A stretch of DNA of 64,000 bases, taken from assembly GCF_000497125.1 (NCBI RefSeq), contig NC_090598.1, positions 124,001-188,000 of the forward strand, in the 5' to 3' direction. Origin of the DNA: Spironucleus salmonicida (Eukaryota). The notes under the pieces were generated by a model. It was not told where the DNA came from, made no database searches, and saw nothing but the letters and a program-made list of their open reading frames with translations. Both the position numbers and the translations under genes were made by a program. Below, piece after piece: positions 1 to 64,000 of this stretch; positions within the stretch are counted from its first letter, which is position 1, and every line of letters starts with the position of its first letter.

Positions 1-2
1 TA

Positions 3-3000
3 TTAATTAAGAAGCCTCTTTAGACATATGCTATTGCGCTTAAAAATATTACGGAATTTTGCACATCCTAAACATAGAAATCAAGTATGTAATAGTATTA
101 CGAAAGTAACTACGTACCATATGGATGTTTGTACTCTATAATTGAAGGTGGTGATTTAGTGGTTTAAACATTTGATAAGCTTGAAGATTTTGATTAATTA
201 AATAATGAATCAGCAAAAGTATAGTTTTTAGATAGAAGATATTTATTTAGTATTGGATAGGTATAGACTGGTTTGAACTGTTTATAAATAGGATTTGGTG
301 GCCATTGCATCGGTGTCGGAGATAATAGTGGTAATATGTACTGCATTTTTACTAATATTTTCAACAAATATATCGAATAAGAAATAATTGAGAGTTTGGA
401 GAAACATATTAATGGGATTTCTTATTGCTATAAATAAGATACGCTATGGAGTACAGGAAATGCTGTAATTTAGCTTAATAGAGCTGTATAATATAAAGAC
501 GAGGTTATTTCTTTATTGCCTGTAGGATCGTAAATAGACAAAAATGCTATTAATTAAGTTTTATGTGAAATAGAAGATTTTGTTTAAGTTAAAACAATAG
601 AAGAAACCAGACTACAAGCACTCGATGCTGCTGATAATATGCGTGGAGCTGATTCTAAAGCTGGAGTTTAGGCTAAAATTGATTAACTAAAATTAAGATA
701 TTAAGCTATGTTGAAAGAAAATGAATAGTAAAGCCAATCAAGAAGACTATAAGTCCATGAGATATCTCCAGATTTATAACTAACGAATGGATGGATTAAA
801 AGAGAAGAAGCCAGAGCATTTGAATTATTATAGAACGAGCTAGGAGCTGTCATGAATAGTACTATTGAAAAAATATTTAATTTATAATAAGCTTTCCCTC
901 TTATCGAGTTGCCACTTTCAGTTAGTTCTTTTTCGTCAGCTACTACTTCTGTTTAATCATTTAGATTGGTTCCATTGCCTAACGATTTTGAAAACTAACT
1001 TTGTAAAGGTTTAGGCGTAGGATCTTTATAAGAACTAGAAGAATTGTAAAATTCAACATTTGCTAACACTCTTAATTAGACAATGGATACTACGATGAGC
1101 AAGTTAAATGATACACTCGGAGATTCTATGATGTTATCAAATAATGAAGATTAATTGGCTTCATAAACAGTTAAACACAATTAAATTTAAATTAAAGCAC
1201 CAAAGTCACTTAGACCTGTTGATAAAATAGTTAAATAATTATTGAATGAATAAAAAGGAATTAAAACTGTAAATGACGATGGAGCTAGTGATTTTGATAC
1301 TAAAAAGGCTAGAATTTAGTAAAGAGCTCAATAAAGAGAAGAACGTATGTCTAGATATAGAGAAATTCTTGATAGAAAACCAGATCCAAGAAGTATCCAT
1401 CCGGATGACAGTGCTGTTATTCTATAAGCACAAAAGACTTTCGGAACTTTCCCACTTAAAATGTAGGATGATTATATTTCTATAATTTAAAAGCTATAAG
1501 AAGAATAAGAAAAAATCGCAATGTTGAATCCTTAGGATGCAATTTAGATTAATCCAGGAGAGAATAGAGAAGGAAAGTGGTTAGAATTCTTATTCACATT
1601 AAAAGGCCTTCAAGATGCAAAGAAAGAATTCAATTCTAGGGTTAGAGTGTTGTTTGCACATAAGTAAGCGGTTGTCAAGGCAGTTTCAATGTTTAAATAA
1701 GAAGCTCTTAGAATTTCAGCTCTAATCAAAGAGCTAGTTGGCCCTGCTATAGCGGATGAGTTAGATGCTATTCAGTCAGAAGAGATTAACCCTGATTATA
1801 TTATTTCGTTTATAAATCTTTATCCTGAAGAAGAGAAATTTGTTATTAAGGAAAAGATGATGACTTCTTGGAATAAATTCCTTGCAGATAAGTAAATTTT
1901 AGAGCATGTCTAATAACTTAATAATGATGAAGATAAAATCCATATATTCTTTTAGTAGCTCTAGTTAGAACTTGGTGATATTTTCAATTCTGATGAATTT
2001 AACCAGTTCTCATTAGAATTTATTAATACAACACTATCTGCAAGGATAATTACAGGCGACGAAGCTAATAGACTGAGATAACTTTTAGATTGCCCTAAAC
2101 TCACGAGAAAGGAAATTATAGCACAAGCAATTGAAGAAACTTCTACTATATTCAGCTAAGAAATGATAGAATTGCCTAAAGAAGAAAACTCTGAAGTGGC
2201 TAATAATACATCATAAGATAACTCCAGGCTAAACTCCAAAAACGAAGCCAGGTACGAAATTACACAGTCTCCAATCACTCATATTTTGCAACAAATTTTG
2301 AATTCTGAAATAGGAACTGTATAACAGTTGTAATCTTATGATTGTTTTAAATTATTAAACTTATATGCAAAATCTCCTTCTAGTAAATAAACTAAAATTC
2401 ACAATTAAAATTTAGTCAAAGTTTTGCTAAGTGTGAGAAAGCTCATTTACTTCAAAATAGCTTCTTTAGCTAAGACTTTCGACGAATGTTTACTAGAAAT
2501 ATGTTCCCAATAGCTATTTTTGTAAACTGATTTTTGCAGAATAAGAATACGATTAATTAACTTATTTTAAGAATGTGAAATCCACCATTTGTATGTTACA
2601 AAAGATGCTAAAAGTCTCAATAATTTAGATAAATGTAGAACAGACCATTTAGAGCTAAGTAAGTAAATGGAGGTATTATAGAAAGATATTTTAGCAAAAA
2701 TAATAGAAGCTAAAGGAGTTTCAGTTCAATTAGCAACTTTATAAGGACAATTTGATCAAAATATATCGAAAGAGTTTACTTTTAGGACAAAACTGCTCAA
2801 ATTATATAGCAAAAAATTCAAGCCTCCAAAGGTTAAAAAATAATCTATAGAGTAAGAGTCAAAATAAGACACAGGATTGGACGAATTTTACGATGATGAA
2901 GATGAGTCATCGTAGTTATCAAATTTATCAGAAGATGATGGTGGTGATGATGAAATTATTGACGAAACTGTGCCTCCTGAAGGTGTTTCATAAGAAATGT

Positions 3001-3875
3001 TCCAGTTTGTGCTTACTTTACGCGATTAAAAGCGTTTGTGCGATTTGCAGTTGCTCCAAATTCAATAATAAGCGGACTAGCTTAAATAGCAACATTAGCA
3101 GTTGTAAAAGCGTGAAAAATCTGTCTTATAATCGATTGACTCAGCGAACAGAGAGCTCACGTCGTTCCGCTCGAACAAACAAAAAGAGCTAAATGCTATT
3201 TAATCGAGTTCTTTAATAACAATATCCTAATATTGTTCTTTGCTAGAAAACAATCAAATAAACCAGAACTTGGATTAGTCGCTTATTTTCGATTAGTCAT
3301 AACTGGATAAAATCTACAAAAGAATCGAGAAAAGAGGCCTCGAAATCGCGGCTCTATAAAAAATTGGCCTGTAATTAAAATAATAATATGCAGTTTCTCT
3401 GGCTTAGGAGCGGGAAGAAGAAAAATAACTGGAGGTGTTAAATTAAAAACTAGTTGCTGTGCAGAATTTAAAATTCGGGCGTACAGTAGATATTGCTAAA
3501 TTAGACGGTATTGCTATTAATGACTAGGCAATGGAAATGTAGAAAGTTATTGATGTTGAAGATAAAGGACATCAGAAAATGCTGTTTAGGAAAGATAGAT
3601 AATTTGACCAACAAAAGGAAGACTTTAAACTTGTTGTGCAAGAGAATACTAAGTTGGTTTAGGAGTTAAGCAGGTTGGAGCAAGAGGCGCTAGATTTGGA
3701 CAGGGTCATCATTTAGGGCTAAAAGCAACCTCCAAAAGCATGGTGTTCAGACAACAAACAGGAATTGGTTCGGTAGGAGTATAATAATCTTAAATAAGCA
3801 ATTGTCGATCGTGAACGTGAGCTGAGAGGATTAGTTGATGAGATTTCGTTGCTTAAGAACCATGGTAGTCAGTGA
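3..3875 (+). CDS. CFAP44: Cilia- and flagella-associated protein 44 (WDR52)-like, 5'-truncated by the window edge
   Basis: Frame open under TAR=Gln where sampled, ending CAG TGA. WD40-like start followed by long coiled coils. Segments FTFRTKLLKLYSKKFK, acidic tract then DETVPPEGVSQEMFQFVLTLRDQKRL, and LKFGRTVDI recall the CFAP44 C-terminus. Confidence 0.75.
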
Positions 3876-3983
3876 CATGACGTAATTTTCAGTTAAAAAA
3901 TTCTGACAAAATGTATTTTTAGACTTTTAGTATTAGTAGTATTATAAATAGTATAATATAATTTAACTTAAATTATATTAAAA

Positions 3984-6506
3984 ATGTTAACAGAAGAAGA
4001 GTTAGACAAAGAGTTAACCACTAATATAGATTATTTATCATTCTCTATAACAACCATTAACGTTGAATCTAGACAGAGAGCTAATTAGTTTTTCAAAGAC
4101 GTACTTAGTTTGGTCTAAACTGATTTCCAACACGCCAAATTGTTTAAAAATTTGCAGAAAAGTTTACAGAAAACCGAAAAAATTACTCAAGCTTCATAAA
4201 TAAAAGATACTGCTGAAGAGAGTTCAAATTCTGATGTTTTTAGTAGTGATGATGATAATATAGATGAAGACGATGAATTTGCAGTTGAAGGTGTGCAACT
4301 GTAAAGCCAAACCATGTGTGTGTTGCAGTAACTCTAAAATTATTCTAGTAAGAGTAAATAGGCTGCTGGATAGGCTGAGTTATTGAAAAATTTGATTTAA
4401 TAAAAAAATGAACGTATTTAATAATTATAGATGGAGCTAGATTTATCATAGGCATAATATTCTTCGTTAGAAGCAGAAAAATTAGGATACATATTAGATA
4501 TGTCCATTCATGAAGACAAGGTATGTTAACTTTAGGTAAAGGTTTAAGAGTTGTAGGAAGAAATTAAAAACAAGAAATTAAAAATAGATTTATCTGTAAA
4601 TGCTTCTTCTTCGATACCGGGCGGTATGCCTCCTCCTCCACCTCCTGGCGGTATGCCTCCTCCTCCACCTCCTGGCGGTATGCCTCCTCCTCCACCTCCT
4701 GGCGGTATGCCTCCTCCTCCACCTCCTGGCGGTATGCCTCCTCCTCCACCTCCTGGCGGTATGCTTCCTCCTCCACCTCCTGGCGGTATGCCTCCTCCTC
4801 CACCTCCTGGCGGTATGCCTCCTCCTCCACCTCCTGGCGGTATGCCTCCTCCTCCACCTCCTGGCGGTATGCCTCCTCCTCCACCTCCTGGCGGTATGCC
4901 TCCTCCTCCACCTCCTGGCGGTATGCCTCCTCCTCCACCTCCTGGCGGTATGCTTCCTCCTCCACCTCCTGGCGGTATGCTTCCTCCTCCACCTCCTGGC
5001 GGTATGCTTCCTCCTCCACCTCCTGGCGGTATGCCTCCTCCTCCACCTCCTGGCGGTATGCTTCCTCCTCCACCTCCTGGCGGTATGCCTCCTCCTCCAC
5101 CTCCTGGCGGTATGCCTCCTCCTCCACCTCCTGGCGGTATGCTTCCTCCTCCACCTCCTGGCGGTATGCCTCCTCCTCCACCTCCTGGCGGTATGCCTCC
5201 TCCTCCACCTCCTGGCGGTATGCCTCCTCCTCCACCTCCTGGCGGTATGCTTCCTCCTCCACCTCCTGGCGGTATGCTTCCTCCTCCACCTCCTGGCGGT
5301 ATGCCTCCTCCTCCACCTCCTGGCGGTATGCCTCCGCCGCCAGGTACATTTTTAGGTGGTTAATAGGCTCCAAGTTAATAACAATAATATTAATAACCAC
5401 AGTAAGTTACTTTTAACTCTCCAATAATTAAACTTTAACTTAAATCATTTTTCTGGGATAAATTAAAGCCTATGGATATAAAACCAAATTCTATCTGGAA
5501 AGAACTTGGACTGAAGGATATAACTCTAGATGCATAATTAATTGATGAAGTATGTTAATATTTTGAAAATAAGTAACAATAAACTGTCCAACAAGTTGTG
5601 GCCTCACCGATAAAACCGAAGCTTATATCTATTCTTGACGATAAATTATCTAATAAAATAGAGATTATTCTTTAAAAGTTTAAATTAAATCCAAATTAGG
5701 TACGTGACTAAATTCTTACAATGTAAGTACCTTCAGACCAAGTTTCGCTCATTTTATCAACAATTCCAGCGCCAGAAGTTATAGAACAGGTATTAAATGC
5801 CCTAAATGACGAACCGGATCTAGATAAATATGCTATCGGCGAACGCTACATGGCAGTGTTAGGCGTGATCCCACGTTTACGGGCTAGAATGCTTAATTTA
5901 GAGCTCTCAATGGAGTTTGAAGTTGATCTTAATACCTCAATTCAAGCCTACCAGCGCTTAGTTAGCTTCTTCTAATTTTTCAAGAAAAACGCTTCTTTTA
6001 AGAACTACCTGTTAACGATGAGAACGCTTGGAAACCTCATCAACTACAGCAACGCCTCACGAGGAGGTGCTGCTGGTTTCAGAATCAAGTCTTTAGTGAA
6101 ATTCTACGAACTGAAAGGCCAAGACAAGACGCTGCTCCACTGGGTCAATAGCGTCCAGGAGCCAGAGTTTTACAAAGAGCTAAAAGAGCTCTGCAGTGCT
6201 ATCGCAAAGGACGATATTTCAGAGCTCAAAAAGGAATTCGAGAACATTTTGCGGAATTTCAACCAAATCTGCGAGAGCCAGGCGGTGATTCCAAGTCCTC
6301 TGCAGGGAGACCGCTATGCCGGATTCGCCGCCGCGTTCGACCGTAAGTATAGCTAGGTGGTGAGTGATGCGAAAACTGGCTGGGACTAGCTTGATTTGCT
6401 GATTCGGGAGGCACAGGCCGGCTTTTAGGATATTGGGAAGGTAGAGGATTTCTGCAAATCAATAATTTAGTTTGTGGATGTGATAGGGAAAACGGTCAAG
6501 AAGTGA
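3984..6506 (+). CDS. Formin (coiled coil + FH1 polyproline + FH2), ~840 aa
   Basis: ATG 3984 is in frame with the (MPPPPPPGG)n tract. FH2 signatures follow: LKSFFWDKLKP..IKPNSIW, ERYMAVLGVIPRLRARM, GNLINYSNASRGGAAGFRIKSLVKF, KTLLHWV. Ends AAG TGA. Confidence 0.92.
4618..5343 (+). repeat. 27-bp tandem repeat (26 full units plus a partial unit) encoding the formin FH1 domain
   Basis: Unit ATGC(C/T)TCCTCCTCCACCTCCTGGCGGT repeated directly with no spacers. Confidence 0.97.
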
Positions 6507-6521
6507 TAAAATGCGTTCGAC

Positions 6522-6743
6522 TCAGAGAATCAGTTTGTATATTCCAACTAGGAAACATGCCAACGAGATTACGTAGTGCAGCCTGATGCCAAGCACGGCC
6601 GCTTTGTAAAACGTTCCTCGGGCTCCAGTTTTTTCTTTCAGGATAAAGTTTTTAAGCTTTGGTATTCTGGCAACATATGATGCAGTGCAAATGAAGAGTA
6701 GGGCAAATATAATGAAGCCTTCAAACGTCCAAACCGTTACCAT
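6522..6743 (-). CDS. Protein kish (TMEM167 family)
   Basis: 73 aa with F.G....LLFICT..Y..IP...EKTG..G.FYKAA..G.RL...SLAC pattern typical of kish/TMEM167. Confidence 0.88.
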   Translation of the reverse strand: MVTVWTFEGFIIFALLFICTASYVARIPKLKNFILKEKTGARGTFYKAAVLGIRLHYVISLACFLVGIYKLIL

Positions 6744-6803
6744 TTTAAAAATAATATACTATATTATATATAATAAATATCATGAATAGTTTACTTCCGA
6801 TTA

Positions 6804-6980
6804 ATGTAAAACTAGCTTGAGTCCGTTTCTTATTTGTGTAATAATTGTGGGTATGAAGTTATCTTGAGGTTATCTAATTAAAATCATATTACCCCAGAAT
6901 AAGTTAAGTGCTAAATGTGTAAGAAAACAATTTTATTCAAGAAAAGAACAAATTGTACTGATATGATTGACTGCAGATGA
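6804..6980 (+). CDS. RPB12: RNA polymerase I/II/III shared subunit RPABC4 (Rpb12)-like zinc ribbon
   Basis: 58 aa under TAR=Gln: VSYLCNNCGYEV...VKCQMCKKTILFKKRT...DCR, with two CxxC motifs and the ILxKKRT signature. Confidence 0.85.
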
Positions 6981-7149
6981 TACCATCCTGATATTTTATT
7001 TTTGATTTATCGATAGTCTATCTATTTGAAGAATAGATGCATATATTTCTTAAGATAATCTTAATGTAAGTTAATAATTTTAAATAAATATGAGACTGAT
7101 ATTATAATGTTATATAATGTATAATTTATCCACTCCAAAATAACCGCAA

Positions 7150-7647
7150 ATGCCAAAGCAACATCATATCAAAAGACCTCTTACATAAGAATAACGGAAT
7201 GAATTGGTAGAAGCGTTTCTTTTATTCGTAGATTCACCAAAAATATTTGATTAAATTACTTAACAGTATAATGTTGCTGGTTATATTACAGCTAGAGAAT
7301 TAAAAGTTGTTTTACGAGCGCTCGGGTTTGAACCTACTCGTGAAGAGATAAAAGCACTCATAGCTACTTAAGATGCAGGATCTGGCTAATTATAGTTATA
7401 GGGATTTTTGAACATTATTGAGAACAAACTCTCAACTTAAGATTCTAAAGAAGAAATGTTAAAAGCATTTAGAATATTCGATACATAAGACAAAGGAAGA
7501 ATTAGCATAGACGATTTAAAAAGGATAGCCGCAGAATTAGGAGTCTAACTGGATGAATTAGATCTTTAAGAGATGATAGATGAAGCTGACAGGGATTGTG
7601 ATGGTTTAGTTAATGAGGAAGAATTTTATAGGGTTCAGAAGAAATGA
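7150..7647 (+). CDS. Centrin (EF-hand protein), first EF-hand atypical
   Basis: [65 protein letters not shown]. Confidence 0.9.
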
Positions 7648-7676
7648 TTATTGCATTATTATAAATCAATCTTTGG

Positions 7677-8414
7677 TCACTCAATACCTAACTTAGTTCT
7701 TAGTAACTAATTTTCATTAGTAATATTTTCCATATCTTCATTATATGTTTTTTTAACATGTGTAATTGCTTCCGCTAAGACAGCCTCATTTAGGTTATTA
7801 TTACCTGGTTTTTCTAATCTAATTTAATAAATATCAAAATATAAGTCTCTAATCTTATTTTCCAAAACGCTCCCAATTTTTGAATTTTTAGAGTTCTCAA
7901 CAACTGTTTCATCTTAATTCTTACGTAATCTTTCATTCATAACCTTAAGTCCATCTATTTCTAAAATTAAACGTCGTTTAGCATGTTCAGAAATATCTAA
8001 CTTTGCGACTACATCATCATAAATCCTTATTTATTTTTTAAGTTGAGTTTCTTAATATTATAATTATGCATTTAACTGACGTACTTCTGCGTTAAGATTT
8101 AACTAGTCAATAATAAGTTATTTGTTTTCTTTTTATGATTGTTTTTAAATATCTTCGAATCTTTTTTCACGGAGTGAGAAATCTTAACGCATTCTAGTAA
8201 TTTCTTATTCTAATTAAGAAGATTCTTACTGCTTCTTATTTAAAGCATGAATAGCTTCTAAAATAATACTAGAATCTTCAGAAGAAACATTAAGATTGAC
8301 TCCACGATTTATTGTGGCTTGTAAAAATAAATTAAGATCTCTTGTAGGATCTGAGTCTGATTTTGAGAATAGTAAAGATGCTGCATTATAATCATCCAGT
8401 GAGACGAAATCCAT
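7677..8414 (-). CDS. Hypothetical coiled-coil protein (245 aa)
   Basis: ORF-track ATG at 8414 extended through TAR codons to GAG TGA at 7677; Q/E/K-rich. Confidence 0.7.
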
Positions 8415-8574
8415 TTACGAAATTATGGATTAAATTATAAATAACGAAATATTATATTAATATCTCAATACACAAAAATATTATCATTTATTTTTATATA
8501 TTTATATTTATACTTTAAGTCATAAATATAGTTATATAATATTTCATACCTGTATACTTTCCATAATTTACTAA

Positions 8575-10161
8575 ATGATGATACTTACTAATTTGTTAGC
8601 TCTTTCAGTTTGTGATGTGGCTAAATTATCTTCTCCAGACCCATCAGTTGTATTTTAAATTAATACAATATGCATACCTATTTCTGTCTTGATACTTAAA
8701 AATGTTCAAATGGTAGTTAATTTAAGCCAATTTACAAGCTTCTAAGGAATGATTGCATAAAGTTCTTAGTAAGTATAATTAACTAATGTAACAATTTAAT
8801 TTAATGGTAGAATATCGTAAAAGGTCCCATTTTATGGTTTTTCAAATGGTTAAATTGTATAATCGTAAATATCTAATACAAGTTTTAGATATAATGCAAC
8901 TATTATAGCTACTTCTATAAATTTAATTTCATTGAGTTTATCAGGTTCCTTAAATTTAAATAACAATACTGTTTAAGGGAGTCTGATGGCAACTTGTACT
9001 GGAACATTACCATTGCTGACCTTATTTACTTAAATGTTGGGTTCATCTTTTATGTAATATGCTAGTAGATTAGATCTATAAACTAATTGTGGATATAATT
9101 TGTTTTCACCTTCTGTTTTTTAATCTTAATTCACAAATGTAGCTCTATTTGATAAAATTCAAGTATTAGCTGGTGGATCTGTTGTGTTGAACATAGATGC
9201 GTAATCTACTATTACTTAATTCGTTAATTAACAATCTATCAATACATAGGCAACATCAATTTCTTATTAGGTAACATAAAACGGAGGGTAGTTTACTAAT
9301 TATGTATAAAACTTATAAACTGAAGGACCAGTAGTTATAAATTTAGACTCTAGTGTAACACCTTTAACGGCAGAATAAATATAATTATAACCGTGGATTG
9401 CAAACTCATTTGCGTAAGTTACCCCATCTACATTATTTTATTTAAACGGAACTATGCCATTTCCAATATATGTTTTTACTACAGCATTATTTAGTAAGAT
9501 CAACAGAGTTAATTTTAATAGAGATACTTTGTGCAATTCTTGCATAGAAGCGTAATAATGTTCTTTAACGTAGACTTCTACTGAACCATTGTGGACAAAC
9601 TTTGAATTGGTAATTATAACAACTTTTAATTGCTAGTGTAGCGCTGGTCTCACAGGTGAAATCTGTAATTTAAAAGCAACGGTTCTATCGCTCACTGCAA
9701 TTATTTTGATCGTAATAATTGTTATTTTATTAATTATTATTGCTATACTGGTTATATTCTTAGTGATATTTAAGAAGACCCCTAAATAACCAAATAATGA
9801 TATAGAAAGCAGAACTAATTCTGCATTACTAAAATCTGGATTAAAGTAGCATCGTTCTATTACGCCAGCTAGTGTTGTTGGAGCACCTAGTGTTTTAGAC
9901 GATTAAAGAATCAGCAACTTAAGTGGAGCTGTAACTCCAGGATAATATAGATCTTCAGTTGATCCACCAAAATCTATCTAAATTAAAGCGCCAAGTCAAT
10001 AAAAAACTATTTAAGATGTTAACTCACCATTCTCTATAACTGGATATTCTAAAAAACAATGGAAATCAGGGCTAGATGCTAATGATCCTTCAATCGAAGA
10101 CACATAGGATAGTTAATTAGTTGATGATGAGGCACCAGCGGTAAATTTAAAGGAAATCTGA
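8575..10161 (+). CDS. Type I membrane/surface protein with juxtamembrane EGF-like motif
   Basis: Signal-peptide-like start MMILTNLLALSVC; CQCSAGLTGEIC immediately before a long hydrophobic helix (AIILIVIIVILLIIIAILVIFLVIF) followed by KK; S/P-rich cytoplasmic tail. Confidence 0.8.
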
Positions 10162-10187
10162 TTATATTTAAATATTATTTATAAATA

Positions 10188-11381
10188 ATGAACTATTAAA
10201 TCAAATAAAATGAAGACGATACTATGACTCTCATCATTCCAAGTTTGCATAATAGATAAATATAAACCCCAATTTATCTTAAACTGCATTTAGTTTTTCA
10301 ATTTTTAATAATTAAGATAAAAGAGTATGATGACACCTAATTCATCGATTTCTCGTTATCTAATACTTGCCAGCATAATTTTCCTGGTATTATTATTGAC
10401 GCATAAGATTTGCATTCTTTTAAAGTATTAGAAAATTAGTTTTTGCATATCTACTCTTTCATTTCCTCAGAAATCGCCCATTTTATCGGGCCACACCCAT
10501 TTTCAAATGTTATTAATCTTGACTTAGCATTTAGGTTGTAAAATCCTATATCATATTTTTTTATTCCTACACGTGCAGGTGGAAATATTGCTTTATTTAA
10601 GAAAGTTTTCTTAAAAGATGATCCATTATAAAGTTATATTGATATTAATTGTGCTGTAAATTTATTATCAACATCTGCAGGAACAAATAAACGGAAAACT
10701 CGCAAGATAGTTTCATTTTTGCGGTAGAAGCTCAGCTTTACTAGTGAAACTAAAGAGTTTTATAATTATCTGAAGAATAATGCAAACTTTATAGAAAATA
10801 AGCAGTTTTAATCATTTTTTAACAAATATTTTACCTAGATAAATAATGAATTATCTAGTGAAATATTTATAGAAATATTTGAATCTAATGAAGGCTCAGA
10901 TGATGCTGAATTAGTTAACTTTTCATCTAAATGTGAAAAATAAATATTATTTTTGAATTTTAGAATAATGCTTTGTTAGATAATAGGATTTTAAGATTTT
11001 CAATATGAAAAGTTTACTTCAGGGTGTTATAACATGTTGCAAATTAAGTAATTTTCTGTGATAGCCAAACTTGGTAAGATTAATATTTAATAGAATAGTG
11101 GGTGTTTAAATGTTTAAAATATAAATATTAATAGAGACATTGATATTGACTTTAAAAATAAAATTGCGTAATATCCAAGATTTAAGAATATGAGGTTCTA
11201 TAGATAAATTAAGGAATAACCAAAATATGTTTCTAGCAAACTTCCTAACTATGCATATATACATGAGCATGAGGTTTTTAAAATTAATTTCGAGTTTTAA
11301 GGATTTGTTAATTTTGAGAGTGTTAATAAGCTTGTTTTAAAAAATGCTAACTTATCTAACTATAGTTTTATAAAAAAATGA
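10188..11381 (+). CDS. Hypothetical protein (~397 aa)
   Basis: Long ATG-to-TGA frame under TAR=Gln, read at both ends; no motif recognised. Confidence 0.55.
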
Positions 11382-11770
11382 TAATCCTAACACGCTAAAA
11401 TAAAATAACAAATTCATTATTCATCTATTATATGGTTTATAATTGTAATGTAATGCAAAAAGTTTATTAGTGTTGCTATAAAATTATTTATTTATAAAAT
11501 TAACAATTTCTTCTCTTAACATCTTCTAAACTAGTTGATAGAATTGTATAAATTAATATATAATATCATTTTTTTCTTGATGTACGTGTTATTAATTTAC
11601 TGTAGTTTGCAAAGTAATACCTTCGCATATTATCATGCTTACAATTATGCTGTTAAAAATTTTCACACTGATATTTGTTATTTCATATATTATAATAAAT
11701 TAATATTTTTTAATAAGTAACTTATTTTAATATTATTATATATTATATACCACTTTATATTTTCCCAGAA

Positions 11771-14071
11771 ATGAAAAAATAAGATGCACCTTAGTCACAA
11801 TTCCTTAAATTGAGCTCAGATATCTTCTAAACACCGTTTACATCTATTTTAGTGTTATAGACTACTCTTCATGAACTTCTTACAATGCTTTAGACTCCTT
11901 CCTTACAAGACTTCATATTGTAATTCCTAGACGATATTCCATCCCCAATCTCTAAGATATAGAGTACTTCTTTCATAGAAATATCTTAGATTTCACTCTT
12001 AACTTTAGGTAAAAAGCCAGCTTTTAACTAGTCAAAAAGATATTATATAGCGCTTGCAAACCGAGTAGTAGCTATATTTATAAAAGTGCGTGAAATTCTT
12101 TAGTAAACCCTCAACGATGAACTTTCATAGAAATAAACAACACTAATCCACCTATCTTGGAATTATGCTTTATACTAAAACTTTCTCAGTGAAAACGCAT
12201 ATGGCGACTAATTTTTGGGTCTTAGAGACATTATTTTGATGATTTTTGGTAGTGTTCCAAATTAATTTGAACTATGTGACTTCAACAAACGTTTAGGGTA
12301 ATTTCTTCTAAAATGGAGATATATTTTATCACGAATATTTAATGAAAAAATTCGTTTTATAGAACTTGTAAACAAACTTTTGGATACTAATTAGTTAAAG
12401 TAAATTGAATTCAACCAAATACATTAATCATAATCGCAAATTTTAAAGTATTTTGATTTTAACGAAGTGCGAGACCTTTGTGAAATGGTATTGATTTATG
12501 TCATGCCATTAAAGTAACTTTGTTTTTTGAATGCTCTGGATTTTTTAAAATCATTTATAGATTAAGCTAAAACATAATTAGAAAAACTAATAACCACTGA
12601 AGGTTCATTGGACCACCTTTTAACCCTTTCTATCTCTTCAGATTTAAGAAGATATTTATAAAATGTTCAATCAATCACTGAGCCTGAAATGTATTCAATA
12701 TTACTTAACTTGATGCTTAATGGTAAGATTCTGTTCTTTGATGAACAGACGTTTTTAGACAATATATAACTTTTTCAGGTAAATATCAATGAATTAATCG
12801 AAGGTGAACCTCAATTTGCCGATGTTTAGGGGAAATCAATAGAATAAATCCTCAATTTTTTCTTAAACTTCTAGGATTTTATAGATATTTAGGTAAATTC
12901 AAGTAAAAAAATTATCAGAACATCACTATAAAGCAAATAAATCAGAAAATTACTCAATTAAGAGTTTTCCTCTTATTCTGGAGCCAATATTTTCGATGCA
13001 TTTTTCGATTTAATTTATAAATTCTATGCTAAACTTTCAGTCTTATGTCCAAATACTTAATTTTCGATTATTTATGGTTTAAAGAACTATATGTAAAAAT
13101 TAACTGGGAAACACTATAATTTATCGAAAAACACAAAACATTAAAATCAGATTAACGACGATATAATGATAATGGAGTAAAAATAACCGAATTTCTTATC
13201 TTAGGAGAGTCAGATTAACAATTTTGGAAAAATTTTCGAGTCAGAAGCTGATTTTTCAAACTATGTAAAACAAATATAAGCAGAAACTCTCGAAATAGAA
13301 ACGAATTTTGAACTTATTTAAAGCTAAATTGGTGTATTTTCTACATAGCTGAAAAGTTATGCCAACCAAAACTAAATTGAAAAATTTGATTAAATTTCTT
13401 CTAAAAATACTCTGGAAAGTTAAATCAAAGCCAGTGAATATCTGTTGACCATGATGAAAAAATCAACAGATTAAGAGCAAATAGATGTTTTCCGGGTGGT
13501 AAAATACTTCGAAAATATGGTAAAATTGGACGAATGGAAGAACTACGATGAGGAGGAAATCTGTGCTATTGAAGAGATAATTGCAGAGTTTGAATTTAAA
13601 ACTGTAAATGGCGTTGTCAAATCAACCAATGACAGTTTAATTCATATTCTCAAAGAGGTGTTAGGTGGAATTCGTATTAATTTAGAGGGATAGGAGCACA
13701 GTATTTAGGAACGAATTACTTGGCTAGATAACATTAGGGATGAATATTATTTAGCCAAAACTATTCCACTGCATTAATTTGAGAAGATTGATTTGTTATG
13801 CAAGATATGGGCAGGTAACTTTAAGACTGTTTTTACTGCAGGATAAATGGTGGATTTAGGCAAAGAGAGGTCAGTCAAGTTTAAGTTTGAGTAGCTGGAT
13901 CATTTATTATAAAGACTTAAGGATGATTCGCAGGAGTTAATGAAATAAAATGATGAGGCTGAAAGAAGTTTGTTTTATGTGTTGTGTGTACTTATTCTAT
14001 TGAATTTTGAGTATGAATATGCGACTAATGGTTTGATTATATTATTAAATGGAGAATTTATAGATTTATGA
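11771..14071 (+). CDS. Hypothetical protein (~766 aa)
   Basis: ATG 11771 is in frame with ORF-track fragment 13496-13693; the TGA overlaps a downstream AGTGA. Confidence 0.7.
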
Positions 14072-14087
14072 GTGATATAAACATTCA

Positions 14088-14582
14088 TCAATATCCATAA
14101 TCAACGACTACCTGGATTTGTTTGTTCTGGTAATATTAAAAAATATCGCTCCATTGGCCCATAAACATCATATCTTTTATTAACTTAACAATACTACCGC
14201 TCAACAATATCTCTCCTAAATCTTCTAATACTAAAAATAGTCCAAATCCTACTTTCATACTTAGTGAACAATTAAATTTAGCTAAATATTATCGTTTATA
14301 GTCATTAACTTATGTATTGTAGTCTGATTTTTCCTCTTTGAATGTTTTATAGTTAAAAGATACAATCGTGTATCTAAGCTGCTTCTATATTTAATTCTTT
14401 AAAAGAAGAACTGATCGTTTTGAGTTTTAAGCAGTTTCAGGAAAATTTGTGACATGATCTTATGCTAATTATAATTATTTTGTAATGAACTATAATTCTT
14501 CATATAGTTAAGGTAGTTAATCTTAATCAGGCTGGTAAGATTATTTCGTCTACGATATTAGAGACAACCAAATATTTTTCAT
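14088..14582 (-). CDS. Possible GINS complex subunit (Psf1-like), 164 aa
   Basis: Fully open under TAR=Gln. Helical N-part (LPQLYEE...NSKRSVLLL) and C-terminal FLVLEDLGEILLSGSIVKLIKDMMF resembling the GINS B-domain. Family call tentative. Confidence 0.45.
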
Positions 14583-14632
14583 TTTAATATTTATAAATAT
14601 ATATGTAATTTATATTAATATTACAAAATAAA

Positions 14633-15847
14633 ATGCCAGAGTATTAAACATTTTCTTGTCCGTTTTTCATTGTTGGTGATAGTAATACAGGTAAGCGTAC
14701 ATTTGCTAAATCTTTATCCCATAACTTTTAATTAAACGCATAGGATGATAGGTTTAATATTTAAGTGCGTTCAAAATTAATAATATCGCTTATTGAAGAT
14801 TTGCCTGAACAGCCTTTTGGATTGATTTTAGTTTATGATATAACTAATTAAATATCATTTGATTATATAAAAAATATTGTTACAAACCTTCCAACTTCTT
14901 AAATTATTATTCTTCTTGGCACACATCGTGATTTATAGGATCAACGATAAATAGAATATGAGGTAGCCTAAGATTTTAAAAAGTTGCATAATATGATTTG
15001 GTTTGAGTTTGCAGCAGATAGCTAAAAGTAAGCTGATATATTAACGAAGTAAATATTTATCAGATCAGTTTTTGCTATAAGAAATATTATTGAAACAGGA
15101 TGTATTATTCCAACATTAAAAGAAACAGAAAGTAACTAATATTTACAAGTATGCTAAATTAATGATTAATTTGTAAATGAAGATGAAATGATGAATCTTT
15201 CTGCAATTATTGATGAAGAATAATCTGGAGGTGTCAATATGCAGTCCCCAGATCTTCATGTTTTCTAAGAATCACTATCCCCTTAAACTTTAAGATAAAC
15301 ATACTAAGTAGAAGCTGACAAATTTTATATATCTTAAAAGAGCTAACAGAAAGTATTTAAAAAAATAGAAAAATTAGAACGGGAACCACCAATTTTATAA
15401 CTAGATTTAGAATTAAATGGTAATATATATAAATTAGAAGTTCGAAGGGATGATGTTGCATATGATTTGGCAAAATGTTTTGTAGAACGATATAGTCTTG
15501 ATCATTCTATGATAAAATAAATATCACTTTTAGTTTTAGATAGATTATCCTAATTTAGCTAGTAAGAGAGAGAAAGTTAGTTATAGCGGAAAAAACAGGT
15601 AATTGATAATTATCCATTTAACGAACCAAAATTTTTTCATAAGGAGGTTAGAAAAGTTTTATTTAAATTTGAACTTGAAGTGGCAGCAAAAAGCATTACT
15701 GTGGCATGGAGAGAAGGAGATGAATCACGACGTGTAGCAATGGGTTTGATAAAAACTTTAGGCTTAAAAGAAGAATTATATTATAATTTTATTATAGGTA
15801 AAATTAACGAAATCCTAAGTCTGTGGAAACTTAGCTAAGATGAGTGA
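14633..15847 (+). CDS. Divergent Rab-like GTPase domain with long C-terminal extension (~404 aa)
   Basis: IVGDSNTGKRT, LILVYDITNQISF, IILLGTHRDLQDQRQI, WFEFAA. The last codon and stop (GAG TGA) form the outer end of the inverted repeat. Confidence 0.75.
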
Positions 15848-15852
15848 GAACG

Positions 15853-16401
15853 TCAGATCACTACCACCCCCGCTGCGCGCAGCTCCCGGGCCACCTCCTC
15901 CGCGCTGTCCGGGAACACGCGGCCCGTGAGGCCAGTTAGCACGCGCACCTCGGTTGCGTACTTGAGCGCATCGAGGGCGGTGGCCTTGACGCAGAACTCG
16001 AGGGCGAGGCCCACCACGTCAATGCGGTGCACGTTGCGGCTCTGGACGAACCGCGCCAGCCCGTCCGACTAGAAGCCGGAGAAGGCCTCCACATCCTCGC
16101 GCTGGCCCTTGCTGAAGACGTGCTCGGGGACGGCAAGGCCCGGGGCGAAGGCGGCGCCATGGGTGCCCTGGACGCAGTGCGCGGGCCACTGGATGGACTC
16201 CGGCGTGGCGTCGATGCAGATCCCCGGCACGGCCTCGAAGGACTGGTGTGCTGGCGGGTGCCAGTCCCTGGTGGCGACGCAGTAGTCGTAGTCCGGCTGG
16301 GCGGCGTTGATCATGGCCACGAGCCGGGCGTCCTCGATGGTGGGCAGGGAGCCGCCTGGCAGGAAGTCGTTCTGCAGGTCCACGATGATGAGGCAGGTCA
16401 T
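15853..16401 (-). CDS. pncA: Nicotinamidase/pyrazinamidase (PncA family), copy 1, 182 aa
   Basis: LIIVDLQNDFLPGGSL, TRDWHP, WPAHCVQGTHGA, FSKG, and after an in-frame TAG(Gln) VVGLALEFCVKATALDA...LRAAGVVVI. Confidence 0.92.
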
Positions 16402-16438
16402 GTTCGTGGAGGGGTGATTTTACCAAATCCGCCCCAAA
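16402..16438. promoter_or_regulatory. 37-bp divergent intergenic region, putative bidirectional promoter (mirrored at 23530-23566)
   Basis: Lies between head-to-head ATGs. Keeps an AT-richer core (GATTTTACCAAATC) within GC-rich DNA, with a C-run upstream of each ATG. Confidence 0.55.
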
Positions 16439-16900
16439 ATGGCGAGCACGCCGGATGTCTCGCAGTTCGTGATCAACATCATCATCCTCATCATCTTCGT
16501 CGCACTGTTCCTGATCGCCACCATCTCCACGTTGTCCTCGCGGTACTACGTGCGCCGGATGGGCCGCAACCTGCTCACCCGCCCGCTGCCCTTCACGGCC
16601 CTGGAGAACGTCAAGTTCAAGTCCCACCGCGTGAAGGCCATCCGGGACGCCGTCGAGCGCATGGTCCCCGCCCTCCTGCGCCAAGACGACGTCGCGGTGG
16701 ACCCCGAGGCCAAGCGCCGCAACTACGCTGCCGCCGTGGCCACGATGGACCGGCTGTGGAACCCGGACGGGGCGTTCCAGGCTCGCAGCGAGCCGTACCG
16801 CGCGATGCTGGAGCGCGCGCAGTGGTCGGGGGAGGAGGTCAGCCGCGCGGACTTCGAGGCCTTCGTGGAGCTGGGCGGCAGGCTAGTGAGCAAGCAGTGA
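16439..16900 (+). CDS. Hypothetical protein with N-terminal transmembrane helix, copy 1
   Basis: 153 aa; FVINIIILIIFVALFLIATISTL; G/C-ending codons; ends CAG TGA (AGTGA). Confidence 0.8.
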   Translation: MASTPDVSQFVINIIILIIFVALFLIATISTLSSRYYVRRMGRNLLTRPLPFTALENVKFKSHRVKAIRDAVERMVPALLRQDDVAVDPEAKRRNYAAAVATMDRLWNPDGAFQARSEPYRAMLERAQWSGEEVSRADFEAFVELGGRLVSKQ

Positions 16901-16905
16901 TCACT
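16896..16905. terminator. Back-to-back stop/polyadenylation motifs AGTGA|TCACT (mirrored at 23063-23072)
   Basis: Two convergent genes both end in AGTGA with zero intergenic bases. Confidence 0.6.
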
Positions 16906-17089
16906 CGCGGTGCACCCCCGCGGCGTGCCTGCTCTTGGCGTGCACGGCGGCACAGCGCTCGGCCGGCGTCAGCGTGGTGCTCTGGCGGTGCCGGGACCGC
17001 GCCAGGCTCTGCTGCAGCAGGCGGATGCGGTAGTCGGCCCTCCGCAGCTGGGCCTGCAGCACGTCTCTCCGGGGCTCGGGTGCTGGCAT
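16901..17089 (-). CDS. Small basic hypothetical protein (62 aa), copy 1
   Basis: ATG-started MPAPEPRRDVLQAQLRRADYRIRLLQQSL...; ends GAG TGA abutting the neighbour's stop; exactly fills the gap between two genes. Confidence 0.5.
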   Translation of the reverse strand: MPAPEPRRDVLQAQLRRADYRIRLLQQSLARSRHRQSTTLTPAERCAAVHAKSRHAAGVHRE

Positions 17090-17117
17090 TCCGATCAAGT
17101 TTCCCGGGCTCCGGGCC

Positions 17118-17720
17118 TCACTCCCGCACCGCGCGGATCACCACCAGCGCCTCGCTCTGCAGGCGCTTCCGCAGCACCACCGCGGCCGTGAAGCCCCGGG
17201 TAGCGAGCACGGCCAGCAGCTGGTCCGGAGCGTTCGCCTCTATTGCCACCATATATACCGTGGCACCGGGACTGCACCTGGCTGGTAACTCTTGGAGGAA
17301 ACGGTCTATCACATCCCTGCCGTGCGCGCCACCACAGAGAGCCAGGTCCAGCAGATTGTCGCACTGTAGGTCCCCCGGCACGTAAGGCGGGTTGAACGCT
17401 ATTATATCGAATTTTCCATCAACATTTTAGAAAAGATCTGACTAAATAAACTCTCCTTATAAATTATTAACAATAAATGTATTTTGCGCATTCTACAAAG
17501 CTAATGGATTTATATCAGTACAGTAAGGAATAATTTGAAACTATTTAGCCATCTATATTGCAACACATCCATACCCGCATCCGATCTCAATACATCTTGT
17601 AGGTTGAATAGAAGGTGGAAAATTTAAAATAGAATCCATAAGTAAGAATGTATCTTCATCTGGTACATATACTTCATTATAATTTTAAATTTCAAACAGT
17701 GGCAAAGAAGCTTGTTTCAT
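17118..17720 (-). CDS. MTQ2: HemK2/Mtq2 (N6AMT1) eRF1 glutamine methyltransferase, 200 aa
   Basis: EVYVPDEDTFLLMD, SAM motif CIEIGCGYG, TDINPLA, FDIIAFNPPYVP, ALCGGAHGRDVIDRFL. Confidence 0.92.
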
Positions 17721-17877
17721 TGGAAACGGAATACTAATAATTTATTATTTCCTATAAAATAAATAGTGATTAGTATGGATTTTAACTGATAATATTATAT
17801 ACTTGTATACACCTATATGTAATTGCAAAAATATATTTTATTATATAATTTAACTAGAATTATACCACTTCAAAATC

Positions 17878-20800
17878 ATGTAAGAAATCTAACGTTTACA
17901 TGCTGGTGTTTCCACATATACAACATCATCAGTTGGACATTGGCGTAATTTTATCATGTATATGTCTAATTTTAATGTTGTTGTATTCTAGTTAGACCCT
18001 TTTAGACATTTTGCAACCGTTTAAGGACCTAATGATATTAACGATAACGAATCTTCAGGAATTATTGCATTAGCTATTAATAAATCTGGTTAATTAGCAA
18101 TGACATCAAGAAAAGGTATGTTGTAAATTTTTTAACTCCCTAATGTTGAAAGTCCCATTTATTGTTAATCTATTGATTATAAAAAAAGGAATGAAGATAT
18201 ATAAATAGCAGATAGAAGAACTACAAAAGTATTTTTTGAACTTCTTGAATTTCATCCGAATCTTTAAAATGTTGTCTGCGCATATGATGGTACAAATTAA
18301 GAATGTCTTTTTATTAATTTTGAATTAGATAAAGTGTACAAACTGAAGGTCCCTGAAAAAATTAATACAATTGGCATGTTTGGTTCATAATAATAAGGCT
18401 AAAATACTATGTTCTTAGGAACTGTATTAACTGGTAAAATGCTTTATTTTTCTTAATTATAAGAAAAACTATAAGAATTTTATGAAAAGAAATCAATAGC
18501 AAAGAAAATTAATTATTCTTCTCTAGAAGTAGATTAATAAAAGTATGAACTGTAATTGGAGAGAACAGTTGCTGAAGATACAATACCTATGACAGGCTTT
18601 GTTCATGCTAAAAATATTAATTATAGTACGGTGTTATCTTTATCTGAAGATACATAGGCATAAGGGGTAACGCATAATATAGTTTCTACTTGGTATTAAG
18701 GTTATATTCTTGTTCATGATATGCTTAATGTACTATAAGATAATAAAAAATAGTAAGAGGGTTGTAAATTAACAGGTTTCCGTTAGATTAAGCAAGCTAG
18801 ATGTTCAGCTTTTGTCGCCGATAACCCAGGATTATTAGTTGTAGGGTTGTCTTCTGGTTAGTTATAATTTGTTAATGTAACCTCTATATAAACACCTAAA
18901 AACTAGGAATATATAAATTATGGATCATTTTTTGGACATTCTGCAGATTTTATTAATGCATCATTATAAAATGCTATGAATACAGATTATTATCTCTCTT
19001 CATTCTCATCTGATGAAATTATAGCAGATGTAATTGTATCACGGGGCAACCCAATTATTTCTGTTAGATCTTTTGCATTTGAGGGAATATAAACTTAATA
19101 ACCAAAAGGTACTGTTCAATCACCACTATCAGTAACAGAATATTCATAAACTGAGTTTTCAAAGACAGGAATTAGTTCCAGAAAAATCATAGTTTATGGT
19201 ACTTGTGTCGACGGTTCATTTTTCATATATGATTATTCTTAGCAATAATTTATATACTAATCTTAGCCTAACCATTCAGAATCAATATTTTCTTTACAAG
19301 CACATCCAACATTTCCTAATTTATATGCATCTATTTCAGCAGATACCACTTGTAAAGTTTGGAAAGATACCAACTATGGTTTAATTGTTGATCAACAATT
19401 TGGCTCATAAGGAGCATCTAGATAATATTCATAAGAAAAAGCAGTATCTGGATCATTTGGAAACAAGTCTGGTGGGTCGCTAAACACTTACCATTTATTA
19501 GGTCCATTACTTTCAGGAGCTTGGGATCCAAGACCATAATCATGTTTCATGATGCTTTCATCATTTTCTGGAAATGTCCTTATAGCAGACATTTGGAGAG
19601 GCTCTATATTTGCACAGTATAAAAAACATAAAAGCAAGGTTTTAGATACTGCTTGGTCCTTAAATCCAAGATGTTTGGCTGCTACTGTTTCTGCCGATGG
19701 GACGGGTAGAATATATTGTTTTGATAGAAATATTGATGTAACAAAAAATTAAGATAAGTTCGATGTAAATATTAATTTTATGGAGTTTGTTACCTAAACT
19801 TTTTCTCTTAACGGAGTAGCTTTTTCTCCACACGATCCTTTAATTGCGGTAGCATGTGGAGATGGATATGTGAGAGTATATGATTTAAAACTATTTGAAT
19901 AGACAAATGATGAGATATTATAATATTTAGAAAAAGAAAAAATAGAGCATAATTTCATTTAGCCAATTTAAATAGGGAAGTTTAACGTGAGCGAAAAAGC
20001 CGTTCATAAGGTTACTTTCCATCCTGTGATGAAAAATGTATTAGGGGTAACTTGCGATGGCGGTGAGTGCAGAATCTACCGTTACGAGTGGGATGGAAAA
20101 ATGAATTTCAAAGTCTAAACTGCTGCTATTCTTATAGGTCATGAAAACAATGGTAGACCAATCGTTTTCCACCCAGAAATTCCTTATATCGTTCTTACTG
20201 GAAGCTGGGACGGCACTATTAGGGTGTGGAATTGGGTTAAGGTCAAGCAAGAATATATTCACCATCTTGGCGCGGACGTCTATGGAATAGCTATTTAGCC
20301 GTCAAGGCCTTTCGAGTTTTTGGTAGGTTCACGAGATTTGACCATTCGAAAATTCTACCTAAAAGATCTGGCTCAAAAGTTCACTTCTGAGTGCATTTAG
20401 CAGTGTATGCTAAACTCAGTTTTGACGTTTAAAAATGGAAATTCGTATGGCCAGATGACAAATTAGGATTTGAAGTCGCAATTTGACGCAAAAACGCTCT
20501 GTCCGCATACCTGCGATAGCATTATTAACGGATTTGCAGCGCTAATTAACAAACCTAGTTATAAATTGATGAAGGATTAGTTTGACGCGAATCCGAACTA
20601 CAAGTAGCTTTCTGGAGACCTCTCCAAGAACTTTCTGACAGACTTGAATTCTCGAGAAGATAGCTAAAAGCATAATATTTTGTACACTCTCTCGACCATT
20701 ATTTCGTTCTTTTACCCATCTGATTCTGGTGCTAAATAGTTGCTCAATTCGCTATCATTTTACGCAAAAGATGAATTTGACTTTTACGTTAAATCAGCAA

Positions 20801-22509
20801 TCGATGACGGAGACTGGGCTTATAGTGAATTTCAGGAAACAGATGGACTGGCCTTAACTGGTAGAGGTTTATAACATTTTGCAGAATGTTTAGGTAGGCA
20901 CTATATTGGGAATTTATTGAAGTCTAAATAAGATTTTTATAGCTTGCCAAAGGAGTTTTCCACATAAAAATTCGGGTTTTATAATTTCTAAAGAAAGTTA
21001 CCCAATATGAAATCAGATGCTTTTAGATATTAATTTATGAATGGTATTTCACTATTAATTGCAGCTGGAAATTTTTAGGCCGCTATTGAAGCTTTTAAGT
21101 ATGCTCGGTGTGATGACTTGGTTGCATATTATTCAATTTTTGACCCTTAATCTATAGATATTGCATATTCAGAAGTAGATAAAGAAAGTGTTGCTAATAG
21201 ACTTAATTTAGAGGGATCTATTTCGCCAGTTTATAAGCGACTTATCGAAACATAAATAATAGTGCAACATAGTAAAAATTCTGATCTTATTAAATAAATG
21301 TGTTGGATTCTTTGCTAGTAGAGTTAATTTTGTTTAGCAAAGCTGATAGCTCACCAAAACAAAGAAACTGATATTATTATTGAAGTATCTTGGGAAATTG
21401 CATATGATTTACTTAGATAAAAATAGCCTATACGAGCTGCATTGGAACTTTTAACAGTAAAATAATACGAGAATGCCACAAAATTGCTTGCAATATCTGG
21501 CGAGCCATTTTTAGCAGCTTAAATTGCCATGACAACTCCAGAAGAATCTAGCCCTCTGGGTTTATTTGGCATGGCTGAGATAGCGTACTATAACAATATC
21601 GAACCAGATATTTTATTGAAAATAGGACGTGGTAATAGTGTTTCTAGTTAACCTGTAGATACAATGTTTTTAGCAAAGTGGTTTACCTTTGATAAAGTAA
21701 TAAAATATTTTAATAATATGTGTAATTAACTTAATGTTTTTAAGTAAAATGCAACAGAAGTTTCGAATTTCAATGAATAACAAGCATTAGCTATTGTTAA
21801 TATTGGGTAATTTTTTGATTACATATTGAAAGAATAAACCCCAAAAACTTTATTATGGTAAATGAATTAAGTAGCAGGATCTTTAGGATAAAGATATAAC
21901 ACTGCTTGTTTAGGGTTGATGGATGTGGTTAATATGTATGTTGGTAATTTTATAAAAACAAAATCGTCTGTAAAAGCTATATAAATTTGTAATGGGATTG
22001 AAAATTATGCCTGCGAGTTATCTACCTTATATAATTTATTTAGACATAGAGCATTAGATTCAAAATCTACAGTGTGTAGAACTGGAGCTTGTTTATCAAT
22101 GTATGTTGGTGGAATTCATGCAGCTAACCTTAACTTTTTTAACACAGCCGCATTTATGCTTTCTTAAGCCGAAAAAATAGCTACTAAATGCCCTGAGCTA
22201 ATTACTCCTTACATAGATATTGAAGAAATTAAGCTAAGAAAGCTTTTATGTATTTATGCATACTAATAAGGTGATAATACTAAATCAAAAATCACTATTC
22301 TATCTAAATAGTATCCAAAATATGAAAGTGTAGATGTTGAGTAATGGATGCATACTATTATATAAATAGGTGAAAAATATGATAACCATCGAGATCGAGC
22401 TATATTTTTAGCTGTAGGACCTAGTACAATGCGCTGCTTGTTTACACCGTTTGACATTCGACTACAACCAGTTTTAAGTTTTTGTAACACTGGTCTTAAT
22501 AATGAGTGA
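17878..22509 (+). CDS. WDR17: WD repeat protein 17-like (~1543 aa)
   Basis: Many WD repeats. IGHENNGRPIVFHPEIPYIVLTGSWDGTIRVW...GADVYGIAIQPSRPFEFLVGSRDLTIR matches my recollection of WDR17. Ends GAG TGA. Confidence 0.8.
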
Positions 22510-22565
22510 TATTTATATAGTTCTATATTCTAGTTATTTACAATTTAGATTGTGAACTCTACACA

Positions 22566-22850
22566 ATAGCGTTCAACCCGCCTTACGTGCCGGGGGACCC
22601 ACAGTGCGACAATCTGCTGGACCTGGCTCTCTGTGGTGGCGCGCACGGCAGGGATGTGATAGACCGTTTCCTCCAAGAGTTACCAGCCAGGTGCAGTCCC
22701 GGTGCCACGGTATATATGGTGGCAATAGAGGCGAACGCTCCGGACCAGCTGCTGGCCGTGCTCGCTACCCGGGGCTTCACGGCCGCGGTGGTGCTGCGGA
22801 AGCGCCTGCAGAGCGAGGCGCTGGTGGTGATCCGCGCGGTGCGGGAGTGA
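22566..22850 (+). pseudogene. 5'-truncated duplicate of the Mtq2 C-terminal half
   Basis: Begins at IAFNPPY. No in-frame ATG between the upstream in-frame TGA (22503) and the fragment. Lacks the SAM-binding motif. Confidence 0.85.
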
Positions 22851-22878
22851 GGCCCGGAGCCCGGGAAACTTGATCGGA

Positions 22879-23067
22879 ATGCCAGCACCCGAGCCCCGGA
22901 GAGACGTGCTGCAGGCCCAGCTGCGGAGGGCCGACTACCGCATCCGCCTGCTGCAGCAGAGCCTGGCGCGGTCCCGGCACCGCCAGAGCACCACGCTGAC
23001 GCCGGCCGAGCGCTGTGCCGCCGTGCACGCCAAGAGCAGGCACGCCGCGGGGGTGCACCGCGAGTGA
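22879..23067 (+). CDS. Small basic hypothetical protein (62 aa), copy 2
   Basis: Identical mirror of 16901-17089. Confidence 0.5.
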   Translation: MPAPEPRRDVLQAQLRRADYRIRLLQQSLARSRHRQSTTLTPAERCAAVHAKSRHAAGVHRE

Positions 23068-23529
23068 TCACTGCTTGCTCACTAGCCTGCCGCCCAGCTC
23101 CACGAAGGCCTCGAAGTCCGCGCGGCTGACCTCCTCCCCCGACCACTGCGCGCGCTCCAGCATCGCGCGGTACGGCTCGCTGCGAGCCTGGAACGCCCCG
23201 TCCGGGTTCCACAGCCGGTCCATCGTGGCCACGGCGGCAGCGTAGTTGCGGCGCTTGGCCTCGGGGTCCACCGCGACGTCGTCTTGGCGCAGGAGGGCGG
23301 GGACCATGCGCTCGACGGCGTCCCGGATGGCCTTCACGCGGTGGGACTTGAACTTGACGTTCTCCAGGGCCGTGAAGGGCAGCGGGCGGGTGAGCAGGTT
23401 GCGGCCCATCCGGCGCACGTAGTACCGCGAGGACAACGTGGAGATGGTGGCGATCAGGAACAGTGCGACGAAGATGATGAGGATGATGATGTTGATCACG
23501 AACTGCGAGACATCCGGCGTGCTCGCCAT
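23068..23529 (-). CDS. Hypothetical protein with N-terminal transmembrane helix, copy 2
   Basis: Identical mirror of 16439-16900. Confidence 0.8.
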   Translation of the reverse strand: MASTPDVSQFVINIIILIIFVALFLIATISTLSSRYYVRRMGRNLLTRPLPFTALENVKFKSHRVKAIRDAVERMVPALLRQDDVAVDPEAKRRNYAAAVATMDRLWNPDGAFQARSEPYRAMLERAQWSGEEVSRADFEAFVELGGRLVSKQ

Positions 23530-23566
23530 TTTGGGGCGGATTTGGTAAAATCACCCCTCCACGAAC

Positions 23567-24115
23567 ATGACCTGCCTCATCATCGTGGACCTGCAGAACG
23601 ACTTCCTGCCAGGCGGCTCCCTGCCCACCATCGAGGACGCCCGGCTCGTGGCCATGATCAACGCCGCCCAGCCGGACTACGACTACTGCGTCGCCACCAG
23701 GGACTGGCACCCGCCAGCACACCAGTCCTTCGAGGCCGTGCCGGGGATCTGCATCGACGCCACGCCGGAGTCCATCCAGTGGCCCGCGCACTGCGTCCAG
23801 GGCACCCATGGCGCCGCCTTCGCCCCGGGCCTTGCCGTCCCCGAGCACGTCTTCAGCAAGGGCCAGCGCGAGGATGTGGAGGCCTTCTCCGGCTTCTAGT
23901 CGGACGGGCTGGCGCGGTTCGTCCAGAGCCGCAACGTGCACCGCATTGACGTGGTGGGCCTCGCCCTCGAGTTCTGCGTCAAGGCCACCGCCCTCGATGC
24001 GCTCAAGTACGCAACCGAGGTGCGCGTGCTAACTGGCCTCACGGGCCGCGTGTTCCCGGACAGCGCGGAGGAGGTGGCCCGGGAGCTGCGCGCAGCGGGG
24101 GTGGTAGTGATCTGA
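23567..24115 (+). CDS. pncA: Nicotinamidase/pyrazinamidase (PncA family), copy 2
   Basis: Identical mirror of 15853-16401; in-frame TAG at 23897 read as Gln; TGA at 24113. Confidence 0.92.
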
Positions 24116-24224
24116 CGTTCTCACTCTCTCTAAATTTTCTCGTAATAAAATATTACGCTAATCTTTATTAAGTAAACTTTATCATATATAAATTTATTTT
24201 TTAAACTACTTAGTATAAGAGTTT

Positions 24225-25301
24225 TCAGAAAAGGTCGTTTATATCATGTACAATTTATTCCACATGGCTTCCATCTTTCACTTTATTTCTTATCTATTCA
24301 TAATAAAATTATATTTGTCCCACATCTTCTAGCATTTCGAACAGTTATGCAAAAGCTGAATCTGAATAAATATCCTTGCGCTTACTTAATGTGCAAAGAA
24401 TGTCTAAAAAATCTTCTGCGAATCGACCGAATTCGGAAGGCAAATTCTAGACATAAAGGACAAATCCAAGACCAAGAAAATGTTTCGAAATATCATTTTT
24501 AAGAATTATTAAGAACTAAAGCTCATAAATATGATAATAATTGAAAATAGTGCATATTTCATCAATCTAATTTGAATATACAGTGGACTCAATAATTTAG
24601 TTTAAGAAAGTAAAAAATGCTGGTGGTGGTAACTTAATGTTAAAGTCTAATAATTAAATTCGCTATAGAAACTAGCCAAGACCGCTGATGATCCTGTTAA
24701 TTGTATATGTGCTGTAATCAAATTATAGGACTTAAATAAAAAAATCATAAAATTATGGCATTTAAATCATAATAGAATCTTCTGAAATTAAATTTAGCTA
24801 ACAATTTTTTAAAATTTATGTTATTAGAAATGTAGCTGGTCGATGAAGGGTAAAAAATTAACTAAAATTAATTTCCATAAATAATTTAGCAGCATACTAA
24901 CTATCATCAATAGCAAAATTACCCAATATTTTTATACATCTTTCTCTTATCTCAGGAATTTTTGTTAACTAAAGAGTTTACATGATAATATCATCAATTC
25001 CTTATGCAAATGATTATTACTAAAATGTAGTAAATGTTCTAAATGATTCGTGAAGACATCGAAATATTTGTATTTAAGGCTACATTAAAATCTGGGACAG
25101 TATTTTTTAAGAATTGAAACTTAAGAATAAATCTACATATGCAGAGAACTCTTAATCATATGTATTACAAATTTATATGAATATGTCAACATTGAAATTA
25201 AATATAAGTTCGTTTATTTTGTGGATACTCTCTTATGTGACCATAATGTTATTACATGATGGGTAAGAATGATTAATTGATAATTTTCTGAATGTTAACA
25301 T
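24225..25301 (-). CDS. Hypothetical ARM/HEAT-like helical protein (358 aa)
   Basis: Frame walked codon by codon and open throughout. IPEIRERCIKILGNFAIDDS resembles an importin-alpha-type ARM repeat. Confidence 0.6.
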
Positions 25302-25343
25302 TATAGTAATTAATTAAATATAATATAAATATAATATAATAAA

Positions 25344-26372
25344 TCATTTAATTCTTTCAAGCATCGCATAATTCTATAATACATACTCATAATTAACATT
25401 TTATTCCTCTCTAATTCTATTACAATATGATATACTATTCAATAGGATATGCTTTAATTATTATTGGATTGTTATTTTTTCATAATTGTTTTCTAATTTG
25501 GCTCGGTATCCTTATTCACTTTAATCATTAATAAGTGATTTCTTTTCTTATATAATACTAGATAACAAAGTATTCGCCTTTTAATAATCATCTAAAACAA
25601 GTTTAGAAAATTCTAGTTCATTAAACTCAGTTTATGTCTTGGTAAGATCAGTTGTCATAGATTATAAACTAAATATAAGGTCTTACCGTGTTTAACCCAT
25701 CTATTAAACTCTTTTTAATAAAATCTAACATTATTATTTGTCTTATTCTAATATTTAACTTTAAAGATCAAACTCCATTTGTTGTTTTTCTCTCAATAAA
25801 CTATAATTAACTATATGTGTCTGTGTTTCTTCGTCTATTTAGAATATAATATCATGCTCAGTGTCAAATTTACTAGGAACTATTTATTATAGAGATATCT
25901 ATTTTTACACTTTTTACTATACTAACATAGATCCTGTTATTCTAGCACTTCTAAATGGTTTCTAATATTCATTTTTAACCACTTATTATTAAGATAAGTT
26001 CTTATTGTCTTTTTAGAAAGATAAATTTCTTTTTGTTGTAAAACTTTTATTGTTATTACTAAGTTTATTGCTTATATTTTCTAACTTTTTTTAAATTTTA
26101 GGTTCAACACACATAAATTTTTATAAAATTTACTATTTAACATCATTATGTGTATATTGATTATCTAATTTTAACTCATTCGAATCTTTTGTTTGATGTT
26201 TAACGCAATTTTTCTTCTTAGTATGCAAACTTTTATTATTTAACTTATGTTTAACTTGTTTCTTTTTACTAACAGTAAATTGTTAAGCTTAGTTAGTAAG
26301 AATTAAATCAGTAATTTGTAATGGGGTTAATGTTGTCATAGTAGGCTACTGCAATAAGTCTCTCTCTGTCAT
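25344..26372 (-). CDS. Hypothetical Q/K-rich protein (~342 aa)
   Basis: ATG and TGA in the same frame; open where sampled under TAR=Gln. Confidence 0.6.
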
Positions 26373-26416
26373 TAAATTAGATGATAAAATTATATGCAAT
26401 ATAATAAAAATATAAA

Positions 26417-29400
26417 TCATTAGATATTTGCAATTACAGCAACTCCTTTCAAAATCCAACTATTAGCCTTTACGGAACTTTTTAGCTTTATAGTGAATAT
26501 ATAATTTAGTCCAGTCCTGCTTGGATTTTTATAAACTGGGCATTCATATAAAATGATACCTTTTTCTCCAGGTATATCACCGTCGCTAGCATCTATTCGT
26601 AACAGAGGAAGTGAACTAAATAATTAATTTATAGGCTGATCTATCAATTATTCTTTTTTGCTATCCCACGCCGCACCCTGCAGGCTCAGCCCTTCGATGA
26701 AATAACCAGTCTTCTGATCGCTTTTAGGCTTTTAAATTTGGGTCTACAACACGACCCTATCTAAAGGCCATTGATTCCTTCTTGCTAACTCTTATTTTAT
26801 TGCAGTTAAAAAACCAGTTGGGTTGAAGAAACCAGAAATCTGGAATATTTTTGGTGTAACCTTTTACCATAATTTGTATTACAAATGCCTAGAAGACAGA
26901 TCACTTATCCAGAAAGTGAATGATTTTGATGGGAATGAAATGTTGACAAATGATTACGGAACTGATCCATCTGATATATGTGTTAAAACTGATTCCAATT
27001 GCTCAGACATTATTGCAGTCCCATCAATTGCTTTTTAAAGATCAGTAAGTGTATATTTGGTGAACTATAATACCTAGTTAATCCTCTGTATTTCTTAGTG
27101 CAAAAATACATCCAGGGGTGAAATCGACGCTGGTGCATTTGAAACTAATAATTCCGGTAATTTATCTATTATATTTTATATGTTGATATTAGTATTAAGT
27201 TTCTTGCCATCAAGCAAATTGTGTAAAATTTCGTTTGCCTAAACTTCACGGAAAGCCAAATCAGCATTTGCAGACATTTAGAAAACATTTGGTGTATCAA
27301 TAGAAGGTAGTAGTTGTATATAGTCAAGAATTTGTTATAAATTATTTGTTCTTGGTATCGTATGACGAGGCGCAAACTTAAATTCCTAGTCACTTATGCG
27401 GTTATTAAGGAATTCTTACGTATAGGCCATCATCAGACGCCTATCATAATCATCAGTAATTCTACCGCCGTAATGAACTTCGGCTATCATATACCATACC
27501 GTTTTCCACGAAATTGCGACGTTCTTTCTTGAATCAATAGAATAAAGATATTGTTAGATAAACCCTGCTGAGGCATTAAAGTCGTGAAGACCAAATTCAT
27601 ATTTACAACACCATCCAAGGGTTCCAAATTTCTTACGCTCAATTATTGCTGCATGAATGAACGTTGTAGCATATAGCATTGGAAGCCATTGAGGTTTATC
27701 ACCTGAGTCTAAGAAATCTTATGTTAATTATTAATAAACACGCATCATATTAGCACGTAGACCAGTTGGTGGCTCGTTAGTTAATTTGATTGATTTTTAT
27801 AGAAGTGTAATAGGGAATTTCTTGTGGTGTTCAGTTGTAAGAATCAGTCTGAATTCTGAATTAACTTACTAGCTATTATTTAGTAACTAAAAATACCCTG
27901 TTGATTAAACTTATTTTAACAAAGAAGATTTATCTTTGTCTTATGATGCTTTTATCTTTTTAAATATAGAGTCTCTAATCTATATATCAAGTAAAAGCTA
28001 GTCAATTTCTTACATGAAATTAATGGCTAAATGTGAGTTATTAATCATAATCCAATTACCATTTAGTATACACTCAGTGATTAATCTACGTGCGTTTGCC
28101 TCTTATCCTTAGCCCATTGAAATTTATTTTAATTCTAACTTTTTATTCTTAGCTAAAACTTCTAATTATTATGTAGGATCTGACCCCAAGGAAAGTAAAA
28201 ATGTAACCACTTAACCTGGTGAAGTCTCTGTATTGAAAATTTATTCATAATTTGCATTCGCTGGGTTAGTATACTGAGGACCCATCTATCTATCTATATA
28301 ATGTTACGCAGCAAGAATAGTTCGATCATCTCTAAAACATCTTATTAAAAGAAGTCTTTAGAATTATGAGACCCTATCCTAATAATCTGATGGGAGATCA
28401 ACCTATTCTACATCCGACATAAACCACTATTTCCATTCTTCATCATTATCCTAGCAAACATTACAGACAGAATGAAATACAGGTATTTATTATAAAGCAG
28501 TTACATTTCTCCAAGCTTTATCATTACACCATACAGGAAAACTACGTGTTTATTCTATTGACGACCCACCTTTTACAAAAATATTGAACTCCTATGGTGT
28601 TATACTTTCTTTTTATAGCTCTATTTATAATGTTAATTTTAATGTTAATAATTATTTGTCCTTTTCATATAAGCCTCTTAAAATATATGTAAACGCTTTC
28701 TCAGTTAAATACTCTAAAACAAAGTTTATACGTTTATTTGGTACTTGGTGTTGTGGTGAATCTTATATTGATAAATCAAATATGTTTGTAAACTAGTTTA
28801 GTGAAGTTTGATACATATGATTTTAGCTAGTTAAATCACAAATAACAAAATATAATAACGCTCCTCTAGTTGCAATAGGTAAATAGTCTTATCTAGCCTC
28901 TTCTATTTTTCGTTCAGTGTCTACCGCTACAACCAATTTAATTTTCACTTCTTCCGCAGTCTTTTTAGTATTATTTAAGACATCAATAAGCTCTACATCA
29001 TCTAACAAATTTCCAGTTGAGTTAGAAAGCTTATACAATAAATCCTCCTCTAATTTTTAAGCCATTTTTTTATTCTGATTAACTTCTTCTAATAACTAAA
29101 TTCTTTAAAGTTCAAGATCATATTTTTCTAAATTAACAGTTCTAGATAATAGTTATGCTTCTAGCCCTGCAAAGGAGACTGCAAAATCAATAATTGCAGT
29201 TTTAGCATACATTTCAGGTGTATATACTGGAGATGGTAGACGTGTAGTCATAAACATCCTAAAATTCTCATCAACAGTTTTCATTTGATCCCCAACTCGA
29301 ACTTCTTTTCTCAACCCAGAAATTTAATACTACTTTTCTAATATTGGATCCAATATTGGATCAAAGTCTTATTCGACATCTTCTATTAAAAGAATCTATC

Positions 29401-32400
29401 CGTTTTCAACTGCATTTTCTAGTATCATTTTAAATTTACTAGAAGATTACGTGGTAACCACTAATTTTTCTCCATACATATTTTTTATCCATGAGTTTCC
29501 TTGATTTTGAGGATCAATAATTAAAGGATAATTTGGCGAATTTAGGGTAATTATACCGTTTTAAGTTGATATTAGATCGTTCGGTAAGCCTAATAATCTC
29601 CATTCTCCAACTTATGCCTCAGATACTAATTTTTTAACAACATAATTTTCAATTCCTAAAGTATATTAAATTCGATTCTCTTATATAAATTTAACCCATT
29701 TTTCTAATAAAATTTATCGATATTTTTAATTATATGGACCACAATAATTCATAAAACCAGCTATAACAATTGAATTGCCAATTGTTTTTGATATTATTTC
29801 ATCTAATTCTTTAATTTATTGTCCCCATCTATTTCTCTCACCAGATAATCCTTATATTAGAGAAGATGCAGTATGTAGACGCTTCTAAGTTAATTATGCC
29901 TCTCGTTATAGTGTCATTTTCTAGCCATTAACTTCATCAAATTATGCTTATAAATTATCTAATATTAACTATCTATCAGCTAACTCTTATTATGCTTTAC
30001 CTAATTTTTACATTGCTAATCTATAAACATGTTCCATATCTCTAACTTTTTATCTTTTTGGTTCTACCTCTTATGCAATAAAATGATATGCTTTCATAGA
30101 AACTACCCAATTATAAAGACCACACACATCTTTAGATGCTTTTTATGAATATTCAAATGTAAAGTCTAATTATGATAAGTAGCAATCAAGTAATTCGCAT
30201 TGTTCATCAGTAATTGCATCTTTATTATAAATCTACAATTATTGTAAAAATGGACCTGACATAAGTGTATAAGATTATTGCCATGACGGTATATTTGCCT
30301 TTATATTTGCTCTTTATTGATCCATCTGTATTTTATCTAATTTTACATTAAGTAAAATTAAAACTGAATCTAAAATTCTTTAAATTAAATTAGGTGGATT
30401 CAATAGCTTTCTTAAAGTTTAAATCTTGCTCGGCTCAATTGATTTTAATGCATTTTCAGCTTGAATTAAAAGTGGCATAGCTTTTTCTAAACCCGCTTCA
30501 GCAATACCTTTTTATTCTTTAATTTCTTCAGCCTATTTAGTACACTCATCTGCTACTAATTATACCTCAGCTTTAATACCAGCTGCTTCTTTTGTTTAGA
30601 CAGAAATATCTTGCATCATTTCTTCTGTTTTCTTAGATGCAATAGCTAGTTCTTTCTCCTTAGTTTCTAAATGTACTCTCATAGCAGCAATATCATCTGC
30701 AGCATCAAATAAAATTTATAAACCTTTTTTAAGTTTGTTCTATTAATTCTCAAGTTAACTAACTTCTTTTTAATAAATATCTTTATAAATTGTCAAAAAG
30801 GATAAAAATGATTTCGGTGTAATGTTGGTCTTTCTTGACGTTTCTTCACTATATTTTTAGATAATCTCATATACAAAACTATGTACTTATGATAAACATA
30901 TATTTAGATTATCCCCTTAATTAATCATATGACCAGCTACCTATTATAAAGCATCTAAACTCCACTCTCTATAATAATCTATAATACAACCACTAATAAT
31001 TCCTGGATATTTATTACATCTTTCTCTAAATAATAGACCTGGAGAAAATGATAACACTAAATGTAGCTATTATTTCATTTTATTTAAGAAGAATCTCCAT
31101 AAGCTATCATTTGTGTCACTCTATCGAGGGCATTCTTTTTTAAATATAGACCTTGCATCTGAAATTATTTCTTCCCTCTCATCTTTAGCATATAAACCAG
31201 GTACCTCACCAACAGTCAATAGGTTATTAATACGTTCTAAAAACATTTCATTTTTGATATCATTATCTGTAAATCTAAAAATAATATCTTCAAAAAATGC
31301 TTCACGGCCTATTTTTCTCAAATCATCATCAAAATTTTATAAATTATAATTTTTGGTAGCCTAAATTTAAATAAGTTTAAAACCTGTAATATGTGATGCA
31401 ATTTTTACAACACTTTACTTTCCTGAACCACCAACCCCAATTAATAATGCATGTGAGTTTTGTGAAAATAAAATTCTAGTTAATCTTGTTATATGTTACA
31501 TACACGAGTCAAATAATACTAGATCAATTTAACTTTTCCTGTATTTTTCATTATAATCGTTTTAATATTAGCTTAACCGTTAAATTAGTTAGTCTTCGTT
31601 AGCAGCCTCATAAATATGAGGGACCTTAATATCTTAGTCTTCTTCTACAGTGTCAGGCGCATCTCTCATAAAATGTGAAAAATATACATTATTCGCAAAC
31701 TGTGAATATACATTTGCCCCAAATTCTCCTATATCTTAATACAATATTGTTGATAACGTTTATTTAAACCAATTAATATCTTTTTCTTTATTACACCTAT
31801 CAGAAAATACACGGAAGCTTTCATTAATCCATAGTGTTAATAAAGCATGGGGTGTATTAATCACATCTTTATCTGCCTTAATTAACGATTAAGTTATTCT
31901 ACTTAAATCTCTAAGGTTGAATTAATAGTGGAATTATTCCGGTGTTGGTAGTAATTTATCTTTAACCTTATAAAGCAAAGTACGCATTAATTTTGGCAAT
32001 TTTTCAGAAAGACTAGTTACATCTTCTGAAAATAGATCTTTTACAAAATAGTTCTCTAAAAATGATCCAAATATAAAATCTAATTACGAACTATTTGGCA
32101 TATTTAAAAATAAGCAGAAGAATTAACTCTTTAATCTGTTTGGTATATCATTTCTCCCCCCACCTGGTATTGGCATCGCTGCTAAATATTGGAGATCTTC
32201 AATTACTATCATATCTCCTGGCTTAGATAATGAATAATAAAGATACTGTTCAATAATTTATCTTGTTAGCTCATTTGTCGTTTAATCTCCCCACTCATTC
32301 ACTTATGGTGAACTTAAATCATCTAAAAATAGTAACCCTTACTTGTTCAACGGAGGACCATAAGAATTTCCCAATCGTTTTTCTAAAAATGTTTCAAAAT

Positions 32401-35400
32401 TCTTTTATAACATTTCACAAGTTGTCATAGATGATAAATTTATTGTTTTTATCTATTTTTGTGACTCTTACAAAAGAAATGAGTTAATAATTTTACTTTT
32501 TCCACTTCCAGAGTCTCCTACCACTAAAATATTTTATACCTGTGATAATTTTTATATTAAATATTATAATGAGACATTATCTACTATAGGAACTAAAGTT
32601 TCGTTAAAATTACCATTATATACAAATTTTGGTATAATAGACTACCATAATTACCATTCTCCAGCTTCATTCACGAAATAATTAAACATAGACTATGCTT
32701 GATCAGGCTTATCATAGATATCAAACTCCAGAGAATTATATACAAATCGCTAGAAAATTTTCTTCTAATCCAAATTTAAAATTGATCCAAATGAATAAAT
32801 AAGCGTAAAAAATAGAAGTCTATTGATTTTTATTGGGCTTTACAATTTTATTATTTCAGCAATACTATCGGCAAAATAATATAGCATTGAATCTCTTGTA
32901 CTATTAAAGCCTTCCATAACCAAATGTCGTGCTTATATTAACGAATCTGCTGTTTCTGATGTTAAAAGTGATACAAATAATGAAACAAATTGTCTAATGT
33001 ATTACAAAGGTTAAAATTTGAACAAAGTATTTTCCTTGAGAACAAATGAATATACAGAGTCAATAGATTATGTTAAATCTAAATCAATACCCCAGTTTTA
33101 ACTATGAATATTATAGAATGGTCTCCATCCAACCGAATTAAACCCACTCATATAAATCATACCAGCTCTGGATACCGTGGCTGGGGATGCATTATCTAAG
33201 TTATCAACTTCAATAATTAGCTTCATATTCTTTGTCATTGGTATTCTATCAGAATTAGCTAGAGTTAAAAGCTTGTTGTCATCCATAACTGTGTTTAAGT
33301 TTTCAATCCAAACAGCATCTACTGGTCCGTCTAAAACAATAAACGTAAAATATTCAGCTTTTACTGCTTTTCTCCAAAGTGCAGAAAAAATACCATCTGT
33401 CCAGTCTCCTGACGCAGAATCTAGCTTTCCAAACATTTGTGGCGCAGTTATTGCTTTTGGATTCATTTTCATAATAACAGATTTTTTTCCTTAGATTTAC
33501 TGTAGAGATTTTGCTAGTGTATTAATAACCGTTGATTTACCAGCTCCAGATGAACCTAATAACATAACAGAATGTCGGACTGCAAATGATTCATAAAACT
33601 ATATAACAGATTTATACCACTCTGGTTAGAGTTCTAAGTGCAACGATTTAACTTACAGTTAGATTTGATTCTCTAAACTCTCGTATTAATTATCTGGAGC
33701 TTTAACACCTGGAAATAAGTCTTGCATCAGAAATTCAAATAAAGGAATATCCTAAGCAACTAATTTTGAGCGATTCATATCCCTTAATACTCTTAAAATA
33801 ATTAATGATTCTGAAAGTTAGGAATATTAACGTCTTTGTTACCCACATGTTCGTAATACTGATAAAATATTTCTTAAACCAAAATCATAATGTCTTTGTT
33901 ACGATAACTATTCCATGCAAAGCTAATATAAAATAAAGAACTTTTTGGCTAGAGATTTAGATTCAGAAAATCCTGCTGCTGCAAGCTTGACATCCATAAT
34001 AATTTATTTATCGGGAACCATCATAGATACAGAACGAAATAGCACTTTTAAGTTTTCTAATAATTCTACACGGCCAGCATAACCTGGATTCATCGTAATG
34101 AAATAAGCACAAGTACCTAATACTTTAATATCTGTTCCATCTGTATAAATTGAATTTTTCTTCTTTTATTTAATGCATTGCAAAATGCATTAAATTTATT
34201 ATGCTGCAACAGACATAACCGCCAATTCAACCCGATTAAATTCATCAAAATCTCCATATATACCACTTTATGCAATACCTTTATAAATCTTTCCTAAACC
34301 TTTATAATCCATCTAATCTGAACAATTAAACACTACAACAAATTAGCCAATAGTTTTTCCAAAATCTTTACAGGTTTCTGTTTTTCCAGTACCTGCAGGT
34401 CCAGATGGCGCACCACCTAAAAACATACCAATTGCTTATGCTAGTGTGATATAACATCTATCTGTCAATGGTGTGATAACTAGTCTTTCATTAATACCTA
34501 AATATTCATACTAATACGTGAAATTAATATCCGTAATTTAAATAATACAGTCATCAATATCTGTATTCCAATAAACCCTTGTTTATTTTAGCCATTCAAA
34601 ATCAGTTACACTTCGCACAGGTGTATCTCCTGTTACAAGTTAAAAGATTATATCTTTCTGATGCACTTATATAGTGATTAATGTTTCTATATTTGTTCTT
34701 TTCTCAGATGTCATATCTTATTTTATCAAACTAATTAATGATTCCATAGTTTTGTTCACAATAGTTAAATATTTTCTTTATTCTTATTTATCACATCGTC
34801 CTCTAAAATATGATTCACAAGTTTGAGTCCAGACAAACTAAATAAAAACTAGTGAAACTTAAGCTGGAAATTCATCAATAAGCTTGCTTAAATTTTATTG
34901 TAAATCGATTGTATCTTATATTGCAGACTTTAAGATAGCTTTAATGGTTTTTTACATTTCTTTAATCAACAAAGTTAGCCAATCTTCTACATTACCCTAT
35001 GCCATGACTTATTAAATTAGTTCAACAGATTCATTGTTTTTATCTGAAAAATGAGAAATACTTCCTCTTTTCGATTTTTCAAATGTTAGTTGGTACAAGG
35101 CATCAAAAATTTAATTTAAAAATGGTTGAATGGTATTTGGATCTGACTACCCTCCTAAAATTTCTAAGAGTACAGCATCTGAAACAAAACAAAATCTTGG
35201 AAATAAATTACGCTTTTGTTCTAAATATCCACTGAGGCACTTTTAAGTCTCTTCTAATGATTAAAATAGGACTGGTAAATTAGTTATTAGTGCATCATCG
35301 ACAGATGTCAAATAAATACAACCTGGATTACATTATGCATGTCCCATGAGTTTAATCCATGTTTTATCTAAAGTATTAAACTTTCTTGCTTCAGCTGGTA

Positions 35401-38400
35401 ACTATCTAGAAATATCCCCTGATGCAAAAACTGCTTCTAAATAAGTCCAATTTTATTAAACAATAGACCATAATTTGAGAATTTCATCTAAAATACTTAG
35501 CTTTTTCATATATAACTAAATATCTTCTTTAAAAGGCTTATTAAATTTATTAGAATTAAGACTAGATAATATCATTAAAGAGTCCTCTAAAAGGGTATTT
35601 ATTTCTGAAATTCTTTTACTCTCCAATAAACAAAATCCTTTAGTTTTATATTCTATAACAACAAATTTTTTATCTGTCCATAAATCTATTACCTCTTTTA
35701 GCTTATCTTCGATATCTGTTTCTTTACTCGCTGAAATAGCTAGATCTTCTATTTCATCTCTAAATTCAAATATACCTGCTCCTAATAAGACACCCAGCTT
35801 AAATGAATCAGGTTTCTCAACTACCTATAATATTTATTAACATGAAGTAATTTTACTTATCTCTATCCAGTGTCTTTCAATAATAGCTTTATGTGATAAT
35901 AATTACAAGACTGGAAACACAGAACTAAAATCATCAATTTTTTTCTTTAGTTCAATATAAGCATCCCATTATCTCATTTATTTAGGTAATCTTGCGCATT
36001 TATTTTAAAAATCTTATAATACAGACTATATTGCTGAAAAATTAGCTTCGAACCATAAATACTCATTAAAAGAGGAAATTGTTAAGGTGACATCATTATA
36101 TAATGAGTATAACTTTTAAAGCATTATAATTTCTTTCTTAATTTTATGTATTTCAGGGTAATCTGTAACTGGAAGTCCAAATAACTGTTCATTAGATGTA
36201 TATGTTACGAAATTTGACTCAACTTTTTAAAATCGTTAAGAATAAAAATCAAGTTTATTTGAAGCTTCTTATGGTTTAATATCAGGTTTCAAAGGACCAT
36301 TGTCCATATAATCTTATACAAAATCATTAACTTCTAAACTAAATTCTTGAACTTTTTAAGTTAAAGATTACAGCAAAAATGGTTATTTTTCTTTAAGTTC
36401 ATATTGCACATTTAATGCTATAGACTATAATTATTTAAGTTTATATCGTAACTGATCTTCTAATTCTAACTCTGAATCGTTTACTGAATATTCGCATTAT
36501 TATAAAAATAAATACATGTCACGAATTGGCCCAACTTTAATATCAAATAAGGAGTCTAATTCTCTTAATTAATCCAACGTGTTCATAATTATTCTAACCC
36601 CTTCTAAATTATTTTTCGAGATAACTATTTTTAATAATTTCTCAATGCTAATAAACTCTTAATTAATAATATTTAGTTCGTTCCTTGCTTTGTTGTTAAG
36701 TTGCTGACAGAATAGTTACTTAATTTAATTTATTTCAATTAAAATTTATTCTTTAATATTCTTATAATTTACTAAGAAAATACCTTCATGTGTAAAATTA
36801 GGAGTTTAATTAAGCTATTGAATAACGTTATTAAGCTTTGCCACCTAATACTAATAGCCAACTAAATTAGGTTTGCTATTCGCGAATTATTGCAAAATTT
36901 CTATTTTATTATCTGTCCAAAACTATTAAAATTGTTAAAACTCAGTAAGTAAATTATGTTATTTTTAGATAAAATGCATGACTCTACCCTCAATAGAAGC
37001 TAAATTCGTAAAAAGAGTTTTAGAATTTCCAACGTAGTAAAACATAGTTTCTTATGGATTAATTCCATCTAATTCTTTGATAAATTATGATTCATCATTA
37101 TTAATGGACCTAGTTGTTTTTTGATTTAGACCTTATGATCTGTTTGTCAACATAGATCTATCAGTGTTGACCTATTGATCAATAACAGACTTAATTTCAA
37201 CGTTTCTCTCATGATGTATGTTAACGAATTAAGAGCTTACTAACACATTTTAATCATCACCTGTATATAGACTACCAACTGACTGCAAAACAAGTTTTTA
37301 GAATGATGTATTCGAATCCCATAGTGGTAATCGCTAAATAAGTTATACAATTAACTTTTAAAGATCTTAAAATGTAGTTTTTAACAATTTTGCATCTGGT
37401 GCAAATTTAGGTTATGGAATTCCAAATACAATTTCTAAAACAACTAATGGGTCGTCTATAAACTACTCTACTTATTTTTTTTATGCTTGTGCAGATATCT
37501 GCTAAGAAACAAAGCTACTAACATTAAATCCAAATCTAAGGCTCAGATCATTGACAGTGTTAATGAAAATATTATTTATAGCTAAATAGCATTTCTATCT
37601 ATAATAAATAACTAACTCTTAAATGTTAGCCACAAGGGTTTGTGTAGCTGGTGGTAATGCCTCAATTTAGCTTAATAAAGATTGATCTTTCTTAAATATT
37701 GAAGCAATCGCCAACATAAAGTAGTTATGTACAGTTTTAGAATTCTACGAAGTGGAGTTACTTGTATATCTAGATAATATTTACTGCACCAAATATACTA
37801 CCTCTTTAGCTACAGATAGGCTTTCTTAGATTATTTTTTTAATCATTGTTTCAGAATAATTTCTACACTCTTCTACAAAAAGTTGCAATTGAGATGCATC
37901 TGTATTTTCAAGATATTAAGAATAAGCCAACTTAAATTCTACGGATTTCACTAAATCAATATCATACTAACTCATAAATTAGGAAAATAAAAAAGTTTTC
38001 TTTTTCTTAAATGGGAATAATTTTATTTTATTTATTCCTTAAATCATCTAAATTAATTTTTAATTAGAATTAGTAAGAACAGCAATTAAAGAAATGATAT
38101 TTTCAATGTATGACTCAAATTAATATGAGAAATTCTCTATACTAAGAGATGTCCAAGTAAACTAATGTAATCCTGGCTAAATTTTCTTAAACATTGAATC
38201 AATGACAGGTTTCACTAATAATTTCATATGTTATGGAATATATATTCTTTTTATTTTGTTGCAATAATTTGTTAAAATGTCTCTAGTAGATATTAATGTA
38301 GGGAAAATAACTATTAATTACTTCAAAAGATCTGGTAATGGTAGCTTAACTTATTTTAGTATTAGTCCTGTTTTATAAAAATCAATTATTATTGGCGAAA

Positions 38401-40156
38401 AATTGCACTTCAATGATGTAGTTTTTACTAGCAAAGATTTATTTAAATGAATTTTAAGATCTGGCATTGTATTGCATATATTAGTGTATGATTTCTATAA
38501 ACAATCCACAATTTACTATTAAATATTTTAATATAGTCCAACAATTTTACTTCCCATAGAGAATGAAAATAATAATGGTAAATGACATTCTGGAATCTCA
38601 TCTTTTCTGAAATATAATCCAAATTATTATTAGACTTACTCACGTATTTACTATTTCGCAAATTCATTTTAATAATCTGAAATAACAAAGATTCTTTTTA
38701 TAAAAGAAAAATTTTTATCGATTTTAGCTTATAGCAATCTGCAAGTAATCATTTTAGATATCTATTCATTATATTCTTGTATTTTATTGAATTTATTTGT
38801 AACCAAAGTCTGATTTATATTTTTTAACTATTGGTAAAATAAAATCAATAGCATCTTATATGACTCTAGAACCGATTCTTTCATAGATTCTCGACTAAGT
38901 ATCGGATTTAATTGTGATAAAACACTAATTAGCTAGGCAATATCCTTTTGATTAGAAATTTTGTATAAATAACTTTTCATTTCATTTTCTAACGACACAA
39001 TACCATTTTTATAAATATCGAAATCAAATTCAAATTAATTGTCATCATAGTGATTATACGGTTTATTTCTTAAAACTGAAATTAAAGACTCTAAACTTTC
39101 TAATAAACCATATAAACCTGGGATTGTTGTTTAATGTAAATGAGCAAAATTCTAATATGATGTTATAACAAATGTTATATTTTTTAGCCTATTTTCAAAC
39201 TTATCAAATTTGTCAAATATATTTGTTTCTGATATTTGAATCTGATTTTTGTGTATAAATTGTTTAAAAGTTTATTATAATTGTATATTAATTTGTAATA
39301 TATCTTACGATGTAATAATAAATTGCTCTAAATTAATATCATAAATGGTACTTTCTTTATTTATTTACTAATCTATCCTATCTTTACAAATTATAATCAA
39401 CTAATTGACTAGACCTAACATTAATGTAGTTATATGTTCCGGTAAACAATAAAAAGATGACATATTAAAAATCTGTTCTAAAACTTATACAAATTATACA
39501 AGCTATTTTGCAATACTATATAAGGGTTGTCTTTATAAATTTGCAAACAATTGAATAATTTATTATAAATACTTAACATTGTCTTTGCACTCAGTTAACA
39601 TTTTAGCAACTTTTTAATATAAATTACCTTCTGCTTAGGCTTCTAAAATTTCTAAAATAGCAACTCTAACTCTCCAGTATAAAATTTCATTCTAAGGTCC
39701 AGAATCGCTAGTAAATACTCTAGCTTAATTTAATGATATTAACGTTTACTCAGGATTCGAGGAAAATGCAAATTTTTTTACAGATTAAATTTCACAAAAC
39801 AATGACAAAACGCATGAGAGCTACTATTATCCAGTAAAGGCTATTTAATTCTTTATATCAATCTCAAACTAATTTATATCTAATACAGAATTTCCATATA
39901 TAAAGTCATTATCTAATCTCATGATATAGCCATAGAGATTATATTTTGCCAAATCAGAAAGCTAAAAAGAAAGTATAAGTTTTTGATTACAATATTGAGC
40001 AAAAATTACTGGATTCTCTTTACTAGATATGAAATCAATCAGCATTTAAGTGGCGTTAATAGAATCAACGCTAGCTAAAACCTCATCATAATCTAAAATT
40101 AATATGTCAGATATCCGTAAACACATTGTTCTAACATGAGGATTATTTAGGTTCAT
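26417..40156 (-). CDS. Axonemal outer-arm dynein heavy chain, gamma type (DNAH5/8-like), ~4579 aa
   Basis: Same frame at all sampled points: GPQNEILYW, P1 [20 protein letters not shown]2 [43 protein letters not shown]4 [20 protein letters not shown]-terminal WILKGVAV. Confidence 0.95.
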
Positions 40157-40219
40157 AGTTGTGAAAGGGATAAATAAAATATTTACATAAATAATTATAT
40201 AATACTATAAAAATAAATT

Positions 40220-40978
40220 TCACCAACAGAAATTATTGATCTCTTGAATTAACTTATGAACACTTGATATATTATTTTTCATGGAACTATTTTCTAAATA
40301 ATATTAGGCAATGTTTAAGATTTATCCCTCATAGCTAGTAATTTTGTTATCTTATTTCAAAAAATTAATCTTATTTTGTAAATTATAGTTATCAATAATT
40401 ATATATTATTATTCAATATATGCAATCTTTCCATCAAAACTTATTGAAAAATCATTTTTAACAGGGATAAATCTGAGAGAAATGAAATCAAAAACTTCTT
40501 ATCTGTTGATGAGCAGGTTCTAAATTTAACAGTCAAATCTACCTTTAGCTTATGCAATTTTAACAATTTTTCCGTCATAATACTTGAATATCTCTTAATT
40601 AGCAAAATATACGTTTTTATTAATTTAAAAAGAAAACTAAAATATAATAGGGATCTTTGATTTATCTTATAAACTAATAAGCTAATTTGCTTCATGTATA
40701 TACAGAATACTATTTATTACAATAATATTCTATATTTTCGTGGAAGTAGTGAATATAATTTACTTTTGTGTGAAAATTTTGTTATTTTAAAAGGTATATA
40801 ATTTCTTGTTATATAGTATCGGTAGCAGATAAGTTTATCCAAAAAAATTTGTGCTAAAAGGTATATTGTGTTACAGAAAATTTGTCATTTTTGTTGTAAT
40901 ATCTTGTATATTGAATAATAATTAAAAATTATTTTTGACATTTGGAGAATGAATTTCTTCCAAAATAAATGGGTCCAT
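40220..40978 (-). CDS. Hypothetical protein (~252 aa)
   Basis: Open frame MDPFILEEIH... to TGA under TAR=Gln. Confidence 0.55.
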
Positions 40979-41246
40979 AACAGTTTAACTACAATTAAAA
41001 AATACGACCTAGCTTATATTAATAATAATCAATTATCTTGGGTGATGTTATTATTTCACTAATTATATTATAATAAATTTTTGCAATTAGGCAGTGAAGT
41101 TATTTATTTATCTAGAGGGAATTTTTATTAACTATAATAGTTAGGATCGTTTAATTACTAAAAAGCTACAACCATATAATAGTTTTAATTTTTTAATTTA
41201 ATATTTTATTCTTATAATATATTATACAATATTTTTATTTAGTAGA

Positions 41247-42605
41247 ATGTAAAGTAGGCATTGCAAACATTTACGACTTAGAAAATAGTCTAAAATTTGT
41301 ATTAAATGTGGTGAATAAATAAATGATGTAATTATTGACAAGGATTATCATTTAAACTAACAGATGAGTATTTATGAGAAGTTAAGTTTAATGAGTAAAA
41401 CTATTCTTAGATTTGAGCAATAAGTTAAATAAAATAATAAAATTTTACTATTCTTGGATATTGATGATACAATACTTCACTGTGAACCAGGAATTCCAAA
41501 TGAAAATTGTATATCTGGTTATATTATTAGAGAATAATTTGAATCACTAAATCAATATTATTTGTTACTAAAATAATATCAATATATCTCGTTTGAACTT
41601 TGTAGACTAAATATTAATGGATAAACATCATGCAGTAACTATTATTTTTCAATTCGGCCTGGCTTTTTAGATTTCATTCTTAATAACTATCAAAAGCTTA
41701 TCATACTAATTACAACTACAGGAGTATATGAGTATGCAAAATAGATTTGTAAGATATTAGATCCATAAAATATATTATTTGAGAGAATTACTGCACGCGA
41801 AGGATAAAGTACTGGTGGTTAATAAGGTATTGTTGTCCCAGATTAATCCACTATATTATCTTAAACATAAAATTAATACTTAATAGATCGCAATATAAAA
41901 ACTATTGATATAATAAAAGACTCATAAATATTACTTAATAATTATTTAATCTTTGATGATTCTTCATTTCCTTGGTTTAATAGTAACCCTCCAGAATAAT
42001 TCTTTCGATCCATACCATACACAACTTCAAAAATTACTACAAATAATGACTCTTTTGCTCAATCATTTCTTCCTTTAACCTAGGAAAGGTCTTTTATTGC
42101 TCCTTTTATCGACTATGCTGCTTATTACGAGTAATAGATGCTTACACTTGAATATATTATCAATTAAGATCGAAGATTGTCATATTATCAGGGAAAAGTA
42201 TTTCGAGATTGTGTATTTTATTTTTAAAGATAGTGCCCTTCTCTTTATTAAGAAGTAAATGAAACAAATAATGAAAAATTATTAATGTTATAGTATATTA
42301 TAAACGAAACTGCTTAAATAGATTTGCGTATATTAACTGTATGGTAATTTGGAGGAACTGTTGTGAATCAATTTTCTAATGCTGTAACTCATTTTGTAGT
42401 TAATAACAAATAGTCAGATTAGTGTGTTAATTATGTCAATGCTAGTTGGATTAAATAGGATAGCCCAATTCTTACATTAAAAGATAAATAAGAATATGCA
42501 TAAAAATTATTAGTTTCTTCAGATTATATTTTTATATCTGCATTTTTATTAAAAAGGTAAAATAATTCATTTTTAAATTAAGCAGTCTTATCAAATTTCT
42601 AATGA
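41247..42605 (+). CDS. FCP1: FCP1-like RNA polymerase II CTD phosphatase (HAD + BRCT)
   Basis: N-terminal CKH...CIKCG; catalytic LDIDDTILH (DxDxT); IRPGFLDF...EYAKQICKILDP; BRCT-like QFGGTVVNQFSNAVTHFVV. Confidence 0.85.
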
Positions 42606-43597
42606 TTAGAATCCTTTATTTTATCCTATTTTAATGTTATTAAATAAAATTAATAGCGATTCAAGCTGTTTAATTTAAATAACGTGTTTATATAATACCA
42701 AAATAATATCAGTATGCTTATTATATTATATTTATAAAAATAGTGAAAAGTATTACTTCATTCAAAATAGAAATATAAAATAATTTAATAAGGATAAAAT
42801 ATATTTCATAATAAAGTAAACATCAATAATCCTTATTATTTGAATAACTTCATATACTGAGTCAATAACATGTAAAATATTAAATTTAGTGATTCGTAAT
42901 GTCATATTATCTATTAAATATATTTAAAATAGATGATATAGAAGCACCAATAATTGGGTACAGAATAAATCTAGGTTTGATTATTTTTAAAAAGGTTATG
43001 TATGTTTGGTTCATAAAACGAATTATGAAATGATTGATCGTTTCTAAATAATCAAATGTAAATTCATTCGATATGTAATGCTGGATACTAATGGTATCAA
43101 TACTTAACTACGAACTATCATATAAAATATTACAATATGATATAAATAACATAAATTAATTCTTAAATGTTGTTGATTAATATAATTATAGTTATACTAC
43201 TAATTATACATATTTTATTTACGTAATATGAATTATAAAAATAAATCGATTCCAAAGAAAACAATGAGTTTTTATGAAAAATTTATCATTTTCCTAGAAT
43301 TGGATATAACTTAGTACTAGCAATTGATAGTAGAGTTTAAAGATAGAATGTATGAGTATTGGTTATATATACTGTTTTATTTTATATGCAACTTAAATTT
43401 TGTAATGGTATCGTATAATATCTAAACATTGCCAGAACATTATTGAGAATACACCTACAATTCGCAACATTATTATTATAAGATTATCTAAACAATACAC
43501 AGTCCATTAGCTATCATAAAAAATTACTAGTAACTATTTTATTTTACCTTTGACAAAGAACTGGTAAAGCAATATTATACAATACTTATTAAATACT

Positions 43598-44704
43598 TCA
43601 CTTATGCAGCTTAACGTCAGCCACAGTATAAGTTTTATCAAAAATGTAGCAAAAGCTGAGCTCATTCTCATTGCCTTACACGGACTCCAAATTGTAGCTC
43701 TTGTTCAACCTGGCAGTGTAATTCACAGGGTTCCCATTTGCGTTGAACAACTTAATCGATTTAGACGTATCCAGACCGATCCAAAACTGTGCGTTCTGAA
43801 TTCCAGAGACTGAGCGTATAATACTTGGCAGCTTGTGCAAGGGCTGGTTAAGGTTCCTCAAATCGTACACGGAGGTGCCGTCAAGCGAGGATACCGCCAG
43901 CTGCGAGTTCTAAATGACGAAATCAGTAGAATTGTTCAGTTTGATAGTAGAGTAAACTTGGCAACGCTGGTCGACCAAACTGACGCCATTTTGGTGTAAA
44001 CACGAGATCCCATTCACAAACGAGCGTGTTTTAGTCGTTATTTCGGGCATTTTTACGACATAAGAGAAATTCTAGAGGTTCTAAATATCGTAAATGTAAA
44101 TACTCTCATTATTAGCCGCAAAAACTAGCTGATTTTGAGAAAGGAAATCCACCGATTGAATAGCACGGCCCAGCGAAAAAGAGTGCAAAAATGCGTCCGC
44201 TTCGTTGGCTCTCAGGTCGAAGAAACGCGCGTCCGAGTCGAGCGAAACTGATACAAGCAAATCATGGGTCGGGTGCACGGCGGCGTCAAATACTTCTGCT
44301 GAATGACCGTAAAAAGTATGCCTACACCGTGACTGCTAGTACTGCGTATCACGACTGTTCTTGTGGTCTTGTTTAGCTTTTTATAGCTCAACAAGCTTTA
44401 GGCAATTGTCCTTCCCACCAGATAGGATATAGCGGCCTCCTGCTGTGAAACGTACGAAATTGATTGGAAATTTGTGTTTATTCTCATAATACTGATCAAA
44501 ATCTCCAACTTATGGAGGGACATTTGAAAAATGTGGCGGTGGGATAGTTGTCTATAACTACTGGATTGATTTCTGGATACTTAACTCTGTAAAGTTTGGT
44601 ATATGATTATTGAGCATAGCGCCAGCTGAAAGTAAATCCCCCTGTGTAAAAATCATGTCATAGATCGTTTTATCCATTCGTGGAATGAAAACTTAAGCAA
44701 TCAT
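43598..44704 (-). CDS. WD40 repeat protein (368 aa)
   Basis: HKFPINFVRFTAGGRYILSGGKDNCLKLV; FYGHSAEVFDAAVHPTHDLLVSVSLDSDARFFDLR; ends AAG TGA. Confidence 0.85.
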
Positions 44705-44746
44705 CAAATTAAGATAAAATAATATAAATCATTTCCTTTCATTTAA

Positions 44747-46051
44747 ATGAATAGCTCTGAATCTTTAGTAGATTATTTACTTATAAATGCAGATGATGTA
44801 TTTAAGACTAGTTTAAGTGATGCTATAATGATTAATAATAGCTAGTTTTAATTCATATGTACTTATACAGGAGAAGCAGAATAAATAATTAAGACAGAAA
44901 TAAGTAGAAAGCTAGGTAGTATTTATGGTTCCATTCATGATTACTATCAAAATATTTCCGATTGTAACCTTGCAGCAGCAACTCAACTTAGAAAGCACCA
45001 GTAATTTTTTAATGAATTGGAAAAAGAAAAGGTTTCTATACCTCCTATGTAACAGATTAACTAAACAAAAATTTATAATTCTGCTTTGCAATTAGAGAGT
45101 ATCAATCTACATTATTTCTAGCATCCAGCATCAGACTAATACATTGCAAGTAAGTTCAGATTAGCTCTTACTTCTTATAGAAATTGCCCTATTCCTCATA
45201 TTACACTAAACGAATTCCCTCTTCTACTTAGCAAGTGTTATTAAGTAGCGTTAAAAATTTTCAATTTATTAAAAACATCATTTGCAAAAAATGATATCTC
45301 TAAGTTCCTTCTTCTATTGTCTGATGACCTATCAAGCCCGAATTCACCTGTTTTTGAAGTTTTTGTAAAATGGTACAAAACATATAGTAGTAATATTTTA
45401 GAAAATACGGATTTAGAATCCTATTTACTCAACGACAATATATCACTATTTGGACTCAAATAAATGGACGCAACTGCATCAGTTTTGCTAAAATTATGCT
45501 TTTTAGTCCTCTCTTAAAATTATAAGCTTGTTGGTTATGAAAAAGGAATGAAAAGTCTTGAAAATGTAGGTTATGATGTTAAAAATTGTTATTTTTTAGT
45601 TGAAAAATATGTGGAAGAGTTAGAAGACGGAGAAATTGAGCCTCTTTAATTTTTATTAGGTGAAAGTGATAATACAAAATTCCTCGACGAGGCATTTGAG
45701 ACCGATGATACAAGAGCATTTTTAATCTTCCCAGCTATCGTAGATAGTTAAAATAAGCTTATAATGGAAGGAAAAATGGAGTTTTAGATTACGAAAAGTG
45801 GTTAAATCAAACCGGAGATATATGTAGAATCTGGATTTTTCGATGATATTAATACTAATAAAGTGCCTCTCAAATTTGATCATCAAAAAAACTACTAAGT
45901 TAACTTTTAAAAATTCTCATAGTAACTTAGAAATATCAAAGAAAAAATCAAAGGTCAACAGCACATAATAGAATCTTATAATTACTATCAGCAAAAGGAA
46001 TACCATATTTCTTAGGACAATATACTTCTCCCAAAGTTCATAAATAAATGA
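44747..46051 (+). CDS. Hypothetical protein (~434 aa)
   Basis: Long ATG-to-TGA frame under TAR=Gln; no motif recognised. Confidence 0.6.
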
Positions 46052-46064
46052 TTAAAATTCAATT

Positions 46065-46703
46065 TCACTAAAAATGCTTGATAAATAATCCAGCCAAATA
46101 TCGAGCATCACCAAGAGCGCAGTGAGATGAACTCTTCTAGCTATGATACTTACATTTATTTGCTTTATGCATCTCCAAATTAGCCTGCTTTGATGAGAAT
46201 TTTGCCCCCAAAAATGCATGCGAAAACAAATCAAAATCAATCAGTTTACCTTCTAAATTCTTACATTTCATTTAATGATATAACACCACATTTTCAAGGG
46301 TTGGATCCTTTGCAATTATAGAATCGACAAAATGTGCTGAAAAGCTAGTTTATATACTTACAAACGGGCATTTTAACTGATACAAATCTATGCTACTTCC
46401 CAAAGCAAAAATTTCGAAGAGGGGACCAAGTTTAGTGATTTCTATTGGTCTAAAGAGGTGGAAATTTGGGTCGTTAGGGTGTGGTTTGTTCCAATTTATA
46501 TTAGAATCCAACACACAATTGACAGCACACTCATAGTCATTAGAATTCGGGAGAATGAATGCATGAAACTGAGCTACAATTTCACCATTTTAAACACGAA
46601 TAGCACCGATTTCAAATGGAACTACTAAGGGACATTCTTGGTACGGTTATGCAAAATATGCTTCGAAATCTAGAAAAATATGGTTTCTCAATAGTTTGTT
46701 CAT
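46065..46703 (-). CDS. Maelstrom-domain / DnaQ-like DEDDh exonuclease (212 aa)
   Basis: FLDFEA, VPFEIGAIRVQNGEIVAQFHAFILP, AKDPTLEN, KCKYH...SHCALGDARYLA. Confidence 0.72.
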
Positions 46704-46749
46704 TAAAAGACAAGATATGTATATAAAGATATAAAAGTATATCAAAAAT

Positions 46750-47859
46750 TCACTCGTTTTTTATGATCTACGCAATTTCACTGATTGTATAGTGGTATTC
46801 GTCTTCGTTAATAATTTTTAACATTTAGATAAAGCAGTTAGCATTCTATCTGATACTTTCCCCGAAATCTATAGTTCTCGCTTGTTCTCTCTGGTCATGA
46901 TCCATTTAGTCAAATAAATAATTGCAAAGGAATAAAAAGTTCTAATTACACTATCTTATCCAATTTTCTGATTATATATTACCATTTGTTAAGTAAAATG
47001 ATTCTTTATTAGCAACAATCTCGAAACCCAGAAATAAATCAAAAATATCAGTAAAAGTATCTGGGGATGATATTTTAACAGGGTACTTCTCAACTTTACA
47101 ATCAATATTAGAGTGGAGATTTAAATTCAGTGACTCATCCATTTAGAACCGGAATGTCATTCTATATAGTTTCTAATGATTAATTGAGTTGTATAGAGGC
47201 TTTAGTGTAAAAATTGAATCAAAATCGACAGTTTTGAATCTTTTATAACCATAAAGCACAAAATCAGCAGGAGGTTAATCAATGAGCTAAGCGACTAATT
47301 CCGACATGTTTAGTTACGTATCTTGATAGAATACCTTTTTCTATATCTCTGAATAGTCAATATGTCTTCTTTATGCTGTTTTAACATAAATTAAATCACG
47401 TTTTTGATTATTTTAAATTTCTAAAATCTTGATTATTTAAGGAGTCTCAAGTGGTACGGAAATATTGAATTTAGAATATAAAATTTAGTTTGCAGAGAGC
47501 AATGCTTTTGCAAACTAAACTGTTACCATTGCATCAGAAGATAATGAAAACTAAATCAAGTTTCCTGGAACCTGGCAAGAAATAACAGTGTTATCCTTCA
47601 CTTTATCAAAATCGTAATATATTTGGTTTCGACTACCGATATGGCATAAAATATCATCTGCTATCTGTGGAAGACATTATGTTCCAGTAAATGTTAGCAG
47701 TTTGTCTTCTAAAAGAAGCTAAACCTATCGTTCTACAGAAGGGTCGAAATAACTAATGAGATCTTCGATCTTAGTGAATTTTTTGAAAGAATTGAATGGT
47801 TAAATATCTGTAGAATTTAGAATTTATTGGATAGGTGAGTTTTGGAATTTTTTAATCAT
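46750..47859 (-). CDS. Hypothetical protein (~369 aa)
   Basis: ATG and GAG TGA in frame; open where read. Confidence 0.6.
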
Positions 47860-47916
47860 TTATTTTTGTTGGTCAAAAATATTATATTTATTATATAGAA
47901 TATTATATTTTATAAT

Positions 47917-49542
47917 TCATTCTAGCATTGTTTGAAATAGATCAATAAGTTTTTAATCAGGGTCATTTCGGTATGTATCACAGATAGTGTGTATTTTCTG
48001 TATATTTCCAACATAAAATAATCTTGTTTTGAGCTTGTCATCATCAAAAATTGTGTTTAGAAAACCAGAAACCAGCTCATAATCAAGATCTACTTTAATC
48101 TTCTTTTTCTTTGATTTGGATACCTTAGAGCTTTTGCTGGAATTACACCGTCCTTTCTAAAGCTCAGATTCTTCAATTTTCTAATAGCATTTTCTAGGGT
48201 ATTGTACACTCAACCGCTCATTTACTTCAATCTGGCATTTCGAGTCCACTTTTGGAGGTTTTGGCACAGTCACCGGATGGTACTCTATTACTGTTGGCTT
48301 CCGCAGAAATTTTTTCCCCAATGCTTCATTTTCAAACTGCATAAAAAGCTACAATTTTGTCACATTTTCGCTCCCCGCGCAGCTATGTGATTTTCGAACC
48401 ATTTTGACCTACATCGGCCGTTCAGCAGTAACCTCGGTATACTGCCGTTTCTAGTGCATTTCGACCGTTGTGCAGTCGCCATTGCTAAGTTTTCGGAGTT
48501 TTCCCTTCAAATCGACTTTTTAGAAACCAATTTTGTTATTTATCACTAAAATACGCATCAGAATGCTCAAAATCGGGCTTAGCGAATTATCAAATTCGAC
48601 AATTTTGCAGTGCAAGCTGGCATCCAGGCAGCACACAACACCGCTTGTCTTGAGCTCTTTGAGCTCTGCGAGCTGGCGGCCGGACGCGAATTTTGCGAGG
48701 AATACGAAGAGCTCGCTGAGCTGAAAACGGCGGTTTTCGGTGCGCTGGAATTCGCCGAAAGAGGCTAAAATGCTGCTCGAAATGGGTGCCAGGTCCAGCG
48801 AGCAGACGGTGTTGATATCGAGGCCTTTTAAGATGATATGCTGAGCTGGAATGCCATGGCTGAAATTCGTGAAATCTGAGGTTTTGAGGTCAGTAAATGA
48901 GAGGTCCAGGAGGTCTAGCAGCGTGATTGACTTCAAGAGGTATTTTAGCGGTTTGACAAACTTTTTAAGCGGTAGATTTCTGAGCACTAGATACTTGATG
49001 TTGGGCTGATTAGACAGAAAATGGAAAATGGAGTGCATTTCGAAATGCGTGTTCATAAGGGTAAGTGATACTATACTGACTGTTGGGGCGAAGAAGAAAT
49101 CGTCGAATATTTCTTGGGTCTAAAATAATTTTTCTGGGTTAGTCAGAAAAATTGACTAAAGATTTAGTATGGTAGTGAAATTAAAGTCTATATTGTGCTC
49201 TTAAGGTGAAAATGGTTTTTTAAATTCAATGTTATATCCAAATCTAGCACCAATATTAATATTTCCATTAAGGAATTCTTCGAAGCGATCTGCTGTAACC
49301 CCTTGAATTTATGTATACAAAAATTTTAAGTACTCCTCATCGTCTTGCTAGTATTAAATGAAATGTTGGATAAATTTGGAACTTTGATATAGTAAATATT
49401 TCAAAATATCAATTTAATCGAAATCAAAATATTAATCCACTACAATCCAATTAAATTGTAAAAATTACTCTAATGATCTTCCATAATTTTTAATATGAAA
49501 GTAATTTGCAGTTTTCTCAAAAGCATCTCTTATTGAAATCAT
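47917..49542 (-). CDS. Hypothetical protein with leucine-rich-repeat-like segments (~541 aa)
   Basis: In frame with ORF-track fragment 48520-49056 (IKYLVLRNL, LDLLDLSFTDL). Confidence 0.65.
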
Positions 49543-49631
49543 AAATTCTATACATATTTCTAATATATAATAATCTATAACGTTGAATAAATATATACGA
49601 ATTAGATATAATTATATTGTATTTGTAATTA

Positions 49632-50855
49632 ATGGAAATTTAATAAGTAGTTCCATAATATTTAGGTGTTATAGGTTTTGTTATAACTCAAGCTATTTAA
49701 CCACTAAGTTATCATTTTCTTGTTGGACATCTAATATCTACACCCTAATAATCGTCACTGTTTGATATCACGTCATATCAGTATAATATATATAAGTTTC
49801 ATCATTGGACTTTATGGTTTGACATATTTTATCTTATTTAAGGTATAAACTGTTATTTAATCTTCAAATCTTTTGGATAATATAAATATAAGGCTATTCT
49901 TTATTAAGCATCTTGGTATTGCCGGTATTTAATTTAATATATTTTACTTATAGTATTATTATCGTTTTTACCCAACAATGAATATCATTTCAGTATCTCA
50001 GGGTTCTTATTATTATAGAGTTGTTAATAACCATATTTTGATGTTTATGACTTAATTGCTGTTTAATCCTAATTATTTCAAGGATTCACATGTTTGTATG
50101 GTTGTATTCTATTGGAAAAGTATTTTAATGTCAGAAAGATGATTATCTTTGTTTTATCAACGATTTTATTTGTCCGCTTTGTGTATATCTTAAATATGCT
50201 TATTCAAGGATCATTTAGTTAGTTTTAATAAGAAAGCGTAATGGGTTAAGTATTTCAATAACAATTTCCACTATTTTGGGGATTCTTTTATTCATATTCT
50301 CTTGATACAGGATTAATCAAAAAACGCAAATTTTCTAAAAAATATTCACCAGATTTAATAATTACTTTAATTTTCTCTGTCTTATATGTTTATTGTTAAT
50401 TCATAACACGATTTGAACTTCATGAACTATAAATAAAATCTAATATTCTAATTATTTTATCGTATACATTTGCAAGACCTTTTCTTCCAATCTTCTATAG
50501 TTTTATAATCTATTTTTTAGATGATGCACCCATTATGAAAATTTTGATTAACAATAAGCTTTTTCAATTAATATAAAAGGAATTTGATTTTATCGGTTCC
50601 TCCTTTATCTTATTTTCTAAAGTTACCTTAGCTTATATATAAAATGTTGAGTTTGGACCTTTTGATGATCTTATTGTTATGTTTATTAAAAATGGTGCAA
50701 TAGTGTTTACTATTATTATAGGAATGTTAATTAGTAAATTAGCAAACCCTACTCTTCATCGAATTAATTGCTATTTAAAGGATATTGAAAAAAATATTTA
50801 AAAGAAATAAGCATTTACACCTTATAATAGGAGTATTGAGAAATATAGTGAGTGA
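49632..50855 (+). CDS. Multi-pass membrane protein (407 aa), weak resemblance to acyltransferase-3 family
   Basis: Frame walked and fully open; multiple hydrophobic segments. WFDIFYLIQG loosely resembles the VDxFFxxSG motif. Ends GAG TGA. Confidence 0.6.
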
Positions 50856-50868
50856 TATAATACTTTAA

Positions 50869-51327
50869 TCAGAAAGGCATGAAACGTTTACGCTTATGCT
50901 CAGCTACTTCCTCAGTCTTGATCACGTTGAAAGAAACGGTCTTAGAAAGCTGACGGCATTCACCAATGGTAACGATATCACCTTCTTTAACACGGAAGCA
51001 AGGGCTGATATGTGCGGCGATCTTTTTGTGACGTTTTTCGAATCTTTTATACTTGGTAACGTAGTGGAGGTAATCACGACGGATGATAAGGGTTCTCTGC
51101 ATCTTGTGGGAAGAAACAACACCCTTGATGATACGACCGGTAATTTCAATGTCGCTAGTGAAGGGGCATTTCTTGTCAATATAATGACCAGTGATGGCTT
51201 CTTGAGGAGTTTCGAAGTTCTTGCCAATGCTCTTGTAAAAACGGAAAGCCTTTCCATTTTCACCTAACTTGGTATGGCATACCTGAGGTTGCTGGTGGTA
51301 GAAGTTTTCGATCAGTTGACCTTCCAT
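50869..51327 (-). CDS. RPS11: 40S ribosomal protein S11 (uS17)
   Basis: [66 protein letters not shown]. Confidence 0.97.
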
Positions 51328-51380
51328 CAATTGGAGTGGAATTATATAAAGGAAATGAAATATTTTTTATACTATATTAT

Positions 51381-51818
51381 ATGGGAATATTTAATGTATT
51401 TGTAAATTTTATAATGATAATTCCTTTGTATTGGGCATAGTTTGGCGCTGTGTTATGTGATATATTGATTACTGCTATTTCAATTATATTTGAATTGTAT
51501 ATAGCAGTGGGATTGGTAGCAGTTCATTTAATCTTAAAAATTTTAATCATTATGTTATTTTGGAAACTTTTTAGTATCAAGCTTGGTAACACATAGTTAA
51601 AATTTACAAAATCTTTAATTCAATTTATTATGCTCAATGTTATCTAACTTATGATTATATTCATTAGAATTATTGTCTACCTTTTAACACAATCTCTTGG
51701 TATAAAAGTAGTTGAGTAAGTTATAGGATGGATTGATTTAATCATTACTGTAGGATTTGATCTGTTTGTTTTTTAAATTTTCCTTTAAAATATCCGAAAT
51801 TTAGCAGTGAAAAAGTGA
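51381..51818 (+). CDS. Small multi-pass membrane protein (145 aa)
   Basis: Fully open, about four hydrophobic segments, ends AAG TGA. Confidence 0.65.
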
Positions 51819-51830
51819 GTTAGAATTTAG

Positions 51831-52409
51831 TCACTTAATTATACTTAAAATTTTAATCTCAATTTCTTCACAGTTTTGAAAGTCAATTTTAATATCTTTT
51901 TAGCCAAAAATTGCATCAATTTATGTTTTTTTAAGCTTCTTCAAAAGCAAATATACGCTTCTGATACGACCACTAGAAGCACCCTTTTAAACTTTTTAGA
52001 ATTGTTTTAAAAACATGCGCGAGTACTTTAAATAAAACTCCATATTAATTCCTTTTAACTCCGTTATTCTTTACATTGTATTGATTGCATATATTTCTGC
52101 CTAATCAGCAGCTTTTTAGAAGAATGCAACACCAGTATTGTATCTACGACAGTTATCATATATCACTGCTAAATCATGGATAAATTAATACAAATACTCA
52201 TATTCTCTATGATTCAAATGAACTTACATAGTAGTGTAATCTAATGGACGAGAGACTACTTAAAGATAATTTTCCAACACGGGAGGTCCTACATAATCAA
52301 CAGGATTAGCAAAAATTTCACCATAATACTATTGAAGTTTTAAATCTTCCAGTAGATCGAATAACTCCATCAACAGCCCAGGCGAAAGTTGTAAAGTTGG
52401 TAGAACCAT
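51831..52409 (-). CDS. Bromodomain-containing protein (192 aa)
   Basis: EIFANPVDY...NYLQVVSRPLDYTTM...EYEYLYQFIHDLAVIYDNCRRYN with the conserved acetyl-lysine-binding Asn. Confidence 0.88.
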
Positions 52410-52449
52410 TTTATTAAACAAATAAAATACGTATTATTATATAAGATGC

Positions 52450-53817
52450 TCACTTCTATTTTAACCCCTATCTTCGCTTTCGCATCATATCATCAACTTA
52501 GTTTTGTTTCATTTGTTATAAGTCTTAGTTCAACTCTTTAACTTCAGTATTAAATTTCTATTCATTGATCCTACTTAGCGCTCTTGCTTAGACTAAATCT
52601 CCTTCCGCTTAGTTAGATATAAAATTACTATTCTTCGATTTAGACCTTACAAATTAAAATGCAGTAAATAGTTACTCATTCTGCTATTTCTTAGGATTGG
52701 TTAGTCCATGATTTTGGAAAATACGTTGCATATTGAATTCTGATGGTTGTATATTAAATATATTTTTAATCTATCTATCTGTTGATTTAGCTCTTGCTAG
52801 TTTGTTATCTTTCCTCGAAGTTTGCTAATTTTTAATAATTTAATTTTAGTTTTACTATTTTTGTGATGAGGGAATAATTGGAATCTTTATCTCTTTATGA
52901 CTTAAGATTTTAATGATTTTTTATTAGTTGCTTTGAATATATTTTAATGCTTGTTTTTCTTAAGTTATTAGTTTGTTCTATTTACACTGGTTACCTTATT
53001 AAGCGTGTTATTTTTCTTGAGCCTCTATTTAATTAAAAACTTATTCATCTAATGTACCATTTGCTTCAGATAGTAGAGTAAAATTATTATTTTTGTTTAT
53101 ACTTTCTTACATATGGCATATTTAGTTATATTCTTACTTCTCCTCTATCACAGATCCACTTAATTCTATCAGGCTATCCACGGTGCTCAATGTTTGTGTG
53201 ATCTAAGTTTGTGTTGATTGTTTATTATCAAATTCGATTCTGTTTTAATGTTTCCAGTCACTAGATCTGAAATTTAATTTTCCTACATTTGTTTGACTCA
53301 ACCTAAATTCTTCTAATTAATCAGTAGATCCTGATCTTAGAAGATTATCGCAGTAATAAATTTTTGTTTCAATATCCTAATATTTCTTTTTTAATTAAGA
53401 TCTTATTGAATCCATATCGTTTTCCTTAAGCAGGGTATCAATTTTTTAAGGTTAATGTTAAAATACTTTAGTTTATGATTAATTAAATTGTGGTGATATC
53501 AGACCCTATCTGCTAGATAAATGCTATAAAAGTCCTTCTTCCTAACATATATCTAAAATTTTACCTGCAAAATTCAGTAATTAATTAGAGGGTTATATTT
53601 TTGGTGTTATATTATGTTAAATAGAATGTGAGTTTTTTAACAAACACTCATCAATAATTGTTTCCGCTTTTTATTAATTTACAATCATTTTGTTTAATTG
53701 ATTGTTCATTTGCTTCATTTAAAAATGTATATTATCAGATGTATCATTTGATAATTCAGCTGGATCTTCATTTGTAAGTCTACATATTTCATCTAGGGTA
53801 AAGATTCTGCTTTCCAT
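52450..53817 (-). CDS. Hypothetical Q/K-rich coiled-coil protein (~455 aa)
   Basis: ATG and AAG TGA-type stop in frame. Confidence 0.6.
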
Positions 53818-53931
53818 TTTAAGAAATTGAGGGTTTTTATATTCAATATAAATATTCTTCTGATATTCCATATATAAATAATATTATATTAGTGATTATA
53901 TAGATTTCTCTTTCCACGTGCCACTTTAATA

Positions 53932-56316
53932 ATGCCAAAAACCTATCTCAGATATGAGCCAGATGATGTATACGGATTTATATCTTCTTCCCCTGGTACT
54001 CATTTTGATGCTACAGGTAAGTACTCTGTTACTGCAATAAATTCTGAACTTAAGGTTGCGGAGATTCTATCATAGAAAGTAATTTTTACATAAAATATGA
54101 AGTCTGATTATCAGGTTACAGCTTCAACAATTTTAACAAAGTAAAATTATATTGCTATTGGGTTTTCAAATGGTAATTTGTAGGTATTTTCATTAAATTC
54201 AAAAGAAATGATAGCAAATTTTGATTTAAATAGTTAAGTATTATCCATTAGAGATATATAGGATTCCATACTGGGAACAACTTCTGATGGTTCAGTTTAT
54301 ATTTTAGATTTAATTTCTTAAGAAATATCTCTTAATTTGAATAAATTTCATAGTGGCTGGTGCAATACTGCTGTAACATATAAAAATTATATATTGTCTG
54401 GAGGAAGAGATAGAGTTGTCAATGTAAGCTTAGCTGGCAAAAAAGTACAAGTTTTGGCGAATTTTACTAGTTAAATCAGAGACCTTATCGTTATTAATGA
54501 TATTATTTTAATATGTTGTGATGAGTATAAAATATACTTATACAGTGACAATTTAAAGTACATTTAAAAATCTGATGCCGAAGGCGACGCTGATACTGAT
54601 TAATAAGATAAAAGTAGCTAGATTTAATAACTTATAACTTCTACTAATTTATTTTAGGAAGTTGGTATTATAGTAAGAAAAGTATAAGAACCTATTAAAA
54701 AAATTATTAAAGGTTAAAATTTAGTATATCTTCTTTCTGATTCTAGTTTTTAGGTTTTAGAACTACTTTAAAATAAAACTGAACCATTAAAGATGTTTAA
54801 GGAAGGATAAATATACAGATCAAAAGAGAAGTTGGTTAGTTTGTCTGTTTCATTAACTTAAGATATATTCTTAACTACAAATAAAAATAGACTAATTTAT
54901 TTTAATAATTAATTAGAAGAAAAAGCAAATTTTACACACGAGGGACATAGAGTTTCACCTACTTGTTCTGCACTTAATGCTGATGATACTCTATTTATGA
55001 CGGCATCTACTGAAGTTAAAATCTGGAATGTTAGAAAATCTATTTGTATTTTAACAATTGAATTACCAGAGGGTGTTAGACCTACTAAATGTATGTTTTT
55101 ACCAGGTAATGCTTATTCTTTATTATCTACTTCAACTGGAGTAATAATCTTGATAAATTTGCTGTCTGGAGATCTAGAATCTACAACATAGATTTCAGAT
55201 AAGTCTATCACACATTTATAACTGTTTAGAAACACGCTGTTTACAGCTTCAGAAGACTGCCATATTAAATTTTTTTCGTTTTCGTAAAATTTTTCACTTA
55301 TTTAAGAAAGAGAATTCGAATTTCCTTTACCTATTAAATGCGCACTTGTAACAGAGTTATATTTATTTGCAGCACTTACAGATGGTACAATAAGAGTGCA
55401 CTTTTCTGACTCTTTAAAGTTCCGCTTCCAACTTTATGGGCATGCTCTCCCAGTTACACAGATGCGTATTTCATCAACGAACGAACGTCTTTTTACTATT
55501 TCACCTGACAAAACTATTAGAACATGGGGTCTAAATTTTGGTGAGTGTCTTAAAATGATTAAACTGGATGCTGGGGGTCGTGTCATAGATTTTTTAAACA
55601 ACACCCATATCGCGTTAATCGGCTGTGAGGACGGTAAAATCCGCATGTTCGACCTTGATAGCTATATTTATGTCCTCGAACTAGGAGATGGACGCCATGG
55701 TGAGGACTATAGCCGAGGTCATTTTGGTTCAATAACAACACTTCTAATGAGCAAAGAAGGACGATTCGCAATTTCAACCGGTACTGATAATAGAATTCAT
55801 CTTTGGATTCAAACGAATGATTTGGTAAGTGCTGAAGACGAATATAACAAGCGGGTCATGAAATAGACTGTTAGTGAAGAGTAAGGTAGAAAAGAGTGGG
55901 AAGGTCAAGTATCTGTAAATATTGACGATATGGATAAATTGGAAGAAGCAATTTAAGTATGTTCTGACCCTTCGGCTTATAAAATAGAGCTATGTGGGGC
56001 TCCATGGGAAACTTATTTAATGAATACTCTCTAAAAGCGTTTAAGGCGGGAAATTTTACCAGATTTGCTTCGTAATTTAGATTTTGAGAGGTCTATTTCA
56101 CTTGTACAATTGCTACTCTAAATTATAGATTCATATAATTCAGATTTTGCAGTTTTTGCTATTTTAAGACTATTTAGGAACAATCTCTAACCCGTTTCTG
56201 GTGATAAACGAGTTATCTTATTAGGATCTTAGGTCAGATAGAAGTGTTTGGAAGCTTGCGATTAGTATATTGAGAAAATTGATGAGGTTTGCGGTACAAT
56301 GATGGTAGAAAAGTGA
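53932..56316 (+). CDS. UTP12: SSU processome subunit Utp12/Dip2 (WDR3)
   Basis: Starts MPKTYLRYEP..VYGFISS; EGHR; HFSDSLKFRFQLYGHALPV...DKTIRTWGLNFGEC. Ends AAG TGA. Confidence 0.88.
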
Positions 56317-56348
56317 TATTATATATTATATTGTATATTCATGGGAAA

Positions 56349-56894
56349 ATGAGATTAGAAGAATTATTAGAGTTTGTATCTCCTTTGGATTTCAATAAGT
56401 CACAAGTATAATAAATTATAGATTATTGTTTGATTAATACTGGCACCCTTTAATGTTAAATGTTAAAAAGTTTGCAGACAAACGACTCAGATGATGCTAG
56501 AATTTTTTTAAACACATATTTCACAGGTAAGGTCATCGAATATAATGTTCTAAAAGACTTGGTTCTTTAAGGATTTACTTTTGATAGTATTCCATTGGAA
56601 TAAAGTAGTAATTTACTAACATCCATAGAGAAATAATAATTAGGAAAGCTTCTTCTAGAAAAGAAAAATGACTACGCAGGGTTTTACTTACTGACTATCG
56701 ATACATAAAGCGAAGCAGAAGATGCATTTGCAATCATTGAGAGTATATATCAAAATAAAGAAAAATTATAACATATTTTAAAGTTAACTGAATTAATACT
56801 GAAGTTTAATAAATGTTATAATTATTCTTTAGAGTCGGATTTGTTCAATAGATGCATCGAAGAATTGATTATTTACTAAATTTAAAACTAGTGA
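56349..56894 (+). CDS. Hypothetical protein (181 aa)
   Basis: Open frame MRLEELLEF... ending TAG TGA. Confidence 0.6.
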
Positions 56895-57392
56895 CCTAAT
56901 ATTAGTTTCCCTTTAAATTAAAAAAAGTATAAAATAATATATTAATAAAAATATTTATTATAACTCATAATTTGTAATACAACTCACAGACCTAATTTAT
57001 ATAATAAAATAATAATTCAATTTGAATAATTTATTATTACAGTTATTCAATTATCAAATTGATAAAAATATAGAGTCACGTAATAAAATAGTGGGGATAT
57101 TCAATCTCTACGTTAAATATAATATTTTTGTCAATTATTGCATATTAAGAAATAGTAACCAAAGTTAATTATTTTTATTCTTGACTGATTTTTGAATTGA
57201 ATATGAATACTTCAATTGTATGTACAAAGTTTCTAATAATAGAATAAAACATTAACATTTTTAAATATAGTTATACGATACCTGTGTTCAGTATTAAAAA
57301 CTATCGTCTTGAATACCTATATAAGCTTAAACTATAACAAATTAATTATATAAACCAGTTACCACAAAATTAGAATACTTGTTGTAAAATAC

Positions 57393-58682
57393 TCATTAAA
57401 CAATATATAATTACCAGTGATAGGATAACAAGTATCCTAAATCTTAAAATTACTCGCAATTTCTTCCAAAAATATCATAATAAGTTTTATCTTAGAGCAG
57501 ACTTTCATACATATTTAACTTTTACCTTAGATTGCATCCAAGTTATCCACAAAATCCGAATTCATTAGATTGATCAGCGTTTAGTAACGTTATACAAGCT
57601 ACCTCAGAACAACTAACAGTACTAAGTATACGCGTGGATAGTTAGGTATAATTATTCTTGTATAATATCAAGTCCTACATAATGTATTTAAAAATAGTCT
57701 CATTAAATTTTACAATTTTTAATATGGCTTATAAGTCATTTAGTAACTCTGTTTTTTCAAAAGGATATAAAAGCTTAAATACATAATCATATTATAAGGA
57801 TTGGGTAATTGCTTAAGATTATTTACATTTATTAACTTATTTTAGCAATAAATTGATTGTATTGATGCTTCCTGTTTTCGTAGCATAAAAAAGAGCTGAA
57901 TTTCCATATTAATCCAGTAGATCTAACTATAAAGAATCATTTTCAATAATTGCTTTACATCCCTCGTACCAACCTAATTTTGCTGTCTCAATTAAATTAA
58001 AGCACTTAAAAAACTACAATGCTTAAATATTTTTATACAAAAAGGATGTTTATAATAGATCAAACAAATCAGCTTATTCCTTAAAAACTGAATAAAACTA
58101 ATGCCTATGGTTTCTTATAGCAAATTATAAAGCACTTTCATTTTTTATAAATTAAATTTTGGGAAGAAGCAAAATAACAGCCTCATATTTATTATCTATA
58201 ATAGATAATTCCAGAGCCTCTTCTAAATAATCTTAAAGGTTTGTATATTCTAAAATCAAACAAAAAATTGATTTTTTAAAGATTTCAACTGCCAGCGTTA
58301 AAGGAGTTTAATGATTATATGTTAATACGGCAAATGATGAGTCCGATTTAATAAAAGATTCCACAACTTAATAATTTTATTAATAAATAGCGACGAAAAA
58401 TGGTTCTGGGTCGTAGCCTAATTATAAACACTGAATTTAGCTAATTATAGTAGGGATTAACTAGGTTCTATTGAATAAAACAGCAAGCATTAAAGGATTT
58501 GGTTAATCTTATAAAGTCATATACTACTAAGTTAAAAAATGAGTTATAATAGACTCTGCATTGTATCTTATTGCTAATGTTAGAATAGAATGTTTATTGT
58601 AAAATATTAACTACTACTTAGATTCTAAGGCAATAAAATAGTCCAAGATATCATTTTTTAATTATTCTAAAAATATATCCAT
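57393..58682 (-). CDS. Ankyrin-repeat protein (~429 aa)
   Basis: HSILTLAIRYN, NPLMLAVLFN, TPLTLAVE, DQYGNSALFYATKTGSINTINLLL. Confidence 0.75.
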
Positions 58683-58725
58683 TACTAAATGATATTATAA
58701 TATTAAATGGAATATAATATACAAC

Positions 58726-59739
58726 TCACGGTGCTGAACATAACGTTATTTTACTAAGTTACTCTACTTCAATAACATCCTTGTGAATAGGTTGATGTTT
58801 AGAAAAATAAAACTGTATAATCAGTGCAACTAATAATGTAAACCCAATAAGGCTTTAAATAGTATAAAATCCGTTAAAATATTAGCTAAGATATATTATT
58901 ATTGATATATAACTAACTGGATTTATAGTAAATTTTACTTCTGTTAAACAGTAGTAGTTTTCATCTGCTAGTTTCATTTATTTTATTGTTTCTAGTGAAG
59001 TTTTATTAAAATCTAAGGTGTGAATAATTTTAATCGCGTCTGCCAATAATTCAAAGCAAATATATGTTACTTAACTTGTTAGAGAAGGTTCAAATAATAA
59101 ATTCATGAACAATAGTGTGAAAATCATATTAAATATTTCAAAAGAATCTTGGAAAAATAATTTGTACTAACGCCCAGGATTTAAATTTTAGATTAAAACA
59201 GATCTAATTTCAGAAAATTTGGCATTGACTAACATGCTTATTATATCAAAGGAGCCATCTAGTAATATAATTGTCATTGATACAAATTTAAGTAGAATCC
59301 CAGCTGTCATCAAGCAAGAACATAAAATGTAAACTATAGAACTACTAATGCTAAACTAAACATATAACGAGCTTTATTAATTTTATAAATTATATTATAA
59401 AATTAAAATAATAGGATCTATTAAGGCCTGCATACCTTAGATTCTTGTGATATTCTAATTTTTCATTAAATGATAAATAAAGGAAAATGGTACTTTCTGA
59501 AACAGTAATCCTGAAATTATTAAACTAGTTACTTTTATAAAGAAAAAATTTATTTAATGTTGTTTTTCTTATTACAGAATTAATTTTAAGATAACAAATG
59601 GTTATTTAAATAAGGCATAAAATAAAGTATTAAAATAAATAAAAACTTTTCGGAACATTAAATATTCGATCTTTAATAGCTTATTGATTGCTGAAATCTA
59701 GTTTATTTAATATTATTTAACCTTAATTTTCTATGTCAT
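58726..59739 (-). CDS. Hypothetical membrane protein (start uncertain)
   Basis: Open frame with hydrophobic segments such as SIVYILCSCLMTAGILLKFV; several candidate ATGs. Confidence 0.5.
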
Positions 59740-59797
59740 TTTATAAAATAAAATATTAATTATATATGTATTTAATAATATAATTTCCAAAATAATT

Positions 59798-61363
<1,566 letters not shown>

Positions 61364-61477
61364 TTATCAAATTAAAAATGAGTAATCGTACTATATATAT
61401 AATAAACCAAAAACATATTATAATATATAAGGTATAATAATATTCTCTAACACGATTTATTTTCCATTTCAAATCGA

Positions 61478-64000
61478 ATGACCTATAGAGTTATTTTAGG
61501 CTAAGGCACAACTGTTATGGCTTCAGCAGAAATTGATATGTAATTTCATTATATTACATAGACTACATATGAAGTATTCAATATTCCTATGACCTAACGT
61601 TTATCATAAACATAATTAGCATTTATTCCCAGCTATGAGCCTCCTAAGAAGCCTTTAAACCCTAAAGTTCGCTCTATTAATAATACTTTACATTTAGGTG
61701 CAATTACTACGGCTAAATTTATTAATTAAGTTTTGTATATAGCAACTTCAAAGGGTAATATTATGGAAGTGGATCCGCGTACATAGTTTATTTTAGATGT
61801 CACCAAAATGACTGACGAATCGATTCGTGATTTTCTTATATCTGATCATGGAAATCTTACTGTTTGTACGGCAAATTCTGTTTTAGTATTAACTGATTAA
61901 AAAGATATTATAGATGTGCCAATAACTGAGCCACTAAGACTGTATCCATCTAGTAAAGTGCCAATTTAAGACAATTAAGACCAGTTACCATTCTCATAGA
62001 TATGTTTAGTTTAAACAGCTACTCACATTGGTTAGTTAGATGTTGTGGAAGGTTAGTTGACACTTAAGGGTTTGTTTGAGAATACTTTTTATGACGCTGT
62101 TGATTTACCTCAACTTGGATTTATTATTGCTATAAATGCTCATAAGAGACTTTCTGCATATGGCTACAATGGTAAATGTTATGGCAAATGTGACTTAGCA
62201 TTTAAACCTAGAAAGATGATTTTCCTTTAAAGTGGAGCTATATTAATATATACATATTGCGATAGGTTGGTTTAAGTTTTCATGAGAGTCTAAGAAAACG
62301 GTAAAAAATGTGTGTTTGTACCAAATAGTCTCAGTACCCCAAGAATTTAAAGTTGCATTAGCACCAGTTGTCCTTAGGAGGTTCATGAATATTTAGAATA
62401 AGTATTTGAATAACAAAGACCTGATGCGAATCTATTCCTGGGTAACTCTTTTATTTGTGTTGCTAGGGCCCACTCAGCTGCAGTCGTCGATTTTGCAGCA
62501 TATTTTGTTTAGGTTAGTGAAAATGAAGGACTTAAAGATTTAGTGCCGAAGCAAAACCAATAGGAAAATGCATATTAATATTATATGTAATAATATAAAA
62601 ATGCTGATATATCTATTTAACATGAAGCACTACAGCTTGCTGTTAAAATAACAAAAGACAAATATTAGCCGCATACAGAATTAATAAATTAGTGCAAAAA
62701 TAAATTGAATCAAACACTCAAACTTTATGAAGAAGTATATCCAGATATTATTCCAGATTCTGCGCTGTAATCAGACAAATTTTAATAAATAATTGATGAA
62801 ACTTTGGCATATATGTAAGATATGGAAAATGATTCTTGTAACTATGTTATTAAAGAATTCCCCAAAGAAATCAAAAAACCAGAAGACGTGAACATTAGGG
62901 CATTTAATTTATCAGTTGATGTATTATCAAAATATGTTGAAAAATATGATGAAAATGATTATATGGATGCTAGAAAATAATAACTTGAAGTAATTTATGC
63001 TTAATTATAAGATAAATCTTCCAAATTTATTGAACAGTCAACTAAATATATCTAATACTAAGTTCCAATTGAAGCTGTATAAGAAGAAGTTGTAGTTGAG
63101 GAAGAGACATAAAATTAATCTACTAAAAAGAAGTTAGCTGCTAGACCAGTTAAACCAATAGTCGATGAAGAACCTAAATTATTAACTTATATTACTGAAA
63201 AAGTAGATGAAAAAACACAAGAGTTTGTTAACAGCTATGCAGATGCATGCTGGGATATTATTTAATAAACTAGAGCAGCTAACCTGAAAGCGAGATTATA
63301 TACTATTAACGAAGGTCTCAAATAATTTTTCCCTAAATTAGACTAATTTGATTTTCATTTCAACAAGACAGTTGAATCCATATTTAGAATGGACGCAACT
63401 GTAATACTTTAAAAGCAACTTACTTAGGAAATTTAGTAAAATCAAAGATAGAAAACTTAGAATGAAATAGATAAGCTAAGAAAATAAAGTGATGAAGAGT
63501 AAAACCAAAATATACAGTTTAAATCAGAAACCTCTGAACTTATAGACCCTAGTGTGGCTGACTCTATGATATCTGAGAATAAATCATTAGTTCCCAAATT
63601 TTCTAAAGTAGACCCATTAAAGATTCCTAAAATGGCATTAAAGCAATAAGAAAAAGAGCTTGATATTGAAGAGGATGTGAAAGATAATGAAGATTCCTTT
63701 GAAAAAGCGATTCTCGACGTAGAAACAGAAAACAAAGATATTGTCCATAAAAAGAGAATTTCTCGGAAAGTTCGCCAGTAAATCAAGGAGAATGAAGGCA
63801 AATTCATTGATATGTTTAATATTAATTCCGACACAGACCCAGTAATTTCAGAGCAGTAATTCATCCACATAGTTCGCTCAGCAATGTTAGCAAGGCAGGC
63901 GGTTTATAGCACTACGGTTCGTCAGAAGCATCTTCAAGTTTTCGATACTGCAATAGATGACGCAAATAGTCTTATTCATCTATATCTTCCAGAATGTGCA
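61478..64000 (+). CDS. Large hypothetical protein, runs off the window
   Basis: ATG 61478; same frame still open at the window end; beta-rich N-part, charged C-part. Confidence 0.65.

Follow-up and report, generated by a model that had tools for sequence, protein, structure and literature searches.

A GC-rich, near-identical inverted repeat in Spironucleus salmonicida whose borders coincide with steps in base composition, and its possible upkeep by GC-biased gene conversion

The stretch of the Spironucleus salmonicida genome analysed here (64,000 nt of contig NC_090598.1, hereafter the window) is gene-dense and intron-poor, and its genes use the host code in which TAA and TAG specify glutamine. 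The repeat search of the 64-kb window found a single pair of inverted repeats of at least 60 nt, at 15842-17434 and 22534-24126. Base-by-base comparison delimited within this pair a near-perfect core, in which 1561 of 1562 positions are identical as reverse complements and the sole mismatch is an A at 17368 opposite position 22600 (Table 1). The preliminary description of this DNA had given the same two arms with one mismatch found by eye, and the exact alignment that it proposed has now confirmed both. Inward of the core, the next 31 nt on each side are identical at 19 of 31 positions (P=2.7e-4 by composition), an extension which is short and was detected by an extension algorithm; beyond it nothing further aligns in the flanks. 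The first six nucleotides of the left arm are the last codon and the stop of the Ras-like gene with its AGTGA signal, and the truncated Mtq2 copy of the right arm abuts the stop of the WD40 gene in the spacer. When TAA and TAG are translated as glutamine, the arms carry the genes that had been listed for them, namely a nicotinamidase, an apparently membrane-spanning protein, a 62-aa ORF and the 3' half of Mtq2. The 5' half of Mtq2 does lie in the spacer as described, but it joins the left arm only, and the copy in the right arm is truncated. The spacer gene had been named WDR17; the gene is present and has WD40 repeats, but its identity as WDR17 was not confirmed beyond these. The 5' half of Mtq2 and the WD40 gene fill the spacer and leave no room for a transposase, and no target-site duplication or flanking direct repeat was seen on reading the right-arm junctions, in agreement with the earlier account. 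A DNA transposon with long terminal inverted repeats was rejected on these two grounds.

Table 1. Features of the inverted repeat and its surroundings (positions in the 64-kb window)
Feature	Position	Strand	Remarks
Ras-family GTPase-like gene, left flank	14603..15847	+	last codon, stop and AGTGA at 15842-15847
Left arm	15842..17403	.	1562 nt, 67.9% GC; original gene context
Nicotinamidase/PncA-like, left copy	15853..16401	-	182 aa; in-frame TAG at codon 111; GC3 0.93; stop TGA
Divergent promoter region, nicotinamidase / 153-aa gene	16402..16438	.	37 nt, GC 0.51; mirror copy 23530-23566
153-aa protein, left copy	16439..16900	+	N-terminal hydrophobic stretch, apparently membrane-spanning; GC3 0.96; ends AGTGA; orphan
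62-aa ORF, left copy	16901..17089	-	GC1/2/3 0.76/0.56/0.94; ends AGTGA
Mtq2/HemK2-type glutamine methyltransferase, intact	17118..17720	-	200 aa; crosses left arm border
Decayed left-arm extension	17404..17434	.	AT-rich; codes for Mtq2 residues just before NPPY motif
Unique spacer	17435..22533	.	5099 nt, 31% GC; 5' half of Mtq2 and WD40-repeat gene
WD40-repeat protein	17878..22509	+	1543 aa; in spacer
Decayed right-arm extension	22534..22564	.	AT-rich, non-coding; 24 nt after WD40 gene stop
Right arm	22565..24126	.	reverse complement of left arm, 1 mismatch; derived, inserted copy
Mtq2 3' part, truncated copy	22565..22850	+	right arm; without 5' half; Pro for Leu at mismatch
62-aa ORF, right copy	22879-23067	+	mirror of left copy
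153-aa protein, right copy	23068..23529	-	same protein as left copy
Nicotinamidase, right copy	23567..24115	+	protein identical to left copy
Right-flank gene	24225..25301	-	no Pfam match; end 98 nt outside right arm

The nicotinamidase matched PF00857 with 61.8 bits against a curated cut-off of 27. Its alignment with PncA of Pyrococcus horikoshii (1ILW, E=3.6e-34) keeps the motifs VDxQxDF, TRDWHP, HCVQ, SK and E(F/Y)CV, which we take to hold the catalytic Asp-Lys-Cys and the metal-binding Asp/His, and the in-frame TAG aligns without a gap to a Glu of the P. horikoshii protein. No relative exceeds about 47-48% identity among the best 120 of 7514 matches. The 153-aa protein matched only itself among 1.84 billion representatives, and these two results together argue against a recent donor. 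Assignment of the 153-aa protein to NICE-3/C1orf43/Dlt1 (PF07406) was rejected, as Pfam gave no match to this family with E-values as high as 10 allowed; its sole support, a feature score of 0.92 in the Atlas, serves as a lead only. All four arm ORFs stop at TGA, and three of the four end in AGTGA, which is a stop/poly(A) motif in S. salmonicida (excerpt of PMC3916229), as compared to 10 of the 29 other ORFs of the window. Both strands of the divergent promoter region contain C-rich runs, and the ATG of the 153-aa gene is preceded by AAA; a C-rich/AAA start motif is described for S. salmonicida in the same source (PMC3916229). The 62-aa ORF is probably a real gene, given its codon-position GC and its AGTGA end. 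Judged from such sequence signals, the arm DNA is native and not foreign.

The composition of the arms differs sharply from that of their surroundings and from the roughly 28% GC of the genome. The GC content is 0.679 for the whole arm, 0.269 and 0.281 for the left and right flanks and 0.312 for the spacer. In 400-nt windows it ranges from 0.63 to 0.73 within the arms and from 0.21 to 0.30 in the flanks, which agrees well with the previous estimate of about 60-75% against about 25%. In 20-nt windows, GC rises from 0.45 to 0.75 at the outer border (15840-15860) and falls from 0.75 through 0.40 to 0.20 at the inner border (17370-17410), and at either border the shifts in GC and in identity coincide to about 10-20 nt. 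Non-coding and third positions of the arms reach a GC of 0.74-0.96. GC3 is 0.93-1.00 deep in the arm and 0.73, 0.73, 0.53 and 0.60 over the last ~180 nt before the inner edge, and the single mismatch falls in this marginal zone of low GC3. Of the glutamine codons, TAR accounts for 1 of 22 inside the arms and for 828 of 1024 beyond them; with the host code, GC pressure is expected to cause just such a synonymous change from T to C. The 27-nt FH1 tandem array of a formin gene in the same window has units that are 98-99% identical and a GC3 of only 0.22, so homogenisation by itself is not enough to raise GC here. Genes that are unrepeated within the window also show moderate GC3 bumps (0.5-0.73), and these indicate that some GC heterogeneity arises without a local repeat.

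The Mtq2 gene crosses the inner border of the left arm, at FDII|AFNPPY. Its identity is supported by the PF05175 domain (56 bits, cut-off 23), by the NPPY motif and by relatives named HemK2, MTQ2 or N6AMT1. The 5' 105 codons (17404-17720) are AT-rich and contain seven TAA/TAG codons, whereas the 95 codons at the 3' end, inside the arm, are GC-rich; GC1/2/3 changes from 0.39/0.29/0.19 before the border to 0.73/0.45/0.78 after it. The share of Gly, Ala, Arg and Pro (GARP) in the protein increases from 0.17 to 0.36, a rise of about 0.18, and the same change in 52 homologues has a mean of +0.02 (SD 0.04, maximum 0.10). The two halves are equally far from their homologues, with best identities of 42% and 46%, which argues against a donor for the GC-rich half. 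This bears on the idea that the arms are a GC-rich fragment of bacterial or eukaryotic origin that entered twice, or entered once and was duplicated afterwards. Lateral gene transfers are many in diplomonads (excerpt of PMC1805757), and the named best nicotinamidase matches, in the best 120 listed, are all bacterial (Verrucomicrobiota, Planctomycetota and Myxococcota, 40-48%). But the GC-rich tract starts in frame inside a native Mtq2 of eukaryote/archaeal type, the nicotinamidase has its in-frame TAG, and the arm genes carry AGTGA stops and C-rich/AAA start contexts of the host. The orphan status of the 153-aa protein and the distance of all the listed nicotinamidase matches also speak against a foreign source, as does a GC3 that follows a gradient and not a uniform foreign composition. 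The foreign origin is already close to refuted.

A different order of events would be that a sharp-bordered GC island, produced by regional mutational or recombination bias, existed before and was recently copied in inverted orientation, the arms being alike because they are young. One difference in 1562 nt is just what a young duplication gives, and the GC3 bumps in unrepeated genes would suit it. Shifts from 30 to 70% G+C over several kb have been reported in S. salmonicida contigs as well, and repeats are unmentioned in the excerpt of that source (PMC1805757). However, both breakpoints of the duplication would then have to match the borders of the island to 10-30 nt, a homologous yet diverged extension of 31 nt is not expected of a young copy, and the GC3 gradient and the sole mismatch both lie at the inner edge. 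We regard this order as unlikely.

Our preferred reading, to which we give a probability of about 0.6, is an old inverted duplication held identical by arm-to-arm gene conversion with a strong GC bias. The contrast between 1 difference in 1562 nt of the arms and 19/31 identity in the adjoining DNA agrees with an old duplication whose core has been homogenised. The joint start and stop of GC and identity would follow if GC enrichment set in after the duplication and only within the tract that converts, and the step-like jump at the arm borders, also inside Mtq2, would follow because conversion tracts cannot enter unique DNA. The preliminary description had likewise preferred a long-lived palindrome maintained by arm-to-arm recombination over a recent duplication, and the decayed 31 nt, the coincident borders and the fall of GC3 together with the mismatch at the inner edge all support this.

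We observed the repeat itself, its step in composition, arm genes that are native to the host and a decayed edge, and from these we infer a sequence of events in which conversion would be GC-biased and still ongoing. A 1.6-kb piece of this compact diplomonad chromosome, beginning at the stop codon of the Ras-like gene, ending midway in Mtq2 and including the nicotinamidase, the 153-aa gene and the 62-aa ORF, may have been copied long ago, in inverted orientation, into an intergenic gap 5.1 kb away. The arms would since have repaired each other repeatedly by intrachromosomal gene conversion, which would account for their near-identity, and homologous chromosome copies of the polyploid, binucleate cell probably take part. 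If mismatch correction in heteroduplexes favours G/C, or if repair is GC-biased in another way, AT-to-GC changes would come to occupy both arms at a much higher rate than GC-to-AT changes. At third positions GC would have climbed from about 0.2 to 0.93-0.96, with a later rise at first and second positions and in non-coding DNA, and the arm-encoded proteins would have turned rich in Gly, Ala, Arg and Pro. This is a very large effect: by a two-copy calculation, G/C would have to win at about 98% of mismatches for GC3 to rise from 0.21 to 0.94. The GC repair bias reported for yeast and mammals is roughly 50-70%. A GC conversion bias of about 70% is given in the excerpt of PMC8981503. In our multi-copy calculation a bias of about 0.80 suffices with 4 copies and about 0.64 with 8, so a moderate repair bias would be enough only if fixation passes through several copies.

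The need for a 98% bias, which comes from our own calculation, would also be eased if breaks and repair synthesis made GC-biased errors and conversion merely copied them to the other arm. Such recombination-associated mutagenesis predicts the same spatial pattern as biased conversion. But a GC of 0.74-0.96 at non-coding and third positions would require a very skewed mutation spectrum, and we know of no GC-biased repair polymerase signature in diplomonads; we consider this mechanism improbable. It is very improbable that assembly or polishing falsely produced the palindrome itself or the perfect match of its arms. Multi-mapping short-read polishing can erase differences between arms, but the four flanks are distinct and unique, all junctions lie in or beside continuous neighbouring ORFs, and two copies are therefore needed. 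Nor are the arms fully alike, given the mismatched base and the diverged 31-nt extensions, and besides the possible source sample one other study (4 runs) contains 77-87% of the sampled words of 15001-25000, the word positions not being localised. If multi-mapping short reads were used to polish the assembly, the arms may look slightly more alike than they are.

GC-biased gene conversion has mostly been inferred from weak statistical trends, while here a step of about 40 points is seen at a single locus which has internal controls, namely a gene with two contrasting halves and a repeat edge, rich in AT, that has decayed. The locus suggests a cause for the unexplained G+C shifts of S. salmonicida. 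It is a tentative extension, which we think somewhat more likely to fail than to hold, that the islands of 30-to-70% G+C reported in 2007 are in general footprints of repeat-to-repeat conversion, in which GC bias nearly fixes synonymous sites and rewrites proteins. This would involve either a two-copy bias of about 98% or a moderate bias compounded over the arms and over the chromosome copies of a polyploid cell with two nuclei, in an organism not known to have a sexual cycle, and it predicts that GC islands coincide with repeats genome-wide. If the extension holds, no natural calibration of the process would be cleaner than this palindrome, in which the gene straddling the border supplies its own control. 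Should conversion be confirmed, the compositional puzzle of 2007 in these parasites would be explained, and non-meiotic or intrachromosomal conversion would prove able to remodel proteins (GARP from 0.17 to 0.36 within one protein). Caution would also be needed before GC-rich, bacterial-looking diplomonad genes are called recent lateral transfers.

Several known systems resemble this locus. Plastid inverted repeats are homogenised by recombination, are often GC-richer and show flip-flop inversion of the spacer. They too consist of two inverted copies around single-copy DNA, but the locus described here is nuclear and far smaller, has no rRNA genes that explain its GC, and inversion of its spacer is only predicted. 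Raised GC3 accompanies ectopic conversion of duplicates, such as mammalian histones and Hsp70 and duplicates of yeast and Arabidopsis. The effect in such duplicates is modest and gene-wide, whereas the tract here follows the repeat and ignores gene boundaries. In S. salmonicida itself, the sharp shifts from 30 to 70% G+C were reported in 2007 as a 'peculiar phenomenon', with no mechanism in the excerpt of PMC1805757. The GC-rich blocks of that report (~70% G+C) share with this locus sharp borders and gene-dense DNA on both sides, and in its high-GC3 gene subsets, as here, high GC3 accompanies high non-coding GC (PMC1805757). In the chromosome-scale assembly of S. salmonicida, mean GC is 44.7% in duplicated regions and 30.7% elsewhere (excerpt of PMC9509377); the repeat described here is shorter than the 2-kb threshold for duplications in that study. 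The tie between island borders and repeat borders found here does not appear in the excerpts of PMC1805757 and PMC9509377. In Giardia, the median GC is 0.541 for genes that take part in conversion events, compared with 0.488 (excerpt of PMC12669663). Primate X and Y palindromes, like this locus, have arms more than 99.9% identical, a unique spacer, genes in the arms and a GC above that of the flanks, and they are homogenised by intrachromosomal conversion, as we propose here (excerpts of PMC8981503 and PMC3723533). Primate X palindrome arms have 46.3% GC against 41.2% in the flanks, which was ascribed to GC-biased conversion (PMC8981503). Unlike primates, the host here is a binucleate protist without a described sexual cycle. 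The arms are 1.56 kb here and tens to hundreds of kb in primate palindromes, whereas the GC excess is about 40 points here (68% against 27-28%) and about 5 there, and only here is the step base-sharp, located inside a gene and accompanied by a remodelled protein composition.

Only one long inverted repeat was found in the 64-kb repeat search of the window, and base-by-base comparison confirmed that one arm is the reverse complement of the other but for one mismatch, as the preliminary description had read by eye. The described GC contrast was also borne out, with an overall GC of 0.679 in the arm versus 0.269 and 0.281 in the flanks; the spacer has 0.312. In 400-nt windows the values were 0.63-0.73 in the arms and 0.21-0.30 outside them, and in 20-nt windows the change was completed within about 20 nt at all four borders. 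The lowest GC of the arm (0.51) belongs to a 37-nt divergent promoter region. Structured RNA was ruled out as the source of the high GC, as the whole window gave no Rfam match at gathering scores and no tRNA. The feature is real, and a single-copy assembly artefact is unlikely because the repeat has four different unique flanks, all of which pass without a break into neighbouring ORFs. Polishing could have removed a few differences between the arms. Sampled words of positions 15001-25000 were present at 77-99% in eight sequencing runs from two studies, a proportion that does not localise the parts present; four of these runs are possibly from the source sample, and the four of the other study contained 77-87% of the words. 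No RNA run was among the sequencing runs listed with these words.

Each arm carries the genes that had been ascribed to it, namely a nicotinamidase, an apparently membrane-spanning 153-aa protein, a 62-aa ORF and the 3' part of the methyltransferase gene Mtq2. The closest solved structure to the nicotinamidase is P. horikoshii PncA (E=3.6e-34), and the active-site motifs align. Profile searches assigned no Pfam family to the 153-aa protein or to the 62-aa ORF, and the sole match of the former among 1.84 billion cluster representatives was itself. A language-model feature (Atlas) for the NICE-3/C1orf43/Dlt1 signal-anchor family scored 0.92 on the 153-aa protein; this is no more than a lead, as the family profile in Pfam did not match and the protein has no sequence relatives. 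Only in the left arm does the Mtq2 part run on in frame to a 5' half, which lies in the spacer as previously stated; the intact protein has 200 aa, and the arm border falls between FDII and AFNPPY. The Mtq2 part of the right arm is a stump, 55 nt past the stop of the WD40-repeat gene of the spacer, which the preliminary description had labelled WDR17. An isomer with the spacer inverted is predicted to be viable, as the right arm would then complete Mtq2. A Ras-like gene of the left flank ends within the left arm: its final codon, its stop and its poly(A) motif make up the six bases with which the arm begins, GAGTGA. The terminator of this gene would therefore belong to the converting tract; the mirror of GAGTGA at the end of the right arm is used by no gene. 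Because the intact Mtq2 and the end of the Ras-like gene both rely on the left arm, it is the left copy that has kept its original context, the right arm being an inverted copy placed where the ends of two genes converge. Host genes take up the whole spacer, and, in agreement with the preliminary description, neither a transposase among them nor a target-site duplication at the arm junctions was found.

Features of the inverted repeat and of other genes in the window (window positions)
Feature	Position (strand)	Details
Left arm	15842-17403	mismatch at 17368
Right arm	22565-24126	mismatch at 22600
Longer span of the repeat	to 17434 / 22534	31 extra AT-rich positions, 19 matching
Ras-like gene	14603-15847	end inside left arm, 15842-15847
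Nicotinamidase	in each arm	182 aa; PF00857, 61.8 bits
153-aa protein	16439-16900 (+); 23068-23529 (-)	N-terminal hydrophobic stretch, apparently membrane-spanning
Mtq2/HemK2 methyltransferase, 3' part	in each arm	last 95 codons; PF05175; matches named HemK2/MTQ2/N6AMT1
Mtq2, 5' half	17404-17720 (-)	in spacer
WD40-repeat gene	spacer	1543 aa
GC3 rise in spacer WD40 gene	19950-20700	0.40-0.57 vs 0.07-0.30 in remainder of gene
Formin gene	3984-6506 (+)	FH1 array 4482-5483
Formin 3' end and start of ORF 6511-6867	5934-6600	GC3 bump, peak 0.66
WD40 gene	43598-44704 (-)	GC3 bump 43700-44300, peak 0.67
ORF	47917-49656 (-)	GC3 bump 48300-49100, peak 0.73
Dynein heavy chain	26417-40156 (-)	4579 codons
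Ribosomal protein S11/uS17	50869-51438 (-)	GC3 0.48

Under the standard code the flanks are without long ORFs. With TAA and TAG read as Gln, the window is a dense row of intron-free genes lying tens of bases apart, and TGA is the sole stop codon. The clearest evidence of Gln reassignment and intron poverty is the dynein heavy chain, one unbroken ORF with 314 in-frame TAA/TAG codons. In 12 genes outside the arms, 828 of 1024 Gln codons are TAA or TAG. Of the 29 ORFs that were called mechanically beyond the arms, 10 terminate in AGTGA, a motif known from Spironucleus salmonicida in which the stop overlaps the poly(A) signal (PMC3916229). The closest named relative of the ribosomal protein S11/uS17 is that of Hexamita inflata (67% identity), and its matches also include the other fornicates Aduncisulcus and Kipferlia. 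The Hexamita match and the AGTGA ends point to a hexamitine diplomonad as host, probably a Spironucleus; a ciliate, at first suggested by the genetic code (code 6), was rejected on these two grounds and on the close packing of the intronless genes. As is usual for highly expressed genes in this genome, the GC3 of the S11/uS17 gene is moderate; its called ORF probably opens with an ATG upstream of the true start, because the source's own protein has 152 aa.

The arms are native, not foreign. The GC-rich tract starts inside a native gene, Mtq2. On the spacer side of the border its GC1/2/3 are 0.39/0.29/0.19 and it has seven TAA/TAG codons; on the arm side the values are 0.73/0.45/0.78 and there is no such codon. 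The best homologues of the two halves have 42% and 46% identity; the halves are thus about equally distant from homologues, and there is therefore no donor for the GC-rich half. The Gly/Ala/Arg/Pro fraction shifts by +0.18 between the halves, about 4 SD above the 52 aligned Mtq2 homologues (mean +0.02, SD 0.04, maximum 0.10). In a gap-free stretch of the alignment with the Pyrococcus enzyme, an in-frame TAG of the nicotinamidase falls opposite a Glu, and all four arm ORFs stop at TGA, three of them with the AGTGA end. The 37-nt promoter region that separates the nicotinamidase from the 153-aa gene has kept C-rich runs, and AAA precedes the ATG of the 153-aa gene; such start contexts resemble those described for S. 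salmonicida (PMC3916229). Inside the arms 1 of 22 Gln codons is TAA/TAG, and this low share is predicted by GC pressure on native genes, since in this code a TAR codon still encodes Gln after a T-to-C change at its first position. As to a foreign origin, the closest matches of the nicotinamidase are bacterial, with 40-48% identity (best 120 of 7514), and those named among the matches listed belong to Verrucomicrobiota, Planctomycetota and Myxococcota, which are mostly GC-rich phyla. These matches may be partly due to compositional attraction, and a foreign origin of the arms was rejected on the start of the GC tract within Mtq2, the in-frame TAG, the host AGTGA stops and the lack of a close donor among the matches listed.

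High GC and identity have common borders at both ends. The main rival reading, that the GC island is older and was recently copied in inverted orientation, seems improbable to us, for both breakpoints would need to land within 10-30 nt of the edges of the island; under the opposite order, with GC enrichment a by-product of arm-to-arm repair after the copying, the coincidence of borders is automatic. Beyond the inner border the match of the 31-nt extension has P=2.7e-4 by composition, and alignment of the arm surroundings detected no homology past it or between the outer flanks. An old duplication whose core is still being homogenised would be expected to look like this. In the 180 nt at the inner edge, arm GC3 is 0.73, 0.73, 0.53 and 0.60, with 0.93-1.00 deeper in the arm, and the single mismatch, Leu in the intact Mtq2 and Pro in the stump, falls within this low-GC3 edge zone. 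Imported DNA, if uniform in composition, would hardly show such an edge effect. The shared borders, the diverged extension, and the GC3 gradient with the mismatch at the edge support the earlier proposal of an old palindrome homogenised from arm to arm.

The likeliest mechanism, to which we give a probability of about 60%, is gene conversion between the arms of an old inverted duplication, with a strong bias towards GC. The inverted copy would have been made first; the arms would then have repaired each other and stayed near-identical, with the GC enrichment limited to the repeat. In our own back-of-envelope model (baseline GC3 0.21, arm GC3 0.94), about 98% of mismatches must resolve towards G/C with two copies, and a bias of about 0.80 is enough with four interacting copies or 0.64 with eight, the odds compounding as (f/(1-f))^(N-1). 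Fixation through several interacting copies in a polyploid is conceivable, and the related diplomonad Giardia is described as a binucleate tetraploid (PMC12669663). Two observations in the window call for caution. The FH1 array of the formin gene is homogenised, yet its GC3 is only 0.22; its tandem units of 27 nt, at least 27 in number and 98-99% identical, encode GGMPPPPPP with GC1 and GC2 of 0.76-0.90 and GC3 of 0.20-0.24. Homogenisation by slippage or unequal exchange thus leaves GC unraised here. Several genes that are not repeated in the window also have bell-shaped bumps of GC3 (0.5-0.73), which may mark hot spots of recombination or sequences with copies in other parts of the genome. 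One of these bumps, the GC3 rise in the spacer WD40 gene, sits near the geometric centre of the palindrome (~19984).

In S. salmonicida, a survey published in 2007 reported that G+C changes abruptly inside finished contigs, from about 30% to almost 70%, with high GC3 together with high non-coding GC, and called this a 'peculiar phenomenon' not easily explained by mutational or selective scenarios (PMC1805757). In the 2022 chromosome-scale assembly, duplicated regions (2 kb or longer, with 95% identity or more) have a mean GC of 44.7% versus 30.7% elsewhere, and the available excerpts of that paper raise gene conversion only for cysteine-rich surface-protein genes (PMC9509377). For Giardia genes assigned to inferred conversion events, the median GC is 0.541 versus 0.488 (PMC12669663). 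The term 'biased gene conversion' is absent from the excerpts of PMC9509377 and PMC12669663, and our literature search found nothing joining it with Spironucleus; in running text, neither this locus nor a repeat border coinciding with a GC border was found described. With this locus, the compositional puzzle published for the group gains a concrete explanation that is open to test. The proposed mechanism is that of primate sex-chromosome palindromes, in which frequent arm-to-arm gene conversion holds identity above 99% and its GC bias of about 70% lifts the GC of the arms to 46.3% against 41.2% in the flanks (PMC8981503). The excess here is about 40 points, and the palindrome of S. salmonicida would be an unusually extreme case of the known palindromes with converting arms.

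What the first reader, a model, noticed from the sequence alone, without database searches (positions are those of the whole stretch)
17118..17720. GC content jumps inside one gene (Mtq2) at the repeat boundary: signature of GC-biased gene conversion
Seen: the single-copy 5' half is 14/60 GC (17461-17520) and uses TAR Gln codons. The duplicated 3' half is 35-36/60 GC near the edge (17221-17340) and 45/60 deeper in (17161-17220). The frame is seamless across FDII|AFNPPY, and the only arm mismatch lies 35 bp from the inner edge. Inference: native AT-rich DNA was driven to high GC only where it has a recombination partner, with weaker conversion near the edge. That would be a natural experiment in gBGC in a lineage with no described sexual cycle.
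Basis: partly seen in the sequence, partly recalled or inferred. Interest (0 to 1): 0.88.

Follow-up and report, generated by a model that had tools for sequence, protein, structure and literature searches.

The report
GC-rich inverted repeat splits Mtq2 gene
In an AT-rich protist genome, a 1.56-kb inverted duplication is about 68% GC while its surroundings are about 29%, and the jump falls in the middle of one intact gene, which fits long-term GC-biased copy correction between the two arms.

Summary
The exact inverted-repeat arms are 15842-17403 and 22565-24126: 1562 bp, with one mismatch at 17368. They are 68% GC; the spacer is 31% and the rest of the window 29%. The GC change points lie 3-4 bp from the inner repeat edges. 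A complete HemK2/MTQ2 methyltransferase gene (17118-17720, minus strand, TAA/TAG read as Gln) crosses the inner edge in frame at FDII|AFNPPY. GC3 is 0.19 before the edge and 0.78 after it, and 0.93-0.96 in the other three arm genes.

Both halves look like the native fornicate/diplomonad gene. Relatives show no comparable step in amino-acid make-up (largest of 147 family members), and 18 distant loci show none in DNA. The arm genes fit the host code, including an in-frame TAG in the nicotinamidase gene. No near-identical foreign sequence was found.

GC-biased copy correction between the arms is the best reading (about 0.6), but it remains an inference. A Spironucleus salmonicida genome paper already reports higher GC in duplicated regions. 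This is a striking new example of a known kind.

The parts
15842..17403 (.). Inverted-repeat arm 1, 1562 bp, 67.9% GC. It sits in native gene context at both ends.
22565..24126 (.). Inverted-repeat arm 2, the reverse complement of arm 1 with one mismatch; 67.9% GC.
17404..22564 (.). Single-copy spacer, 5161 bp, 31.2% GC. It holds the Mtq2 5' half with its upstream region and the 1543-aa WD40 gene.
17118..17720 (-). Complete HemK2/MTQ2 (N6AMT1-type) glutamine methyltransferase gene, 200 aa, TGA stop. It spans the spacer/arm boundary in frame.
17404..17720 (-). Mtq2 5' half, single copy, AT-rich: GC3 0.19, 7 TAR-Gln codons, SAM-binding motif IEIGCGYG.
17118..17403 (-). Mtq2 3' half inside arm 1, starting at IAFNPPY. 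GC3 is 0.78, rising from 0.5-0.8 near the edge to 0.9-1.0; no TAR codon.
22565..22850 (+). Second copy of the Mtq2 3' half in arm 2. There is no ATG, and a TGA lies 20 codons upstream of IAFNPPY, so it is a start-less truncated fragment kept intact by identity to arm 1.
17368..17368 (.). The only arm-to-arm mismatch (partner position 22600). The codon is CTA (Leu) in the functional copy and CCA (Pro) in the truncated copy.
17404..17433 (.). Decayed extension of the repeat (partner 22535-22564): 18/30 identical, then 19/90 further out. AT-rich.
15853..16401 (-). Nicotinamidase/isochorismatase-family gene (PncA-like), 182 aa, GC3 0.93, with one in-frame TAG read as Gln. An identical copy lies at 23567-24115 (+).
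16439..16900 (+). ORF153, an orphan membrane-anchored protein annotated in the source record, GC3 0.96. An identical copy lies at 23068-23529 (-).
16901..17089 (-). ORF62, annotated in the source record, GC3 0.94. An identical copy lies at 22879-23067 (+).
14603..15847 (+). AT-rich Ras-family-domain gene (GC3 0.18) whose last two codons (GAG TGA) lie inside arm 1.

Best explanation
A native, gene-dense stretch (PncA, ORF153, ORF62 and the 3' half of Mtq2) was duplicated in inverted orientation about 5.2 kb away. Since then the two arms have evolved in concert by frequent arm-to-arm gene conversion. That correction, or the repair synthesis tied to it, favours G/C over A/T. Synonymous, non-coding and even amino-acid-changing sites inside the arms were therefore driven from the genome's ~20% GC3 to 78-96%. 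DNA one base outside the arms stayed AT-rich. The inner edge cuts Mtq2 at the NPPY motif, so a single functional gene is half AT-rich and half GC-rich. Shown: the structure, the composition step, its coincidence with the repeat edges, the native character of the genes, and the absence of the step in relatives. Inferred: that conversion keeps the arms identical, that it is GC-biased, and that the arms started AT-rich.
For: (1) The arms differ at 1 of 1562 bases, while the flanks are unrelated beyond 30 nt. (2) GC change points lie 3-4 bp from the inner repeat edges, and the outer edges fall within the support intervals. (3) The shift is strongest at silent sites: GC3 is 0.93, 0.96, 0.94 and 0.78 in the arm genes against 0.18-0.23 in four flanking genes, on both strands. 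Non-coding pieces inside the arm are 0.51-0.68 GC. (4) Gln codons in the arms are CAG 19, CAA 2, TAG 1, TAA 0; in the flanks they are TAA 119, TAG 41, CAA 22, CAG 9. (5) The arm DNA is native. Mtq2 is collinear with the family profile across the junction. Its 3' half shares diplomonad-specific motifs with Giardia and Hexamita. PncA carries an in-frame TAG at a variable polar column where 20 of 120 aligned sequences (query included) have Q, and it still matches the family beyond that codon. The best non-self PncA hit is 47% identical, so it is not a known contaminant. (6) The step is specific to this lineage. The GARP-minus-FYMINK shift between halves is the largest of 147 family members (z 4.8) and is absent in Hexamita, Giardia and Carpediemonas. 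In 18 distant loci the GC difference between halves is 0.004 +/- 0.033, against +0.36 here. (7) The truncated, start-less Mtq2 copy in arm 2 is still intact, as expected under copy correction. (8) Precedents exist. Primate X palindrome arms are GC-enriched by biased conversion (PMC8981503, passages). Duplicated regions of S. salmonicida average 44.7% GC against 30.7% for the rest (PMC9509377, passages).
Against: No substitution was polarised, because the closest relative DNA found was 25-43% identical at protein level. In a simple two-copy model the GC allele must win 93-99% of conversions to reach GC3 0.78-0.95 from 0.20, against about 70% in primates (PMC8981503). Only a multi-copy sweep, such as extra copies in a polyploid binucleate cell, brings this down to about 0.7-0.8 (a toy model). 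A 27-copy, 98-99% identical tandem array in the same window (formin FH1 region) has GC3 0.23, below the 0.37 of the rest of that gene. The GC3 gradient is clear at the inner edge only. The 3' half is unusually close to the Carpediemonas orthologue: 49% identity against 35% for the 5' half, and 9 of 12 residues shared only with it are not GARP. That could point to an old, slowly evolving repeat or to a donor. This is a single locus, the whole genome was not available, and no read-level check of the assembly was possible.
Confidence: 0.6

Rival explanations
1. The inverted repeat drives the GC-richness, but not through biased resolution of mismatches. Candidates are GC-biased mutagenesis during recombination- or hairpin-associated repair synthesis, or selection on the arms' base composition.
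For: It rests on the same structural evidence as the best explanation. The bias needed for pure gBGC is very high. The homogenised tandem array shows no GC3 excess, so homogenisation alone is not sufficient.
Against: No feature of the sequence calls for it specifically. GC-biased conversion has direct precedent in palindrome arms (PMC8981503). Selection on composition would not be expected to stop within 3-4 bp of the repeat edge inside a gene.
Confidence: 0.15
2. The GC-rich block came from a GC-rich donor, for example an unsampled Carpediemonas-like fornicate. It replaced the native 3' end of Mtq2 by recombination at the conserved NPPY region and was then duplicated.
For: The 3' half pairs with Carpediemonas in the half-gene tree (support 0.81) and is 47-49% identical to it, against 35-36% for the 5' half. 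PncA's best hits are unnamed records at 45-47% identity, and the first named hits, at 42-43%, are bacterial. ORF153 has no relatives.
Against: No hit exceeds 49% identity, so no recent donor is in view. The 3' half carries motifs shared with Giardia and Hexamita but not with Carpediemonas, such as KRLQSE.L. An in-frame crossover between DNAs of 29% and 65% GC is unlikely. The in-frame TAG=Gln in PncA fits the host code. This model predicts neither the GC3 gradient inside the arm nor the 18/30 decayed extension into AT-rich DNA.
Confidence: 0.1
3. The arms are a relic. [quoted passage not shown] No GC bias is needed.
For: The 3' half is closer than the 5' half to every orthologue compared: 49 vs 35, 38 vs 36, 37 vs 29 and 39 vs 35%. 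Its terminal branch is also shorter, 0.34 vs 0.87. Relatives are GC-richer: Carpediemonas 57.1%, G. muris 54.7% (PMC11787283 Table 1).
Against: GC3 of 0.93-0.96 seems too high to be mere preservation, though no relative's GC3 was measured. Unbiased copy correction does not lower the neutral substitution rate (population-genetic reasoning). The Hexamita orthologue, from an equally AT-rich genome, shows no step, so the repeat would have to predate the AT shift and then be lost there.
Confidence: 0.08
4. The structure is an assembly or contamination artefact: GC-rich DNA of another organism was stitched into an AT-rich contig.
For: The composition contrast is extreme.
Against: Mtq2 reads in frame and collinear across the junction with no indel. 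The two arms differ at one base, and each joins unique AT-rich DNA at both ends. The source's own annotation calls all four arm proteins. ORF153 also stands in several other protein collections: UniRef, eukprot and MetaClust. No near-identical protein exists among 5.8 billion.
Confidence: 0.07

Closest known systems
[quoted passage not shown]
   Same: Inverted repeat arms are kept more than 99% identical by arm-to-arm conversion. The arms are GC-richer than the flanks. The process does not depend on meiotic crossing over between homologues.
   Different: Magnitude: 46.3% vs 41.2% GC in human, with an equilibrium of 60.9%, against 68% vs 29% and GC3 up to 0.96 here. Here the arms are only 1.56 kb. 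The edge bisects a functional gene. The host is a diplomonad-like protist with a variant genetic code.
Higher GC of duplicated regions in Spironucleus salmonicida (PMC9509377, passages and first third of text read)
   Same: An AT-rich hexamitine diplomonad genome in which duplicated regions (>=2 kb, >=95% identity) average 44.7% GC against 30.7% for the rest. This window is probably from such an organism, but that was not verified.
   Different: That paper gives a genome-wide mean and names no mechanism for it in the passages seen; gene conversion is mentioned only for surface-protein gene regions. This repeat is under its 2-kb threshold, is far more GC-rich, and shows the step at base-pair resolution inside one gene. 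Its supplements and figures were not seen.
Plastid inverted repeat: genes moved into the IR gain GC and slow down; IR edges leave truncated gene copies (PMC5010901, title and start of abstract only; truncated edge copies are recalled knowledge)
   Same: There are two inverted arms with a single-copy spacer, and a truncated gene fragment sits at one arm edge. GC is elevated, and the part of the gene inside the repeat appears to diverge more slowly.
   Different: This is a nuclear locus with two copies per chromosome rather than a high-copy organelle genome, and the composition shift is much larger.
gBGC in rDNA and other multicopy families (Escobar et al. 2011, cited within PMC10123126 for Giardia rDNA; passage read)
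   Same: Concerted evolution is linked with high GC, and this has been suggested once for a diplomonad.
   Different: Those cases are tandem multicopy arrays. Here a two-copy inverted duplication of ordinary protein genes is involved, and a tandem array in this window shows no GC3 excess.

Membership tests
HemK2/MTQ2 (N6AMT1) protein glutamine methyltransferase | Full-length match to the family model above its curated cut-off | tested here: met
   TIGR00537: 145.6 bits against a cut-off of 87, residues 17-197 on profile 1-178/179. PDB N6AMT1/HEMK2 chains: E 6e-26, residues 14-197.
HemK2/MTQ2 (N6AMT1) protein glutamine methyltransferase | Catalytic NPPY motif and SAM-binding GxGxG motif | tested here: met
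   FNPPYVP at residues 109-115 and IEIGCGYG at 44-51 in the translation. Both align with the same motifs in Giardia, Hexamita and Carpediemonas. The motif names are recalled knowledge.
HemK2/MTQ2 (N6AMT1) protein glutamine methyltransferase | Methylates release factor eRF1 together with a Trm112 partner | not tested
GC-biased gene conversion between inverted-repeat arms | Near-identical arms with diverged flanks | tested here: met
   1 mismatch in 1562 bp. The flanks are 18/30 identical, then 19/90.
GC-biased gene conversion between inverted-repeat arms | GC excess confined to the arms and present at silent and non-coding sites | tested here: met
   Change points lie 3-4 bp from the inner edges. 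GC3 is 0.78-0.96 against 0.18-0.23, and non-coding arm pieces are 0.51-0.68 GC.
GC-biased gene conversion between inverted-repeat arms | Derived substitutions in the arms are AT->GC biased when polarised with an outgroup | not testable with these tools
   No close relative's DNA: the best of 29 metagenome loci is 43% identical at protein level, and no own genome is held.
GC-biased gene conversion between inverted-repeat arms | Effect weakens towards the arm edges | tested here: inconclusive
   Clear at the inner edge (GC3 0.5-0.8 for ~50 codons). Slight at the outer edge (0.8-1.0).
Foreign island (horizontal transfer or contaminant) | A donor lineage clearly closer than the host's own relatives, or near-identical foreign sequence | tested here: not met
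   The best non-self hits are 47% (PncA), 47% (Mtq2 3' half, to a fornicate) and none at all (ORF153).
Foreign island (horizontal transfer or contaminant) | Island borders fall between host genes rather than inside them | tested here: not met
   The inner border lies inside Mtq2, in frame. The outer border lies inside the last two codons of the Ras-family-domain gene.

The most novel reading that the evidence does not exclude
A near-saturating GC-biased copy-correction process may act without meiosis in a binucleate, polyploid diplomonad. It would be strong enough to rewrite native AT-rich coding DNA to GC3 of about 0.95 wherever a second copy exists in cis, and it would stop within a few bases of the repeat edge. 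If it is general, it would explain the GC heterogeneity of hexamitine genomes. It would also give a base-pair-resolution read-out of conversion tract limits and bias in a lineage where sex has never been observed.
Probability: 0.45. Interest if true: 0.75.

Novelty: new member of a known kind. Interest (0 to 1): 0.62.

Why it matters
One functional gene is half at the genome's mutational equilibrium (GC3 0.19) and half at 0.78-1.0, and the switch sits at the edge of an inverted duplication. The same gene, strand, expression level and chromosomal neighbourhood apply on both sides, so only the presence of a pairing partner differs. That is an unusually clean internal control for what intragenomic recombination does to base composition. 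If confirmed, it would show GC-biased correction of a strength not reported for palindromes in the papers read here, acting in a protist with no observed sexual cycle. It would also give a mechanism for the published but unexplained GC excess of duplicated regions in Spironucleus. On the practical side, in such 68% GC islands a TGA-only stop code throws up long spurious ORFs in several frames, which is a hazard for annotation.

Tried and rejected
- Own-genome search: no genome is held.
- Half-gene trees (147 sequences, FastTree). The 5' half was unresolved (nearest clade support 0.02-0.86, unnamed sequences). The 3' half paired with Carpediemonas (0.81). The full-length protein grouped with Giardia and Hexamita (0.90). 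These are too weak to decide ancestry on their own.
- Metagenome scan for relatives: 29 loci, all distant (25-43% identity). They served only as a control for an intrinsic GC step. I used the 18 loci that cover both halves and dropped 11 partial ones.
- ORF153 homologue search: no hit other than itself.
- Rfam on the whole window: no match.
- Bacterial contaminant (for example the culture bacterium described for Hexamita in PMC11787283): rejected, because PncA's best hit is only 47% identical and Mtq2 is fornicate-like.
- Window being Hexamita inflata or Giardia: rejected, because those orthologues are 39% and 33-35% identical.
- Transposon with long terminal inverted repeats inserted into Mtq2: rejected, because Mtq2 is intact and collinear.
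- General 'any homogenised repeat becomes GC-rich' rule: not supported by the FH1 tandem array (GC3 0.23).
- Literature: searches for Spironucleus + GC-rich, Spironucleus + GC content + inverted repeat, GC-biased gene conversion + Giardia, and biased gene conversion + diplomonad found no description of this locus or of gBGC in diplomonad duplicates. The only mention was a remark on Giardia rDNA.

Full report
**What is there**

The window is AT-rich, 0.29 GC outside the feature, and its long reading frames are open only if TAA and TAG are read as Gln. Two 68% GC blocks stand out. They are the arms of an inverted repeat. Base-by-base comparison puts the exact arms at 15842-17403 and 22565-24126: 1562 bp with a single mismatch at 17368/22600. 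The next 30 nt inward are 18/30 identical and the following 90 nt only 19/90. The repeat tool's end at 17434 therefore reflects a decayed extension, not the exact edge. Nothing comparable is seen at the outer edges.

The frame 17720->17118 gives a 200-aa protein. It has seven TAR-Gln codons before the junction and none after it. GC3 is 0.19 in the 105 codons outside the arm and 0.78 in the 94 codons inside. Maximum-likelihood GC change points fall at 17400 and 22569, that is 3-4 bp from the inner repeat edges. The outer edges lie inside the support intervals of their change points.

**What the arms carry**

- A nicotinamidase/isochorismatase-family gene (PF00857).
- Two small genes with no family match, ORF153 and ORF62. 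Both are annotated in the source record.
- The 3' half of the methyltransferase gene.

GC3 is 0.93, 0.96, 0.94 and 0.78 for these four, against 0.18-0.23 in four flanking genes. Amino-acid use shifts as well: GARP 0.31-0.44 against 0.11-0.18. Gln codons switch from 84% TAR in the flanks (160 of 191) to 1 of 22 in the arms. Non-coding pieces inside the arm are 0.51-0.68 GC. In ORF153's membrane segment the residues remain Ile/Phe/Leu, while GC3 across that stretch is 0.9-1.0 (sequence). That is what a composition pressure acting on a protein under constraint looks like.

**Is the GC-rich DNA native?**

The methyltransferase is a full-length HemK2/MTQ2: TIGR00537 scores 145.6 bits against a cut-off of 87, across profile positions 1-178 of 179, and human N6AMT1 structures match at E 6e-26. 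There is no insertion or deletion at the junction relative to orthologues.

Its best named relatives are Carpediemonas (44%), Hexamita inflata (39%) and Giardia (33-35%). The organism is therefore a fornicate, most likely a hexamitine diplomonad, and is neither H. inflata nor Giardia. A Spironucleus-like source is plausible but not verified.

Taken separately (BLAST), the 5' half is 38% identical to Hexamita and 31-33% to Giardia. The 3' half is 40% identical to each and 47% to Carpediemonas. The 3' half also carries K[RK]L[QP]SE.L and LDLAL.GG, which it shares with Giardia and/or Hexamita but not with Carpediemonas.

The nicotinamidase gene has an in-frame TAG at a variable polar column, where Q occurs in 20 of 120 aligned sequences (query included). 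It continues to match its family for 70 more codons, so it is read by the host's code. Its best non-self hit is 47% identical, so it is not a sampled contaminant. ORF153 has no relative at all.

**Is the step peculiar to this gene copy?**

Yes. The GARP-minus-FYMINK difference between the C- and N-halves is 0.41, the largest of 147 family members (z 4.8). The values for Hexamita, Giardia and Carpediemonas are -0.04 to 0.07. At DNA level, 18 distant homologous loci that cover both halves (of 29 found) differ by 0.004 +/- 0.033 between halves, against +0.36 here.

**Arm 2**

Arm 2 holds a start-less copy of the Mtq2 3' half, with a TGA 20 codons upstream and no ATG in between. Arm 1 sits in native context at both ends. 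Arm 2 is therefore the derived copy, and its useless gene fragment has stayed intact only because it is kept identical to arm 1. Recombination between the arms would invert the spacer yet still leave a complete Mtq2 gene (inference).

**Mechanism**

The simplest account is an old inverted duplication whose arms are homogenised by a GC-favouring correction process. The same has been documented for primate sex-chromosome palindromes: arms at 46.3% against flanks at 41.2%, with a bias of about 0.70 (PMC8981503). It also fits the report that duplicated regions of S. salmonicida average 44.7% GC against 30.7% for the rest (PMC9509377).

The size of the effect here is far larger. In a two-copy model the GC allele would have to win 93-99% of events. 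If a variant instead has to sweep through several extra copies, as it might in a polyploid, binucleate cell, a bias of 0.7-0.8 would be enough. This is a toy calculation and an inference.

**Points against, and rivals**

- Direction of change could not be polarised.
- The GC3 gradient is clear only at the inner edge.
- A 27-copy homogenised tandem array in the formin gene at 4482-5483 has GC3 0.23, below the rest of that gene.
- In the family alignment the 3' half is closer than the 5' half to every orthologue compared: 49 vs 35% to Carpediemonas, 37 vs 29% to Giardia, 38 vs 36% to Hexamita. Most residues shared only with Carpediemonas are not GC-type (9 of 12). This suggests the repeat is old and slows divergence. 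It leaves some room for a relic model or for a GC-rich fornicate donor.

I rate biased copy correction at 0.6, another repeat-linked GC force at 0.15, a donor at 0.10, a relic at 0.08 and an artefact at 0.07.

**Novelty**

GC enrichment of concertedly evolving repeats is known, and a genome-wide hint exists for a Spironucleus genome. Four literature searches found no description of this locus or of biased conversion in diplomonad duplicates. The only mention was a remark on Giardia rDNA. Supplements were not consulted. This is a new, unusually sharp and extreme example of a known kind.

Noticed in passing
window 3984-6506 (+), array 4482-5483: A formin-like gene holds a 27-nt tandem array of (GGMPPPPPP)n, about 27 units, 98-99% identical. 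Its 0.44 GC comes from Pro/Gly codons. GC3 in the array is only 0.23, against 0.37 in the rest of the gene, so this homogenised repeat shows no silent-site GC excess.
   Followed up: partly
window 48200-49100, inside ORF 47917-49656 (-): A patch of 0.40-0.57 GC sits inside an otherwise AT-rich gene that is single-copy within this window. Whether it has a partner elsewhere in the genome could not be checked. A truly single-copy GC patch would bear on the conversion model.
   Followed up: no
window 15858-17538 and 22292-23946: With TGA as the only stop, the 68% GC arms throw up long overlapping ORFs in several frames (for example 459 and 505 aa). These are almost certainly spurious and are a trap for gene callers.
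   Followed up: no
window 16439-16900 (+) and 23068-23529 (-): ORF153 has an N-terminal membrane segment followed by about a 110-aa domain. It has no detectable relative among 5.8 billion proteins, yet it is annotated and kept in two identical copies.
   Followed up: partly
window 1-64000: No Rfam family, tRNAs included, reaches its gathering score anywhere in the 64 kb.
   Followed up: yes
window 17404-17433 / 22535-22564: Thirty AT-rich bases just outside the exact arms are still 60% identical and encode partly similar residues (N, D and V/L retained). This suggests the homogenised tract was once slightly longer, or that its edge moves.
   Followed up: partly

Follow-up and report, generated by a model that had tools for sequence, protein, structure and literature searches.

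Among the described nucleases with a Maelstrom (MAEL) domain, RIF4 of Trypanosoma brucei, the trypanosomatid MAEL of Zhang et al. 2008, was found through its occurrence only in RNAi-positive trypanosomatids (PMC3359990). TbRIF4 is a 3'-5' exonuclease which prefers dsRNA and converts siRNA duplexes into single strands (PMC3359990, where PMC2628886 is cited for the RIF4 motifs). With a length of 490 aa, it acts together with AGO1 and is restricted to species that have RNAi. The MAEL of Entamoeba is a Mg/Mn-dependent ribonuclease by which single-stranded RNA was fully degraded (PMC4408791), so that a preference for duplexes is no rule of the family. In Entamoeba histolytica the MAELs (e.g. EhMael, EHI_192630) represent a lineage-specific expansion, some members of which are catalytically altered or have tandem domains. 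Entamoeba possesses an Argonaute pathway.

Metazoan Maelstrom (Bombyx 5AF0/9NHC, Drosophila 4YBG) carries an HMG box, has lost its catalytic residues and acts with Piwi. In Bombyx the zinc ion is held by E137 (on strand beta2), C290, H293 and C302, and this zinc ion is the feature that sets MAEL apart from DEDD nucleases (PMC4408791). The exonuclease (ExoN) of the arenavirus nucleoprotein combines DEDDh residues with the same ECHC zinc motif (PMC7968707).

The gene and its probable transcript

In the window, i.e. the whole analysed stretch of 64,000 nucleotides from Spironucleus salmonicida, we detected at 46065..46703 on the minus strand a gene for a putative single-domain MAEL-type nuclease of the DEDD family, based on genetic code 6, Pfam, a structure model and structure search. 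With NCBI table 6, in which its six TAA/TAG codons are read as Gln, the gene is a single open frame of 212 aa. Table 11 breaks this frame into pieces of 33, 54 and 44 aa; the first-pass annotation had thus rightly described the gene as invisible in the standard-code ORF track, and the table-6 translation it proposed as a check yielded the open frame.

The same-strand ORF upstream (46750..47859) has its stop 46 nt before the start at 46703. A longer reading of 306 aa from the in-frame ATG at 46985 was rejected, as that ATG falls within this upstream gene. Together with the starts of the close relatives P0004 and P0008 at nearly the same residue and the database entry for the protein, which has a length of 212 aa, this favours 46703 as the start. 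At the other end, the stop of the convergent neighbour (44747..46051, plus strand) is situated only 13 nt from the stop of the nuclease gene; the 3' ends of both genes therefore probably overlap. The neighbour encodes 434 aa with a faint VPS9-like match (E 0.009).

An AGTGA motif overlaps the TGA stop codon (46065..46069, minus strand). AGTGA is the polyadenylation signal reported for S. salmonicida, with the tail following about 14 nt downstream (PMC3916229). At position 46052, 13 nt beyond the stop, one contig from a run guessed to be RNA ends with 9 non-genomic T, marking a probable poly(A) addition site (46052..46052, minus strand). The gene is also covered, in gene-sized pieces, by contigs from four runs of one study, likewise only guessed to be RNA. 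This is modest evidence for a polyadenylated transcript.

The other neighbours were assigned by Pfam to a CTD phosphatase, WD40, the ribosomal S17 family and a bromodomain, and by eye to a dynein heavy chain; neither Pfam nor by-eye reading indicated a functional link of neighbouring genes to the nuclease. The phosphatase gene (41247..42605, plus strand) has a NIF phosphatase domain and a weak BRCT match and presumably encodes an FCP1-like CTD phosphatase. The dynein heavy chain corresponds to a table-6 ORF of 4579 aa (26417..40156, minus strand). The table-6 ORF of the ribosomal protein S17 family (50869..51438, minus strand) extends at its N-terminal end by about 38 residues beyond a second ATG, and this later ATG is probably the true start. 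The window further contains two G+C islands (16001..18000 and 22001..24000) with 56-57%, compared to about 30% for the window, and a milder one with 44% (4001..6000).

Predicted catalytic site, zinc site and fold

All motifs quoted in the first-pass annotation (FLDFEA, PFEIG, PTLE, CKYH and HCALGD) are present in the table-6 translation, as D12-F-E14, PFE31IG, AKDPTLE137, C184-K-Y-H187 and H194-C195-A-L-G-D199. They comprise the complete catalytic DEDD-h set (D12, E14, E137, H194, D199), and the ECHC positions are filled as well (E31, C184, H187, C195). According to family alignment and model, the Exo I motif D12-x-E14 (46662..46670, minus strand, as for all following residues) is situated on strand beta1 (residues 7-19). 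The stretch H194-C195-A-L-G-D199 (46107..46124) contains the catalytic His and Asp (Exo III) together with C195, the predicted fourth zinc ligand; this assignment is based on conservation and on the register of the end with Bombyx C302 and R306. C184 and H187 of the C184-x-x-H187 motif (46143..46154), likewise predicted zinc ligands, are conserved and fall on the Pfam Maelstrom stretch (176-210). E31 (46611..46613) is the predicted Glu ligand of ECHC, is invariant and corresponds to Bombyx E137. It is located on strand beta2 (26-38), and since the zinc Glu of Bombyx comes from strand beta2, E31 and not E137 was assigned as zinc Glu here. Of the candidate zinc ligands named in the first pass, C184, H187 and C195 can thus be retained, but the Glu of PTLE, E137, belongs to the catalytic site.

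E137 (46293..46295) occupies the third acidic position, with a Glu instead of the usual Asp. In the T. brucei row of the alignment in PMC2628886 the third acid is found 98 residues past the first (hand count), in agreement with D294 and D392 of RIF4. The third acid of RIF4 follows the K of the K-G motif by 5 residues; E137 is situated 5 residues after K132 (hand count). Because of this equal spacing the third catalytic acid is taken to be E137, which makes the site DEEDh (D-E-E-D-h): the catalytic set had been recognized as complete in the first pass, but was taken for DEDDh. A Glu at this position is compatible with catalysis in coronavirus ExoN, and an E191A entry was among the structure-search matches.

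When compared by eye with the Entamoeba and trypanosomatid rows of the alignment in PMC2628886, the protein agrees in its D-x-E-A and K-G motifs and in its tail, C-x-[YF]-H...H-C-A-L-x-D-A; these rows likewise have a D-x-E start, a P-x-E, an H-x-x-x-x-P and the pattern C-x-[YW]-H...H-C-A-L-x-D-A. This comparison refers to the published alignment, as the sequences concerned occurred in none of our search results. With RIF4 the Spironucleus protein shares the catalytic pentad and the E/C/H/C residues, the D-x-E-A start, the K+5 spacing to the third acid and the H-C-A-L-x-D tail, but RIF4 has Asp as third acid. The Entamoeba MAELs resemble it in their DEDD and ECHC residues and in having no HMG box, but they also have Asp as third acid, and the spacing differs. 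Of the six-residue E-H-H-C-H-C signature of Zhang 2008, five residues were recognized by eye (E31, H47, C184, H187, C195) and the second His is absent, so we class the protein as a variant of protist-type MAEL. This second His is outside the solved MAEL zinc site (PMC4408791).

A shuffle control, in which the Cys/His motif was seen once in the actual sequence and in none of 200 shuffles, is given little weight because it is circular, the motif having been taken from the same family. A weak profile match elsewhere in the window (58259..58516, E 0.003) was rejected, as it has none of the motifs.

The structure of the 212-aa protein was predicted from a 22-row alignment with a pLDDT of 85.7 and a pTM of 0.87. 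In the model, the first strand carries D12 and E14 and the second E31, a short helix contains H187, and C195 immediately precedes the last helix. We are confident that the protein has the predicted DnaQ-H/DEDD nuclease fold, which takes up residues 1-212; an HMG box was not detected by Pfam, in line with the first-pass annotation. Among 48,161 solved chains, Bombyx Maelstrom ranked first (9nhc_F, Z 13.4, rmsd 3.0, 167 residues aligned), Drosophila MAEL second (4ybg, Z 13.0) and Bombyx 5af0 seventh (Z 12.2). With Z scores of 12.9-13.2, however, DnaQ epsilon, DinG and RNase T are within 1 Z of MAEL, which we count as a tie, and a second look agrees; RNase AS and ERI1, too, are equal or nearly equal in structural score. 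The comparison with MAEL and DnaQ structures recommended in the first pass therefore places MAEL at ranks 1 and 2, but does not set it apart. The aligned ranges (model 1-212, Bombyx 111-319) would put D12, E14, C195 and D199 on Bombyx D122, N124, C302 and R306, provided that the ends are ungapped; these four Bombyx residues are named in PMC4408791.

Further searches gave a similar picture. In Foldseek, ordinary DEDDh enzymes came first by E-value and MAEL at ranks 18 and 41, with 5af0 (Bombyx MAEL) having the highest TM (0.56) among the matches listed. An Atlas structure search returned a Maelstrom cluster, eighth of ten rows, with the top TM (0.69 compared to 0.58-0.61), and among the matches listed for the Atlas feature search, which points to bacterial and viral exonucleases, there was no Maelstrom cluster. 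The Pfam Maelstrom profile (PF13017, gathering score 22) matched the protein with E=0.0033 and 17.6 bits, i.e. below its cut-off, and this match falls on the Cys/His stretch; RNase_T matched with E 0.0034, also below the cut-off. Over 13 family rows, RNase_T was matched by 11 and Maelstrom by two, and the Maelstrom profile independently picked up paralogs on contig C1. Searched against PDB sequences, the family profile matched PolC exonuclease best (E 4e-9 to 6e-9, N-terminal part only), and no MAEL chain was among the matches listed. A viral structure library yielded generic DEDD matches only, with a best E of 2e-7; the entry concerned is the viral model A0A385IST1 of BFVD (TM 0.55).

Fold scores alone thus leave MAEL and the other DEDDh enzymes unseparated; the residues do separate them. 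The ordinary DEDDh exonucleases (DnaQ epsilon, PolC exonuclease, RNase T, ERI1) share fold and catalytic layout with the 212-aa protein, but are without the ECHC zinc site (PMC4408791), a motif that is invariant in the Spironucleus/Hexamita family. Metazoan Maelstrom is alike in fold and ECHC positions and provides the top structural matches; its HMG box, its loss of catalytic residues and its action with Piwi have no counterpart here. Residues and DEDD-fold model together support the first-pass view of a MAEL-like domain of protist type that stands alone and has its catalytic residues intact.

Paralogs in Spironucleus and Hexamita

Beyond what had been noticed before, the gene is part of a family with at least seven paralogous members. 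In the S. salmonicida genome we found at least nine loci for at least seven distinct proteins of 212-674 aa, the gene at 46065..46703 included; these counts are lower bounds. The genome search placed the further paralogs on contig C6 at 546.8k and 578.6k (one protein in two copies) and at 880.1k, on contig C3 at 620.7k, 1439.7k and 216.2k, and on contig C1 at 1220.8k and 1245.6k (again one protein in two copies). At least five of the seven genes are annotated only as hypothetical.

The two paralogs present in two copies lie in near-identical inverted duplications (C6:545305-548808 / 577148-580651 and C1:1219327-1222416 / 1244103-1247192) of 99.7-99.9% identity, with the copies about 25-32 kb apart. 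These might be due either to recent duplication or to the assembly of alleles.

The 12 hits obtained from 1.84 billion representatives comprise six proteins of Hexamita inflata, one full-length unnamed protein, four fragments and one unrelated protein, the 2416-aa repeat protein P0009, which was dropped. P0028 was also dropped as a family member because it is unrelated. The 14 full-length members examined, one per cluster, are seven from S. salmonicida, six from Hexamita and one unnamed. All nine key residues, catalytic and zinc, are kept in all seven distinct S. salmonicida paralogs. Among all full-length members, the zinc-site residues E, C, H and C and the Glu at the third acidic position are each conserved in 14 of 14, and the full D-E-E-H-D set in 13. 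Since the residues are kept in every paralog and the zinc residues in every member, the motifs are not due to chance.

The exception is P0011 of Hexamita inflata (250 aa), which keeps E-C-H-C and has D-Q-E-N-N at the catalytic positions; it is probably an inactive paralog, parallel to the loss of activity in animal Maelstrom. Catalytically altered members and repeated domains thus occur in Hexamita as in E. histolytica, whereas all seven Spironucleus paralogs look intact. P0013 and P0022 (H. inflata, 808-810 aa) each contain three MAEL-like repeats, and the combined catalytic and zinc motif is complete in the middle repeat only. The alignment in PMC2628886 includes an Entamoeba protein in which the MAEL domain occurs twice.

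The paralogs carry varied N-terminal extensions; the gene at 46065..46703 encodes the bare 212-aa form. In a pairwise comparison of the N-termini only two Hexamita proteins were linked, and a single-sequence model of the 674-aa paralog had a pLDDT of 31. By eye, the N-terminal extension of P0012 (residues 1-70) resembles the start of an RNA-recognition motif; Pfam gave no RNA-recognition-motif match for them at E 0.1.

A search with the single protein against 5.8 billion proteins returned nothing but the query itself. Searches with family profiles among proteins of 86-604 aa found three and six proteins and missed several of the family's own members, so they are uninformative on an absence from Giardia, Trichomonas or others. 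In a scan of metagenome contigs, none of 60 pattern matches was confirmed. In a tree of 13 domains no branch was strongly supported, and long branches meet.

RNA-silencing machinery and possible role

Dicer, Argonaute and RdRP were not found in S. salmonicida according to the genome description in PMC3916229, and Dicer and Argonaute were not found in newly sequenced diplomonads according to the account in PMC11437800. Our own profile searches for Piwi and RNase III gave no candidate in the S. salmonicida genome; the same profiles matched in 2 and 8 of 14 control genomes, respectively. The PAZ and RdRP profiles matched neither in S. salmonicida nor in any control genome. The sensitivity of these searches is mixed, as the divergent 36-bit phosphatase gene of the window was found and an annotated RNase T-family gene was missed; the RNase_T genome search was a false zero, and the absence results carry known false negatives. 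The genome check suggested in the first pass thus brought no Piwi or RNase III match, at this sensitivity, and the small-RNA role hinted at there is not supported: Dicer, Argonaute and RdRP are reported to be missing from the species, and none of them was found here. A co-occurrence with Argonaute and Dicer, as for RIF4, leans to not being given in this species. In trypanosomatids MAEL was lost along with RNAi, whereas the Spironucleus lineage, reported RNAi-less, retained several: its 212-aa protein has at least six paralogs.

The descent of the protein could be explained differently. A bacterial DnaQ/PolC-type exonuclease might have evolved a similar Cys/His site and might even act on DNA; PolC exonuclease being the best sequence-profile match in the PDB, the tied structural scores and the direction of the feature search would fit this. 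However, the nearest bacterial-type hits were weak (E 0.17-0.2), one that was inspected lacked the C-x-x-H/H-C residues and aligned over the N-terminal part only, no bacterial exonuclease was among the 12 hits from 1.84 billion representatives, and the four zinc-site positions with their flanking motifs agree with protist MAEL. We therefore regard such an origin as very improbable. For a derivation from an arenavirus-like nucleoprotein exonuclease, which has DEDDh and ECHC in common with the family, one may point to the published shared motif (PMC7968707), to the nucleoprotein as top feature hit after skipping DEDD families (0.89, a lead only) and to a faint profile hit (E 1.4-1.6). The structural scores are much lower (Z 8.8 for the Lassa nucleoprotein and 7.8, compared to 13.4 for MAEL), and the viral exonuclease is a domain of a nucleoprotein. 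The 212-aa protein is without the N-terminal domain of the latter; it is a stand-alone cellular gene among housekeeping genes, i.e. ordinary cellular neighbours, with no viral context, and the family extends to Hexamita, which makes a viral source hardly credible.

Other alternatives concern the use of the enzyme. The same MAEL-type enzyme might do a housekeeping job, i.e. trimming or decay of ssRNA 3' ends in place of other DEDDh enzymes in a reduced genome, with rRNA, snoRNA or tRNA maturation or poly(A) removal as targets. This would be consistent with the complete degradation of ssRNA by Entamoeba MAEL (PMC4408791) and with the structural ties or closeness to RNase T, RNase AS and ERI1; moreover, the paralogs may predate the split of Spironucleus and Hexamita, which would point to stable roles, although no branch is strongly supported. 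Yet Rrp6, exosome subunits, 5'-3' exoribonucleases and an RNase T-family exonuclease are annotated in S. salmonicida (PMC6397501) and thus retained, and at least seven divergent paralogs with varied N-termini would exceed the needs of one housekeeping step. On balance we consider a housekeeping role unlikely. That the enzyme is a RIF4-like factor which strips passenger strands from siRNAs, in a small-RNA pathway hidden because its highly divergent Argonaute and Dicer escape detection, appears improbable. TbRIF4, a protist MAEL with an in vivo role, does act in this way, in RNAi-positive trypanosomatids only (PMC3359990), and genome searches have false negatives. But Dicer and Argonaute are missing from the published accounts of the species and of newly sequenced diplomonads (PMC3916229, PMC11437800), and no Piwi or RNase III candidate emerged, though the same tool caught the divergent 36-bit gene in the window.

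The best explanation, to which we assign a probability of about 60%, is a protist-type MAEL/RIF4-like nuclease working free of Argonaute and belonging to a hexamitid family in which there are at least seven paralogs. As to its parts, the MAEL type is highly probable; judged by its relatives, the protein is very likely an active enzyme, and its independence of Argonaute is very likely, too. By analogy with solved relatives, E31, C184, H187 and C195 would hold a structural Zn2+; from solved and assayed ones, D12, E14, E137 and D199 would bind two Mg2+/Mn2+ ions, and H194 would activate a water molecule. With such a two-metal site and water-activating His, the protein would take nucleotides off free RNA 3' ends as a metal-dependent 3'-5' exoribonuclease. 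Because Dicer, Argonaute and RdRP are reported absent, a small-RNA guide would not be involved. Its use may tentatively be seen in the clearing of duplex or structured RNA, e.g. viral dsRNA, transcripts of repeats, or hybrids of sense and antisense RNA from closely packed genes, a proposal we hold at somewhat below even odds; RIF4 and the tight gene packing observed here are the reasons for favouring such ends over ssRNA housekeeping trimming. Paralogs with differing N-terminal extensions may have different targets, and the bare 212-aa form might be unspecialised or recruited by a partner.

It is conceivable, though rather doubtful, that Dicer and Argonaute disappeared in hexamitids and that an old nuclease associated with RNAi was kept or expanded for an Argonaute-free RNA surveillance. 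Variable N-terminal modules would then direct at least seven active MAEL paralogs to the duplex, repeat or viral RNA that they remove, and such a system might supply control of cysteine-rich membrane protein genes. In Giardia these genes are thought to be regulated through RNAi; in S. salmonicida the regulation of surface proteins was left to "some other unknown means" (PMC3916229).

Active protist MAELs are already known, and the single gene at 46065..46703 is a fairly ordinary protist-type MAEL. What stands out is a multi-gene, intact, Glu-variant MAEL family in a reportedly RNAi-less lineage. A literature search outside most subscription journals found no MAEL placed in diplomonads or in an Argonaute-less organism, and the word "maelstrom" does not occur in the genome and survey papers searched for it, including PMC3916229, PMC11437800 and PMC11787283.

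In the literature consulted here, the Maelstrom-family proteins with an in vivo role, animal Maelstrom and trypanosome RIF4, act beside Argonaute. An intact multi-gene MAEL family without Dicer, Argonaute and RdRP would break this link, and the retention of at least seven intact-looking MAEL-type enzymes in a reportedly silencing-less parasite suggests that the family has a job outside RNA silencing. For S. salmonicida, seven genes would receive a putative function, and the MAEL paralogs become candidates for RNA-level control, such as surface-protein regulation, in this fish parasite. If the surveillance proposal is true, the Maelstrom family would have had an activity independent of silencing from its ancestral state onwards, and an ancestral nuclease role of MAEL is directly testable with this small single-domain protein.
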